Part shown: positions 1-64,000 of the stretch, one piece after another | Numbering within the stretch: the first letter of the stretch is position 1 | Layout: each line of letters starts with the position of its first letter | Assembly (NCBI GenBank): GCA_948530865.1 | Contig: CAOTKV010000006.1 | Span: forward strand, 13,238-77,237 | DNA from: an uncultured Clostridia bacterium | Lineage (GTDB): Bacteria; Bacillota; Clostridia; TANB77; CAG-508 | Direction: 5' to 3' | DNA length: 64,000 bases | Made by a program: the position numbers and the translations under genes | The notes under the pieces: model-generated | Seen by the model: only the letters and a program-made list of their open reading frames with translations | Told to the model about the DNA's origin: nothing | The model's database searches: none

Positions 1-9540: not shown

Positions 9541-10590
9541 TTAATTTTCATCCTTTCTATCAAATTGACTTAAAAATCTGACGTCATTTGTATATAAATA
9601 TCTCATATCAGTAATTCCATATTTAAACATTGCAAGTCTATCTATTCCTGTTCCAAATGCAAATCCTGAATATTTTTCTGGATCATATCCATTCATTTCT
9701 AAAACTCTTGGATGAACCATTCCTGAACCTAAAAGTTCTATCCAACCTGTTTTCTTACAAAGCGGGCAACCCTTTCCACCACATTTAAAACATGTAACAT
9801 CTACTTCATAAGATGGTTCTGTAAATGGGAAATAACTTGGTCTAAATCTTAACTGAGTATTTGAACCTAACATTTTTCTCATGAATACTTCTAAAGTTCC
9901 TTTTAAATCTGCAAGTGATGTATTTTTCTCTTTGTAGTCTATAACTAAACCTTCAACTTGATTGAATTGATGAGAGTGTGTTGCATCATCTTCTCTTCTA
10001 TATGTTTTTCCTGTACAAATCATTCTGATTGGTGATTTTTCTCCATTTGCAATCATAGTTCTTGCTTGAACAGCTGATGTTTGAGTTCTTAACAAATATT
10101 CTTCTGTTATATAAAAACTATCTTGCATATCTCTTGCTGGATGACCTTGTGGAAGATTTAATCTTTCAAAACAGAATTCATCTGTTTCAAGTTCTGGACC
10201 TTCTACTACATCATATCCCATTGAAACAAATATATCTTGTATTTCTTCAATAACTCTGTTTATCGGATGTTTGCTACCTCTTGTAATTTTTGTACTTGGT
10301 GCTGTTATATCAATTTTTTCTTTTTCTAGCTTTTGAGCCATTGCTTTTTCTTTTAAAATTGCTTCAGCACTTTGAATTTTTTGTTCAATTTCATTTCTTG
10401 CTTCATTTACTAAACTACCAACTTTAGGTCTTTCTTCTTGTGATAATGCTCCTAATCCTTTTAAAAGATTTGATAATTCACTTTTTTTACCTAATAGTTT
10501 TACTTTCAATTCTTGTAACTCTTGCAAATTTTGAATTTCTTCAATTTTCTCTTTTGCAGTATTTCGAATTTGTTCGATTTTCTCTTTCAT
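9541..10590 (-). CDS. pheS: Phenylalanine--tRNA ligase alpha subunit
   Basis: Carries class II aaRS motifs (GHPARDMQDSFY, FRPSYFPFTEPS, GFAFGTGIDRLAM). ATG 10590 has GGAGG upstream, so the track's N-terminal extension to 10632 is spurious. Confidence 0.95.
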   Translation of the reverse strand: MKEKIEQIRNTAKEKIEEIQNLQELQELKVKLLGKKSELSNLLKGLGALSQEERPKVGSLVNEARNEIEQKIQSAEAILKEKAMAQKLEKEKIDITAPSTKITRGSKHPINRVIEEIQDIFVSMGYDVVEGPELETDEFCFERLNLPQGHPARDMQDSFYITEEYLLRTQTSAVQARTMIANGEKSPIRMICTGKTYRREDDATHSHQFNQVEGLVIDYKEKNTSLADLKGTLEVFMRKMLGSNTQLRFRPSYFPFTEPSYEVDVTCFKCGGKGCPLCKKTGWIELLGSGMVHPRVLEMNGYDPEKYSGFAFGTGIDRLAMFKYGITDMRYLYTNDVRFLSQFDRKDEN

Positions 10591-10611
10591 CTTTATCCTC
10601 CTATTTTTATT

Positions 10612-10874
10612 ATTTTTGAAAAAAAGAAGCATCCATCTATAGGACGCTTCTTCTTTGACGTGTTACCACCTAAATTTATTAATAAAAATTATTAACCTCA
10701 TTTTAGTTATAACGTAACAAACGCTTACAGCTACTTATTTTCACCATAAGAACCTCAAAAGTGAATTTTCAGTAAATTATATATAAACAAACTCTCAGCG
10801 TAACATTTGTTTTCTCTTTAATATATTTAGCTAATTTACCTACTTTGCTTTTTATTAGCGGTTTTAAATATTAT
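10612..10874 (-). promoter_or_regulatory. T-box leader (Phe specifier) controlling pheST
   Basis: Minus-strand RNA shows AGAGA/GCUGAGAG stem-I elements. The specifier region GAAAAUUCAC exposes UUC (plus 10763-10765). The T-box core is AAAUUUAGGUGGUAACACG (plus ~10658-10676). The terminator GAAGCGUCC-UAUAG-AUGGAUGCUUC plus U7 (plus 10619-10650) sits just before the pheS RBS. Confidence 0.85.
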
Positions 10875-10880
10875 GTTAAT

Positions 10881-10909
10881 ACTATAACACACTTTAAAAT
10901 AAATTTCAA
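10881..10909 (-). promoter_or_regulatory. Sigma-70-type promoter of the pheST T-box leader
   Basis: The minus strand reads TTGAAA-N17-TATAGT with a TG at -15/-14 (plus tttcaa 10904-10909, actata 10881-10886). Confidence 0.6.
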
Positions 10910-10915
10910 GTATTT

Positions 10916-11113
10916 TTATCTTCCATCATCATCATTGATTTTTTCTGCTTTTTTATTAGAAGCATTTAACTCATTAAATATTTCCTCAGCAGCTAACATT
11001 CTATTTTTTTCTTCATCAACAACATACTCAATTTCTTTCAAAGCTTTCCCAAATTGTGGATTAGATTTCCAACCAGTTTCGAAAGCATCATTTACTTTAT
11101 CTGCAAAATTCAT
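10916..11113 (-). CDS. Small hypothetical protein (65 aa from ATG 11113; the track extends it to 11134)
   Basis: The ORF MNFADKVNDAFETGWKSNPQFGKALKEIEYVVDEEKNRMLAAEEIFNEL... starts 13 nt after the upstream stop, with a GAAGGGA SD. No family recognised. Confidence 0.45.
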   Translation of the reverse strand: MNFADKVNDAFETGWKSNPQFGKALKEIEYVVDEEKNRMLAAEEIFNELNASNKKAEKINDDDGR

Positions 11114-11126
11114 TGTAACATCCCTT

Positions 11127-12014
11127 CTAACCAATCATATTAGATAATTCATTACTTCTAAAACTTTCTATTCTAAGATTTAATGGATCAAGAATTGTTG
11201 CTTCAACTATCCTTGCTGTATTAAATCTACAAATAAAAAATTTAGTAATTTTTTTAAATACTTTTGGTTTTCTAATATTTTTAGCAATAGATCTTCCACC
11301 AACTTCCATAGCTTCAAATATTGCTCTTTTCTTTTGCTCATTTAATCTTTCAATTTCAGAATTTATCAAAGAAATTTCTTTTTCTATCTTAAAAATTGAT
11401 TCTTGATTTTCTTTTTTATTGTTTTCAGCCATAATTAAACTTACTGAATTTTTTGCTTCAACTTCATCAATAACATCTTGGGCATCCATCGCTTTAAATA
11501 TCAAATTAGTATCTACTGGTGCACTTTCTTCTTTTTTAGCTTTGATTTTATCTAAAAAAAACTTTACTTTATTTTTTACTGTATTTTGTACTTCATCATT
11601 TTCTTTTTGATTTATTCTTCTATTTATTTTTCTATATAAATATTCTTCATTTAAAAGTGAACCCAAAAGTGAAGCTTCTAATTCAACTTTTCTTAATATT
11701 AATTGTTCAATTTTTTGATCATAAAAGTTTCCTAATTCTATTAAAGTATCTTTATAGTTTGCTAATATCCCAGAAACTTTATCTCTTATTTCATCATAAT
11801 CTTTTGATGTTTCTTTAAATTTAGGATTAACTTCATATATTCCTACTTTTACAGCATTCATTTGTGCATTTACTTTATCATTTATTGTATCAAATGATAC
11901 CTTATTTATATAAGCTCTGCAAACAAGAGCATCAGCTTTCACTCTATCTTCTGATTCATCATATAATTTTTTTAAGTTTTCGCAAATTTTTATTTCATCC
12001 AAGGCAGTGCACAC
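11127..12014 (-). CDS. Hypothetical coiled-coil protein
   Basis: 295-aa ORF with long heptad-like Lys/Glu-rich stretches. The start is uncertain: GTG 12014 abuts the SD, and TTG 12002 is possible. No family recognised. Confidence 0.55.
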   Translation of the reverse strand: MCTALDEIKICENLKKLYDESEDRVKADALVCRAYINKVSFDTINDKVNAQMNAVKVGIYEVNPKFKETSKDYDEIRDKVSGILANYKDTLIELGNFYDQKIEQLILRKVELEASLLGSLLNEEYLYRKINRRINQKENDEVQNTVKNKVKFFLDKIKAKKEESAPVDTNLIFKAMDAQDVIDEVEAKNSVSLIMAENNKKENQESIFKIEKEISLINSEIERLNEQKKRAIFEAMEVGGRSIAKNIRKPKVFKKITKFFICRFNTARIVEATILDPLNLRIESFRSNELSNMIG

Positions 12015-12018
12015 TCCT

Positions 12019-12168
12019 TTATTTATTATTCTTTAGCATCTCTTTCACACTATTAAAATTCTCTTTTTTGTCAGATTCAATCTCTCTTAATAACCATTTT
12101 AATTCATCTACATTCATATAGTCTAAATTGTAAATTCTATTCTTATAAGCAATAGTTCCTAATTTCAT
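12019..12168 (-). CDS. Small hypothetical protein (49 aa), not in the ORF track
   Basis: AGGAGGAGTGCCT-ATG at 12168. Hand translation: MKLGTIAYKNRIYNLDYMNVDELKWLLREIESDKKENFNSVKEMLKNNK, with the stop at 12019-12021. It sits directly upstream of the coiled-coil gene. Confidence 0.45.
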   Translation of the reverse strand: MKLGTIAYKNRIYNLDYMNVDELKWLLREIESDKKENFNSVKEMLKNNK

Positions 12169-12233
12169 AGGCACTCCTCCTAAACTCATCTATAATATTT
12201 ATATATATAACATTTAAATATGTCAATATATTT

Positions 12234-13223
12234 TTAATATTCAATTGAATTTGTTGCACCACCATTTGTTTTAACTCTATACATTTTATACATTTGATTA
12301 TTATTATCACTCTTATCTAAATAATATAAAACTCCATTTGCTATATTAATTTTAGTTCTTTCTGCTTGAATTTTAACAATAGCAATTGATTTTTTACCTT
12401 TTAAATCACATCTACAGATTTGTTTATTAGTTGCATCATAATAATAAATTTTCTTATCTGTAACATTATATGTTTCATTATTAACAAAATTTGTAACTGT
12501 TTGCTTAGATTTTCCATTATTCTTGATTTTGCATAAAGCACCTTCTGAATTGTCATAAAAATATATCCAATTCTTCAAAACTTGAAAGTTTCTTATATTA
12601 TATTCTTTAGAAATTTCTTTATTATTGTCGCCATTTGTACTAATAGAATATAAATATCCACTATTATTTGTATAATATACTTTTCCTTTTGATACAACAA
12701 AATCATTAATTCCACTTTCAACTATAGTTGTTTCTGTTAAATCTTCTAATGATAATTTAACAATTCTCATTTTTTCTTTATTTGTTATATAAAATACATT
12801 ATTATCTTCTATATAAAATTTACTCATTGGAGTTGATAATGTTGTAATTTTTTCATTATTTTCTCCATTTGTATCAACTTTTTTTAAATCTATTGTATTA
12901 CTTTCTGAAATTGTTAAATAATATAATGTATTTTTTACTAAAGTGATTGAATAAGCAGTTTCATCTGTAAGTTTTGTTTCTTTTTTACCTTTAACTTTAA
13001 ATATTCCTGATTCATACTTATTATAATAAACAGTATTTCCATCAGCAATTGCTAAACCTGCATTATTATTTGAATAATTTCCAAAAGGTTTTTCTGGTGA
13101 AAATGCTCTCAATATTAAACTTAAAATTCCTATAACAAGAATTATTGCTACTGCTAAAATCGCAATAACTAATGACAAACGTTTTTTATTTACTTTAATT
13201 TTACTATTTTTTTTAGTTCCCAT
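12234..13223 (-). CDS. Membrane-anchored beta-propeller-like repeat protein (DUF5050-like)
   Basis: N-terminal TM helix LSLVIAILAVAIILVIGILSLIL, then recurring blades (NTVYYNKY, NTLYYLT, NNVFYITN, GKVYYTNN, NWIYFYDN, KKIYYYDA, GVLYYLDK). Confidence 0.6.
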   Translation of the reverse strand: MGTKKNSKIKVNKKRLSLVIAILAVAIILVIGILSLILRAFSPEKPFGNYSNNNAGLAIADGNTVYYNKYESGIFKVKGKKETKLTDETAYSITLVKNTLYYLTISESNTIDLKKVDTNGENNEKITTLSTPMSKFYIEDNNVFYITNKEKMRIVKLSLEDLTETTIVESGINDFVVSKGKVYYTNNSGYLYSISTNGDNNKEISKEYNIRNFQVLKNWIYFYDNSEGALCKIKNNGKSKQTVTNFVNNETYNVTDKKIYYYDATNKQICRCDLKGKKSIAIVKIQAERTKINIANGVLYYLDKSDNNNQMYKMYRVKTNGGATNSIEY

Positions 13224-13236
13224 AATATTTCTCCAA

Positions 13237-15381
13237 TTAATTATTTGTTATATTAAATTCAGAATCTACTTTAAATGTATATATATCTATTGCTATAATA
13301 GCACTATTTTCTGTTACAGCTGATGATACTTCATATCCATCTATTTGCAAGTTTTCCAAGTTTTGTATTGTAAATTCCTGCTGATTTTCTTGTGCTTCAT
13401 TTCTCATACTTGATATCTTTGCTTCTAAAAGTTTCTGAGCATCACTTCTGGTAATGTTATTTAAAATTTTATCAATATCCTGTTTTCTTCCTGTATTTGT
13501 ATCTATAAAATTAAGCTTATCATTCTTCTGCAATTTAACAAGCTCAATTTTTTCTTTAATAGCTTGTATTGTTAAATTATAATCTTCTTCAGATAAATTA
13601 TCTAAAAATAAACAATTTTCATCTGTTAAACTTTGAATTTCTGCACCTTTTGTAGTAAATTTTATATTTGTATCTGCACTAAATTTACTTTCATTTTCTT
13701 TAGTAGAAAATGTTATTATAAAATTATTTTTCACAGAATTAGAATTAATAGAACCTTCAAAATCTGACTTTATATTTATTTTTTTGTTTATTTTTTCATT
13801 TTCAATAAAATTTATTAATAAATCGAATGATGTATTTGAAGTATTTGAAATTTTATCAATTTCTATAGAATATCCATTTGTTTCATTCTCAATAAGTTCT
13901 GTTTCAAGTTCATTATCTGTTTCAAAATTTAACAATGGATTCTTGCCTTTGTATAAATATGTTATCTTTAATTTATTTTCAATATCATCCTTTTTTAAAA
14001 CTTCTAAATCAATAGTATTTTCATTTGGCAAAACAATACTTATTTTTTCTGCTTTTTCATTTGAAGCATAAACTGTTACTGTTAAACCATTTCCTGTAAG
14101 GTTGTCTACTTTGGTAATAAATGAATCAATTTCTTCTTGAAGTTCTTCTAAATTCTTATTTATTTTTAGTCCTAATATAAATTTAACAATATCTTCATAT
14201 TCATATATTTTATTAAGTTTTTCCAAATCAACTGTAGTTGTTTCATTTACTGGTTCTAAATTTGTAATATTAGTTAACTCAAGTTCTTGAGTACCCGTAG
14301 TTTGCTCTTCATTTATATTTTCTTCTTGTTCTACATTTTCTAAATCTTCTTGCTGTTCATTATCAAAATTTTCTTCACTATTATCTTCAATAAATTGTTC
14401 TGTATTAAATTCATTTGTTTCGCCTTTAATAGGTTCTTCTTCTGGATTTTCTTGCATATTTTCTTCTTGCTGATTGATTTCTGATTCTTCTTCATTATCA
14501 TCAATAGGAACAACACTTGGAACTGTTACTTTTACTTGTGGAATTTCTTCTGGTTCTGTTTCATTAATAAATTTTTTTAGAAATTCCTCATTATTTCTTA
14601 AATCTTTTAAAGTATCTACTAATATACTGTTTAATTCTTCTTGTGATAATTTCAATGTATATCCTGTTACAGATATATTTTTATCGTTTTGATTAATTGC
14701 AAAGTTTTCTTGAATTGTAAACTTTTCTTCAGGTAATTTTTCTGCAATTTTTGAAATATTATCAGATATAAATTTATTTATTTCATCTTCTGTTAAATCT
14801 ATTTTTTCAGTTTTAAATAATTTGTCAATTCTATCTTTATCAAAATCAAGATTATATAATTCTTTTAATTTTTCATAATGAACTCCAACATGATTATTAA
14901 CAACATCTCCATCATATATTGCAATTCCTAATAAATCTGTAATTAAATCTGCTTTAAAAATTTCATTTCCTGAATAATCTATTCCAAGTTCACTAAATGT
15001 TTTATCATCTTCAATATTTTTTTGATTTTTAAGATTAAAAGTAAAATTATTTATATCTCTACCATCAAAGCTTTGTGTTTCATCATTAGTTGAAAAATTA
15101 ATAGTACTATTTAATTCATAATTTGAATTTAATAGTTTACTACTTAATTCTTTATACATATTTTCAGAAGTAATTTCTTTTACATTACTAGTAGCTAAAT
15201 GTTCGAAAAATAATTGTTTTGTACTAACAGTTTTATATTTAGTAAAATACCAATAAGCCACTATCATTCCAATTAAAATTATAAATAAAAATATAATAAA
15301 AAATAATAAGCCTTTTTTACTTTTTTTATTATTTATATTACGATTTGCACCAATATAAATATCTTCAATGTTATTATTCAT
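13237..15381 (-). CDS. Membrane-anchored hypothetical protein with a strongly acidic central region
   Basis: 714-aa ORF with the N-terminal TM helix LLFFIIFLFIILIGMIVAYWYF. An acidic low-complexity block (EESEINQQEENMQENPEEEP...EQQEDLENVEQEENINEEQ) spans ~14280-14520. Confidence 0.6.
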   Translation of the reverse strand: MNNNIEDIYIGANRNINNKKSKKGLLFFIIFLFIILIGMIVAYWYFTKYKTVSTKQLFFEHLATSNVKEITSENMYKELSSKLLNSNYELNSTINFSTNDETQSFDGRDINNFTFNLKNQKNIEDDKTFSELGIDYSGNEIFKADLITDLLGIAIYDGDVVNNHVGVHYEKLKELYNLDFDKDRIDKLFKTEKIDLTEDEINKFISDNISKIAEKLPEEKFTIQENFAINQNDKNISVTGYTLKLSQEELNSILVDTLKDLRNNEEFLKKFINETEPEEIPQVKVTVPSVVPIDDNEEESEINQQEENMQENPEEEPIKGETNEFNTEQFIEDNSEENFDNEQQEDLENVEQEENINEEQTTGTQELELTNITNLEPVNETTTVDLEKLNKIYEYEDIVKFILGLKINKNLEELQEEIDSFITKVDNLTGNGLTVTVYASNEKAEKISIVLPNENTIDLEVLKKDDIENKLKITYLYKGKNPLLNFETDNELETELIENETNGYSIEIDKISNTSNTSFDLLINFIENEKINKKINIKSDFEGSINSNSVKNNFIITFSTKENESKFSADTNIKFTTKGAEIQSLTDENCLFLDNLSEEDYNLTIQAIKEKIELVKLQKNDKLNFIDTNTGRKQDIDKILNNITRSDAQKLLEAKISSMRNEAQENQQEFTIQNLENLQIDGYEVSSAVTENSAIIAIDIYTFKVDSEFNITNN

Positions 15382-15500
15382 AACCTTTCCCTCACTTTTG
15401 GTTATTTTTTTAATTTATTATATATTGTTAGAATTATTATATAAAAAAACAAAAAAAATAACAACAATAATTTAATATTTCATACAATTTTATATGACAA

Positions 15501-15531
15501 AAAAGACGTTACTTTGCGTAACGTCTTTTCA
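15501..15531 (-). terminator. Rho-independent terminator after spoVG
   Basis: AAAGACGTTAC-TTTGC-GTAACGTCTTT hairpin followed by a T-run on the minus strand. Confidence 0.75.
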
Positions 15532-15565
15532 ATACTTTTATACTAAAAATAAATTTTCAATAAAA

Positions 15566-15844
15566 TTATTCAGCTGATTCTGCTGTTTCAGCATCTGGAG
15601 CTTCATAAGCTTCTAAAATAGCTTTTTGAATTTTTTCTCTAGTTTCAGCATTGATTGGATGAGCTATATCTTTAAATTCTCCGTTTGGAGTTTTTTTACT
15701 AGGCATAGCTATGAATAATCCATTTTGACTTTCGATAACTTTGATATCATGGATAACGAATTCTCCATCAAATGTTACTGAAGCTACTGCTTTCATTCTG
15801 TTTTCTAAATTTACTTTTCTTAAACGTACATCTGTTATTTGCAT
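15566..15844 (-). CDS. spoVG: Septation/sporulation regulator SpoVG
   Basis: The sequence [11 protein letters not shown]...[20 protein letters not shown]...GLFIAMPS...DIAHPIN is typical SpoVG. ATG 15844 has an AGAGGTG SD, and the GTG at 15856 given by the track lies inside that SD. Confidence 0.9.
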
Positions 15845-15902
15845 TGTTTTAAGCACCTCTTTCTTATCGTTTTATACATATTTTAAATTATGTACTAATA
15901 AA

Positions 15903-15931
15903 TTATTCTACATAAAAAAATTTTTTCCTTC
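15903..15931 (-). promoter_or_regulatory. Sigma-H-like promoter upstream of spoVG
   Basis: The minus strand reads GAAGGAAAA-N11-GTAGAATAA, which fits the RnAGGAwww-N11/12-RnnGAATww consensus. spoVG is sigma-H dependent in B. subtilis. Confidence 0.5.
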
Positions 15932-15996
15932 TTTTTTTGAAAAAATATTTTGTATTTTTTTGATTTTTTTTAGTATTCAAAAATTATTTAATAATC

Positions 15997-16025
15997 TTGA
16001 AATTCTCTCTTCATAATAGTATAAT
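15997..16025 (+). promoter_or_regulatory. Sigma-70-type promoter of murC
   Basis: TTGAAA (15997-16002), N17, TATAAT (16020-16025), about 37 nt upstream of the murC start. Confidence 0.6.
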
Positions 16026-16062
16026 CTAAAATGCAAATATATTTTGAAAGGAATGTTTTATA

Positions 16063-17448
16063 TTGGACACACAAATATCAGATTTATCAAACTATAAACA
16101 TATTCATCTTATTGGAATTGGTGGAATTAGTATGAGTGCAATTGCAGAAACATTGCACAATTGGAACTATATTGTCACTGGTTCAGATTTAAATAGAAGT
16201 GAAATTACAGATAATTTAAATAAACATGGGATTCCAACTGTTATTGGGCATGATTTAGAAAATTCAAAAAAAGCTGATTTAATAGTATATTCTGCAGCTA
16301 TAAGTAACAGTGATCCTGAAATAATAAATGCAAAAGAAAACAATATCCCTATTATTGGAAGGGGAACTTTTGTTGGATATCTAACAAAACTTTACAATGA
16401 AGCTATTTGCATTTCAGGAACACATGGAAAAACAACTACAACATCTATGCTATCTACTTGTTTTATTGATGCAGAAAAAGACCCTTCTATCGAAGTTGGA
16501 GCAATATTAGATTCAATTGGTGGAAATTATCGTGTTGGAAATAGTGAATATTTTATATTAGAATCTTGTGAATATAAAGGAAACTTTTTAAAGTTCTTCC
16601 CTAACACAGCAATAATTTTAAATATAGATAATGATCATTTAGATTATTACAAAACTTTTGAAAATGTTGTAAAAGCATTTAATGATTTTGCACAAATTGT
16701 TGAACCTGAAGGTTTAGTTATTGTAAATGGTGATGATAAAAATTGTTTTGCAATGAGAAATATTGTAAAGTCTAAATTCATCTCTTATGGAATCGAAAAT
16801 GAAAAATGTAATTTCTTAGCAAAAAATATTGAATTTGATGAAAATGGTTTTGCAAAATTTGATGTATACAAAAATAATGAATTTTATGCTACATTTTCAC
16901 TTTCTGTTGCTGGACGTCACAATATTTTAAATGCTCTTGCTTGCATTTCTACTTGTGATTATTACAATATTTCAAAAGAAATTATGCAAAGTTCTTTGAA
17001 AAAATTTACAGGTGCTGAACGTAGATTAGAATTTAAAGGAAAACTAAATAACAAAATTTCTATTTTTGATGATTATGCTCATCACCCAACAGAAATAAAA
17101 GCAACATCAAATGCAATAAAAAATAAAAAATATAATGAGTCTTGGGTTATTTTCCAACCTCACACATATTCAAGAACAAAAAATCATTTAGATGATTTTG
17201 CAGATTCTCTTCTTGATTTTGATAACATTATTCTTTTAGACATATATGCAGCTCGTGAAACAAATACTTTTGATATCTCTTCAAAAAATTTAGCAGAAAA
17301 AATTAATTCAAAAGGAAAAAAAGTAATTTATATGCCTGATTTTGATGAAGTTGTATCTTATATCAAAAATAATGTAAAAGATAATGATATTATAATTACT
17401 TTAGGCGCTGGAACTGTTACCCAAATTGGCCCAATGATTTTAAAATAA
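16063..17448 (+). CDS. murC: UDP-N-acetylmuramate--L-alanine ligase
   Basis: Mur ligase motifs are present: HLIGIGGISMSAIAE, ISGTHGKTTTTSM, DDYAHHPTEI. TTG start with a GAAAGGAA SD. Confidence 0.93.
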   Translation: MDTQISDLSNYKHIHLIGIGGISMSAIAETLHNWNYIVTGSDLNRSEITDNLNKHGIPTVIGHDLENSKKADLIVYSAAISNSDPEIINAKENNIPIIGRGTFVGYLTKLYNEAICISGTHGKTTTTSMLSTCFIDAEKDPSIEVGAILDSIGGNYRVGNSEYFILESCEYKGNFLKFFPNTAIILNIDNDHLDYYKTFENVVKAFNDFAQIVEPEGLVIVNGDDKNCFAMRNIVKSKFISYGIENEKCNFLAKNIEFDENGFAKFDVYKNNEFYATFSLSVAGRHNILNALACISTCDYYNISKEIMQSSLKKFTGAERRLEFKGKLNNKISIFDDYAHHPTEIKATSNAIKNKKYNESWVIFQPHTYSRTKNHLDDFADSLLDFDNIILLDIYAARETNTFDISSKNLAEKINSKGKKVIYMPDFDEVVSYIKNNVKDNDIIITLGAGTVTQIGPMILK

Positions 17449-17454
17449 GTAATC

Positions 17455-17487
17455 TAAAAAACTCTCCAAATATTTGGAGAGTTTTTT
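17455..17487. terminator. Bidirectional terminator between the convergent murC and spoIVB genes
   Basis: AAAAAACTCTCCAAATATTTGGAGAGTTTTTT, a perfect hairpin flanked by an A-run and a T-run. It abuts the spoIVB stop codon. Confidence 0.8.
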
Positions 17488-18730
17488 AGATTCCAATTTC
17501 TTTTATCATCAAATCTGCAAAAATACCATATCCAACTTCTGGATTTGAAACTAAAACATTTGTAATTGCACCTACAAATTTTCCATTTTGTATTATAGGA
17601 GCTCCTGATAAACCTCTTATTATTCCACCAGTCTTTTGAATTAATTCTTCATCTGTAATTCGTATTAACATACTTTTATTATTATAATTATTGTCTGTAT
17701 ATAATTTCTCAATTTCTATGTCATATTCTTCTGCTTTATTACTACTATCTATACTACATAATATTTTTGCTTTCCCTACTTCTATTTCATCTCTAGAAGC
17801 AACTTTCATCTTATTAGATAAATCTATATTTAAACTTGTTAAATTTTCTAAATTGCCATATAATCCAAACTGTGTATTTTTAGATACTGTACCTATTTTT
17901 TGTTGATTTAAAATTGTTCCTCTTATTTCTCCAGGACTCTCTGTTTTTCCTTTTTGAATAGAAATTACTCTTGAAGTAACTAATTCACCATAATCAATCT
18001 GTATTAAAGAATCTGTATCAGAATCTGTTATACCATGTCCTAAAACTGCAAAACTTTGGCTATTTGGCTCATAAAATGTCATTGTTCCAACTCCAGTAGC
18101 CGCATCTTTTACCCATAAACCTAATTTGTAATCTTTATTTTTAGACTGAACAGGTTTTATATTTGATGTAAATGTTGTTCCATTTCTTAATAATGTTATT
18201 CTTAAATCTTTTCCTTTCGAATTATTAACTATTTTCTTGAGTGTATCAATACTTTCTACTCTTTCCTCATTAATACTTACTATTGTATCTCCTTCCATAA
18301 TATTACTTTTTTCATAAGGTTTTGTCATATTATTATTAGAATCTTCTATTTCTGATTTCCCAACAACTAATACACCATCAGTATATAATTTCAATCCTAT
18401 AATTTTTCCAATTGGCACAACTTCTATATCTTCAATTCTTGTTATACTGGTATTTTTTAATAGATTAACGCCTAATAATTTATATTCTATTTTGCTTGTA
18501 TTATAGTTTCCATTAGAAGTCTCTTGAGTCTCAGAAGCATGTATTCCTGGAAGTAATTTAGGATAATAGTTTTGTCCACTGCATAATATTAAATTTTTAG
18601 GAATTAGAGTAATATTTATTGTATACATATATATAATAAATAAAAAAATAATGGTTATTATAATCTTAATCTTTTTCATAAAATTATAATAACCATTTAT
18701 TTTATTTTTATTAAGTTTAATAATTTTCAT
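17486..18730 (-). CDS. spoIVB: SpoIVB peptidase (S55, stage IV sporulation signalling protease)
   Basis: N-terminal TM helix and a PDZ-like segment (GDTIVSINEERVESIDTLKKIV). Protease core: GVGTMTFYEP...FAVLGHGITD...GLSGAPIIQNGKFVGAITNV. An alternative start at 18679 is possible. Confidence 0.88.
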   Translation of the reverse strand: MKIIKLNKNKINGYYNFMKKIKIIITIIFLFIIYMYTINITLIPKNLILCSGQNYYPKLLPGIHASETQETSNGNYNTSKIEYKLLGVNLLKNTSITRIEDIEVVPIGKIIGLKLYTDGVLVVGKSEIEDSNNNMTKPYEKSNIMEGDTIVSINEERVESIDTLKKIVNNSKGKDLRITLLRNGTTFTSNIKPVQSKNKDYKLGLWVKDAATGVGTMTFYEPNSQSFAVLGHGITDSDTDSLIQIDYGELVTSRVISIQKGKTESPGEIRGTILNQQKIGTVSKNTQFGLYGNLENLTSLNIDLSNKMKVASRDEIEVGKAKILCSIDSSNKAEEYDIEIEKLYTDNNYNNKSMLIRITDEELIQKTGGIIRGLSGAPIIQNGKFVGAITNVLVSNPEVGYGIFADLMIKEIGI

Positions 18731-18745
18731 AAGAAATCTTTTTTG

Positions 18746-21505
18746 CTATTTATAAATTATTCTTATTTCTTTTATTGATTTCTTTAATTTAAGTGATGTT
18801 GCTTCAAAATTATTTTCATAAAAAGAGGAAGTCTCTGCATTTTGAAGATAAAAAAATAAGTTACTTATATTAAATTTTCCACTTTGTGCTGTATTTGGAT
18901 CTACTTTTATTTTCCAAGTATAATTATTTAGTGTTCTTGTTGGCACTGAATACGTTGTATCATAAAGAGTACCACCTATTGGACTATTAGCTGGATATTC
19001 TATTAAGAAAGTTAAAACATTTTCATTTTCAAATTTAGTATTTACAGCTCCTAAAACCACTTCAATTTCTTTTATTTTTTTTATATCTAAAATAGATGTT
19101 TGAGTTGATGGTATTTCAGTTCCATTTATGTATATAATTTCATAACCTTCTGAATTTTTTACAGCATTCATTTTATAAATGTCATTTCTTTCTTTTGCAA
19201 CACCTATATAAAAAGCTTTTCTTAAATTATGGAATTTATCAAAATCACTTTTAGGTTTTTTTACTTCAGGTGGTTTTGCATCAGGATTTTCCCAATATTG
19301 AAAAATGTCTAATCCCCTATAATTACAATCATTTATGCAATCATAACATGCTAAATTTTTATGATCATATTTATATGGTAAAACAGCTGAAGTTGTTGAC
19401 AATTTGTCATATTTTACTTCTTTTGAAGTAAATGAAATATATTGATTATCACTTTCATAATCTTTTATTTTTGAACAATTAAATGCATGATATTCTGAAG
19501 TTTCATTATTAAATTCTTCTTTTTTCGCATAATATATATTATCAACAGTTGTCATTATTTCATTATTTGAACTTGACACAACAGCATAATTATTATATGT
19601 TTTTAACTTACAATTTAAACCTTGCATAAATGCAACAATTGAAATATTATTTAATATTTGATCCCATTCAGTTTCACTCATTATTGGCATTGCATAATCA
19701 GTATTTTTATCAAATTTATAATTTTCTGCTTCATCTACATAATAAATATGTCTATTATATGCAGACATTGCTTGATTCAAATTGTATTGAATAGATGCTC
19801 TTATTACCTTTAACTTATGATTATAAAATGAAGAGTCTTTTTTTATTTCTGTTGTTCCATATATATTATCACCTTCTGAAAAATCAAAAACGCCACTTTC
19901 ATCTTTCCACATATTTAAATAACTATATTCTTCACTTCCAGACATAGTTTCTGTATATGTTGAATATCCTACTCCTGATATATCTTGTATACTATTTATT
20001 TTTAAATCACTTAAATTATCTTTAACCCAATTTGAAAAAATTGCAGCTTTCGCATAATAAACTGCTGCTGAATTTAATTGCATATTATATTTTAGCTCAT
20101 TTATCTTATCTCTAATAAGCTCTAAATTTTGGGCAATTTTACTTTGTAAAGTTTCAGTTTCTCCTATTGAAAAATCAATTCCTTCACCAGAAAATGTACT
20201 ATCAATTAAATTATACCCATCAATAATATTTCTATTAGTTTCATCTTCATTAGCACCTTCAAATAAGTTACTATTTAATTTTTTATTAAATTCTTCTAAA
20301 GCAAATTGCATATTTTCATATCTAACTAATTTTGCATTTGCTGAATCTCTGTTTTGATTTGTAGAATCTATTATTACTTTATTAGTATCATTTATTTCTA
20401 TTATAGTTTCCCAGTCATCGGGTTTTTCTAAGTTTTTTAAAACATCTACTCTCACAAATCTTCCTGACTCTATCAATTGTTGAATCTCATTTTGATTATA
20501 ATTTAATGCTTGTTTTTCATCTCCACTTCCTGTTTTTTCATCTAAAAATATCCTTACACAAACTCCATTTGAAGTAAAAGGAATTAAGTATCCAGATTTT
20601 GTATAATAAATTTTTTTATTACCTTCATATGTAAATGTTCCATCTATTGTAATATAATTATCTAATGTATATATTACATTAATATCTGCATCAAATTGCA
20701 AATCAGAACTATCCTTCAATCCTGACTGAATATATCTTGCAGAATATGGAATATATGATTTTAAAACATTTTGAGTTCTATATTTAGCATCTGTTGGTTT
20801 TGGATTTATAGATGATGCAGGATTTGTTGAAGTTGTACAATTAGAATATTTAGTCATACCATTTTCAGTAGTTGTTTTAGTATTTGGAGTTTTATATAAT
20901 AATTGACCATAATCAACATTATTATGAGTATCATCAACTGTTTTGGTATACTTTTTATCAAAATCTTCCTTTTGCTCTTTATCAGAACGTACAGCTTCAT
21001 TTTTTGAAATTTTATCTACCCAACCTTGATATTCTTTGTTTGTTGTTGGATCATAAAAATTATAATTTCCATCTGTTCCTTTTTCAACGCCTAAATCACC
21101 AACAGATACAGCATTCCCTTTAGAATCTGTAATTACTGTTGGTGCATAAGTTGGTGCATAAATATAATAACCATCATATAATGTATACAAAATTGATGGT
21201 ATATTGGGTTCCAAATATGATTTACTTGCATTAGACATTCCTAAATTTGTTGCTAATGTGTTCATAAAAATATTATTAGATGCTTCTATAATTGTACGCA
21301 ATGAATCTGAAACACTGGACAAATCTTCATTTGCAGTGTTTAATTCAAAAGCAGACATTGCATCATATGTAGCATCTAATAATTTAGAATCATACATATT
21401 TTGTAAAGTTATTGTATCAATTTGCAAACTAATATAATACGCTATAACTAAAATTATAGGTAAACATACTAGTGCAAATATTATACTCATTCCTTGTAAT
21501 TTCAT
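18746..21505 (-). CDS. Very large TadG/TadE-like pseudopilin-type protein (919 aa)
   Basis: The N-terminus MKLQGMSIIFALVCLPIILVIAYYI resembles the TadE/G N-terminal motif (G-x-x-x-x-E/F-A-L-x-x-P). The rest shows no family I recognise. It is the last gene of the Tad-like operon. Confidence 0.55.
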   Translation of the reverse strand: MKLQGMSIIFALVCLPIILVIAYYISLQIDTITLQNMYDSKLLDATYDAMSAFELNTANEDLSSVSDSLRTIIEASNNIFMNTLATNLGMSNASKSYLEPNIPSILYTLYDGYYIYAPTYAPTVITDSKGNAVSVGDLGVEKGTDGNYNFYDPTTNKEYQGWVDKISKNEAVRSDKEQKEDFDKKYTKTVDDTHNNVDYGQLLYKTPNTKTTTENGMTKYSNCTTSTNPASSINPKPTDAKYRTQNVLKSYIPYSARYIQSGLKDSSDLQFDADINVIYTLDNYITIDGTFTYEGNKKIYYTKSGYLIPFTSNGVCVRIFLDEKTGSGDEKQALNYNQNEIQQLIESGRFVRVDVLKNLEKPDDWETIIEINDTNKVIIDSTNQNRDSANAKLVRYENMQFALEEFNKKLNSNLFEGANEDETNRNIIDGYNLIDSTFSGEGIDFSIGETETLQSKIAQNLELIRDKINELKYNMQLNSAAVYYAKAAIFSNWVKDNLSDLKINSIQDISGVGYSTYTETMSGSEEYSYLNMWKDESGVFDFSEGDNIYGTTEIKKDSSFYNHKLKVIRASIQYNLNQAMSAYNRHIYYVDEAENYKFDKNTDYAMPIMSETEWDQILNNISIVAFMQGLNCKLKTYNNYAVVSSSNNEIMTTVDNIYYAKKEEFNNETSEYHAFNCSKIKDYESDNQYISFTSKEVKYDKLSTTSAVLPYKYDHKNLACYDCINDCNYRGLDIFQYWENPDAKPPEVKKPKSDFDKFHNLRKAFYIGVAKERNDIYKMNAVKNSEGYEIIYINGTEIPSTQTSILDIKKIKEIEVVLGAVNTKFENENVLTFLIEYPANSPIGGTLYDTTYSVPTRTLNNYTWKIKVDPNTAQSGKFNISNLFFYLQNAETSSFYENNFEATSLKLKKSIKEIRIIYK

Positions 21506-21522
21506 CTACATCATCCTTTATA

Positions 21523-22047
21523 TTATTTTGAACCATTTGCAGTACAAACACCAGAATGTTGAGCTGCAATAGAATATGTATCTCCAGTAGATATTGAATA
21601 AAATACTCCTCTTATTGTTTGAGATAATGTTTTATTTGTATTTTTTATACTACAAGAGAATATATCTCCTTCTTTCATATTATATATTCCAGACTCATTT
21701 AAAACTTCTACAATTTGTGATGTATATACTGAATAATATACATTTTCTCCAATTACAGTTCCTTGTGTCCATGCAGATTTCTTACCGATATTTTCATCTA
21801 AAATTTTAACTTCCATTTCAATATCATAAGAATTTCCAGTAGCATAAATTGTATCAATTAATTTAGAATAATTATCCATTGTTATTTTTCCTATGGATCT
21901 AGAATTATCTACAAATTCAGCCGTAGCTGTTTGAACTGATAATTGTGATATATCATCACTTCTTTCTGAAACTGATAATAATGGGAAAACAAACATCATA
22001 ATTGCTGCAAGTAATATTGCAATAACTGTAACTAATGTATCACTCAT
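21523..22047 (-). CDS. TadE-like pseudopilin-type membrane protein
   Basis: 174 aa with the hydrophobic N-terminus MSDTLVTVIAILLAAIMMFVFPLL and a strong AAAGGAGG SD. Confidence 0.5.
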   Translation of the reverse strand: MSDTLVTVIAILLAAIMMFVFPLLSVSERSDDISQLSVQTATAEFVDNSRSIGKITMDNYSKLIDTIYATGNSYDIEMEVKILDENIGKKSAWTQGTVIGENVYYSVYTSQIVEVLNESGIYNMKEGDIFSCSIKNTNKTLSQTIRGVFYSISTGDTYSIAAQHSGVCTANGSK

Positions 22048-22093
22048 AATATCCTCCTTTAATTTTAACTAACACTTTTTTATTCTGTTACTA

Positions 22094-22915
22094 TTACTTT
22101 TTTCTAATTTTATCTATTTGTTCTTTCATCTCATCATCAACTTTAACTAATGTATAAGTTACTACAATTTTATCTTTTGGTATTGTACCTGTAACCAAAA
22201 CGTCTTCATCTTCTGTTGTCATTGTTTCTCCTGTATATGAATAACTAATAAAATTTTCTTTAAATTGGTATGCTGAATTTTCTTTAGTTGCATTTAACAT
22301 TTTATGAAATGGATGTTGTGTATAATCTACTAATCTATTATTTATATACCCTGCATCTCCATTTATAAAAAAGTCTACTCTAAGTTTCATATCATCTGTG
22401 CTACCTATCCATGGTGCTCCAAACATATATAACAATGTTCTTTGTGAATTCATATTACTTGAATCTTTGTTATCATAAATAGTTTTTAAAGAATAAGCAT
22501 CGAAATTTTTTAACTCTGTTGGATGTTCACCTATTTTTATTTTACTATCCCTTGCTGCATTTTCAACTCTTCCTTCTAAATTAACATCAAGTATTTGAAC
22601 AAGAACTGGATTATCTTCTGAAGAACCTAATCCAATTTTCTCATCACCTGTTGCATCATAAATTTTAACACAAAAATGTTCTTTATAATATCTATATAAA
22701 GTTGGAATAACAGTTTCTGAATTCACATATCTTTCAATACCTTCTTTTCCAACTACTTCAACATTATCATAGTAATTGGTTCTATCTGAGGCATATATTA
22801 AGATTTCTGAAGTTGATGAAAGCTTTGAAAACATATACATTGTAAAAGACATTGCAATAACAAATACAAATAATCCAAAAGCAATCATTAAAGCTTGAGA
22901 TGCATTTTCGTCCAT
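22094..22915 (-). CDS. Pilin-like protein, member of the 'M-[DE]-(E)-N-A-S-[KQ]-A-L' N-terminal family
   Basis: N-terminus MDENASQALMIAFGLFVFVIAMSFTMYMF, followed by a 240-aa soluble domain. Confidence 0.55.
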   Translation of the reverse strand: MDENASQALMIAFGLFVFVIAMSFTMYMFSKLSSTSEILIYASDRTNYYDNVEVVGKEGIERYVNSETVIPTLYRYYKEHFCVKIYDATGDEKIGLGSSEDNPVLVQILDVNLEGRVENAARDSKIKIGEHPTELKNFDAYSLKTIYDNKDSSNMNSQRTLLYMFGAPWIGSTDDMKLRVDFFINGDAGYINNRLVDYTQHPFHKMLNATKENSAYQFKENFISYSYTGETMTTEDEDVLVTGTIPKDKIVVTYTLVKVDDEMKEQIDKIRKK

Positions 22916-22945
22916 ACCTTATTCCTTTCTTTATAATATATTACA

Positions 22946-22990
22946 TAAAAGTGGTATGTATATTTATATAATAAACATACCACTTAAAAA
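22946..22990 (-). terminator. Hairpin terminator/attenuator after the candidate major pilin gene
   Basis: AAGTGGTATGT (22949-22959) pairs with ACATACCACTT (22975-22985), followed by a T-run on the minus strand. Confidence 0.6.
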
Positions 22991-23006
22991 TTAAATTTGT
23001 ATTTTA

Positions 23007-23510
23007 TTAGGTTGTAGATCCTCCACCTGCTGGAGCTTTATCTTTATCATAATATACATTTATCTGATCAACAACACCTGCTGTACCAGTATTAACTTCT
23101 ACAAAATATGTATGCTTATTTTCTATACCATTTCTTATAGCATTTAAACTATCACAATATGCTTGTGTATCATTTTCTTTTTCTGGCTGTTTAGCTGATG
23201 CTGGACTTTGATTTTTAGAACTAACCCAATCTATTACATCAAAATTAACAATTTTAGCTTGTTCTTCAGCATATGTAGAAGCATTTGTTAATAAATCTCC
23301 AATTAAAGCTTTTACTTGTGAACCTGTTTGATTTCCTTGATATCCTGTAAATGTACTATTAAAGGCTCCTTTTTCTGAGCTTGACATTTGTGTTAATGAA
23401 CTATTAATTGTGCTTTGTGCACTAGAATAAACATACATACCAATTGCTATAATTAGTATTGATAATAAAATAGCACCTGCTATGATAAGTGCCTTAGAAG
23501 CATTCTCCAT
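23007..23510 (-). CDS. Candidate major pilin of the Tad-like locus
   Basis: 167 aa with the N-terminus MENASKALIIAGAILLSILIIAIGMYVY and the strongest SD in the cluster (AAGGAGGAAAAGTT-ATG). It is the only pilin gene followed by its own hairpin. Confidence 0.55.
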   Translation of the reverse strand: MENASKALIIAGAILLSILIIAIGMYVYSSAQSTINSSLTQMSSSEKGAFNSTFTGYQGNQTGSQVKALIGDLLTNASTYAEEQAKIVNFDVIDWVSSKNQSPASAKQPEKENDTQAYCDSLNAIRNGIENKHTYFVEVNTGTAGVVDQINVYYDKDKAPAGGGSTT

Positions 23511-23589
23511 AACTTTTCCTCCTTATTTTTCCTTAATTTGTATTTTATTTTAATAACTATCAGTTTTTCTAATAGTAACATTAAAAACT

Positions 23590-24022
23590 TTAGTATTCTT
23601 TTGCTTCAAAAGTCATTGATGAAATTTTACCATTTTTATGATATTTAACATCTATACATTTAAAGCTAACTTCTCCGAAGTATTCAGTAAAAGAATTAAT
23701 TCCTAAATTATTAATTCTTTCCATTCTATATGTAGTATTATTTATAATCATTTTAACGTATATTTCTATACAATCTTCATTATCTAAATTATATAGTCCA
23801 TTTTCATCTTTTTCAACAAATTTTTTTTCATTATGACTTGTTGCTCGATTTATTAAACTTGTAATATCTAGTCCGTTCAAATTATCTTTATTATATTCTT
23901 CATAATTCAAATTAAATTTAGTAATTTCAAGTTTTTGTTTTTGCAGATTTTTATATTGCATTCCAGCAATTATACCGTGCAACAACTAATATTATAATTA
24001 AAATAACAAAGCTCTTTTTCAT
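23590..24022 (-). CDS. Small membrane-anchored protein in the pilin cluster, interrupted by a +1 frame break at CGG (143 aa if the C is skipped)
   Basis: ATG 24022 (AGGA SD) gives MKKSFVILIIILVVA, then CGG (23975-23977), then a stop 8 codons later. The +1 frame continues GIIAGMQYKNLQKQ... to 23590 (track ORF 23590..23985). The junction lies inside one continuous TM helix. Confidence 0.6.
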
Positions 24023-24076
24023 AAATATCCTACACTTTTATTATATCATATTTTTAAATTTTAGACAACTAATACA

Positions 24077-24766
24077 TTATTTAACATTTAATTCCCAATT
24101 TTTAGTATTTCCTACTGCTTTAAACTTCATATAGTCAATTCTACCTGTTGACTCTTTATAATTTATATCACTACGTTCAAATATATATTTATATACTGTT
24201 GTATTATTCCTTATAGCATCATTTCCTTTTGCATCTTTATAATAAGTCTTTCCTAATAAACTAGTAGATAATTTATCTAATTTATTATAATAGCCTGCAT
24301 TTGATATTTTATCCACTCCTAAATCTTCTAAAGACTTTTCAACTAAATCATATATTGAAAAAGATTCTCCATCAATATTTCCATCTGCTGTTCCGTTAAA
24401 AATTTTATTTCTTCCAAAATTCCTTTCTTCCTCCTTAAATTTAGGTGGCTCTATATTAGGAATAACATAAAATTTATTACCTATTTCAATAACTATCTTA
24501 ATAGCCATTGTCTCATCATAATTAGCATCTTTATTAACACTATATGCTCTATTAGCAACAGTAATCATATCCAATATTGTATTATCATCTTTATCATATA
24601 CTTCAAAATACGAATTAAATAAATTTAATTGTCTTATATTTTGTGCTGCATCATAAGTTTCATCTAAACTTGCACCTGCTCTAAAAACATATACAAATAC
24701 AGAGAAAAGCATTACTCCAAGTAGTATTGATGCAGCCATAATTAAAGCTTTTGATGCATTATCCAT
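24077..24766 (-). CDS. Pilin-like protein (MDNASKAL family)
   Basis: N-terminus MDNASKALIMAASILLGVMLFSVFVYVF, with a GGGAG SD. Confidence 0.55.
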   Translation of the reverse strand: MDNASKALIMAASILLGVMLFSVFVYVFRAGASLDETYDAAQNIRQLNLFNSYFEVYDKDDNTILDMITVANRAYSVNKDANYDETMAIKIVIEIGNKFYVIPNIEPPKFKEEERNFGRNKIFNGTADGNIDGESFSIYDLVEKSLEDLGVDKISNAGYYNKLDKLSTSLLGKTYYKDAKGNDAIRNNTTVYKYIFERSDINYKESTGRIDYMKFKAVGNTKNWELNVK

Positions 24767-24783
24767 ATATTACTCCCAATATT

Positions 24784-25701
24784 TTATATTTCTGAAAATC
24801 CTATTTCACTTACTCTTCCTGTTTTATCATTATAAGTTATAAAATCACATTTAAACTGTCTAGATTTTAAATCATATAAAGCTGTTTTCCAAACCATTCT
24901 ACTCCATACATCTAAATTTTTTCCAGTAGTGTTAGTAACAACTCTTGTTAAATTTCCAATATCAGACTTATTTGATAACATAATTAAACTTTCTAGATTT
25001 TTATCATGCTTTTTATCTATATCTCTTAAAGTATAATACCCTTTAATTTCTGTTCCATTAAAATCAAGATGAGAATATTCTCCTTTATCCTTTATTATAG
25101 GAGATTTTATATCACCTATTGGTTTTTCAATTTTAACATCTGTAATTTTATCTAACTGAATTTCTGTTTCACCACTAAAAGTTGTATAGGCATTTTCTAA
25201 TGAATCATTATTTTTAAAAAAACCAACACTTTTCATTGTTAAATTTATTCCATCAATTGATAGTGGAATTTCAGGTTTTATTATAGACATACTATTTTTA
25301 TCTACATGAGAAAATAACTGTCTTTGTACTCCTTTATCAATATAATAAACTTCAACAGATTCTTCTAGATATTCTTTTTTGGTTAATCTTACATATACAT
25401 CTACATAAAAATCTTTTCCATATTCATTTCCTGTTAAAAAACCTCCACCTTCTGCATATTTTTCATTATTACTTTGTGCTTTATTTAAACAAGAAATAAC
25501 ATCAACACCATACATTCCTTTTTTATCATATATTTCATATTCTAAATTAAATTTTGCAAGTTGTTCTCTAGATTCTGTTTCATCTTCTTGTGAAGGCAAA
25601 AGCCCAATTGAAGAAAAGAAATATGAAATTAGTGAAAGTAAAACAACACCAATTAAAATTCCACCAACTATATGTACTAATTTTGCAATGTTAGCTTCCA
25701 T
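24784..25701 (-). CDS. Pilin-like protein (divergent N-terminus MEANIAKLVHIVGGILIGVVLL)
   Basis: 305 aa with an N-terminal hydrophobic helix after a short polar leader. It is the first gene after the platform gene. Confidence 0.5.
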   Translation of the reverse strand: MEANIAKLVHIVGGILIGVVLLSLISYFFSSIGLLPSQEDETESREQLAKFNLEYEIYDKKGMYGVDVISCLNKAQSNNEKYAEGGGFLTGNEYGKDFYVDVYVRLTKKEYLEESVEVYYIDKGVQRQLFSHVDKNSMSIIKPEIPLSIDGINLTMKSVGFFKNNDSLENAYTTFSGETEIQLDKITDVKIEKPIGDIKSPIIKDKGEYSHLDFNGTEIKGYYTLRDIDKKHDKNLESLIMLSNKSDIGNLTRVVTNTTGKNLDVWSRMVWKTALYDLKSRQFKCDFITYNDKTGRVSEIGFSEI

Positions 25702-25713
25702 AATTTCTTTCTC

Positions 25714-27795
25714 CTATATCATTGTTTGCATTTGATCAAATGATGTTGTCATACTTGTCATACCAATTACACAAAGTGGAATAATTAAATATACGACAAA
25801 TAGAACAACCATTGGTCCAAACCCAAAAACTTTTCCTATCATAGATTTTCTCGAAATTGTTCTTTCATTTGATTCTTTTCTTTTTTCTTGATGATATGCT
25901 CTTTCAGAATCTAATTCATCAAATGCTTCTCTTATTGGAATTTGTTCAACAGCTGCCTGAAGACTTTCAACAATTCTTATTAATTGTTGGAATGAAATTT
26001 CATTTTTTAATTCTTCAAGAGCTTCCCAAGCACCAGCTTCATAGTTATTTACACACTTAGAAATTGGTTCTTTAAAGATATTTGCATACCTTTCAAGCCA
26101 TTCCAAAATCATTTCAACATTAACTCTTTCGATTTTCATAAGCATTAAAATAATTGTTTGGAACTGCATTACTTCATTTTCCATATCCATTTGTCTCATA
26201 ATTTTTTGGAAAATTAAAAGCCAAATTGGAGATTGATATCCAATAACCATTATTCCTAATGAAATAAGCACTTCAAACCATTTTACATATTCAGATTGTA
26301 CTATTTGAAGTTTTTCCCAAACTCTATCTGTAATAAATTTTAATTGATCTTCTGAATTTTGACCATTTCCATATTCATCAGATTCTGCGATTTCTTCTGC
26401 TAAGATTTCATATGTAACATCATAATCATATTGATATTTTTCCAAAAATACATTATCCATTTCAGTAACTTGCATTGCTTTACGTTCTTGAGTCTCTGTC
26501 ATTGACCCCATTAAGTTATAATCAGCAGTTGGTTCTGTAAATTGATAATTTATAGCTGTTTTATGAGCTGCAAACAATATTATAATTGCACCCGTAAAGC
26601 AACATGCAGCTGCTGTTAAACGATTTATATATAACCATTCTATTTTTAATTTTGATGCAGAATCTTTTAATAATTTTATAGTTTTATTATAATCTTTTGT
26701 ACCTTTTTTTGGTATAAATAAATCAACAAATTTCTTTATAAGTTTTTTATCATATAATTTCTTTTGCCATGGATTTTCCATATTTTTTGTAGTGTTTACA
26801 CTACCATTATCTTTTAATTTTCTAACAAGTACATAACAAACAAAAGTTGCTATAACAATTCCAATTTGGCAAAAGAATCCAAGTGATCCATTATAAAATT
26901 GTCTTGTAAATGAGAACTGGCTAATGCACCATCCTTTTACAGCATCAATAAATAATATTGGTAGTGCTGCAATCATAGATAAACTCTGGAACACATAATC
27001 TAGTTTATCCCTTTTTAAAATTTCAAGTTGCATCTCTTGTGTAATATTATTTAAGTTTTTTAAATAAAGTGATGCACCATCTTTATCTTTTCTATCACCA
27101 AACTCTCTAGTTAAATATGATATTCCAGCAAATTCTTTTAAGTAACTATTTGGAGCAATATCATAATATTTTTCAAGTTCTGTTTCTGGATCATCTGAAA
27201 TTAATATTTCATAAATCTTTTCTGATTGTCTAGACACTTCTTTTTCATCATCTTGAGAAACTTCATATATAGCTTCTTCAACCATGTTATATTCATGGTA
27301 AGCATGTCTTACTTCAGCAAAATAATCTAATTGTTCTTTTAATAACTTATTATCAACACTATCAACCATACCTTCTATAATAGATTCTATAAAAAATATT
27401 TCAAATAATAATAATGAACTCATTATTAAAAAGTTTGATTTAGTTGCCATTATTACAATAACTGTTAAAGGAATAACTATAAGTATTGCCTTTAACATAA
27501 TTTGAGCAACTTGTTTTCTAGTAAGATATTCATCTTCAAGATTTATAATTTCAAGTCTTCTTCTTAATTTTAATGTATATCTTCTTAAAAAAGGGATTTT
27601 CGCACAATTAATATAGAATTTTTGATAAAAAATTTCCATACTAAAAGAAGATTTTTTAGTACCTTGAACAAGTGATGCAACATATTTAGTTGTTTTATTT
27701 TGCATTTTTTTCATAAGAATATAATAAATTATTGCAACTATTGCAAATAATCCAAATACTCCCATTATAAAGTACTTCATCATCTCTGGAGTCAT
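25714..27795 (-). CDS. Polytopic inner-membrane platform protein, TadB/TadC (GspF-family)-like, apparently fused/duplicated
   Basis: 693 aa with several TM segments separated by helical cytoplasmic domains. It lies immediately downstream of the secretion ATPase, as in tadA-tadB-tadC. The family call rests on position and topology only. Confidence 0.5.
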   Translation of the reverse strand: MTPEMMKYFIMGVFGLFAIVAIIYYILMKKMQNKTTKYVASLVQGTKKSSFSMEIFYQKFYINCAKIPFLRRYTLKLRRRLEIINLEDEYLTRKQVAQIMLKAILIVIPLTVIVIMATKSNFLIMSSLLLFEIFFIESIIEGMVDSVDNKLLKEQLDYFAEVRHAYHEYNMVEEAIYEVSQDDEKEVSRQSEKIYEILISDDPETELEKYYDIAPNSYLKEFAGISYLTREFGDRKDKDGASLYLKNLNNITQEMQLEILKRDKLDYVFQSLSMIAALPILFIDAVKGWCISQFSFTRQFYNGSLGFFCQIGIVIATFVCYVLVRKLKDNGSVNTTKNMENPWQKKLYDKKLIKKFVDLFIPKKGTKDYNKTIKLLKDSASKLKIEWLYINRLTAAACCFTGAIIILFAAHKTAINYQFTEPTADYNLMGSMTETQERKAMQVTEMDNVFLEKYQYDYDVTYEILAEEIAESDEYGNGQNSEDQLKFITDRVWEKLQIVQSEYVKWFEVLISLGIMVIGYQSPIWLLIFQKIMRQMDMENEVMQFQTIILMLMKIERVNVEMILEWLERYANIFKEPISKCVNNYEAGAWEALEELKNEISFQQLIRIVESLQAAVEQIPIREAFDELDSERAYHQEKRKESNERTISRKSMIGKVFGFGPMVVLFVVYLIIPLCVIGMTSMTTSFDQMQTMI

Positions 27796-27828
27796 CTATT
27801 TTTCCCACCTTTCTTGCTAGAATAAAAA

Positions 27829-44618: not shown

Positions 44619-47600
44619 TTATTTTATTATTATATAAGAGAATACATCACCTATTGGTTTATATACTGTAACTATTTCATGTGTAATATCTGGTTTTGTA
44701 ATTGATGTATTAGTTGTTGTATTTGTTCCTGGTATAATTGGTAATGTTTCTGATGTATTAGTATCAGGATTTATAACAACTTCTCTTTCTTCTTGACTTA
44801 TATCATATAGTGTAAATACCAATCTATAAGTTCCTGTAACTAGTTTCTCACCATCTGCTGGTGGTTTTATTTTATATTTCAAATTAAATACTGCATCACC
44901 TAAACTTGAAGAATTTGATTTTATATTTTCTGTGCTTACAGCTTCATATTCAATTCTTCCTTCATTTGTAATTTCTTTAGGTGCTTTTGTTAAAACTTGT
45001 CCATCTTCTGAAATTAATTCTACATAATCTGCTAAATCAACAGTTTGATAATTTTTATTATATATTTTTTCAGTAGTTATTTCTCCTTTTTCTCCATATT
45101 CTCTTCTTTCTAAAGCTACTGTAATATATGGAGTTGTTAATGTAGAATTATATTCTAATTGTACATCTAATGTATTAGATGTTTCTTCATCTCTTGAAGC
45201 ATATCCTTGTTCATTAAGTGTTAGACCAGTACTACAATCAATTACAGCTTGATTATCTGGCAATTTTGAATTTAATCCATATCTATTATTAACAATATTT
45301 AAGTCTATTGTATCTTCTGCTAAATGTTTTTCTGTTCCATAATATTTACCATCAGCAGATGCAAATGTTTTAATCGAAAGTTTATATGCACCTGAAGCAA
45401 GTGAACTATTAGTTGCATTTATTACTAATCTCTTAGAAACGTTTGCAACAATATCATTTAGTTTAACTCTTATTGTACCATCACTTCTTGGATGATATCT
45501 TGCTCCATCAATTTCAATCCATGTTCCTAACAATTCAGAACCTTGAACTTCTCTACCATCTTTTGTTAAAGTTACTACTGCTCCTAGTTTTTTATTAAAG
45601 TATTGAGTATTTGTAGGAGTAGCACCTTCAACTTGCTCTGTTGAGAATGATGTTCCAACAGTAATACTTGCTGTATTTCCAACATATAAATTTTGAATTC
45701 TAGGAGATATTGAAACTCCATTTTGTGAATTTGCTCTATATACATTATATTTTGTTCTATGAGCTGATAATTGTGATGATATTAATCCTATGTTTAACTC
45801 TGGTATATTGGCATCATTTAATTGCTCACTATGTAGTTCTATAGTCATTTCAGGATCTGAAGTAATTTTTGCATTTTCTCCTTCTGGAAAATCTACATCT
45901 TTAAAATCAACAATAAATATAAATGCTTCATAATGGAATTTTAAATTCGAATCATAATAACTATTATTCATTAAAGTTTCATTATATAGTTCTTTCTTAT
46001 CTCCATCTTTACTTCCCATAGCAATAAAATCTTTCAAGTAAAATATATTTTGTGGAGTTTTTACTGTATAATAATAGAATTTTGGTTCATTATTTTTTGA
46101 TAAATCCACCATTGTTATATTGGTTTTTTCTGGAAGCATATAACTTGTATTTAATACTCTTGTTAATTTTTGATAGTATTCATCATCCTTTTTACTTCCA
46201 TTTATTATTTGATCTCTAAAGTTTCTTTGAGACAATTCCAAAAATGTTGAAAAACTACTATCTGTTGTTATATCTGTTGCTGATGTTGTAAATAAATCAT
46301 ATTTAACCCCTGGGGTTATGGCAGCATTGTATCCAGTATCTTTATCTAACTGCATACTCATAGAAAGATGTATAACAACTTCCACTGTATAAAGGTTTGG
46401 TCCTTCCATATAGGTTAAATTCATAAGAATTTCACCAGTACCTAATTTTTTATTTTCTTCAATTTCAACATTCTTTGAGTGATATAAATATAACCCAACA
46501 GTTGTTGTTGTATCAGCATTTTCAAATGTGTATTGTTCATCTCCTGTAAATGAACCTTTTCCATCATCATATTTAAAGTTTGTATTAGCATCACTTGCCC
46601 AACCAGCATTTCCTGTTTTCATTGCTAAAGCAAATTTTGTATTTGCATCTTCAGAAATATTTTCTATTTCAGATTTATCTACTAAAGTTATATTATCATC
46701 TTCCCAATTTACTGAGAAATCTTGAATTGTTAATGTACCATTTTTCTTTATTGCATCTAATTCTTTTAAAGATACATCTACTGCACCTAATGTTGAATAG
46801 TTTGTTACTATTAAACTATCTGCTGTTATTTCAATACGTTTTAATCTATTTAAGCCTGTATACCATGCATAATATTGATAATCTTTTGGTGTTGGCTCAA
46901 TATATCCATAATAAGAACCTGTTGAATTATATTGATCACTTGTAAGATTATTTTCTTTTTGTAATTTATCAGCTTCAGGTGTAAGTATTTCATATGTTGT
47001 ATAAAAACCATTTTTGGTAATATCATGTTCAGGATCTCTTTGATGTAATCCTAATACATATGATGTTGTAAAGTTTCTTTCTCCCCATTCTGGAGCTTTT
47101 CCAATTTGATAGTTCTCATCATATATACCTGAATATAAGTTTTCTCCTTGATATACTCCAAAGAAAGTCATTCCTTCAACATGTCCATATTCACCTTGAA
47201 CATCTTCTCTGGCTGATATATTTAAATTCGAACCATTATATAAGTATATTCTATTATCAACATTTTTTGTAACTGTTATTCCATCTTCTGAGAATGTTAC
47301 CTCAGCTGGAACTTCACTTCCGTCTTTATCTACCATACTATAAAAACTTGATAATCTGTTTGCCCCATTTTCTAAATAAAGCATTGTTCCATTTTTTATT
47401 GTTAATTTTCCTATAATATTAAATGCATATGCAACATCTTTAAAATAAGTATTAGTACTATCAGTAGTACCTTCTAAATTCATAACAGAATTATCAATTA
47501 CAACATTTGTTGCTCTTTGAACTGAAATTGCTTTTTTAATAATTTTATTTTCTCTTGAACCATAATTTTTTATTGTTATATCACCATCTTTAGCAGCACT

Positions 47601-50600
47601 TGATGCATTACCTGAACCAAATATACTTCCTTTTATATTAATTGAATTATTTTCTGTTGTATCATAATCTGTTCCATCTAAATTAATTTTAATATTACCA
47701 TTAATACTTTTGAAGTTATAATCAAAAACATCTGAACCAGTTCTTGATTCACCACCACCAAATATTGTACCAGATATTTCTATTTTTCCTTGCTCATAAC
47801 CTTGGTCTATAGCTGATTTTCCTATGAAAAGATTAGCATTTCCAAATATTTTAGCTTGATTTGATCCACCATACACACTACCATTTATTGTAGCACCTGA
47901 TATATATACATACGAATCTGCACCAGCTATTTGATCTGTACTTGTATCACCAATTGCACCAACGTTTGCAGCATCACCACCACCAAATAAATTATTTTTT
48001 ATAATAGTAGTTCCTTCTGCAATTATTTTTGTAGGACCTTTTACTAAAGCTTTATTACAAGCATTTCTCTCATCACCTTTACCAGCTGCAAAAGCGCTTC
48101 CATTAACTGTTGTTGAACTAATTCTAACAGATGTTTCGCCATCTACATTTCCTAGCTCTCCACCACCATATACGTTTTCTACAATAGAATTTAAAAGCTC
48201 TACTGTTGTTTTTTTAGCAACTGTATTTTCACCAAATCCACCACCATATACATTACCTACATTTTCTGTATTTTCACATTTTATCAATGTTTCTCCAACA
48301 GTACCTGCTGAATTAGAACCTCCATATATATTACGAGCTTTTCCTTTTACATACATTGCAATAGTTCTGCTTTCTTCAACACCAGCATTATTTCCACCAC
48401 TATATGCATTTCCAACTTCAGCATTTTCATATAGATACATTTCGTTTTTATATGGTTTATTATCTGTACATTTAACTTGTGCATTGTTTCCACCAGCATA
48501 TACTTCATTTACATATGTTGGTGCTTTCTCTCCAACTTTAACTGTAATATTTCCAGTAATTGTACCATTTATATTAGCACCACCAAATACTTTAAGATTT
48601 TCATATCTTCCACCATCTATTGTTACACTAACTTCTTTGTTAGTTGCTGGTCGTACATTATTTCCTTTTCCTGCTCCATAAATATTTCCAGCAATATTTA
48701 TATTTCTATCTTCTGATTTTTGATTTACAGTAATTGCAGAGATACCATCTACTGCTCCCATTTCACTACCACCATAAATATTTCCAGTTATATTTACATT
48801 ATTTGAATCATTATTTACTATAATTTGTGATGTACCATTAACTGATGTTCCTAAACCACAACCACCAACAAATATTGCGTCTTTGCCTTCATTATTAGCA
48901 TTTACAGTACCACCGCTTAAAGTAATTTTAGCATTTCCTTTAACTGTTCCATTAACATTAGAACCACCATAAACAGTTCCATCAACAGTTCCGTTTTTCA
49001 TGTTTATTTCAACATTTCCATCAACACCATTTTGGTTAGAACCACCATATACATTTCCACCTATAGTTCCACCTAGTATATCTACTTTAGAGTTTTGAGC
49101 AACTTTTCCAAAGTTTCCTCCACCATATACATTTTTTAGTATTTTAGCATTTCCATCTATAATAACATGTGATGAATTTAAATTTCCAGCTGTTGCATTT
49201 CCACTTTTTCCATTTCCAGCACCTAATACATTTCCATATTCTAAATCATATATTTTATCCGCTGTTGGAGAAAATTTTTTATTTACTAACCTATCATCTC
49301 CACCAATAGTAGCATTTCCACCAATATAAAGTAATGTATTGCCATTCAAAGTTCCAGCTCCATCTTTAGAAGCACAACCATTTATACCTCCAGCTATAGC
49401 ATATTGAACTATACCATCTGTCATTTGTAAAATTCTATCACCCGCTGTATTTAATTGAAAAGAACCTGCAGATATATATTGTATATTAGCACCACTTCCC
49501 TTTATATATATATGTGTATTAGCAAGATTAGCATAATTTGAATTCACACATAATCCACTAGTTATATTAACAATTTGTCCACCTTCTACTGTTAATACTC
49601 TATTTCCTTTATCATATGAAGATGTTGTATTGTCTCCATTAGTATAGCCTGCAATTGCAATACCAGCTGTACCAGCCAAATTTTGCTCAGAGCCAGTTTC
49701 GCCATATTGTTCATAAAAATCTATACCAATTTTTCCACTTTTTACACATATATTGTATATTGTATCTGAATTAGATATCGTTGATACAATTCCTTTTTCA
49801 TATCTTGCGGTAAGTCTATAATAAATGTTTAAATTTTCATTATTATTTAATGCTTTATCATAATCTGCTCCAAGAACAAAATTAGCTAAAACATTACGAT
49901 TTTTAGAAGTTGAATCATTTCCATTTTCAACATATACATTTGAATATCTTCCTGATTCTATTACAGTTTTATATTCTTCTTTTTCACCACTACCGCCTTG
50001 AACTTGAGCAAATGTCGTTGTTGTATCAGATACATTTAATGGAGTCATTCCTCTACCAATACGTAAATTATATGAATTTCCTGATATTGTCCAGTGATAT
50101 TTCTGTGTTCCATTATTATTATATTCTTTAAAATTTTCACTATTGTTTTCGTTGTAATTTCCAGAACCTGTAATGTTCAAAAATGCCATTTGTAAATCAT
50201 TTTCAATTTCTACATTATATGTTAGTTTAACTTTTGCATTTTCATTTAATCTATAATCATGTCCATCATATAAACTTGTGACTGTATAACCCACATCTGC
50301 TTTTTTAAAAGCTTTATTATCACTATTATCAGAATTAATTTCTCCACCAGAAACTATAATTATATTTAATTCTCTATCTGATGCATTAGATGCATATTTC
50401 GGATTTTCATTTAATTTATTTATTGCATCATTCCATGAGCCAAGTTCTTGTCCAAGTGTTCTACCATCTCCTGTACCACCTTGTTTCATAAATACTACAT
50501 TAGCAATTTTCCAATCTGCATATAAATCAACTGTAATTTCTTTATTTTCTGGACTTACTGGTATTTCTGCTTTTTGAACTTTAGTATTGTTATTTATAGA

Positions 50601-52787
50601 TATAGTATAGGCATCATTTTTCCATCCATCAAAACCTAATAAAACTTCTTCTCCTGGTTTTAATGAATCTGAATATCTTTTTGTTGCAACAGGTCTATTC
50701 ATAAATGGATTATCAATTAATTCAAATGATATTTTTCCATCTATTATAGGTAAACATGTTTTATATGATACAAGATTTTGTTTTTCATTTTCGTTAGCAG
50801 ATATAGAAGCTGATATTTGTGACATTTCATAATCATAATTTTCTATTGTAACTAAATTAACACTATCTGGCTTTAATGCTAGAACAAGATTAGATGGTGT
50901 GGTTCTAGACCCTTCTACTCTTACAAGAACTTCTATTTTATTATCTATTAATTGATTTCCAGCAGATGAAGATAATTCAAACGTCCTATAATCAATTTTC
51001 TTATATGCAGATGATTCTATAATATCAAAATTACTATTATACCTTGAATCTTTAAATGTTACTTGCATTCTCCAATTTGAACCAACTTCAACATCAGAAT
51101 TAACTTCAATTGTAACTTTACAATCAGCAGTATTTGCAGGCATTCCAGTAAGAGGTTCTCTTACTGATGTAACATTTATCTTTGAATAATCAATAAAATT
51201 TTCTGAATCTTCATTTCCTGTTATTGGATTTTCTGGAATTGAATGATAATTAACTGTAACTTTAGCTAAATTATCTTCAGTATATTTTCCAGTATTATTT
51301 CCATCTTTATTATCTGTATAATTTTTTCCTAAATAAAAGTTTTTATCTGATTCATATGTATCAATTACTATTTGTTCTTCTGTTCTAATATCTTCTGCAA
51401 TAGCAACATATGTGTACTCTACAAACTTATCTGTATCCATTTCGACAGAATCAAATCCAAATTCAACATCTTCATTTTTAAATTCTTCAATTACATCTAA
51501 TACTTCATTTTCTAAAGACATAAGAGCTATATCATTATTCTTAAAACGAACTAATTTTACGTTTAATTCATTTTTTACATTATTTAAGTGTGTTGTTGAT
51601 ATTGCTTTTACATTTATGCTTGGTGCAAATTCTGTTGGTTCGTAAACATTTCCATCTTTTTCAAAAAGAATATTGTATGCAAATACTGGATGAAATTCTT
51701 TAAAATCTTCAGATTGTTTAATTTCCATTTCAATATTTTGAATTTCTTCTTGTGATTTATTTATTGAAATTGCATTTAATGAATAACCAGTTGGAATATA
51801 TCCATTTGCAATAAATTTTGTTTCATTTTCTTCAAAAGTTAATTCTTGTTTATATAATTTTGTATCACCAACTTTTATTGTTTGATATTCAACTTCTATT
51901 GAAACATCTCCAATTGAATATCTATCTTCTCCACTAGTTTCTTTTACTGTAAATTTACTTCCTGGTTTTAATCCTACTTTTTCAACCACAGTATCTGGAT
52001 TATATGCTGGTTTTTCTATTGTTTCATTATCAATCTTATTTTCTTCTACTGTGTTTTCAGCATTTACCTCATTATTAACTTTGTTTTCTTCTACTACTGT
52101 ATTTTCTATAATTTCATTTTCTGGAGCAACAGTAGTATTTGTTGAAATTTCATTTTCTACAATAGTATTTGTAGATACAGTATTTTCTACAACAGTATTA
52201 GTTGATTCCACATTTTCTACTACTGTGTTTGTATTATCTTCACTCTTTTCTTTTTCTTCCTCACTTTCTTCTAAATCATTAGAAGTTAAAAATTTCTTTC
52301 TTAAACCAGCAATTTTTTCTGTTTGCATTACATTTTCTGATTTTATTTCATTAGTATCATTCACTTGGCTTTCTGTATTTTCAGGTAAAATATTTTCTAC
52401 AACATTTTGTATTTCATCAGTAATAGTATTAATAATGACATTGCTATTTTCTTCTTTTACCTTATTCTGAACTCTATTATCAGTTATATAATATTGGTTT
52501 ACATAGTATCCATTTATTTGATCAGGTAAAATAATATATTTTTCACCATTTGTATCTGTAAATACTTCAAGATCTATTTCAGAATTTTCTAAAGAAATAT
52601 CTTCACCATATTCTTTGAAATTAATTTTTATTGCATCTACTAATTCAGATTTAGTTGAAAAATTAAATCTATATATAACAAATAAAAATACAATTAAAAT
52701 TAGAATTATTAGTGTATTTCTAACTAAATTCTTTTTAATAACTTTATCTTTTTTAGTTTTAAAAATTCTTCTATTTCTCCTAGCCAT
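44619..52787 (-). CDS. Giant (2722 aa) N-terminally anchored surface protein with a central parallel-beta-helix-like repeat region
   Basis: Single uninterrupted ORF with the N-terminal TM helix LIILILIVFLFVIYRF. It contains a VEN/STNT tandem linker and more than 15 [VI][YF]GG[SG]N..G.V.G repeats. The C-terminus ...GDVFSYIIIK carries no LPXTG. Confidence 0.85.
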   Translation of the reverse strand: MARRNRRIFKTKKDKVIKKNLVRNTLIILILIVFLFVIYRFNFSTKSELVDAIKINFKEYGEDISLENSEIDLEVFTDTNGEKYIILPDQINGYYVNQYYITDNRVQNKVKEENSNVIINTITDEIQNVVENILPENTESQVNDTNEIKSENVMQTEKIAGLRKKFLTSNDLEESEEEKEKSEDNTNTVVENVESTNTVVENTVSTNTIVENEISTNTTVAPENEIIENTVVEENKVNNEVNAENTVEENKIDNETIEKPAYNPDTVVEKVGLKPGSKFTVKETSGEDRYSIGDVSIEVEYQTIKVGDTKLYKQELTFEENETKFIANGYIPTGYSLNAISINKSQEEIQNIEMEIKQSEDFKEFHPVFAYNILFEKDGNVYEPTEFAPSINVKAISTTHLNNVKNELNVKLVRFKNNDIALMSLENEVLDVIEEFKNEDVEFGFDSVEMDTDKFVEYTYVAIAEDIRTEEQIVIDTYESDKNFYLGKNYTDNKDGNNTGKYTEDNLAKVTVNYHSIPENPITGNEDSENFIDYSKINVTSVREPLTGMPANTADCKVTIEVNSDVEVGSNWRMQVTFKDSRYNSNFDIIESSAYKKIDYRTFELSSSAGNQLIDNKIEVLVRVEGSRTTPSNLVLALKPDSVNLVTIENYDYEMSQISASISANENEKQNLVSYKTCLPIIDGKISFELIDNPFMNRPVATKRYSDSLKPGEEVLLGFDGWKNDAYTISINNNTKVQKAEIPVSPENKEITVDLYADWKIANVVFMKQGGTGDGRTLGQELGSWNDAINKLNENPKYASNASDRELNIIIVSGGEINSDNSDNKAFKKADVGYTVTSLYDGHDYRLNENAKVKLTYNVEIENDLQMAFLNITGSGNYNENNSENFKEYNNNGTQKYHWTISGNSYNLRIGRGMTPLNVSDTTTTFAQVQGGSGEKEEYKTVIESGRYSNVYVENGNDSTSKNRNVLANFVLGADYDKALNNNENLNIYYRLTARYEKGIVSTISNSDTIYNICVKSGKIGIDFYEQYGETGSEQNLAGTAGIAIAGYTNGDNTTSSYDKGNRVLTVEGGQIVNITSGLCVNSNYANLANTHIYIKGSGANIQYISAGSFQLNTAGDRILQMTDGIVQYAIAGGINGCASKDGAGTLNGNTLLYIGGNATIGGDDRLVNKKFSPTADKIYDLEYGNVLGAGNGKSGNATAGNLNSSHVIIDGNAKILKNVYGGGNFGKVAQNSKVDILGGTIGGNVYGGSNQNGVDGNVEINMKNGTVDGTVYGGSNVNGTVKGNAKITLSGGTVNANNEGKDAIFVGGCGLGTSVNGTSQIIVNNDSNNVNITGNIYGGSEMGAVDGISAITVNQKSEDRNINIAGNIYGAGKGNNVRPATNKEVSVTIDGGRYENLKVFGGANINGTITGNITVKVGEKAPTYVNEVYAGGNNAQVKCTDNKPYKNEMYLYENAEVGNAYSGGNNAGVEESRTIAMYVKGKARNIYGGSNSAGTVGETLIKCENTENVGNVYGGGFGENTVAKKTTVELLNSIVENVYGGGELGNVDGETSVRISSTTVNGSAFAAGKGDERNACNKALVKGPTKIIAEGTTIIKNNLFGGGDAANVGAIGDTSTDQIAGADSYVYISGATINGSVYGGSNQAKIFGNANLFIGKSAIDQGYEQGKIEISGTIFGGGESRTGSDVFDYNFKSINGNIKINLDGTDYDTTENNSINIKGSIFGSGNASSAAKDGDITIKNYGSRENKIIKKAISVQRATNVVIDNSVMNLEGTTDSTNTYFKDVAYAFNIIGKLTIKNGTMLYLENGANRLSSFYSMVDKDGSEVPAEVTFSEDGITVTKNVDNRIYLYNGSNLNISAREDVQGEYGHVEGMTFFGVYQGENLYSGIYDENYQIGKAPEWGERNFTTSYVLGLHQRDPEHDITKNGFYTTYEILTPEADKLQKENNLTSDQYNSTGSYYGYIEPTPKDYQYYAWYTGLNRLKRIEITADSLIVTNYSTLGAVDVSLKELDAIKKNGTLTIQDFSVNWEDDNITLVDKSEIENISEDANTKFALAMKTGNAGWASDANTNFKYDDGKGSFTGDEQYTFENADTTTTVGLYLYHSKNVEIEENKKLGTGEILMNLTYMEGPNLYTVEVVIHLSMSMQLDKDTGYNAAITPGVKYDLFTTSATDITTDSSFSTFLELSQRNFRDQIINGSKKDDEYYQKLTRVLNTSYMLPEKTNITMVDLSKNNEPKFYYYTVKTPQNIFYLKDFIAMGSKDGDKKELYNETLMNNSYYDSNLKFHYEAFIFIVDFKDVDFPEGENAKITSDPEMTIELHSEQLNDANIPELNIGLISSQLSAHRTKYNVYRANSQNGVSISPRIQNLYVGNTASITVGTSFSTEQVEGATPTNTQYFNKKLGAVVTLTKDGREVQGSELLGTWIEIDGARYHPRSDGTIRVKLNDIVANVSKRLVINATNSSLASGAYKLSIKTFASADGKYYGTEKHLAEDTIDLNIVNNRYGLNSKLPDNQAVIDCSTGLTLNEQGYASRDEETSNTLDVQLEYNSTLTTPYITVALERREYGEKGEITTEKIYNKNYQTVDLADYVELISEDGQVLTKAPKEITNEGRIEYEAVSTENIKSNSSSLGDAVFNLKYKIKPPADGEKLVTGTYRLVFTLYDISQEEREVVINPDTNTSETLPIIPGTNTTTNTSITKPDITHEIVTVYKPIGDVFSYIIIK
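47581..49260 (-). repeat. Coding array of degenerate ~25-30-aa Gly/Asn-rich repeats (beta-helix-like) inside the giant gene
   Basis: Units include NVYGGGNFGKV, NVYGGSNQNGVDGN, TVYGGSNVNGTVKGN, NIYGGSEMGAVDG, NIYGAGKGN, KVFGGANINGTITGN, EVYAGGNNAQV, NAYSGGNNAGV, NIYGGSNSAGTVG, NVYGGGFGENTV, NVYGGGELGNVDG, NLFGGGDAANVG, SVYGGSNQAKIFGN, TIFGGGESRTGS and SIFGSGNASSAAKDGD. Confidence 0.75.
52038..52235 (-). repeat. Degenerate tandem 8-10-aa repeat (STNTVVEN-type) forming the membrane-proximal stalk of the giant protein
   Basis: aa 185-250 read NTNTVVENVE STNTVVENTV STNTIVENEI STNTTVAPENEIIENTVVEENKVNNEVNAENTVEEN. Confidence 0.7.
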
Positions 52788-52883
52788 ATAATACTCCCAT
52801 TATTAATAAAATTCATGGTTATTGTATCATAGAGTGCTATTTTTTTAAAGTATTTTCCTATTTTGTAATATAAATGAAAAACA

Positions 52884-52920
52884 AGAAAAAAGGTAATAAA
52901 TTGAACATTTATTACCTTTT
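52884..52920 (-). terminator. Terminator after the 368-aa TasA-like gene
   Basis: AAGGTAATAAA-TTGAAC-ATTTATTACCTT followed by a T-run on the minus strand. A TTTAAA-N17-TACAAT promoter candidate for the giant gene follows (~52815-52850). Confidence 0.65.
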
Positions 52921-52951
52921 AATTTATATTTCATTTATAATTTTAACTAAA

Positions 52952-54058
52952 TTATTTTGGGTTTACTTGTGTTCCAGCTGAATCTAAACTAAAGTTTAAA
53001 GTATATCTAGCACGAGAACCTGATGCATAGTTTTCGCAGTCAATATCTTGACCTTCAATCCACATATAAACTCTATATTTTGTCACACCAGCTGCTAAGG
53101 CTGCTGATTCTCCACTTGGAGTTGTTGCATTCTTTGGCATTACAAGATCTGAAGTTGATGTATCATTTTTACTTGTTGACCAAGTTTTATGTACTGGTGC
53201 AAATTTATCACTATGAGCAGTTGCTGTACCATCTCCTAATAATATTCCTTCTGCAAGTGTTATTGGAGCCTTTACACCATCATATGCTATTTCAGGATTT
53301 CCAGCACCTTCTCTTAAACTATGATTCCAGCCAACTGTTTTTTCATCATATACAATAGCTTTTGATGTATGATAATCATTGTTTGGTTCCCACATCATTG
53401 GTGTTCCACCTGTTTTTAAAGTAGCTCTTAAATCTTCTGCATCTTCAGATTTTTTATTATCACCTGGTATAATTGCAATACGAGAAGCATTTGTTATACC
53501 TTTTTCTTTTGTTGGATCTTCAATTACTTTATCAGGATTATTTAATTCTAATTCAACAACATTTCCTGACATATATAAATCTTTTTCAGCATTTCCTGAT
53601 TTTAAATATATATCAAATGCAATATAATGTCCAGCTGGTGATTCTGTTCCATCATATGCTTTTTCAGTTTCTTCTGTTGAAGTAATTACGAAATTAGTAG
53701 ATGTTTCACTTTCTGGTTCAGTAACACCATAAAACATTTTCATACTATTACCATTTTTTTCAAGTACTGTTGATACTGGTTCCATTACAACTGGTAATTG
53801 GTTAACAATGTTTTCTTTGTATTTTTGTGTTGCATCTTGTAAATCTTTTAATTCAAGTACTGTTTTCCAATCTTCAGCATCAGCTGAAATTTGAAGACCA
53901 CTTTGTGTCTCAATTCTAACATCAAGATTTCCAATGCTTACTGTTCTGTTTGCAGTAAACCATGCATAAGTTGACATTATTAATAGCACTGCTGTTAACA
54001 ATAAAACAAGCAATAAACTATCTAACTTTTTCTTACTTACTTTTGTTTTTTTCTTCAT
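52952..54058 (-). CDS. TasA/camelysin-like exported protein with a SipW-type signal peptide
   Basis: N-terminus MKKKTKVSKKKLDSLLLVLLLTAVLLIMSTYAWFTANRTVS, compared with the TasA-type G-T-[FY]-A-[YW]-F-[ST] box. 368 aa. Confidence 0.7.
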   Translation of the reverse strand: MKKKTKVSKKKLDSLLLVLLLTAVLLIMSTYAWFTANRTVSIGNLDVRIETQSGLQISADAEDWKTVLELKDLQDATQKYKENIVNQLPVVMEPVSTVLEKNGNSMKMFYGVTEPESETSTNFVITSTEETEKAYDGTESPAGHYIAFDIYLKSGNAEKDLYMSGNVVELELNNPDKVIEDPTKEKGITNASRIAIIPGDNKKSEDAEDLRATLKTGGTPMMWEPNNDYHTSKAIVYDEKTVGWNHSLREGAGNPEIAYDGVKAPITLAEGILLGDGTATAHSDKFAPVHKTWSTSKNDTSTSDLVMPKNATTPSGESAALAAGVTKYRVYMWIEGQDIDCENYASGSRARYTLNFSLDSAGTQVNPK

Positions 54059-54073
54059 TTCTTTCCTCCTATA

Positions 54074-54778
54074 TTAATCAACATGTTCTTCTGTAATATC
54101 CATATGCATTTTCAATTCTCCGCCAAGTAACGCATTTGTACAATCAGGATCATCACCTTCAATAAATACAACAATAGTGAATCTATCAATATCACCTGGT
54201 TTGAAGTCTTGTCTACATTCTAACATTACAGTATCATCGGAATAAAAAGCTTTTGTACCTTCTTCTGGTTCTTCTGTAAAGCCATTTAATTTAGCATAAA
54301 CTGATTGTTCTCCATTCAAAAAGACCATAACCCTAATAGCTTCATCTACATTTAAGATAACATCATCAATAAGTGTAGAATACCAATAATTAACTGTTTC
54401 TTTACCTTCATTTTCTATGTAAAAGGTATATGCAATATAATTATCGCCATTATGAGAACCATCGCCTTCTGTATCAATGTTTTCTGGTAACCATTGTATA
54501 GAAATGTTATCCATTCCATCAAATGCAGAAGCTTCGAGTTTTCTTGACACCATCTTTTCAGCCATATTCTCATAAATTACTATTCCTTTATCCCAACTCA
54601 AATTTCGATCTAGAATAATTGTAAATTTTCCAGCATCGTAAATTATAGATAGGATAAAATATAATAAAATCAAGAATAACAATAAAATAAGTAGTGCAAG
54701 TCTAATTATTTTGATTCTCAAATCTCTTCTAACTATTTTTTTAGAGGTCGTCTCAAATTCAAACTTTGTCATTTTCAT
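54074..54778 (-). CDS. Membrane-anchored/exported protein of the SipW-TasA-like cluster
   Basis: 234 aa with the N-terminal TM helix LALLILLLFLILLYFILSIIY, then a beta-rich domain. It lies 15 nt upstream of the TasA-like gene. Confidence 0.5.
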   Translation of the reverse strand: MKMTKFEFETTSKKIVRRDLRIKIIRLALLILLLFLILLYFILSIIYDAGKFTIILDRNLSWDKGIVIYENMAEKMVSRKLEASAFDGMDNISIQWLPENIDTEGDGSHNGDNYIAYTFYIENEGKETVNYWYSTLIDDVILNVDEAIRVMVFLNGEQSVYAKLNGFTEEPEEGTKAFYSDDTVMLECRQDFKPGDIDRFTIVVFIEGDDPDCTNALLGGELKMHMDITEEHVD

Positions 54779-55003
54779 TTGAACAACCTCACCTCCTATT
54801 AGATCAAAGCTATTTTAGATTAGACATACATATTGAATTTTGCATATTCTCTAATTTAGGTTAATTTTACCATATCTAGTAAATCACCTCAATTACATTA
54901 TTTTTACATTTTTTTCTCATGTTTGTTACATTTACCACTTTAATTGACTAAAAAATTTCTCTATGTTACAATTTTCATATACTAATAAGAATGGGGTTTT
55001 TGT

Positions 55004-55768
55004 ATGAAAAAAGAATTAAATACTCACAAATCAAAAAGGATTTTTAAAATTATTTTAGTACTCTTAATTGTTACAATTTTATTTCTAATTATAAGGTCAA
55101 CCTACTCGAAATATGTTACAAATGATGTAAAAGATGCAGACTTTAATATATCAAATTGGCATATATTAATTAATAATTTAGATATAAATAATGAAGAACA
55201 AATTAAAAAATTTTCAGAAACATTAAAACTTAATTATGTAAAAAATGAAAATGTTGCAGAAAATGTTATTGTACCAGGTTCTAGTGGATATTTTGATATA
55301 ACCATTGAATCTACTGGAACAGAAATTCCTTTTAAATATGATGTTTCAATTGATAATACAAAATCAGAATTCCAAGATTTCAAAATTTTATCATATTCTA
55401 TTAGTAATGATATAGATTTAACTTCTCCTGATGCAGATAAAATACTTTATGATTCAAAAGAAGATATTAATCCAGAAGAATCTTCTGTAACTGGTATAAT
55501 AGAACCAGCAAATAATGTTACGGATAAGAATATAAATAATATTAGATTCTATGTAAAATGGTATGATGTTGATAGTAATATTGAAAATTATAATGAAATA
55601 GAAAATAAAGATATTTCTGATAACTATGGAGATGTAAAAGTTTCAAAACAAATAACTGAAGGTAAAGAAAAAGCTGAATTTACAGTTCCTGTAAAATTAG
55701 TAGTTACACAAATAACTCATAATGATTTAAATACAAATACAACAAATACTAATACAATAGAACCTTAA
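55004..55768 (+). CDS. Exported protein with an alternate SipW-type signal (STYSKYV box)
   Basis: N-terminus MKKELNTHKSKRIFKIILVLLIVTILFLIIRSTYSKYVTND. This is the same box as in 63172..63849. It is the only plus-strand gene in the cluster. Confidence 0.65.
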   Translation: MKKELNTHKSKRIFKIILVLLIVTILFLIIRSTYSKYVTNDVKDADFNISNWHILINNLDINNEEQIKKFSETLKLNYVKNENVAENVIVPGSSGYFDITIESTGTEIPFKYDVSIDNTKSEFQDFKILSYSISNDIDLTSPDADKILYDSKEDINPEESSVTGIIEPANNVTDKNINNIRFYVKWYDVDSNIENYNEIENKDISDNYGDVKVSKQITEGKEKAEFTVPVKLVVTQITHNDLNTNTTNTNTIEP

Positions 55769-55780
55769 TTTAAAAGTACA

Positions 55781-55817
55781 AAAAAGATTAAAGTTAATAT
55801 TAACTTTAATCTTTTTT
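55781..55817. terminator. Bidirectional terminator between convergent genes
   Basis: AAAAAGATTAAAGTTAATATTAACTTTAATCTTTTTT, a perfect palindromic hairpin. Confidence 0.75.
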
Positions 55818-55824
55818 AGCTCTT

Positions 55825-56655
55825 TTATGGATTTTGGGCTTCTTCACCTTTTTGAATTGCCTCTAATTTTACTGTTATTTTTATACAATAATTAGATCCT
55901 TCTTGACCTTTATTTGCTTCATAATATTCATAAGCTTTTATTCCATAATCTGTATCTTTTTTATCATTATCTAATATTTCTGTTTCTGTTTCTCCTGTTT
56001 CATATGACCATACAACATTAAGTTTTATTCTTATGCTTTCTTCTGGAGCAACTGTTACTTCTTTAACTTCTGTAATATCATTATCTTGTAGTGCTATTTT
56101 AATATCAAATGGATATTCTTTTAGTTTATTTAATATCTCTTCTTCTGTAATAACAGTGCCTTCATATTCGTCACTAATCGCAAATTTTTCATCAAATATT
56201 TGCATTGCAACTATCTTGCAAGAAAGTGTTGCATCCATTTCACCACTATTTTTGGCTGTAATTTCTTGAGTGGCATCTGGCATTCCTGGATATACTTCAT
56301 CTAATATTAAATCAAATTCTTCTTGACTATCATCATTCATAAAGTCGATTTTCCAACTCTTAACATGTACATCAACACCCATTGTTACAGTAGATATATA
56401 TATAAACCATGCATATGTATTAACAATTAAAGTTAATAACAATAAGACTACAGTTCTAACTTTTAGACCATTTCTTAATTTTTTACTTGCTATCTTCCTT
56501 TTTCTCTTTTTCTTTTTGTGTTTTACTGTTTTTTCATCTTTATTTAGAGGTTCATTACATATTAATTCATTATTAACTTCATTTTCAACAGCTTCTAAAA
56601 GAATCAATTCTTCTAATTCTTTATCGAGAGTTATCTCTAAATCTTCGTGACTCAT
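55825..56655 (-). CDS. Exported protein with a TasA-like NTYAWF signal box and a long acidic/basic N-terminal extension
   Basis: ...KKRKRKIASKKLRNGLKVRTVVLLLLTLIVNTYAWFIYISTV. ATG 56655 lies behind GGAAGGAG; the track start is 56670. Confidence 0.6.
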   Translation of the reverse strand: MSHEDLEITLDKELEELILLEAVENEVNNELICNEPLNKDEKTVKHKKKKRKRKIASKKLRNGLKVRTVVLLLLTLIVNTYAWFIYISTVTMGVDVHVKSWKIDFMNDDSQEEFDLILDEVYPGMPDATQEITAKNSGEMDATLSCKIVAMQIFDEKFAISDEYEGTVITEEEILNKLKEYPFDIKIALQDNDITEVKEVTVAPEESIRIKLNVVWSYETGETETEILDNDKKDTDYGIKAYEYYEANKGQEGSNYCIKITVKLEAIQKGEEAQNP

Positions 56656-56694
56656 ATATACTCCTTCCATAACAGAATATTGTATTTTTAATAA

Positions 56695-57309
56695 TTATTG
56701 TTTATCCTCATCATCCTCATCATCTTCATCTTCCTCGTCGTCATCCTCATCGTCTTCATTTCTTCCTAATATTGAATCTTTTAATTGTAAAGATATTAGA
56801 ACTGCAAAAGGAACAAATACTACAATATAAAATGCTGTCATATTATTCATTAACTTAGTTAATAAACTAATAATTACACATTTATATACTACTTTACCAT
56901 AAATTTGATCTCCTGTTATAGTAGGATCTTCTGCTTCATTTGCTATACCTTTTGTGTGAAAAATTTTTCCTTCTTCTGTTTCATCTATTGCAACAATTTG
57001 GTGAGTTACAACTCTTCCATTAAATGTTCCTTGTTTTCCTAAGTAAGTTACATCATCACCAATTTTTAAATTATCAATTTGTTCTTCTTTTACTACTAAA
57101 ACATCACCTACTAAATATTTAGGAACCATACTTTCTGTTGCTACATTAAATACTCTAAATCCTCCAATTGCTTTTTCATTATTTGAAAATCTTTGAAGTG
57201 CTAAAACTGATATTAATAAAATTAGAACAATAGTACAAATAATTTTTATTATTGTAACTATAATATTTAATACACTTTTCTTTTCTTTTACTTCTTTTTC
57301 CTTTTTCAT
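56695..57309 (-). CDS. sipW: SipW-type signal peptidase I with a poly-acidic C-terminal tail
   Basis: Ser box TESMVP, His box VTHQIV, TKGIANEAEDP and a C-terminal TM helix. The tail is NEDDEDDDEEDEDDEDDEDKQ. ATG 57309 lies 1 nt after the upstream TAA. Confidence 0.8.
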   Translation of the reverse strand: MKKEKEVKEKKSVLNIIVTIIKIICTIVLILLISVLALQRFSNNEKAIGGFRVFNVATESMVPKYLVGDVLVVKEEQIDNLKIGDDVTYLGKQGTFNGRVVTHQIVAIDETEEGKIFHTKGIANEAEDPTITGDQIYGKVVYKCVIISLLTKLMNNMTAFYIVVFVPFAVLISLQLKDSILGRNEDDEDDDEEDEDDEDDEDKQ

Positions 57310-57310
57310 G

Positions 57311-58441
57311 TTATCTTTCACTTTCAAATTTATTTATTTTTTGAACATATTTAGCGATATGTTTTTTGAATATTTCTTGAATTTCTTTGTTTGAAGTAGT
57401 TCTTCTATATTTAACAATTCGATATTGCTTACTAACTAAATTTTTCAATTGTTCTTCAGTAAGACTTTCATTAACATCAATAGTTCTTTCAACAACATTT
57501 GCTATTAATTGTTCTAGTAGTTCTTTTTTTCTTTTTCCACTAATTTCAGGATTTTCAACACATTCTAAAATTAAGTAATCAAGTAAAAATGTTTCATCTA
57601 CAAATTTCTTTGCTTTTCCTCTATCTTTATACTTTCTTACTTTAGTTTCATTAGTGTTCTCTTCTGATTTTTTATTCATTTCTGTAATCAAAAAATCCCA
57701 TAATTTAACTGCATATTGGAAATTAACGTTTTTTAACAAAACATTAGTCTTTTTTAGTGGTGGAGTTACTAATGGAACATGAGCACGATCTAACTCTTGA
57801 TAAGTTGCAGTTAATGTTAAATTAATAACATTTTTTTCTAATGCTCTTATTCTTTCTAACTGTCTTTTTAATTCATCAGATTTACCACTAGATTCAGTAC
57901 TTGCAGTAAGCATAATTTGTATATCTATTTTGTTTTTTCCATTATAGGATTTTCCTTGATAATCAATTTTCTTGAATTCTTTATCTTTAGATTTATCTTT
58001 TGCCAGCTTATCTTTTTCTTTTTTTATAATTATTAGCATTTTTTGTACTAATGTATAGATAAATCTATTTTCGTATGTATTAAATGTTTCTTCTTTAAAA
58101 ACGTTTAATAACTTTCCTGGTTTTACCTCACCATTTTCATCAACATCATCTATAAAAGAAGAATTTTTTGCTAAATTCTTTATACTTTCAACTGTAACCT
58201 TTTTTATTTTTTCTATTTTTACAACTTCTTCTTCATTTACAATTAACTTTGTTGGATTTCTTAAAATATTATCTAAATATTCTACTGTATCCTCCATTTT
58301 TTGAACCCAAAGAAATTGAGATTTAGGTCTATTAGTTTCAATATTAACATCCATTTTAGAAGTTAAACGTTCATTAAATTTTTTTACATCACTATTATCT
58401 GCATCAGCATATAATTCAAAAACATTTAATAATTTATCCAC
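57311..58441 (-). CDS. Hypothetical partner of the McrB-like AAA+ protein (McrC-position protein; no nuclease motif seen)
   Basis: 376 aa, soluble, 18 nt downstream of the AAA+ gene. It contains TYENRFIYTLV and KKTNVLLKNVNFQYAVKLW segments. I could not find a PD-(D/E)xK motif by eye. Confidence 0.45.
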   Translation of the reverse strand: MDKLLNVFELYADADNSDVKKFNERLTSKMDVNIETNRPKSQFLWVQKMEDTVEYLDNILRNPTKLIVNEEEVVKIEKIKKVTVESIKNLAKNSSFIDDVDENGEVKPGKLLNVFKEETFNTYENRFIYTLVQKMLIIIKKEKDKLAKDKSKDKEFKKIDYQGKSYNGKNKIDIQIMLTASTESSGKSDELKRQLERIRALEKNVINLTLTATYQELDRAHVPLVTPPLKKTNVLLKNVNFQYAVKLWDFLITEMNKKSEENTNETKVRKYKDRGKAKKFVDETFLLDYLILECVENPEISGKRKKELLEQLIANVVERTIDVNESLTEEQLKNLVSKQYRIVKYRRTTSNKEIQEIFKKHIAKYVQKINKFESER

Positions 58442-58459
58442 TGTACCCTCCTAGAATAA

Positions 58460-59995
58460 CTATCCTAATTTCTTTAGTCTTAATACATATTCTATACATT
58501 CTTTCATTTTGCCTTTACCAAAAGTTTTATCTAAGAATGTAACAAATCCATCTATTTCATCTTTTATATAAGCAATATTTAATTGCTCAAATTTTCTTAA
58601 AACTTTTTTTGCCATGAAGTAATCTATACCTTCAACTTCATCTCCACCACATGCAACGTATGCTGCAACGAATTTTCCTAAGTGTGTAACAATACGGTTA
58701 CCAAAAGCAACTCTAAAGTGTTTGATAACATAATCATCCATTTCATTTATTTTCTTCCAAAGATCATCAGAAACTGGGTGTTCTGCTTTTGCTTTTTCAA
58801 ATAAAGAATCTAAATATGTAAAGTTAACATCCATCGGTGGTGTATCTTCTGCTTCAAATGCTTGTCCTTTTTCATTTATATCAATAGGCATTGCTCTATC
58901 GTAAACTTTATCTGTTACCATAAATGTTGAATCATCATTATTGATTGTTCCAATATACCAAGTATTTGCTGGTATTTTAATTCTTCCACCTATAATATGT
59001 TTTGGATCATTTTCCCATGGACTAGAAACAACTTCAATAATCCATTCATCTCTATTTGGCATTTCCAAAATAGAAAGCATTTCAGCAAAATAGTATTCAA
59101 CACGAGCCAAGTTCATTTCGTCTAATATTACAGTATATACATCATCAGTATATGAAGCTATATATAATTGTTCTAATAATTGTGTTTCATTAAACTTTTT
59201 AGTAAATTCATTAAAATATCCAAAAAGTTCTGTTCTATCTCTCCATGAAGGTTGTACTGATACAACACATGAATCATGTTTTAAGAATTTTCCCCAAGCA
59301 TAAGCAAGTGATGTTTTACCAGTACCAGAGATACCTTGTAATATAACTAATTTTGTTGATGCAAGACCAGCTATAAATGTACGAATCATTGGTAATGTAT
59401 AATATAAATGTAATCTTGAAGCAGCAAAATTTCTAAATGTATTACATAATTCTTCTAATTCAAAATCATTATTATAGTTTTGAACTTTATATTTTGCAAA
59501 TTTTTTATCAATAATTGTTAATCTTGTAAATCTTACTCCATCTGCATTTTCAATTTCTTCTTTATTTTCACCATTTGCTTGGCTAATATCCATTTCTGAT
59601 GCTTCGTCTGGGCTTAAACCTAATTGAGAAACTTTCATTGCTAAAATCTCTTCTCTTTCTTTAGTCATTTTAGCAACTCTTTTATTTAAATCTGCAACTT
59701 CTTTTACCATACTTTCTTGTTCTACAAGTGTTTTTCTAAATCTAATATATTTTCTTAATATTAGAAAAACTAAAAGAACAGATAATATTAAAATAATTGC
59801 AACTGCAGCTATAGCAATTGCTACAAGAATCCATTCTTGTCCTGAAAAATCATTCTTATATTCCTTTATTAAGTGAATATAATTTGGAATATCAAAAACT
59901 TGTCTAATTCCATTAATTATTCCAAACACAATTGTTTTTACTCCTGCAAAAAATTCATTTAAAAATTCATATAAGAATCTTACATAAGTGTCCAT
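58460..59995 (-). CDS. Membrane-anchored McrB-like (AAA_5 type) AAA+ NTPase
   Basis: TM helix WILVAIAIAAVAIILILSVLLVFLIL followed by a coiled coil. Walker A: LQGISGTGKTS. Then SVQPSWRDRTELFGYFN. Walker B plus the McrB-like box: VILDEMNLARVEYYFAEMLSILE. Also IGTINNDDST. Confidence 0.75.
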   Translation of the reverse strand: MDTYVRFLYEFLNEFFAGVKTIVFGIINGIRQVFDIPNYIHLIKEYKNDFSGQEWILVAIAIAAVAIILILSVLLVFLILRKYIRFRKTLVEQESMVKEVADLNKRVAKMTKEREEILAMKVSQLGLSPDEASEMDISQANGENKEEIENADGVRFTRLTIIDKKFAKYKVQNYNNDFELEELCNTFRNFAASRLHLYYTLPMIRTFIAGLASTKLVILQGISGTGKTSLAYAWGKFLKHDSCVVSVQPSWRDRTELFGYFNEFTKKFNETQLLEQLYIASYTDDVYTVILDEMNLARVEYYFAEMLSILEMPNRDEWIIEVVSSPWENDPKHIIGGRIKIPANTWYIGTINNDDSTFMVTDKVYDRAMPIDINEKGQAFEAEDTPPMDVNFTYLDSLFEKAKAEHPVSDDLWKKINEMDDYVIKHFRVAFGNRIVTHLGKFVAAYVACGGDEVEGIDYFMAKKVLRKFEQLNIAYIKDEIDGFVTFLDKTFGKGKMKECIEYVLRLKKLG

Positions 59996-60013
59996 TACAT
60001 TTCCTCCATATTT

Positions 60014-61012
60014 TTAAACTTCTAATGTTCGTAATTTTTTATATTTCTTTTTATTTATATCATATGTATCTACTATTATGCAATTAAAAATATTTAATAT
60101 CTTTAATTCATCTTCTGTAAGTTTAGGCATATCTTTTTCTGTTCTTAAACAGAAAGTAAAACCACGTTTAGTAAGTTCATAAACACTATCTTTGTTATCA
60201 CAGAAATTATTATAATTAATTTCAAAAGATATTTTATCTTGACTTGCTTGACAGTTTAAAATTGTTAACAATTGTTCAAGTTTTTTCTTTTTAGCAAATA
60301 AATCTGTTGAAAAATCTATAACATAAGTTTTTGTGAAATTCCCATCTAATATATCTTTAAGCGCTTTTATAGCAATCATTGGATATTCAACAAATAATTT
60401 ATCTTCATTAACTATATCTTCATTAAATGTATCTTCAATTGCATCTTTGCTAAACACATCTGGAAATGCAAAATTATATTTAAGTTTGGCTCTATAAAAA
60501 GTATTATCTGATGAAACAATTTTATTTATTTCCAATTCAAACTCATCCGAATTATATCCATTCAAAAGTTCATTTACTTCATTCATATCTGTTTCTACTA
60601 TTTTAGTAAATGTATTTTCAAAGTCATCATCTTCAGCTGATTTCAAATTAAATTTATTAACTCGCTTTTCAGCAATTTTTTTAACAACTTCAGATATTTC
60701 TATATTTTTTCTTACAAAATCGAAATAGAAAAAGTATTGAAATAACATTAATGTATTTTCTACATTTTCCTCATTTGCTTTTTCTTTTTTAACTAGATTA
60801 TTTGCTCTTATTTTTAATGCTTCATATATTCTTCTGTAAAATACTCTTATCTTTTCATCTACTCCAAAATTATAATATCTAGCATCTATATAAGTTTGAA
60901 TTAATTCTTCACAAACATTTCTATCATATTTACTTTTTAAAATTATACTGCAATATCTTTTTAATCTTTTTTGAGTTTTACTTATATGATTTTCTATAAT
61001 ATTATTCATCAT
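60014..61012 (-). CDS. Hypothetical cytoplasmic protein; the C-terminal half is faintly EAL-like but lacks catalytic residues
   Basis: 332 aa. The pattern YVIDFSTDLF...ISFEINYNNF...LTKRGFTFCLRT...LNIFNCIIVD mirrors the EAL strand order (NlS / EitE / G..ialDDFG / KiD), but with the catalytic positions replaced. Confidence 0.3.
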   Translation of the reverse strand: MMNNIIENHISKTQKRLKRYCSIILKSKYDRNVCEELIQTYIDARYYNFGVDEKIRVFYRRIYEALKIRANNLVKKEKANEENVENTLMLFQYFFYFDFVRKNIEISEVVKKIAEKRVNKFNLKSAEDDDFENTFTKIVETDMNEVNELLNGYNSDEFELEINKIVSSDNTFYRAKLKYNFAFPDVFSKDAIEDTFNEDIVNEDKLFVEYPMIAIKALKDILDGNFTKTYVIDFSTDLFAKKKKLEQLLTILNCQASQDKISFEINYNNFCDNKDSVYELTKRGFTFCLRTEKDMPKLTEDELKILNIFNCIIVDTYDINKKKYKKLRTLEV

Positions 61013-62030
61013 TATCTCCCTTTTTCGTTTGTTCTAATACAGTTGTTCCTGAAAGAACTCTTAGCGTATTTTCATCTGGAATTGAATAATCTTTTGTTAC
61101 ATCTTTTTTATAAAATTTTATAAATTCACTATCAGATTGTGCAACTTTAACTTTAATTTTATTTATATATTCATATGAAGGTCTTGGACCAATTTGTATT
61201 GTTTCAACTTCTGTATAATTATTGGCTGTATTATCTAAAACAATAATATTGGGATCAAATTGTATTTCAAGTTCTGCTTCTGCTTTATCAGAATCATTTG
61301 TTAATATAACATTTAAATATGGACTATTTGCACTATCTTCAACTTGATATGTTATTCCATCTTTTCCTGCATAAATATATAAATTTCCATATAAAGTTTC
61401 TGTATACGGTGAAATTGCATCTGCTCTAATTTTTATATGTACATATTCACCTTCTTTAAAATCACTGTTTTTTGGAGTTATATTCATAGTAAATTCATCT
61501 ACATTATCATTAGATATTAATCTTGTTGTTTTTCCACTTAAAATTGGATCTATTTGTAAGTCTATATAAGCACTTCCTAAAGAAAATGTATTTAATTGCT
61601 CTTCTGTCATTTCATTTGGACTTTGCTCTACACAAGATAATGCAGTATCTGTAACATTTTTATATTTGAAAACTTCAACATCAAATTTTAATTCATACTC
61701 TATATCTACTTTTGATTTTTTTAAAGTATTTTTTCTACTATACATTTCAATTGTTGCAATATTAGTTTTTGTTCCTCTACTACCTGACCAATTCTTTATT
61801 TCAAATCTTGTATTTTCATTTTTGGCTAATATGTTACTTGTAAAGTAGAATTCTTTTGAATTCAAATATGCAGTCCTAATAGCTGAATAAACAAACTTCG
61901 ATAAAGAAACTGTTGCTGGAAAAATAACTTTAACACTCATCAATATTATTATGATAGCGATTATAAATAGCATTATTAATCTTTTATAACCACTATTTTT
62001 TCTTCTTGTTTTTCCTCTACCTTCTTTCAA
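61002..62030 (-). CDS. Exported/membrane-anchored beta-rich protein of the SipW cluster
   Basis: N-terminus ...YKRLIMLFIIAIIIILMSVKVIFPATVSLSKFVYS, 342 aa. Overlaps the next gene by 11 nt. Confidence 0.55.
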   Translation of the reverse strand: MKEGRGKTRRKNSGYKRLIMLFIIAIIIILMSVKVIFPATVSLSKFVYSAIRTAYLNSKEFYFTSNILAKNENTRFEIKNWSGSRGTKTNIATIEMYSRKNTLKKSKVDIEYELKFDVEVFKYKNVTDTALSCVEQSPNEMTEEQLNTFSLGSAYIDLQIDPILSGKTTRLISNDNVDEFTMNITPKNSDFKEGEYVHIKIRADAISPYTETLYGNLYIYAGKDGITYQVEDSANSPYLNVILTNDSDKAEAELEIQFDPNIIVLDNTANNYTEVETIQIGPRPSYEYINKIKVKVAQSDSEFIKFYKKDVTKDYSIPDENTLRVLSGTTVLEQTKKGDNDE

Positions 62031-62047
62031 TTAAACCATCCTTTATA

Positions 62048-62653
62048 TTATCTATAAATTTGTCTTGCATCAATTTTTACTTCAATACAATCTATTATAT
62101 TTTGGTATTCAGATTTTTTGTATTCTTCTCCTTCTGGATAAGAAATTTTCAATGTATATGTTCTAGTTTGATCTTTAGTTCTATCTAACTTATGAGCAAC
62201 TTCTTCATATATACATTTGAAATATGTATTATATTCATCTTGTTTTATATTATTACGTATATTATTTTCTTTGCTATCATCAACATAAAGTTCATATTTT
62301 AATGGTAAATTTGTAGTTGTTCTTAATTCTAAGTCGTATTCTATATTAGTATCTGCACGATACTTTTCACCATCTACCATTTTAAAATTAGAAACTGTTA
62401 TTTTATATTCTTTAGGTTCTTTATCATCTGGTCCAATTTCACCTATATTAATTGTTTCAGCATCATAAGTGTCATCAATACAGAAGAATGCGACATCAAC
62501 ATCAGCAGTCGAATTTGCTTCTGATTCGAACAATGAATATGAGTCAAATAGTATTCTGTAAAGTGTAATTAATATAAAAAGGCAGATTAAGCATTTTATT
62601 CTGCGCTTTATTCTTACTATTCTCCTTTTTCTTCGGTATCTTCCTCTAACCAT
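62048..62653 (-). CDS. Exported protein of the SipW cluster (Arg-rich n-region, DSYSLFES box)
   Basis: N-terminus MVRGRYRRKRRIVRIKRRIKCLICLFILITLYRILFDSYSLFESEAN, 201 aa. Confidence 0.55.
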   Translation of the reverse strand: MVRGRYRRKRRIVRIKRRIKCLICLFILITLYRILFDSYSLFESEANSTADVDVAFFCIDDTYDAETINIGEIGPDDKEPKEYKITVSNFKMVDGEKYRADTNIEYDLELRTTTNLPLKYELYVDDSKENNIRNNIKQDEYNTYFKCIYEEVAHKLDRTKDQTRTYTLKISYPEGEEYKKSEYQNIIDCIEVKIDARQIYR

Positions 62654-62675
62654 AATATTCCTTTCAAATTTATCC

Positions 62676-63179
62676 TTATTGTACTTCTTTATTTTTTGGT
62701 TTTATTCCAAAAATAATTCTTATTGTAATTATAGAAAAAATTATTGCAATAAGAACTTGTGGAGTTTTTAATACTTTTATCCAAGTTCCAACATTATTAA
62801 ATATGTATACAACCTTTCCAACAACATCATTCGAAGTTATTGGAGAATCTTTTGATGTATTTGCATCTCCTTTAGTTATTAAATTATCTTCTGTTTTTTC
62901 TATTACTCTATGTGTTATAAAATCTTTTCCACTTTTATATGTAATAATATCATTTACATTTACATCTTTCGTAAGCTTAACTATTACAATATCTTGTGGT
63001 TTTATTGTACTTTCCATACTACCTGTTATAACTCTAAAAATTGTATAACCGCAAAATTCTATATGATCTTTATGAAATACTTTTAATTGTGCATAACAAT
63101 ATGAAACAATTATTAGAATTATTATCAATATAATCATTAAAAAATCAATTTTTTCAAACCATTTTTTCATTTTACTCAC
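62676..63179 (-). CDS. sipW: SipW-type signal peptidase I
   Basis: Ser box TGSMEST, His box ITHRVI, TKGDANTSKD and a C-terminal TM helix. Overlaps the upstream gene by 8 nt. Confidence 0.85.
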   Translation of the reverse strand: MSKMKKWFEKIDFLMIILIIILIIVSYCYAQLKVFHKDHIEFCGYTIFRVITGSMESTIKPQDIVIVKLTKDVNVNDIITYKSGKDFITHRVIEKTEDNLITKGDANTSKDSPITSNDVVGKVVYIFNNVGTWIKVLKTPQVLIAIIFSIITIRIIFGIKPKNKEVQ

Positions 63180-63849
63180 CTGTATACTGAATTGCTTTAA
63201 CAGTAACTGGAATTTCTAAATCATTTTCTCTAAAAGCATTCATTCCAAGTATTGTATCCATTTCATTAATTTTATCATATGGACTATCACTATTTCCAAA
63301 TGGCCAATTAATTTTTACTGTAACATTATCTATACATTTTGCTTCATCTTTAATTTCTGATAATGGCTTTATTCTATTAATAGTAACTATATCATTTTCT
63401 TCATCTAGTTTATATTCTAGTGTTTTTCCATCTGCCAAATATACATCTTCTAATTTTAAGTTAGTTTCTTTTAAGCTTTTTAAATCTAATTTTATTTCAT
63501 ATTTAAAAGATGTATCAGTTTGTGCTGGATCTATTTTTATATAAAATTCACCATTCATTCCTGGTGCTGCTTTATTTTTTTCAAGATTACTACCATATAT
63601 ATTTTTGTCATCTTTCCAAATAAAATCATTTTTAGTTATTTGGAATTGTACACTTCTTACTTGTTCTTCGCCTTCGATTTCTGGTAGTACTGTTATATCT
63701 GTTTCATTAACTTTTATAATCCATTGTCCTATTGTTGCTTGAACATCTCCTTCTGCCTCGCCAACATATTTTGAATATGTTGATTTCAATATAAAAATTA
63801 ATAAAATTAGTATTAATATAATTATTAGAAATTTAACTTTTTTCTTCAC
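63172..63849 (-). CDS. Exported protein with an alternate SipW-type signal (STYSKYV box)
   Basis: N-terminus MKKKVKFLIIILILILLIFILKSTYSKYVGEAEG. GTG start behind an AGGTGAG SD. Confidence 0.65.
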   Translation of the reverse strand: MKKKVKFLIIILILILLIFILKSTYSKYVGEAEGDVQATIGQWIIKVNETDITVLPEIEGEEQVRSVQFQITKNDFIWKDDKNIYGSNLEKNKAAPGMNGEFYIKIDPAQTDTSFKYEIKLDLKSLKETNLKLEDVYLADGKTLEYKLDEENDIVTINRIKPLSEIKDEAKCIDNVTVKINWPFGNSDSPYDKINEMDTILGMNAFRENDLEIPVTVKAIQYTGE

Positions 63850-63862
63850 TATAATTTCTCAC

Positions 63863-64000: not shown

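Follow-up and report, generated by a model that had tools for sequence, protein, structure and literature searches.

A membrane-anchored McrB-like GTPase and its McrC-like partner among SipW-type signal peptidases and exported proteins: a new member of the CoCoPALM class in an uncultured Clostridia bacterium

In McrBC, the DUF2357 domain of McrC enters the pore of the hexamer and stimulates GTP hydrolysis. In the TasA-superfamily fibres examined to date, polymerisation proceeds with no NTPase (10.64898/2026.01.04.697558). A class of loci named CoCoPALM was described in one paragraph by Bell et al. in 2024, with the inference of "pilus assembly linked to McrBC" (PMC11090510). That description mentions no exported subunits, EAL-like third component, giant protein or taxonomic picture, and we found no follow-up of the class in the literature. 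Here, we describe a locus that is a new member of this named but uncharacterised class, to which we add these four elements. A previous sequence-only reading of the same DNA did not recognise the joining of an AAA+ pair to a SipW/TasA-type cluster, an architecture that had in fact already been named.

The locus lies in a window of 64,000 nucleotides (contig CAOTKV010000006.1), and its features are as follows.

63172-63849, minus strand: g01, 225 aa, exported paralogue with an STYSKYV box (...KSTYSKYV)
62676-63179, minus strand: g02, 167 aa, archaeal/ER-type signal peptidase I (SipW-type)
62048-62653, minus strand: g03, 201 aa, exported paralogue with a YSLFES box
61002-62030, minus strand: g04, 342 aa, exported or membrane-anchored, consensus box GRYIY after the transmembrane (TM) segment
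60014-61012, minus strand: g05, 332 aa, cytoplasmic, without a TM segment
58460-59995, minus strand: g06, 511 aa, membrane-anchored McrB-like GTPase
57311-58441, minus strand: g07, 376 aa, McrC-like partner with DUF2357, without a nuclease
56695-57327, minus strand: g08, 210 aa, second SipW-type signal peptidase I, with a D/E tail
55825-56670, minus strand: g09, 281 aa, exported paralogue with an NTYAWF box and a YPGM...N.GE motif
55778-55820, bidirectional: terminator-like hairpin between the convergent g09 and g10
55004-55768, plus strand: g10, 254 aa, exported paralogue with an STYSKYV box
54074-54778, minus strand: g11, 234 aa, single-TM protein
52952-54058, minus strand: g12, 368 aa, exported, beta-rich, with an STYAWFTAN box and WEPN and EGQDxDC motifs
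52888-52920, minus strand: terminator-like hairpin with a U-run, 3′ of g12
44619-52787, minus strand: g13, the giant gene, 2722 aa, N-terminal signal anchor (…VIYRFNFS)
42740-44347, minus strand: g14, 535 aa, cytoplasmic, family unknown
42112-42724, minus strand: g15/g16, third SipW-type signal peptidase, in two overlapping ORFs

All twelve ORFs of the sequence-only reading (g01 to g12) were found where it had placed them, with the same order, overlaps and N-terminal boxes, and the junctions it quoted are correct: g01 and g02 overlap by 8 nt, and g04 and g05 by 11 nt. The probable true start of g08 is the ATG at 57309, which is the start in the gene calls of identical contigs and gives a gap of 1 nt between g07 and g08. 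The remaining same-strand gaps from g01 through g09 are 17 to 24 nt. The idea of a single operon, on the other hand, had to be abandoned because terminator-like hairpins follow g09 and g12, and g10 and g11 are divergent; we count at least three transcription units. The hairpin between g09 and g10 has 17 bp with A and T runs on its flanks (ΔG −21.1 kcal/mol, z −7.75), a stability matched by none of 200 shuffles, and the one 3′ of g12 has a ΔG of −20.5 kcal/mol (z −6.53). The divergent genes are separated by 225 nt, and a promoter-like TTGACT-17-TACAAT for g10 is found at 54944-54972.

We compared the locus across 80 species-level genomes with a close g06 relative, and the gene order was the same in all of them, with median junctions of 1 to 15 nt. 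HMM searches found g06 and g07 in all 80 loci, g08 in 79, g05 and g09 in 75 each, and g04 in 72. At least one SipW-type peptidase was present in 79 of the 80 and four to eight exported-family genes in 74, and the reverse orientation of g10 was kept in 62 of 62 loci in which the gene after g09 is g10- or g01-like. The GTPase was the best-conserved gene, with 62-86% identity across the 80 species compared with 22-46% for the exported proteins, and the cytoplasmic trio g05-g06-g07 was syntenic and conserved far beyond the exported proteins. There were at least 586 matching stretches among GTDB species-representative genomes, including two single-chromosome assemblies of 1.26 and 1.55 Mb, and the pair lies inside a chromosomal core region.

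The proposal that the AAA+ pair is wired into the cluster was thus upheld in the 80 close relatives, where SipW-type and exported neighbours are retained; a pair mostly without SipW/TasA neighbours was the outcome that the sequence-only reading had set against its own interpretation. Among distant, higher-GC relatives, SipW-type and exported neighbours are also kept at 33-37% identity by L085 (g11-like, g12-like, GTPase and SipW) and L088 (four small exported proteins, SipW, GTPase and DUF2357), and L089, at 40% identity, holds a g05-like gene, the GTPase and a g07-like gene. However, the linkage does not extend to all relatives. Of the distant membrane-anchored ones, L090 and L091 are bare pairs of GTPase and partner and L086 has its GTPase in a different context, with no peptidase found near the L086 and L090 GTPases, and the TM-less L092 lies in a defence-type CoCoNuT context. 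The linkage is therefore a trait of a subclade and not of the whole GTPase family. It is extremely improbable that the pair is adjacent by accident or is a recently inserted, unrelated cassette in a SipW cluster, for which the general mobility of McrBC genes is the only argument: synteny is identical in 80 species-level genomes and kept in distant lineages, the GC content of the pair equals that of its surroundings, and neighbouring ORFs overlap or lie close together. We regard this explanation as effectively refuted by the recurrent order and tight junctions in the 80 species-level loci.

Consistent with its earlier description as McrB-like, g06 matched the NCBIfam McrB family (E 1.4e-7), solved McrB structures (PDB 6ut6, 7vsr and 6hz4; E 1.5e-5 to 3.5e-5) and PADLOC PDC-M26A (E 2.4e-37). 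A conserved N-tail is followed by one strong TM segment (~56-80), a charged, coiled-coil-like stretch (~85-125) and the AAA+ domain from ~195. The Walker A (GISGTGKTS), Walker B (ILDEMN) and INNDDS motifs are invariant in the alignment; by sequence, INNDDS may be either NxD+D, as the CoCoPALM paper defines the branch, or NxxD, as in the HMMER alignment to MNTADRS of E. coli. Conservation is extreme in the TM segment and the extracytoplasmic N-tail or loop, and the N-terminus may be an N-out tail or a two-helix hairpin. A Pfam search of this N-terminus did not reproduce FtsB homology and gave only weak matches to FtsL and DUF948. The neighbouring g07, previously listed as a 376-aa partner, is a McrC N-terminal-domain protein that has lost the nuclease. 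Its residues 49-156 match Pfam DUF2357 (E 4.6e-13), which was detected in 33 of 33 g07-family members, and no nuclease family matched any of the 33. There are zero invariant acidic residues past position 130, and the region after DUF2357 is charged and probably helical.

The nearest relatives of the GTPase domain are defence-type CoCoNuT-like GTPases, as seen in the PADLOC match and the L092 context, and L089 also adjoins holin and DUF859 phage-like genes. The McrBC-derived pair might still be an anti-phage or abortive-infection module that guards the export site or the fibre itself, which is a likely phage receptor, via a membrane effect rather than a nuclease. We consider this very unlikely, since defence genes are patchy and fast-evolving, whereas the pair occurs here in 80 of 80 loci in a fixed order, at 62-86% identity and in the chromosomal core. 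Furthermore, domain searches of g07, g05 and g14 found no nuclease or other toxin domain, and the pair is tightly joined to the peptidase and exported genes.

In its AF2 model (pLDDT 91), g05 consists of a helical N-domain (1-150) and a degenerate EAL-like alpha/beta domain (~155-332), and on this model the EAL-like third component is a new addition to the class. About 45 of the 50 top Foldseek matches in the PDB were EAL domains (E 1e-3 to 0.17, probability mostly 0.9-1.0), including EAL structures of FimX, a regulator of type IV pilus assembly that is itself a degenerate EAL protein. The Pfam EAL search of g05 gave no match, and EAL catalytic or c-di-GMP-binding motifs were not recognisable in it.

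The two intact peptidases are archaeal/SipW-type, as predicted from their sequences, with TIGR02228 scores of 73.9 bits for g02 and 68.6 bits for g08, both above the curated cut-off of 51.85. The former has GSMES and THRV motifs and TM segments at either end, and scored 49 bits against the Bacillus SipW equivalog, below its cut-off of 190. The third peptidase may be a frameshift or a pseudogene, as the two ORFs match the N- and C-terminal portions of TIGR02228 (2.5e-10 and 2e-14).

B. subtilis SipW signals through its C-terminal tail, independently of its peptidase activity. This speaks for a reading in which g05-g06-g07 would be a GTP- or nucleotide-sensing switch on SipW-type peptidases or downstream signalling that times fibre production, doing no mechanical work on the subunits. 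Such a switch would also suit the EAL-like fold of g05, which is typical of second-messenger sensors, the charged cytoplasmic tail of g08, and the self-assembly of TasA-superfamily fibres without energy input. However, just 22 of 81 g08 orthologues have a strongly acidic tail, which is hence not a conserved feature, and EAL ligand-binding motifs were not recognisable in g05. Wherever an AAA+ ring with a McrC-type pore plug has been studied, it works mechanically, and a structural coupling would explain the extreme degree to which the TM segment and extracytoplasmic N-tail or loop of g06 are conserved more readily than a simple switch would. We therefore find this reading unlikely.

At least six proteins, namely g01, g03, g04, g09, g10 and g12, form a paralogous set, to which g11 and the giant g13 probably also belong. 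They have a common N-terminal plan of a K/R-rich start, a single hydrophobic helix and a conserved aromatic box such as (S/N)TY(A/S)(W/K)(F/Y); in g01, for instance, a K-rich N-terminus precedes a hydrophobic helix predicted as TM. Judging from their sequences, the exported proteins are one superfamily: the hhalign probabilities of g01 were 100 with g10, 96.8 with g03 and 95.8 with g09, supplemented by HMM cross-matches, and those of g03 were 96.8 with g01, 97 with g10 and 92 with g04. The C-termini of g11 and g12 are also related (hhalign 89, HMM cross-matches). The extracytoplasmic beta-rich domain of g11 ends with an EGDDPDC motif, and its identity of 46-86% across loci ranks it second in conservation within the locus. 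The AF2 model of g12 (pLDDT 90.2) has a signal helix at 5-33 followed by beta strands, and g12 is a candidate major subunit; its match to TIGR04088 was weak (14.1 bits versus a cut-off of 19).

The label "TasA-like" given to these proteins earlier could not be substantiated. Pfam Peptidase_M73 (PF12389), the check suggested at the time, gave a single weak match among the 33 g09-family members (E 0.022), with no match in the g10 family or the window proteins, and hhalign against verified TasA gave probabilities below 1%. The best Foldseek match of g12 was the TasA fibre 8aur_A, which is not significant (E 0.046). Because the positive signs are limited to this match and the weak ones of g09 to AbpX, its best in the PDB (E 0.66 and 0.76), kinship with TasA is only suggestive, and fibre formation itself is thus something that we infer.

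The giant protein g13 begins with a signal anchor and then an aromatic box, similar to the small exported proteins, and has no Pfam domains and no internal repeats by BLAST. Its homologues lie up- or downstream of the core, within 10 kb, in 50 of 80 loci. The adjacent g14, with no predicted TM segment and no Pfam or NCBIfam matches, adjoins the giant gene in 21 of 21 loci where it was detected. It could be that no fibre is made, and that the exported and giant proteins form a cell-envelope layer or adhesin complex, with the GTPase powering the secretion, anchoring or turnover of the 2722-aa protein. This would agree with the similar signal anchor and box of the giant protein, with its homologues accompanying the core on either side, together with g14 and the third peptidase where detected, and with the unproven TasA kinship of the small proteins. 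We hold it to be quite unlikely, as the giant gene is near the core in only those 50 loci, whereas g09 and g10 are with the trio nearly everywhere, and the small proteins have a common plan of N-terminal strand and beta-sandwich, with a donor-strand fibre as the best structural match.

Taken together, we think it probable that the locus is a dedicated apparatus of the CoCoPALM type that builds a surface fibre or matrix out of signal-anchored subunits, or controls its building. Its most likely function is to assemble or control SipW-processed surface fibres in a GTP-dependent manner, and the energy-dependent assembly or remodelling role suggested in the sequence-only reading is the most reasonable one. 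This is supported by the identity of the motor pair, an McrB-like g06 with a TM segment and a DUF2357 protein without a nuclease, and by its obligate linkage in 80 loci with the same order and tight junctions. A GTPase at 62-86% identity beside surface proteins at 22-46% is a pattern typical of pilus machines. Further support comes from the linkage in the distant L085, L088 and L089, the prevalence of the locus, the curated peptidase threshold passed, the one exported superfamily with its TasA leads, the FimX-like EAL fold of g05, and the independent published inference (PMC11090510). Against it stand the closest TM-less GTPase relatives, which are defence-type CoCoNuT (L092, PADLOC match), the lack of a nearby peptidase in L086 and L090, the missing EAL motifs of g05 and the non-significant TasA kinship. 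The need for a motor is also in doubt, because known TasA-superfamily fibres polymerise without one.

In such an apparatus, the peptidases are predicted to cut at the aromatic box of the exported proteins, freeing an N-terminal beta-strand, after which the subunits would polymerise through donor-strand complementation, like those of TasA, AbpA, AbpX and CanA fibres. The g06 protein would form a ring whose pore is plugged by g07, as McrC does in McrB, and, via its TM segment and conserved extracytoplasmic N-tail or loop, would convert GTP hydrolysis into the release, ordering or hand-over of precursors at the peptidases. Its role would be analogous to that of the PilB/PilC motor of type IV pili, with unrelated parts, and g05 would provide a regulatory, possibly nucleotide-binding, input.

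Compared with known systems, the locus is closest to CoCoPALM, with which it shares an McrB-like GTPase near the CoCoNuT branch with an N-terminal TM segment and coiled-coil-like stretch, an adjoining McrC-like protein in which DUF2357 is accompanied by a charged, probably helical region, and signal-peptidase-family genes alongside, with a presumed role in pilus assembly; nothing in the locus contradicts membership. With McrBC of E. coli and CoCoNuT it has in common a GTPase core of the AAA+ type, bearing Walker A, Walker B and an N..D signature, and the McrC N-terminal (DUF2357) domain of the partner. However, the N-terminal domain for DNA or RNA binding is replaced here by a TM anchor, and nucleases, whether PD-(D/E)xK, HEPN or other, are absent. 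The genes also have a fixed, syntenic distribution within a chromosomal core region, next to peptidases and exported proteins instead of restriction-modification genes or helicases. As in tapA-sipW-tasA and the AbpA, AbpX, CanA and TafE systems, a dedicated archaeal/ER-type signal peptidase adjoins beta-rich exported proteins. An aromatic box follows the signal helix (GGGTWA|AFND in TasA; STYAWFTAN, NTYAWF and STYSKYV here), the mature N-terminus is a predicted beta-strand, and a PG...N.G motif is common to g09, TasA and AbpX. Unlike those systems, which polymerise without an NTPase, this locus has a cytoplasmic trio, and it differs from them also in its six to eight paralogues, two to three peptidases and lack of TapA. 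The likeness to type IV pili, Tad pili and archaella is one of logic: numerous pilin-like paralogues carry membrane helices at their N-termini, a peptidase is dedicated to their processing, a hexameric NTPase sits on the cytoplasmic side of the membrane, and there is a degenerate EAL-type regulator, comparable to that in FimX-PilZ-PilB. No part is homologous, however, as a serine SPase I takes the place of the aspartic prepilin peptidase, an McrB-type AAA+ GTPase that of the PilB/VirB11-type ATPase, and beta-rich subunits that of alpha-beta pilins, with no counterpart to the PilC-like platform protein.

The window has a GC content of about 26%, and between 38 and 64 kb its minus strand carries almost all genes. 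The open reading frames listed in the sequence-only reading were all found where it had placed them, and the gene overlaps it quoted were correct. The cluster genes, numbered from the right-hand end (63849 down to 52952), are g01 to g12, and the locus runs on past g12 through g13 to g16. The NTPase g06, its partner g07, and the adjoining g05 are referred to below as the trio, and the STYSKYV, NTYAWF, and STYAWF motifs as aromatic boxes.

Genes and hairpins of the locus, in order from right to left
g01, minus strand: 225 aa, STYSKYV box
g02, minus strand: 167 aa, signal peptidase
g03, minus strand: 201 aa, signal-anchored
g04, minus strand: 342 aa, signal-anchored
g05, minus strand: 332 aa, without a transmembrane (TM) segment
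g06, minus strand: 511 aa, NTPase with a TM segment
g07, minus strand: 376 aa, partner of g06
g08, minus strand: 210 aa, peptidase with an acidic tail
g09, minus strand: 281 aa, NTYAWF box
55778-55820: hairpin between the convergent g09 and g10, perfect 17 bp, flanked by A and T runs, dG -21.1 kcal/mol, z -7.75
g10, plus strand: 254 aa, STYSKYV box
g11, minus strand: 234 aa, one TM segment
g12, minus strand: 368 aa, STYAWF box
52888-52920: hairpin after g12, 14 bp and a U-run, z -6.5
44619-52787, minus strand: g13, giant gene of 2722 aa, N-terminal signal anchor, rich in N, G, T, and E
42740-44347, minus strand: g14, 535 aa, cytoplasmic, without a TM segment
42112-42724, minus strand: g15/g16, a third SipW-type peptidase, its sequence divided between two overlapping ORFs (106 and 105 aa) that each match one half of TIGR02228

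The same-strand junctions from g01 to g09 were all 24 nt or shorter, and the whole cluster had been proposed to form a single operon. The two hairpins and the divergence of g10 and g11, whose 225-nt gap holds a TTGACT-17-TACAAT site for g10, instead predict at least three transcription units, likely g01 to g09, g10, g11 to g12, and the giant gene onward. The first predicted unit holds the trio and both intact peptidases, and a terminator directly past g12 fits a highly expressed major subunit. A scan for sigma-70 promoters returned 128 sites against 151.6 expected and carried no information in DNA of 26% GC. In L001, a locus of the same species with contigs identical to the window, a 319-aa gene (3836-4795) lies on the operon strand upstream of g01, and the locus may in fact start with it. 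Also upstream of g01, just past window position 64000, is a divergent 1185-aa gene (35-3592), with ClpB next; neither the 319-aa nor the 1185-aa gene had a Pfam match.

The assignment of g06 as McrB-like stood up to profile searches, both with the NCBIfam McrB model (E 1.4e-7) and against the solved McrB structures 6ut6, 7vsr, and 6hz4 in the PDB (E about 1.5e-5). Three of its motifs are invariant among relatives: those of Walker A (GISGTGKTS) and Walker B (ILDEMN), and the signature INNDDS. Within the first 190 residues of g06, a conserved tail leads to a single strong TM segment (about residues 56 to 80), and a charged helix comes next; residues of about 85 to 125 were read from the sequence as charged and heptad-like. 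Residues Y39, Y46, D49, F50, E54, and W55 of the N-tail or loop are invariant. Pfam searches of this N-terminus in 13 members gave weak matches to FtsL/FtsL_2 (E 0.03 to 0.05) and DUF948 (E about 0.05), each in a minority, and no DNA-binding family, sought as a nucleic-acid-binding specificity domain, matched the 190 residues. DUF2357, which is the N-terminal domain of McrC, is present in the partner g07 (E 4.6e-13) and in 33/33 sampled orthologues, none of which matched a nuclease family. The g07 alignment has no conserved D...(D/E)xK triad and, past position 130, no invariant acidic residue; residues at about 150 to 215 form a charged, probably helical stretch.

A residual defense function of this McrBC-derived pair has in its favor that the nearest PADLOC model to g06 is PDC-M26A, a candidate defense GTPase (2.4e-37), and against it the nuclease-free g07 and the conserved surroundings of the pair; we consider it very unlikely. 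An inserted defense cassette was rejected on the grounds of synteny and conservation.

More than 8,000 relatives of g06 occur in databases. We compared the window locus with 80 loci from species-level genomes carrying a close relative of g06 (62 to 86% identity); in conservation, g06 ranks well ahead of every other gene there. The order g01 to g09, reversed g10, g11, g12 recurs across these loci, with median junctions of 1 to 15 nt, and the g10/g01-like gene that follows g09 is reversed in all 62 loci that have one. At least one SipW-type peptidase was present in 79/80 loci.

Occurrence of locus genes in the 80 loci, by HMM
g06: 80/80
g07: 80/80
g08: 79/80
g05: 75/80
g09: 75/80
g04: 72/80

After g06, identity ranks g11 (46 to 86%), g08 (34 to 75%), and g07 (31 to 72%), with the exported proteins at 22 to 46%; a conserved core with fast-evolving surface parts is the usual pattern of a conserved machine. 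The sequence-only reading had held that the AAA+ pair would look like an inserted defense cassette if found mostly away from SipW/TasA-like neighbors. In the 80 loci the pair kept such neighbors, which makes it a true part of the cluster. Its placement there by chance adjacency alone is extremely improbable against such recurrence.

Among distant relatives, taken from an all-against-all search of representatives, part of the context is kept in three loci of higher GC whose membrane-anchored GTPases are 33 to 40% identical to g06. L085 combines the GTPase with g11-like and g12-like genes and a SipW-type peptidase; L088 (33% identity) has four small exported proteins, a SipW-type peptidase, the GTPase, and DUF2357; and L089 (40% identity) has g05-like, GTPase, and g07-like genes. 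In L086, a DUF2357 protein and a transglutaminase-core protein accompany two GTPases, and the signal peptidase sought there was not detected. L090 and L091 have multi-pass N-termini and the partner gene only, and the TM-less 796-aa relative in L092 sits beside a UPF1-type helicase, a CoCoNuT-style defense context. A TM segment precedes Walker A in 72 of the 128 closest near-full-length representatives. Since these distant loci vary in context, the linkage is robust for a large subclade and not for the whole GTPase family.

Some of these loci have further features of their own. In L086 (2964-18642) and L087, of about 51% GC, tandem membrane-anchored McrB-like GTPases of 446 and 522 aa flank the DUF2357 protein (557 aa), and the transglutaminase-core protein (908 aa) and a 1439-aa protein come after. 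Phage-like genes (DUF859, Phage_holin_1) immediately precede the trio relative of L089 (721-8267), on a contig too short for prophage borders to be called. In L088 (7166-12026), genes for an ABC ATPase and for two large membrane proteins of 530 and 835 aa come after the DUF2357 gene; the three may be an associated exporter.

The label SipW, given earlier to g02 and g08, held in part. On TIGR02228, the model of archaeal-type signal peptidase I with a curated cutoff of 51.85 bits, they reached 73.9 and 68.6 bits and are thus archaeal/ER-type peptidases, but they scored 49 to 53 bits on the Bacillus SipW equivalog against its cutoff of 190, so they are SipW-type enzymes rather than SipW orthologues. 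The g08 acidic tail was rejected as a conserved functional feature, since it is strongly acidic in just 22/81 orthologues, and the idea of one peptidase per aromatic-box class was dropped, since several inspected maps (e.g., those of the relatives L008 and L029) had both classes with only g08 detected. A frameshift, decay to a pseudogene, or a fault of assembly may explain the split of g15/g16.

Pfam contained no family for the exported proteins. Profile comparisons with hhalign, confirmed by HMM cross-hits, show that they belong to a single paralogous superfamily.

Hhalign probability between exported proteins and their termini
g01 and g10: 100
g01 and g03: 96.8
g01 and g09: 95.8
g09 and g10: 95.8
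g03 and g04: 92
g12 N-terminus and g09, g10: 95, 91
g11 C-terminus and g12 C-terminus: 89

The AF2 model of g12 (pLDDT 90.2) has a signal helix at residues 5 to 33, a disordered hinge at 30 to 37 that falls exactly at the aromatic box, and a beta-rich body after it. The g09 of the window and its closest relatives bear an extra cytoplasmic N-extension of about 60 residues (within 1-68), acidic and then K/R-rich, which is missing from the g09 orthologues of about 200 aa in other species.

The earlier description of these proteins as TasA-like was not borne out as homology. Peptidase_M73 (PF12389) matched 1/33 g09-family members, weakly (E 0.022), and no other protein; TasA (sequence 100% identical to 8aur_A) aligned by hhalign to the families of g09, g10, and g12 with probabilities of 0.2 to 0.8%; and profile searches against PDB sequences were negative or nonsignificant for TasA kinship. 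A Foldseek search of 350,542 PDB chains with the g12 model returned the TasA fiber 8aur_A as the best match, with CanA fourth, at a nonsignificant E of 0.046 and a TM-score of 0.2 to 0.29. The SipW-cognate signal peptide model TIGR04088 scored g12 below threshold (14.1 bits against 19, E 0.041) and did not match the other paralogues. By eye, the TYAWF box is like TWAAF of TasA, whose own box reads GGGTWA|AFND (mature N-terminus verified against 8aur), and a PG...N.G motif is common to g09, TasA, and AbpX. Because these tests do not establish homology to TasA, donor-strand fiber formation is something that we infer. The embedded GTPase is odd in such a setting, since known TasA-superfamily fibers polymerize without a chaperone or NTPase (10.64898/2026.01.04.697558).

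Searched as profiles against PDB sequences, g05 and g07 matched designed proteins only. The AF2 model of g05 (pLDDT 91) comprises a helical N-domain and an alpha/beta C-domain, and about 45 of its best 50 Foldseek matches in the PDB were EAL domains (Bd1971, FimX, MorA, RocR, and LapD), with probabilities mostly of 0.9 to 1.0, a target-normalized TM-score of up to 0.47, and E-values of 1e-3 to 0.17, which are borderline. The model thus points to an EAL (beta/alpha) barrel fold for the C-domain, borderline by E-value, in about 175 residues against about 240 in the canonical domain. There was no Pfam EAL match at an E of 0.1 or less, and the conserved residues in two alignments included no EALxR-type motif and no detectable catalytic or c-di-GMP-binding motifs. 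Such an EAL-like component would be previously unreported in a locus of this kind, as far as we found. The EAL domain of FimX is a regulator of type IV pili. The trio might be a pure regulatory switch; with the EAL motifs missing from g05 and the extracytoplasmic N-tail of g06 so conserved, we regard this as unlikely.

Neither a Pfam domain nor, by BLAST, an internal repeat was found in the giant protein g13, an absence that is unusual for a surface protein of its size. No family match was found for g14, which may be a cytoplasmic accessory of the giant protein: in the maps inspected among 21 loci with g14 detected, it lies between the giant gene and another peptidase gene. An envelope or adhesin-secretion system centered on the giant protein would accord with this company of g14 and a peptidase, seen in many loci; the giant gene itself lies upstream of the core in some relatives and downstream in others, and we hold this reading to be decidedly unlikely.

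Elsewhere in the window, the minus strand holds what looks like a second and unrelated pilus-like cluster (21523-32491). It encodes five small proteins that start with M(D/E)NASKALI(I/M)A... and continue into a hydrophobic helix, resembling a type IV or Flp-like pilin leader, together with a pair of ParA/CpaE-like proteins and three TM proteins, one CpaB-like and two large (693 and 919 aa) without a Pfam match; Pfam matches in this cluster were weak only (AAA_31, 0.0055; SAF, 0.0013). The window also encodes a SpoIVB peptidase (17486-18730, 3.9e-77), YqfD (40039-41223, 9e-105), and, between YqfD and the split peptidase, a DUF4116-repeat protein (41567-42097, 9e-61). The presence of SpoIVB peptidase and YqfD indicates that the host is a spore-former or a descendant of one.

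From the observed parts list, synteny, and conservation pattern, we favor, on balance, a GTP-driven machine for handling precursors or fibers as the likely mechanism of the locus. Precursors would be inserted as signal-anchored proteins and cut by the peptidases at the aromatic box, and the freed N-terminal strand would drive polymerization. Beneath the membrane, g06 would form an McrB-type ring with g07 in its pore and spend GTP on releasing, ordering, or gating precursors, acting through its TM segment and the strongly conserved N-tail or loop outside the cytoplasm, and g05 would supply regulation. The energy-dependent assembly role first suggested for the AAA+ pair is thus reasonable and has survived the linkage test, but the TasA label is unproven and the genes do not form one operon. 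If this function is true, a machine for assembly at the cell surface has arisen by domestication of a defense motor, and the locus would be the first with a TasA-like or SipW-type fiber needing a cytoplasmic NTPase.

Several hundred uncultured species of gut Bacillota carry the locus (at least 586 g06-matching stretches in one-genome-per-species GTDB representatives), their hosts being humans, ruminants, and birds; the positive genomes are gut MAGs labeled Bacilli, Clostridia, Tenericutes, or Mycoplasmatota. In two of these genomes, each assembled as one chromosome (1.26 and 1.55 Mb), the locus makes up more than 1% of the total. Given this wide occurrence and the share of small genomes devoted to it, the locus is likely relevant to attachment to hosts, food particles, or other cells. 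The window provides a complete, well-delimited example, with 17 genes, at least three predicted transcription units, and high-confidence models of two proteins.

The sequence-only reading had not recognized the architecture; however, Bell et al. 2024 (PMC11090510) had already named the class CoCoPALM, deferring its analysis to a forthcoming paper. A literature search found no later paper on CoCoPALM, and the supplements examined contain nothing on CoCoPALM, FtsB, SipW, or TasA. Three of the four defining features are present here: an N-terminal TM and coiled-coil-like module on g06 (described for the class as FtsB-like, where Pfam gave the weak FtsL and DUF948 matches above), an adjacent DUF2357 protein without a nuclease family match (g07), and signal-peptidase genes, found in nearly all of the 80 loci and also in the distant L085 and L088. 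The fourth, an McrB-like GTPase of the CoCoNuT-related branch with its NxD signature, reads two ways, since INNDDS can be taken as N-x-D followed by D under the definition of Bell et al., and the ungapped HMMER alignment to MNTADRS of E. coli gives NxxD. The window locus is thus a member of the CoCoPALM class, known from a one-paragraph bioinformatic description.

More tentatively, CoCoPALM might represent another kind of NTP-powered surface-filament machine that evolved independently, the third after the type IV-like and the conjugative/type III-like ones. It would consist of a membrane-tethered McrB ring and an McrC plug with the nuclease lost, GTP driving or gating the assembly of SipW-processed, donor-strand-type subunits, a degenerate EAL-like sensor in control, and the 2722-aa protein as adhesin or cargo. 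It would then be a near-universal and conserved organelle of a large, low-GC radiation of uncultured gut Bacillota, some with genomes of about 1.3 to 1.5 Mb.

Among known systems, type IV pilus/Tad families (PilB/TadA-type ATPase, A24 prepilin peptidase, PilC/TadBC platform) had no match among the 17 proteins of 42 to 64 kb. Canonical McrBC has a PD-(D/E)xK nuclease on McrC, whereas g07 and its orthologues gave no nuclease match, and a nucleic-acid-binding N-domain on McrB, whereas g06 has a TM-bearing N-terminus with no such match. With TasA/camelysin systems, subunit homology was not found by Pfam or hhalign, but the locus does share a dedicated Ser-His archaeal/ER-type peptidase and, with it, a likeness in logic: a dedicated SipW-type peptidase beside beta-rich proteins whose signal helix ends in an aromatic box.

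Follow-up and report, generated by a model that had tools for sequence, protein, structure and literature searches.

The textbook example of a restriction enzyme that depends on modification is McrBC. The window analysed here, a 64,000-nucleotide stretch of DNA from an uncultured Clostridia bacterium, encodes a McrB-like NTPase that carries a transmembrane (TM) helix, next to a McrC-like protein. What does such a pair do? A first-pass annotation had offered two answers, a McrBC chassis put to a use other than restriction or a membrane-associated defence system with an unrecognised effector. Both reading frames were borne out at the coordinates given, on the minus strand, and the pair has the following features.

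58460..59995, minus strand: McrB-like NTPase, 511 aa (open reading frame, ribosome-binding site and hhalign match to E. coli McrB)
59756..59833, minus strand: TM helix, NTPase residues 55-80 (Kyte-Doolittle mean 3.44; conserved family-wide)
59732-59755, minus strand: basic stretch RKYIRFRK directly after the TM helix (NTPase sequence)
59621..59746, minus strand: helical, coiled-coil-like segment, NTPase residues 84-125 (consensus and heptads)
58862..59410, minus strand: AAA+ core, NTPase residues 196-378 (alignment to McrB and invariant residues)
59309-59335, minus strand: Walker A, inside the AAA+ core
within 59063-59125, minus strand: Walker B LDEMN, inside the AAA+ core
within 58925-58951, minus strand: signature N352-x-D354, aligned to the NTAD box of McrB
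57311..58441, minus strand: McrC-like partner without a detectable nuclease, 376 aa (DUF2357 match; adjoins the NTPase)
57974-58297, minus strand: DUF2357 match, partner residues 49-156 (Pfam PF09823)

From its N- to its C-terminus, the NTPase consists of an amphipathic helix, the TM helix, the coiled-coil-like helix, an acidic linker, the AAA+ core and a C-terminal helical region. The McrB-type motif set that had been read in this protein was fully present: Walker A GISGTGKTS at residues 221-229, PSWRDRTELFGYF at residues 249-261, LDEMNLARVEYYFAEMLSILE at residues 291-311 and GTINNDDST at residues 349-357. G221, G224, G226, K227, T228, D292, N295, R298, E300, N352 and D354 were invariant in the family alignment. 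The same alignment lacked the NxxD signature motif and had a shortened NxD instead, in which N352 and D354 were fixed and residue 355 was D, E or Q. Profile matches to McrB agreed with the motifs. hhalign aligned the NTPase with E. coli McrB residues 176-356 (probability 96.7%, E 3.4e-10); PDB McrB chains (E 7e-6) and the NCBIfam McrB model (E 1.4e-7) were also matched, and 25 of 28 family members matched Pfam AAA_5. As judged from these comparisons, the NTPase is related to McrB far beyond chance. Its homologues form at least 8000 clusters at 90% identity, and many of the carriers are uncultured gut Bacillota, human and animal.

Residues 55-80 are the sole strongly hydrophobic segment above threshold on the Kyte-Doolittle scale, and a conserved amphipathic G-x6-G-x3-G helix (residues 9-34) lies ahead of them. 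Since RKYIRFRK follows the TM helix, the positive-inside rule predicts a cytoplasmic AAA+ domain. The consensus of the coiled-coil-like segment was VEQExLLxEVAxLNxxVxxLxKExExILAMKVS, with hydrophobic residues at 7 of the 12 heptad a/d positions; a variable acidic linker follows it. No DNA-binding family was matched in the NTPase, whose residues 1-150 are taken up by the amphipathic helix, the TM helix, the coiled-coil-like helix and the acidic linker. The claim that a membrane anchor and a coiled coil of ~60 aa replace the DNA-binding N-domain thus stood as to the replacement but not as to the length, which is ~40 aa (residues 84-125). A mis-called start, which would have made the TM region an artefact, was ruled out by a strong ribosome-binding site, with GGAGG lying 7 nt upstream of the ATG at 59995, and by the conserved N-termini of both proteins, M1 included, among their homologues.

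The partner, which has a likewise strong site, AGGAGG, 5 nt upstream of its GTG start at 58441, had been described as a protein that sits where McrC would be. The adjacency was correct, but the likeness is not one of position only: the protein matched Pfam DUF2357 (PF09823) with E 4.6e-13 and 49.4 bits against a cut-off of 23.3, and nearly all its homologues carry a precomputed DUF2357 annotation. DUF2357 has been equated with the N-terminal domain of McrC (Bell et al., 2024; PMC11090510), and by its sequence the partner is a true homologue of this domain. The family motifs are NTYENRF (121-127) and PPLKKxNVxLKNVNFQYAxKLW (227-248), and the motifs YENR and TN(V/I)L..N..(F/Y)....LW aligned to a plasmid DUF2357 protein. 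Longer partners, of 623 and 451 aa, were found at two distant loci (L083 and L091, respectively), and DUF2357 alone was matched in them. The partner profile showed no similarity to E. coli McrC in hhalign; this is a weak test and no evidence against McrC ancestry, because E. coli McrC belongs to Pfam McrBC and not to DUF2357.

The first-pass annotation had seen no PD-(D/E)xK motif in the partner, and further searches agreed. No Pfam nuclease family was matched at E <= 0.1, neither an invariant D...(D/E)xK nor an acidic/Lys triad ran across the aligned homologues, and the AF2 model (pLDDT 65.8, low confidence after residue 300) had no beta-sheet fit for a nuclease. In this model, the best-conserved stretch (63-118) was unstructured, long helices spanned residues 123-148 and 189-219, the part after the DUF2357 motifs consisted of helices and one strand, and the C-terminal third was helical. 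Hydrophobic residues occupied 7 of 11 a/d heptad positions in residues 186-222. Comparison with solved structures, by Foldseek on the model and by profile against PDB sequences, gave no meaningful match. The partner therefore appears to have no detectable PD-(D/E)xK nuclease, and no intact McrC nuclease core was found by the sequence searches or in the model, which is of mediocre confidence.

The pair is built like E. coli McrBC in that the AAA+ core has Walker A, Walker B and the sensor/signature box in register, and two genes encode first the NTPase and then an activator, with the partner in the DUF2357 family. It differs in having a TM helix and a coiled coil in place of the DNA-binding N-domain, an NxD in place of the NxxD signature, a partner that lacks both the PD-(D/E)xK domain and direct similarity to E. 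coli McrC, and a secretion rather than a restriction-modification context. A class with this arrangement was named CoCoPALM in three sentences by Bell et al. (2024, eLife 13:RP94800; PMC11090510), who deferred its analysis. They described an NxD-clade McrB-like GTPase fused to an FtsB-like TM and coiled-coil domain, associated signal-peptidase-family genes, and a coiled coil in the McrC homologue as well (PMC11090510). The window pair shares the NxD McrB-like NTPase, the N-terminal TM helix and coiled coil, the DUF2357 partner and the signal-peptidase-family neighbours, and none of its features contradicts membership. The FtsB homology claimed by Bell et al. was not reproduced at significant E-values among 28 NTPase family members; the N-terminus gave marginal matches to DivIC (2/28 members, best E 0.012), FtsL (2/28) and FtsL_2 (3/28). 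Literature searches for CoCoPALM, for McrB with TasA or SipW and for McrB-like proteins with pilus assembly found no follow-up, and the supplementary files of the CoCoNuT paper held no CoCoPALM details. We consider it highly probable that the pair belongs to CoCoPALM and to a non-defence operon. Since it matches CoCoPALM, it is a new example of a named but uncharacterised class and not a defence system.

The operon around the pair, which the first-pass annotation had missed along with the class name, spans ~20 kb. It encodes a pair of SipW-type signal peptidases, six or more proteins that are membrane-anchored or carry a SipW signal, one conserved protein of the cytoplasm and a surface protein of 2,722 aa.

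63172..63849, minus strand: 225-aa signal-bearing protein, KSTYSKYV, first cluster gene in the window (44/79 loci)
62676..63179, minus strand: SipW-type signal peptidase 1 (TIGR02228, 73.9 bits against a cut-off of 51.85; 60/79 loci)
62048..62653, minus strand: 201-aa protein with an N-terminal TM helix or signal (58/79 loci)
61002..62030, minus strand: 342-aa protein with one N-terminal TM helix, residues 12-46 (73/79 loci)
60014..61012, minus strand: cytoplasmic 332-aa protein without TM helix, 18-nt gap upstream of the NTPase (77/79 loci)
56695..57327, minus strand: SipW-type signal peptidase 2 (TIGR02228, 68.6 bits against a cut-off of 51.85; 76/79 loci)
55825..56670, minus strand: 281-aa protein with a TM helix and NTYAWF motif, putative SipW substrate (74/79 loci)
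55004..55768, plus strand: 254-aa signal-bearing protein, RSTYSKYV, sole plus-strand gene of the cluster
54074..54778, minus strand: 234-aa single-TM protein, second most conserved of the cluster (median 58% identity)
52952..54058, minus strand: 368-aa SipW-signal protein, STYAWFTAN motif, beta-rich ectodomain (TIGR04088, AF2)
44619..52787, minus strand: 2,722-aa protein, TM-anchored at its N-terminus, with glycine-rich repeats (relatives within 10 kb in 56/79 loci)

The start of SipW 2 overlaps the stop of the partner by 17 nt, and the protein ends in a C-terminal TM helix followed by a poly-acidic tail. Of 15 members examined in the 52952 family, 7 matched the TIGR04088 SipW-type signal (best E 2.6e-4); the window copy scored 14.1 bits, below the cut-off of 19. 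The AF2 model of the 52952-54058 protein had a pLDDT of 91.7. Its top Foldseek match was the TasA fibre 8aur_A, a weak match (E 0.03, probability 0.28, TM 0.2-0.3). The protein is a candidate fibre subunit; TasA homology of the neighbours is not established. The 54074-54778 protein and the 52952 family have a C-terminal (W/F)IEGxDxDC motif in common, and hhalign of the two family profiles gave 89.5% with E 1.9e-6. The 55004-55768 and 63172-63849 proteins are paralogues and were aligned together; the inverted orientation of the 55004 gene was kept in most of its 70 carrier loci, and a 55004-like gene lay on the other strand in a few. Searches of PDB sequences with the 52952, 54074 and 63172/55004 profiles yielded neither TasA nor camelysin nor any other match, and the 63172/55004 family had nothing informative in NCBIfam. 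The 342-aa protein matched no family in Pfam, PADLOC or NCBIfam, and the 2,722-aa protein, which has 11 [YF]GG[SGA] motifs in residues 1221-1676, matched none in Pfam. The 332-aa protein belongs to no recognisable family and had no convincing Pfam or PDB match. A C-terminal pattern suggested a degenerate EAL c-di-GMP sensor; this was rejected, as hhalign against the EAL protein of L083 was empty and Pfam and PDB yielded nothing consistent. A promoter and terminator scan of the AT-rich cluster was uninformative, with fewer promoter-like sites than in shuffled sequence and no convincing internal terminator.

The gene order of the operon was kept across 80 species of gut Bacillota. NTPase and partner were same-strand neighbours in 79 of 80 loci, with a median gap of 17 nt, and the NTPase was the most conserved gene of the cluster (61-86% identity across the 80 species, median 65%; neighbours 26-58%). 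At distant loci whose NTPases are 44-50% identical (L083, L089, L090 and L091), the order SipW-NTPase-partner was also kept, with a second SipW after the partner where the contig reaches. Proteins like 52952 occurred at L083, L090 and L091, the 54074 family was matched at L083 (7.5e-61, HMM), and a 60014-like protein lay upstream of the NTPase at L093. L083 is flanked by GGDEF and EAL genes, the kind that typically regulates surface structures. In other TM-bearing relatives (L086, L087 and L088), SipW was absent within 10 kb, and at L086 and L088 the TM-NTPase and its partner lay beside a membrane- or lipid-anchored protein of 3,176 and 2,750 aa, respectively.

Taken together, the observed architecture, homology, lack of nuclease signatures and conserved neighbourhood are best explained, in our view probably correctly, by a membrane-anchored, NTP-driven ring for the processing or assembly of SipW-dependent surface fibres. 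In this model, the NTPase is an NxD-clade member that swapped its DNA-reading N-domain for a membrane anchor and a coiled-coil-like helix, and the partner is a McrC homologue that has shed the nuclease but retains the N-terminal (DUF2357) portion that engages McrB. If McrBC is a guide, six NTPase subunits may form a ring held beneath the membrane, and the highly conserved, unstructured partner segment 63-118 may insert into this ring and turn on nucleotide hydrolysis. The pair would not cut DNA; it would serve an operon whose products are surface proteins processed by SipW and probably like TasA, along with a giant surface protein, and would most likely couple NTP hydrolysis in the cytoplasm to the processing, extraction or polymerisation of membrane-anchored precursors. 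That the ring works as a motor for assembly is a separate step, to which we give slightly less than even chances. Two known systems, Bacillus tapA-sipW-tasA and the archaeal bundling pili (AbpA), likewise place a dedicated SipW-type peptidase beside proteins with SipW-type signals, and the TasA fibre was the best, if weak, fold match of the 52952 model. The window differs from both in its two SipW genes, many paralogous substrates, giant protein and McrBC-like motor. Subunits of the Bacillus TasA system, the only one of its type to be well studied, are exported by Sec, and the tapA-sipW-tasA operon has no ATPase gene, so a cytoplasmic motor is not obviously needed; when the paper on the archaeal bundling pili was searched for an ATPase in its text, none was mentioned.

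The same operon could use the ring in another way, as a membrane-proximal regulator or quality-control unfoldase, with the partner as a switch for nucleotide hydrolysis. Such a ring might gate or activate SipW, for example, or might extract from the membrane precursors that have stalled, signal peptides after cleavage or the charged tail that SipW 2 has in the cytoplasm. The tightest conserved core is SipW-NTPase-partner-SipW, with the overlap of partner and SipW 2, and in SipW 2 orthologues the last TM helix is often followed by a long tail of acidic or charged residues (median 9 D/E in the last 30 residues, some 30/30), of a kind that SipW 1 lacks; AAA+ rings commonly thread charged tails. 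However, the tail is highly variable, with at least 10 D/E in only 41% of orthologues, and McrB-type rings that act on proteins are without precedent. We judge this reading improbable, though the likeliest of the alternatives. Less probable still in our estimate is a role for the giant protein instead of the small SipW substrates, namely the export, anchoring or remodelling of an adhesin that exceeds 2,600 aa and is anchored in the membrane. The recurrence of the 2,722-aa protein near the pair and the SipW-free pairs beside giants at L086 and L088 argue for it, but just three distant loci do so, the LRR giant of L088 and that of the window have no common detected family, and the SipW core persists at L083, L089, L090 and L091, where the available sequence, although from short contigs, shows no giant gene.

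Least probable, and very much so, is a defence system at the membrane, descended from McrBC or CoCoNuT and directed against phages or plasmids, whose effector would be so far unrecognised. Besides McrBC ancestry, it can appeal to PADLOC candidate PDC-M26A, matched by the NTPase with E 2.4e-37, and to the nearest plasmid relatives, which are CoCoNuT-like pairs such as the 800-aa ATPase and 705-aa DUF2357 protein of Deinococcus p96k. The first match is confined to the AAA core (positions 313-437 in a profile of 724), and of the two PDC-M26 component models the A model alone was matched: neither the partner nor the upstream genes matched any PADLOC model. The plasmid relatives share the AAA part only, and full-length relatives were absent from 72,556 plasmids and 50,697 phage records. 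CoCoNuTs (CnuB/CnuC) do resemble the pair in their NxD clade, coiled coils, McrC homologues often without active nuclease, and AAA cores ~35-40% identical between plasmid-borne examples and the window NTPase. They differ in that they have long cytoplasmic coiled coils and are always tied to HEPN or other nucleases (PMC11090510), whereas the window pair has a membrane anchor, SipW neighbours and no nuclease partner. Family searches of the cluster proteins found no nuclease, HEPN domain, methyltransferase or integrase, and the 60014 family has no conserved His, which the Rx4-6H HEPN motif needs. Housekeeping genes (PheT, Mur ligase, Era and YqfD) share the window, and a chromosomal secretion-type operon of fixed order, with the NTPase as its most conserved gene, is unlike fast-turnover defence islands. 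The defence proposal thus found no support, in contrast to the proposal that the McrBC chassis serves something other than restriction.

With the SipW-dependent fibre role as the preferred reading, the operon content, the ranking of gene conservation, the nuclease-less partner, the TasA-like hint and the c-di-GMP neighbours go beyond the text of Bell et al. Partner residues 63-118, the NxD box of the NTPase and the acidic tail of SipW 2 are candidate interaction surfaces. More speculatively, and with the odds against it, the ring may be the cytoplasmic engine of an undescribed nucleotide-driven pathway that processes and polymerises SipW-dependent (TasA-like) fibres, perhaps also giant adhesins, in gut Bacillota, and may grip the polyanionic signal-peptidase tail as a DNA mimic. 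If true, this class of fibres would have its first energy-coupled assembly machine, and a McrBC-type motor would for the first time have been shown to work on proteins or membranes and not on nucleic acids. Automated surveys should be cautious in scoring McrB-like matches of this sort as defence genes. A nuclease-free, membrane-anchored McrBC derivative in a surface-structure operon would show that the motor has been re-used outside nucleic-acid conflict.

The first-pass annotation had placed the pair at 57311-59995, and both ORFs were found there on the minus strand, 18 nt apart:

58460-59995, minus strand: 511-aa ORF of the McrB-like NTPase
57311-58441, minus strand: 376-aa ORF of its McrC-like partner
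59894-59971, minus strand: conserved amphipathic helix with G-x6-G-x3-G, NTPase residues 9-34, N-terminal to the TM helix

Strong Shine-Dalgarno sequences precede both starts (GGAGG 5' of the ATG at 59995 for the NTPase; AGGAGG 5' of the GTG at 58441 for the partner), and the N-termini of both proteins are conserved in their homologues, indicating that neither start was mis-called. The possibility that the TM region of the NTPase arose from a mis-called start was thereby ruled out. The four NTPase motifs quoted earlier were all present, at residues 221-229, 249-261, 291-311 and 349-357.

Residues 55-80 of the NTPase form its sole strongly hydrophobic segment (Kyte-Doolittle mean 3.44), and RKYIRFRK comes next; the positive-inside rule makes it probable that the protein beyond this helix is cytoplasmic. 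The amphipathic helix has a mean hydropathy of about 1.2 (hand estimate); it may lie in the membrane as a second such helix or act as a glycine zipper. Residues 84-125, conserved and helix-like with part of a heptad pattern, lead through a variable acidic linker and the invariant R155-F156...L159...D163 to the AAA+ core. This core matched E. coli McrB 176-356 (hhalign 96.7%, E 3.4e-10) and McrB chains in the PDB (E 7e-6); the NCBIfam McrB model matched the NTPase (E 1.4e-7), and AAA_5 was detected in 25 of 28 NTPase relatives. In the box aligned to the McrB NTAD, N352 and D354 are invariant, and position 355 is occupied by D, E or Q. An NxD variant, "usually followed by E or a second D", defines a major McrB branch (Bell et al., 2024; eLife 13:RP94800, PMC11090510), and the NTPase signature, as judged from the sequence, is this variant.

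The partner contains a Pfam DUF2357 match at residues 49-156 (E 4.6e-13; 49.4 bits against a cut-off of 23.3), the N-terminal, McrB-activating domain of McrC (Bell et al., 2024; PMC11090510). When the partner profile was compared with a plasmid DUF2357 protein, the shared region reached residues 47-256 (E 0.0016), with the motifs YENR and TN(V/I)L..N..(F/Y)....LW within the alignment. The McrC N-terminal domain is kept, and nuclease signatures are absent. A family profile search of the partner found no nuclease family at E <= 0.1, its homologues share no invariant D...(D/E)xK (the strings present are chance occurrences, not of invariant residues), and neither PDB sequences nor a Foldseek search with the partner model gave a match, in agreement with the earlier remark that no PD-(D/E)xK motif was seen in it. 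Longer partners at distant loci (623 aa in L083, 451 aa in L091) also contained DUF2357 as the only domain found. The AlphaFold model of the partner, of moderate confidence (pLDDT 65.8), shows helices and one strand past the DUF2357 motifs. Its best-conserved stretch, residues 63-118 (INEEEVVKIE...KEE), was modelled as unstructured in isolation. In the McrBC structures cited by Bell et al. (2024; PMC11090510), the McrC N-terminal extension folds inside McrB hexamers; by analogy, an unstructured 63-118 would be expected for a segment that folds only within a partner ring. The pair combines an NTPase of McrB type, held in the membrane by its TM helix, with an activator of McrC type that shows no nuclease signature.

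Scanning one genome per species yielded 80 loci, all in gut-type Bacillota MAGs, with carriers including Candidatus Scatovivens, Clostridium sp. CAG:567, CAG:609, and "Bacilli" and "Mollicutes" bins. When every protein of the window was mapped onto these loci, the same gene cluster was seen throughout. In the direction of transcription, the order is the 63172 signal protein, 62676 (SipW 1), 62048, 61002, 60014, NTPase, partner, 56695 (SipW 2), 55825, 55004 (inverted), 54074, 52952 and 44619 (giant protein). The NTPase and partner are neighbours on one strand in 79 of the 80 loci (median gap 17 nt). The NTPase is the best-conserved member (median identity 65%, range 61-86%), followed by 54074 (58%), the two SipW genes (47-48%), the partner (40%) and the secreted proteins (26-36%). 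Both SipW proteins score above the curated cut-off of the archaeal/SipW-type signal peptidase model. All other cluster proteins except 60014, the partner and 42740 have a single N-terminal hydrophobic segment, followed in several by (S/N)TYAWF or STYSKY. The pair is tightly coupled in this operon to the two peptidases and their presumed substrates, and this setting altered our interpretation of it. The following neighbouring features were recorded:

60014-61012, minus strand: conserved, predicted cytoplasmic 332-aa protein directly upstream of the NTPase, also in distant locus L093
near 56695-56760, minus strand: codons of the SipW 2 poly-acidic tail, NEDDEDDDEEDEDDEDDEDKQ, after the C-terminal TM
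55004-55768, plus strand: the sole plus-strand gene of the cluster
54944-54972, near the 55004 gene: good promoter-like site, TTGACT-17-TACAAT, with TG upstream
44619-52787, minus strand: ORF of the 2,722-aa giant protein with an N-terminal TM anchor

No family was detectable for the 332-aa protein, and an EAL-like assignment was rejected. In L093, phage-like genes (DUF859, holin; L093:721-4341) lie immediately upstream of the trio of 60014-like gene, NTPase and partner. Acid-rich tails recur in many SipW 2 orthologues (across orthologues, the final 30 residues hold a median of 9 D/E; some 30/30); SipW 1 ends in a short, basic tail, not a poly-acidic one. We speculate that the acidic tail might let the ring take hold of SipW 2 on the cytoplasmic side. 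About 70 loci have the 55004 gene, and most of them keep it inverted. The SipW-dependent signal model matched 7 of 15 members of the 52952 family. The AlphaFold model of the 52952 protein is confident (pLDDT 91.7), and its top match among 350,542 PDB chains, the TasA fibre 8aur_A, scores weakly (E 0.03, probability 0.28) and is a hint of TasA likeness, no demonstration of it. At their C-termini, the 54074 and 52952 families have the motif (W/F)IEGxDxDC in common (hhalign 89.5%). The giant protein had no Pfam match; its 11 [YF]GG[SGA] motifs (residues 1221-1676), often spaced by about 26 residues, suggest a putative beta-helix-like repeat. Just past its gene lie a 535-aa cytoplasmic protein (42740-44347, minus), which accompanies it in 28 loci, and a DUF4116 repeat protein (41567-42097, minus; E 9e-61). 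Four large minus-strand ORFs of 391-919 aa (13237-15381, 18746-21505, 25714-27795 and 28758-29933) had no Pfam match at E <= 1e-5.

An exhaustive representative search with the NTPase matched 8,427 clusters (50% identity) with E <= 0.001, of which 764 reached E <= 1e-30; among the 150 top relatives, about two dozen aligned at full length, including the N-terminus. We examined the contigs of nine full-length representatives (33-49% identity in the family alignment). SipW-NTPase-partner is retained in L083, L089, L090 and L091, with a second SipW next wherever the contig reaches, and 52952- or 54074-like genes lie beside this core in L083, L090 and L091. One GGDEF and two EAL proteins flank the L083 core (L083:485-3098, L083:11446-14295), hinting at c-di-GMP control of the system. 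In L086:6475-13585 and L087:6988-11503, the module is duplicated in tandem (NTPase, partner, second NTPase, another large protein). Membrane-anchored proteins of 3,176 aa (L086) and 2,750 aa (L088) adjoin the NTPase relatives of those two loci, and no SipW gene was found within 10 kb in L086, L087 or L088.

We consider it probable that the pair is a CoCoPALM-type, non-defence component of the operon. More tentatively, it may be an assembly motor. By analogy with McrBC, the NTPase would form a hexameric ring beneath the membrane, and the conserved unstructured segment of the partner would enter it and trigger hydrolysis via the NxD box; from the gene context, the energy might go into the membrane-anchored precursors, into the peptidase acting on them or into polymerising them. 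A SipW-centred regulatory or quality-control role appears unlikely. Less likely again is that the pair handles the giant surface protein.

A cryptic defence system is the least credible reading. The first-pass annotation had offered membrane-associated defence as one of two possibilities. The best plasmid match is a CoCoNuT-like pair (800-aa ATPase, 705-aa DUF2357 protein). Plasmid and phage relatives gave no full-length match, only the AAA+ core matching at <= 40% identity. The same cluster of SipW and secreted proteins recurs across the 80 loci, and the window is chromosomal, with genes for PheT, a Mur ligase, Era and YqfD as well, so the defence proposal did not hold. The alternative proposal, a non-restriction use of the McrBC chassis, was supported by the McrB-like NTPase and nuclease-less DUF2357 partner in a SipW operon.

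The CoCoPALM class comprises an NxD GTPase fused to an FtsB-like TM and coiled-coil domain, with coiled coils usual in McrB and McrC homologues alike and an association with genes of the signal-peptidase family; Bell et al. (2024; PMC11090510) named it and deferred its analysis to a "forthcoming publication", and we found no published follow-up in the literature searched. The pair fits the testable defining features apart from two on which the evidence was equivocal: FtsB homology (marginal DivIC, FtsL and FtsL_2 matches in 2-3 of 28 family members) and a coiled coil in the McrC homologue (7 of 11 a/d heptad positions hydrophobic at partner residues 186-222). It adds a new member to a class already named and uncharacterised. 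A non-restriction McrBC has been suggested in print before; what goes beyond published work is the anatomy of the operon, the pattern of conservation and a set of candidate contacts open to testing.
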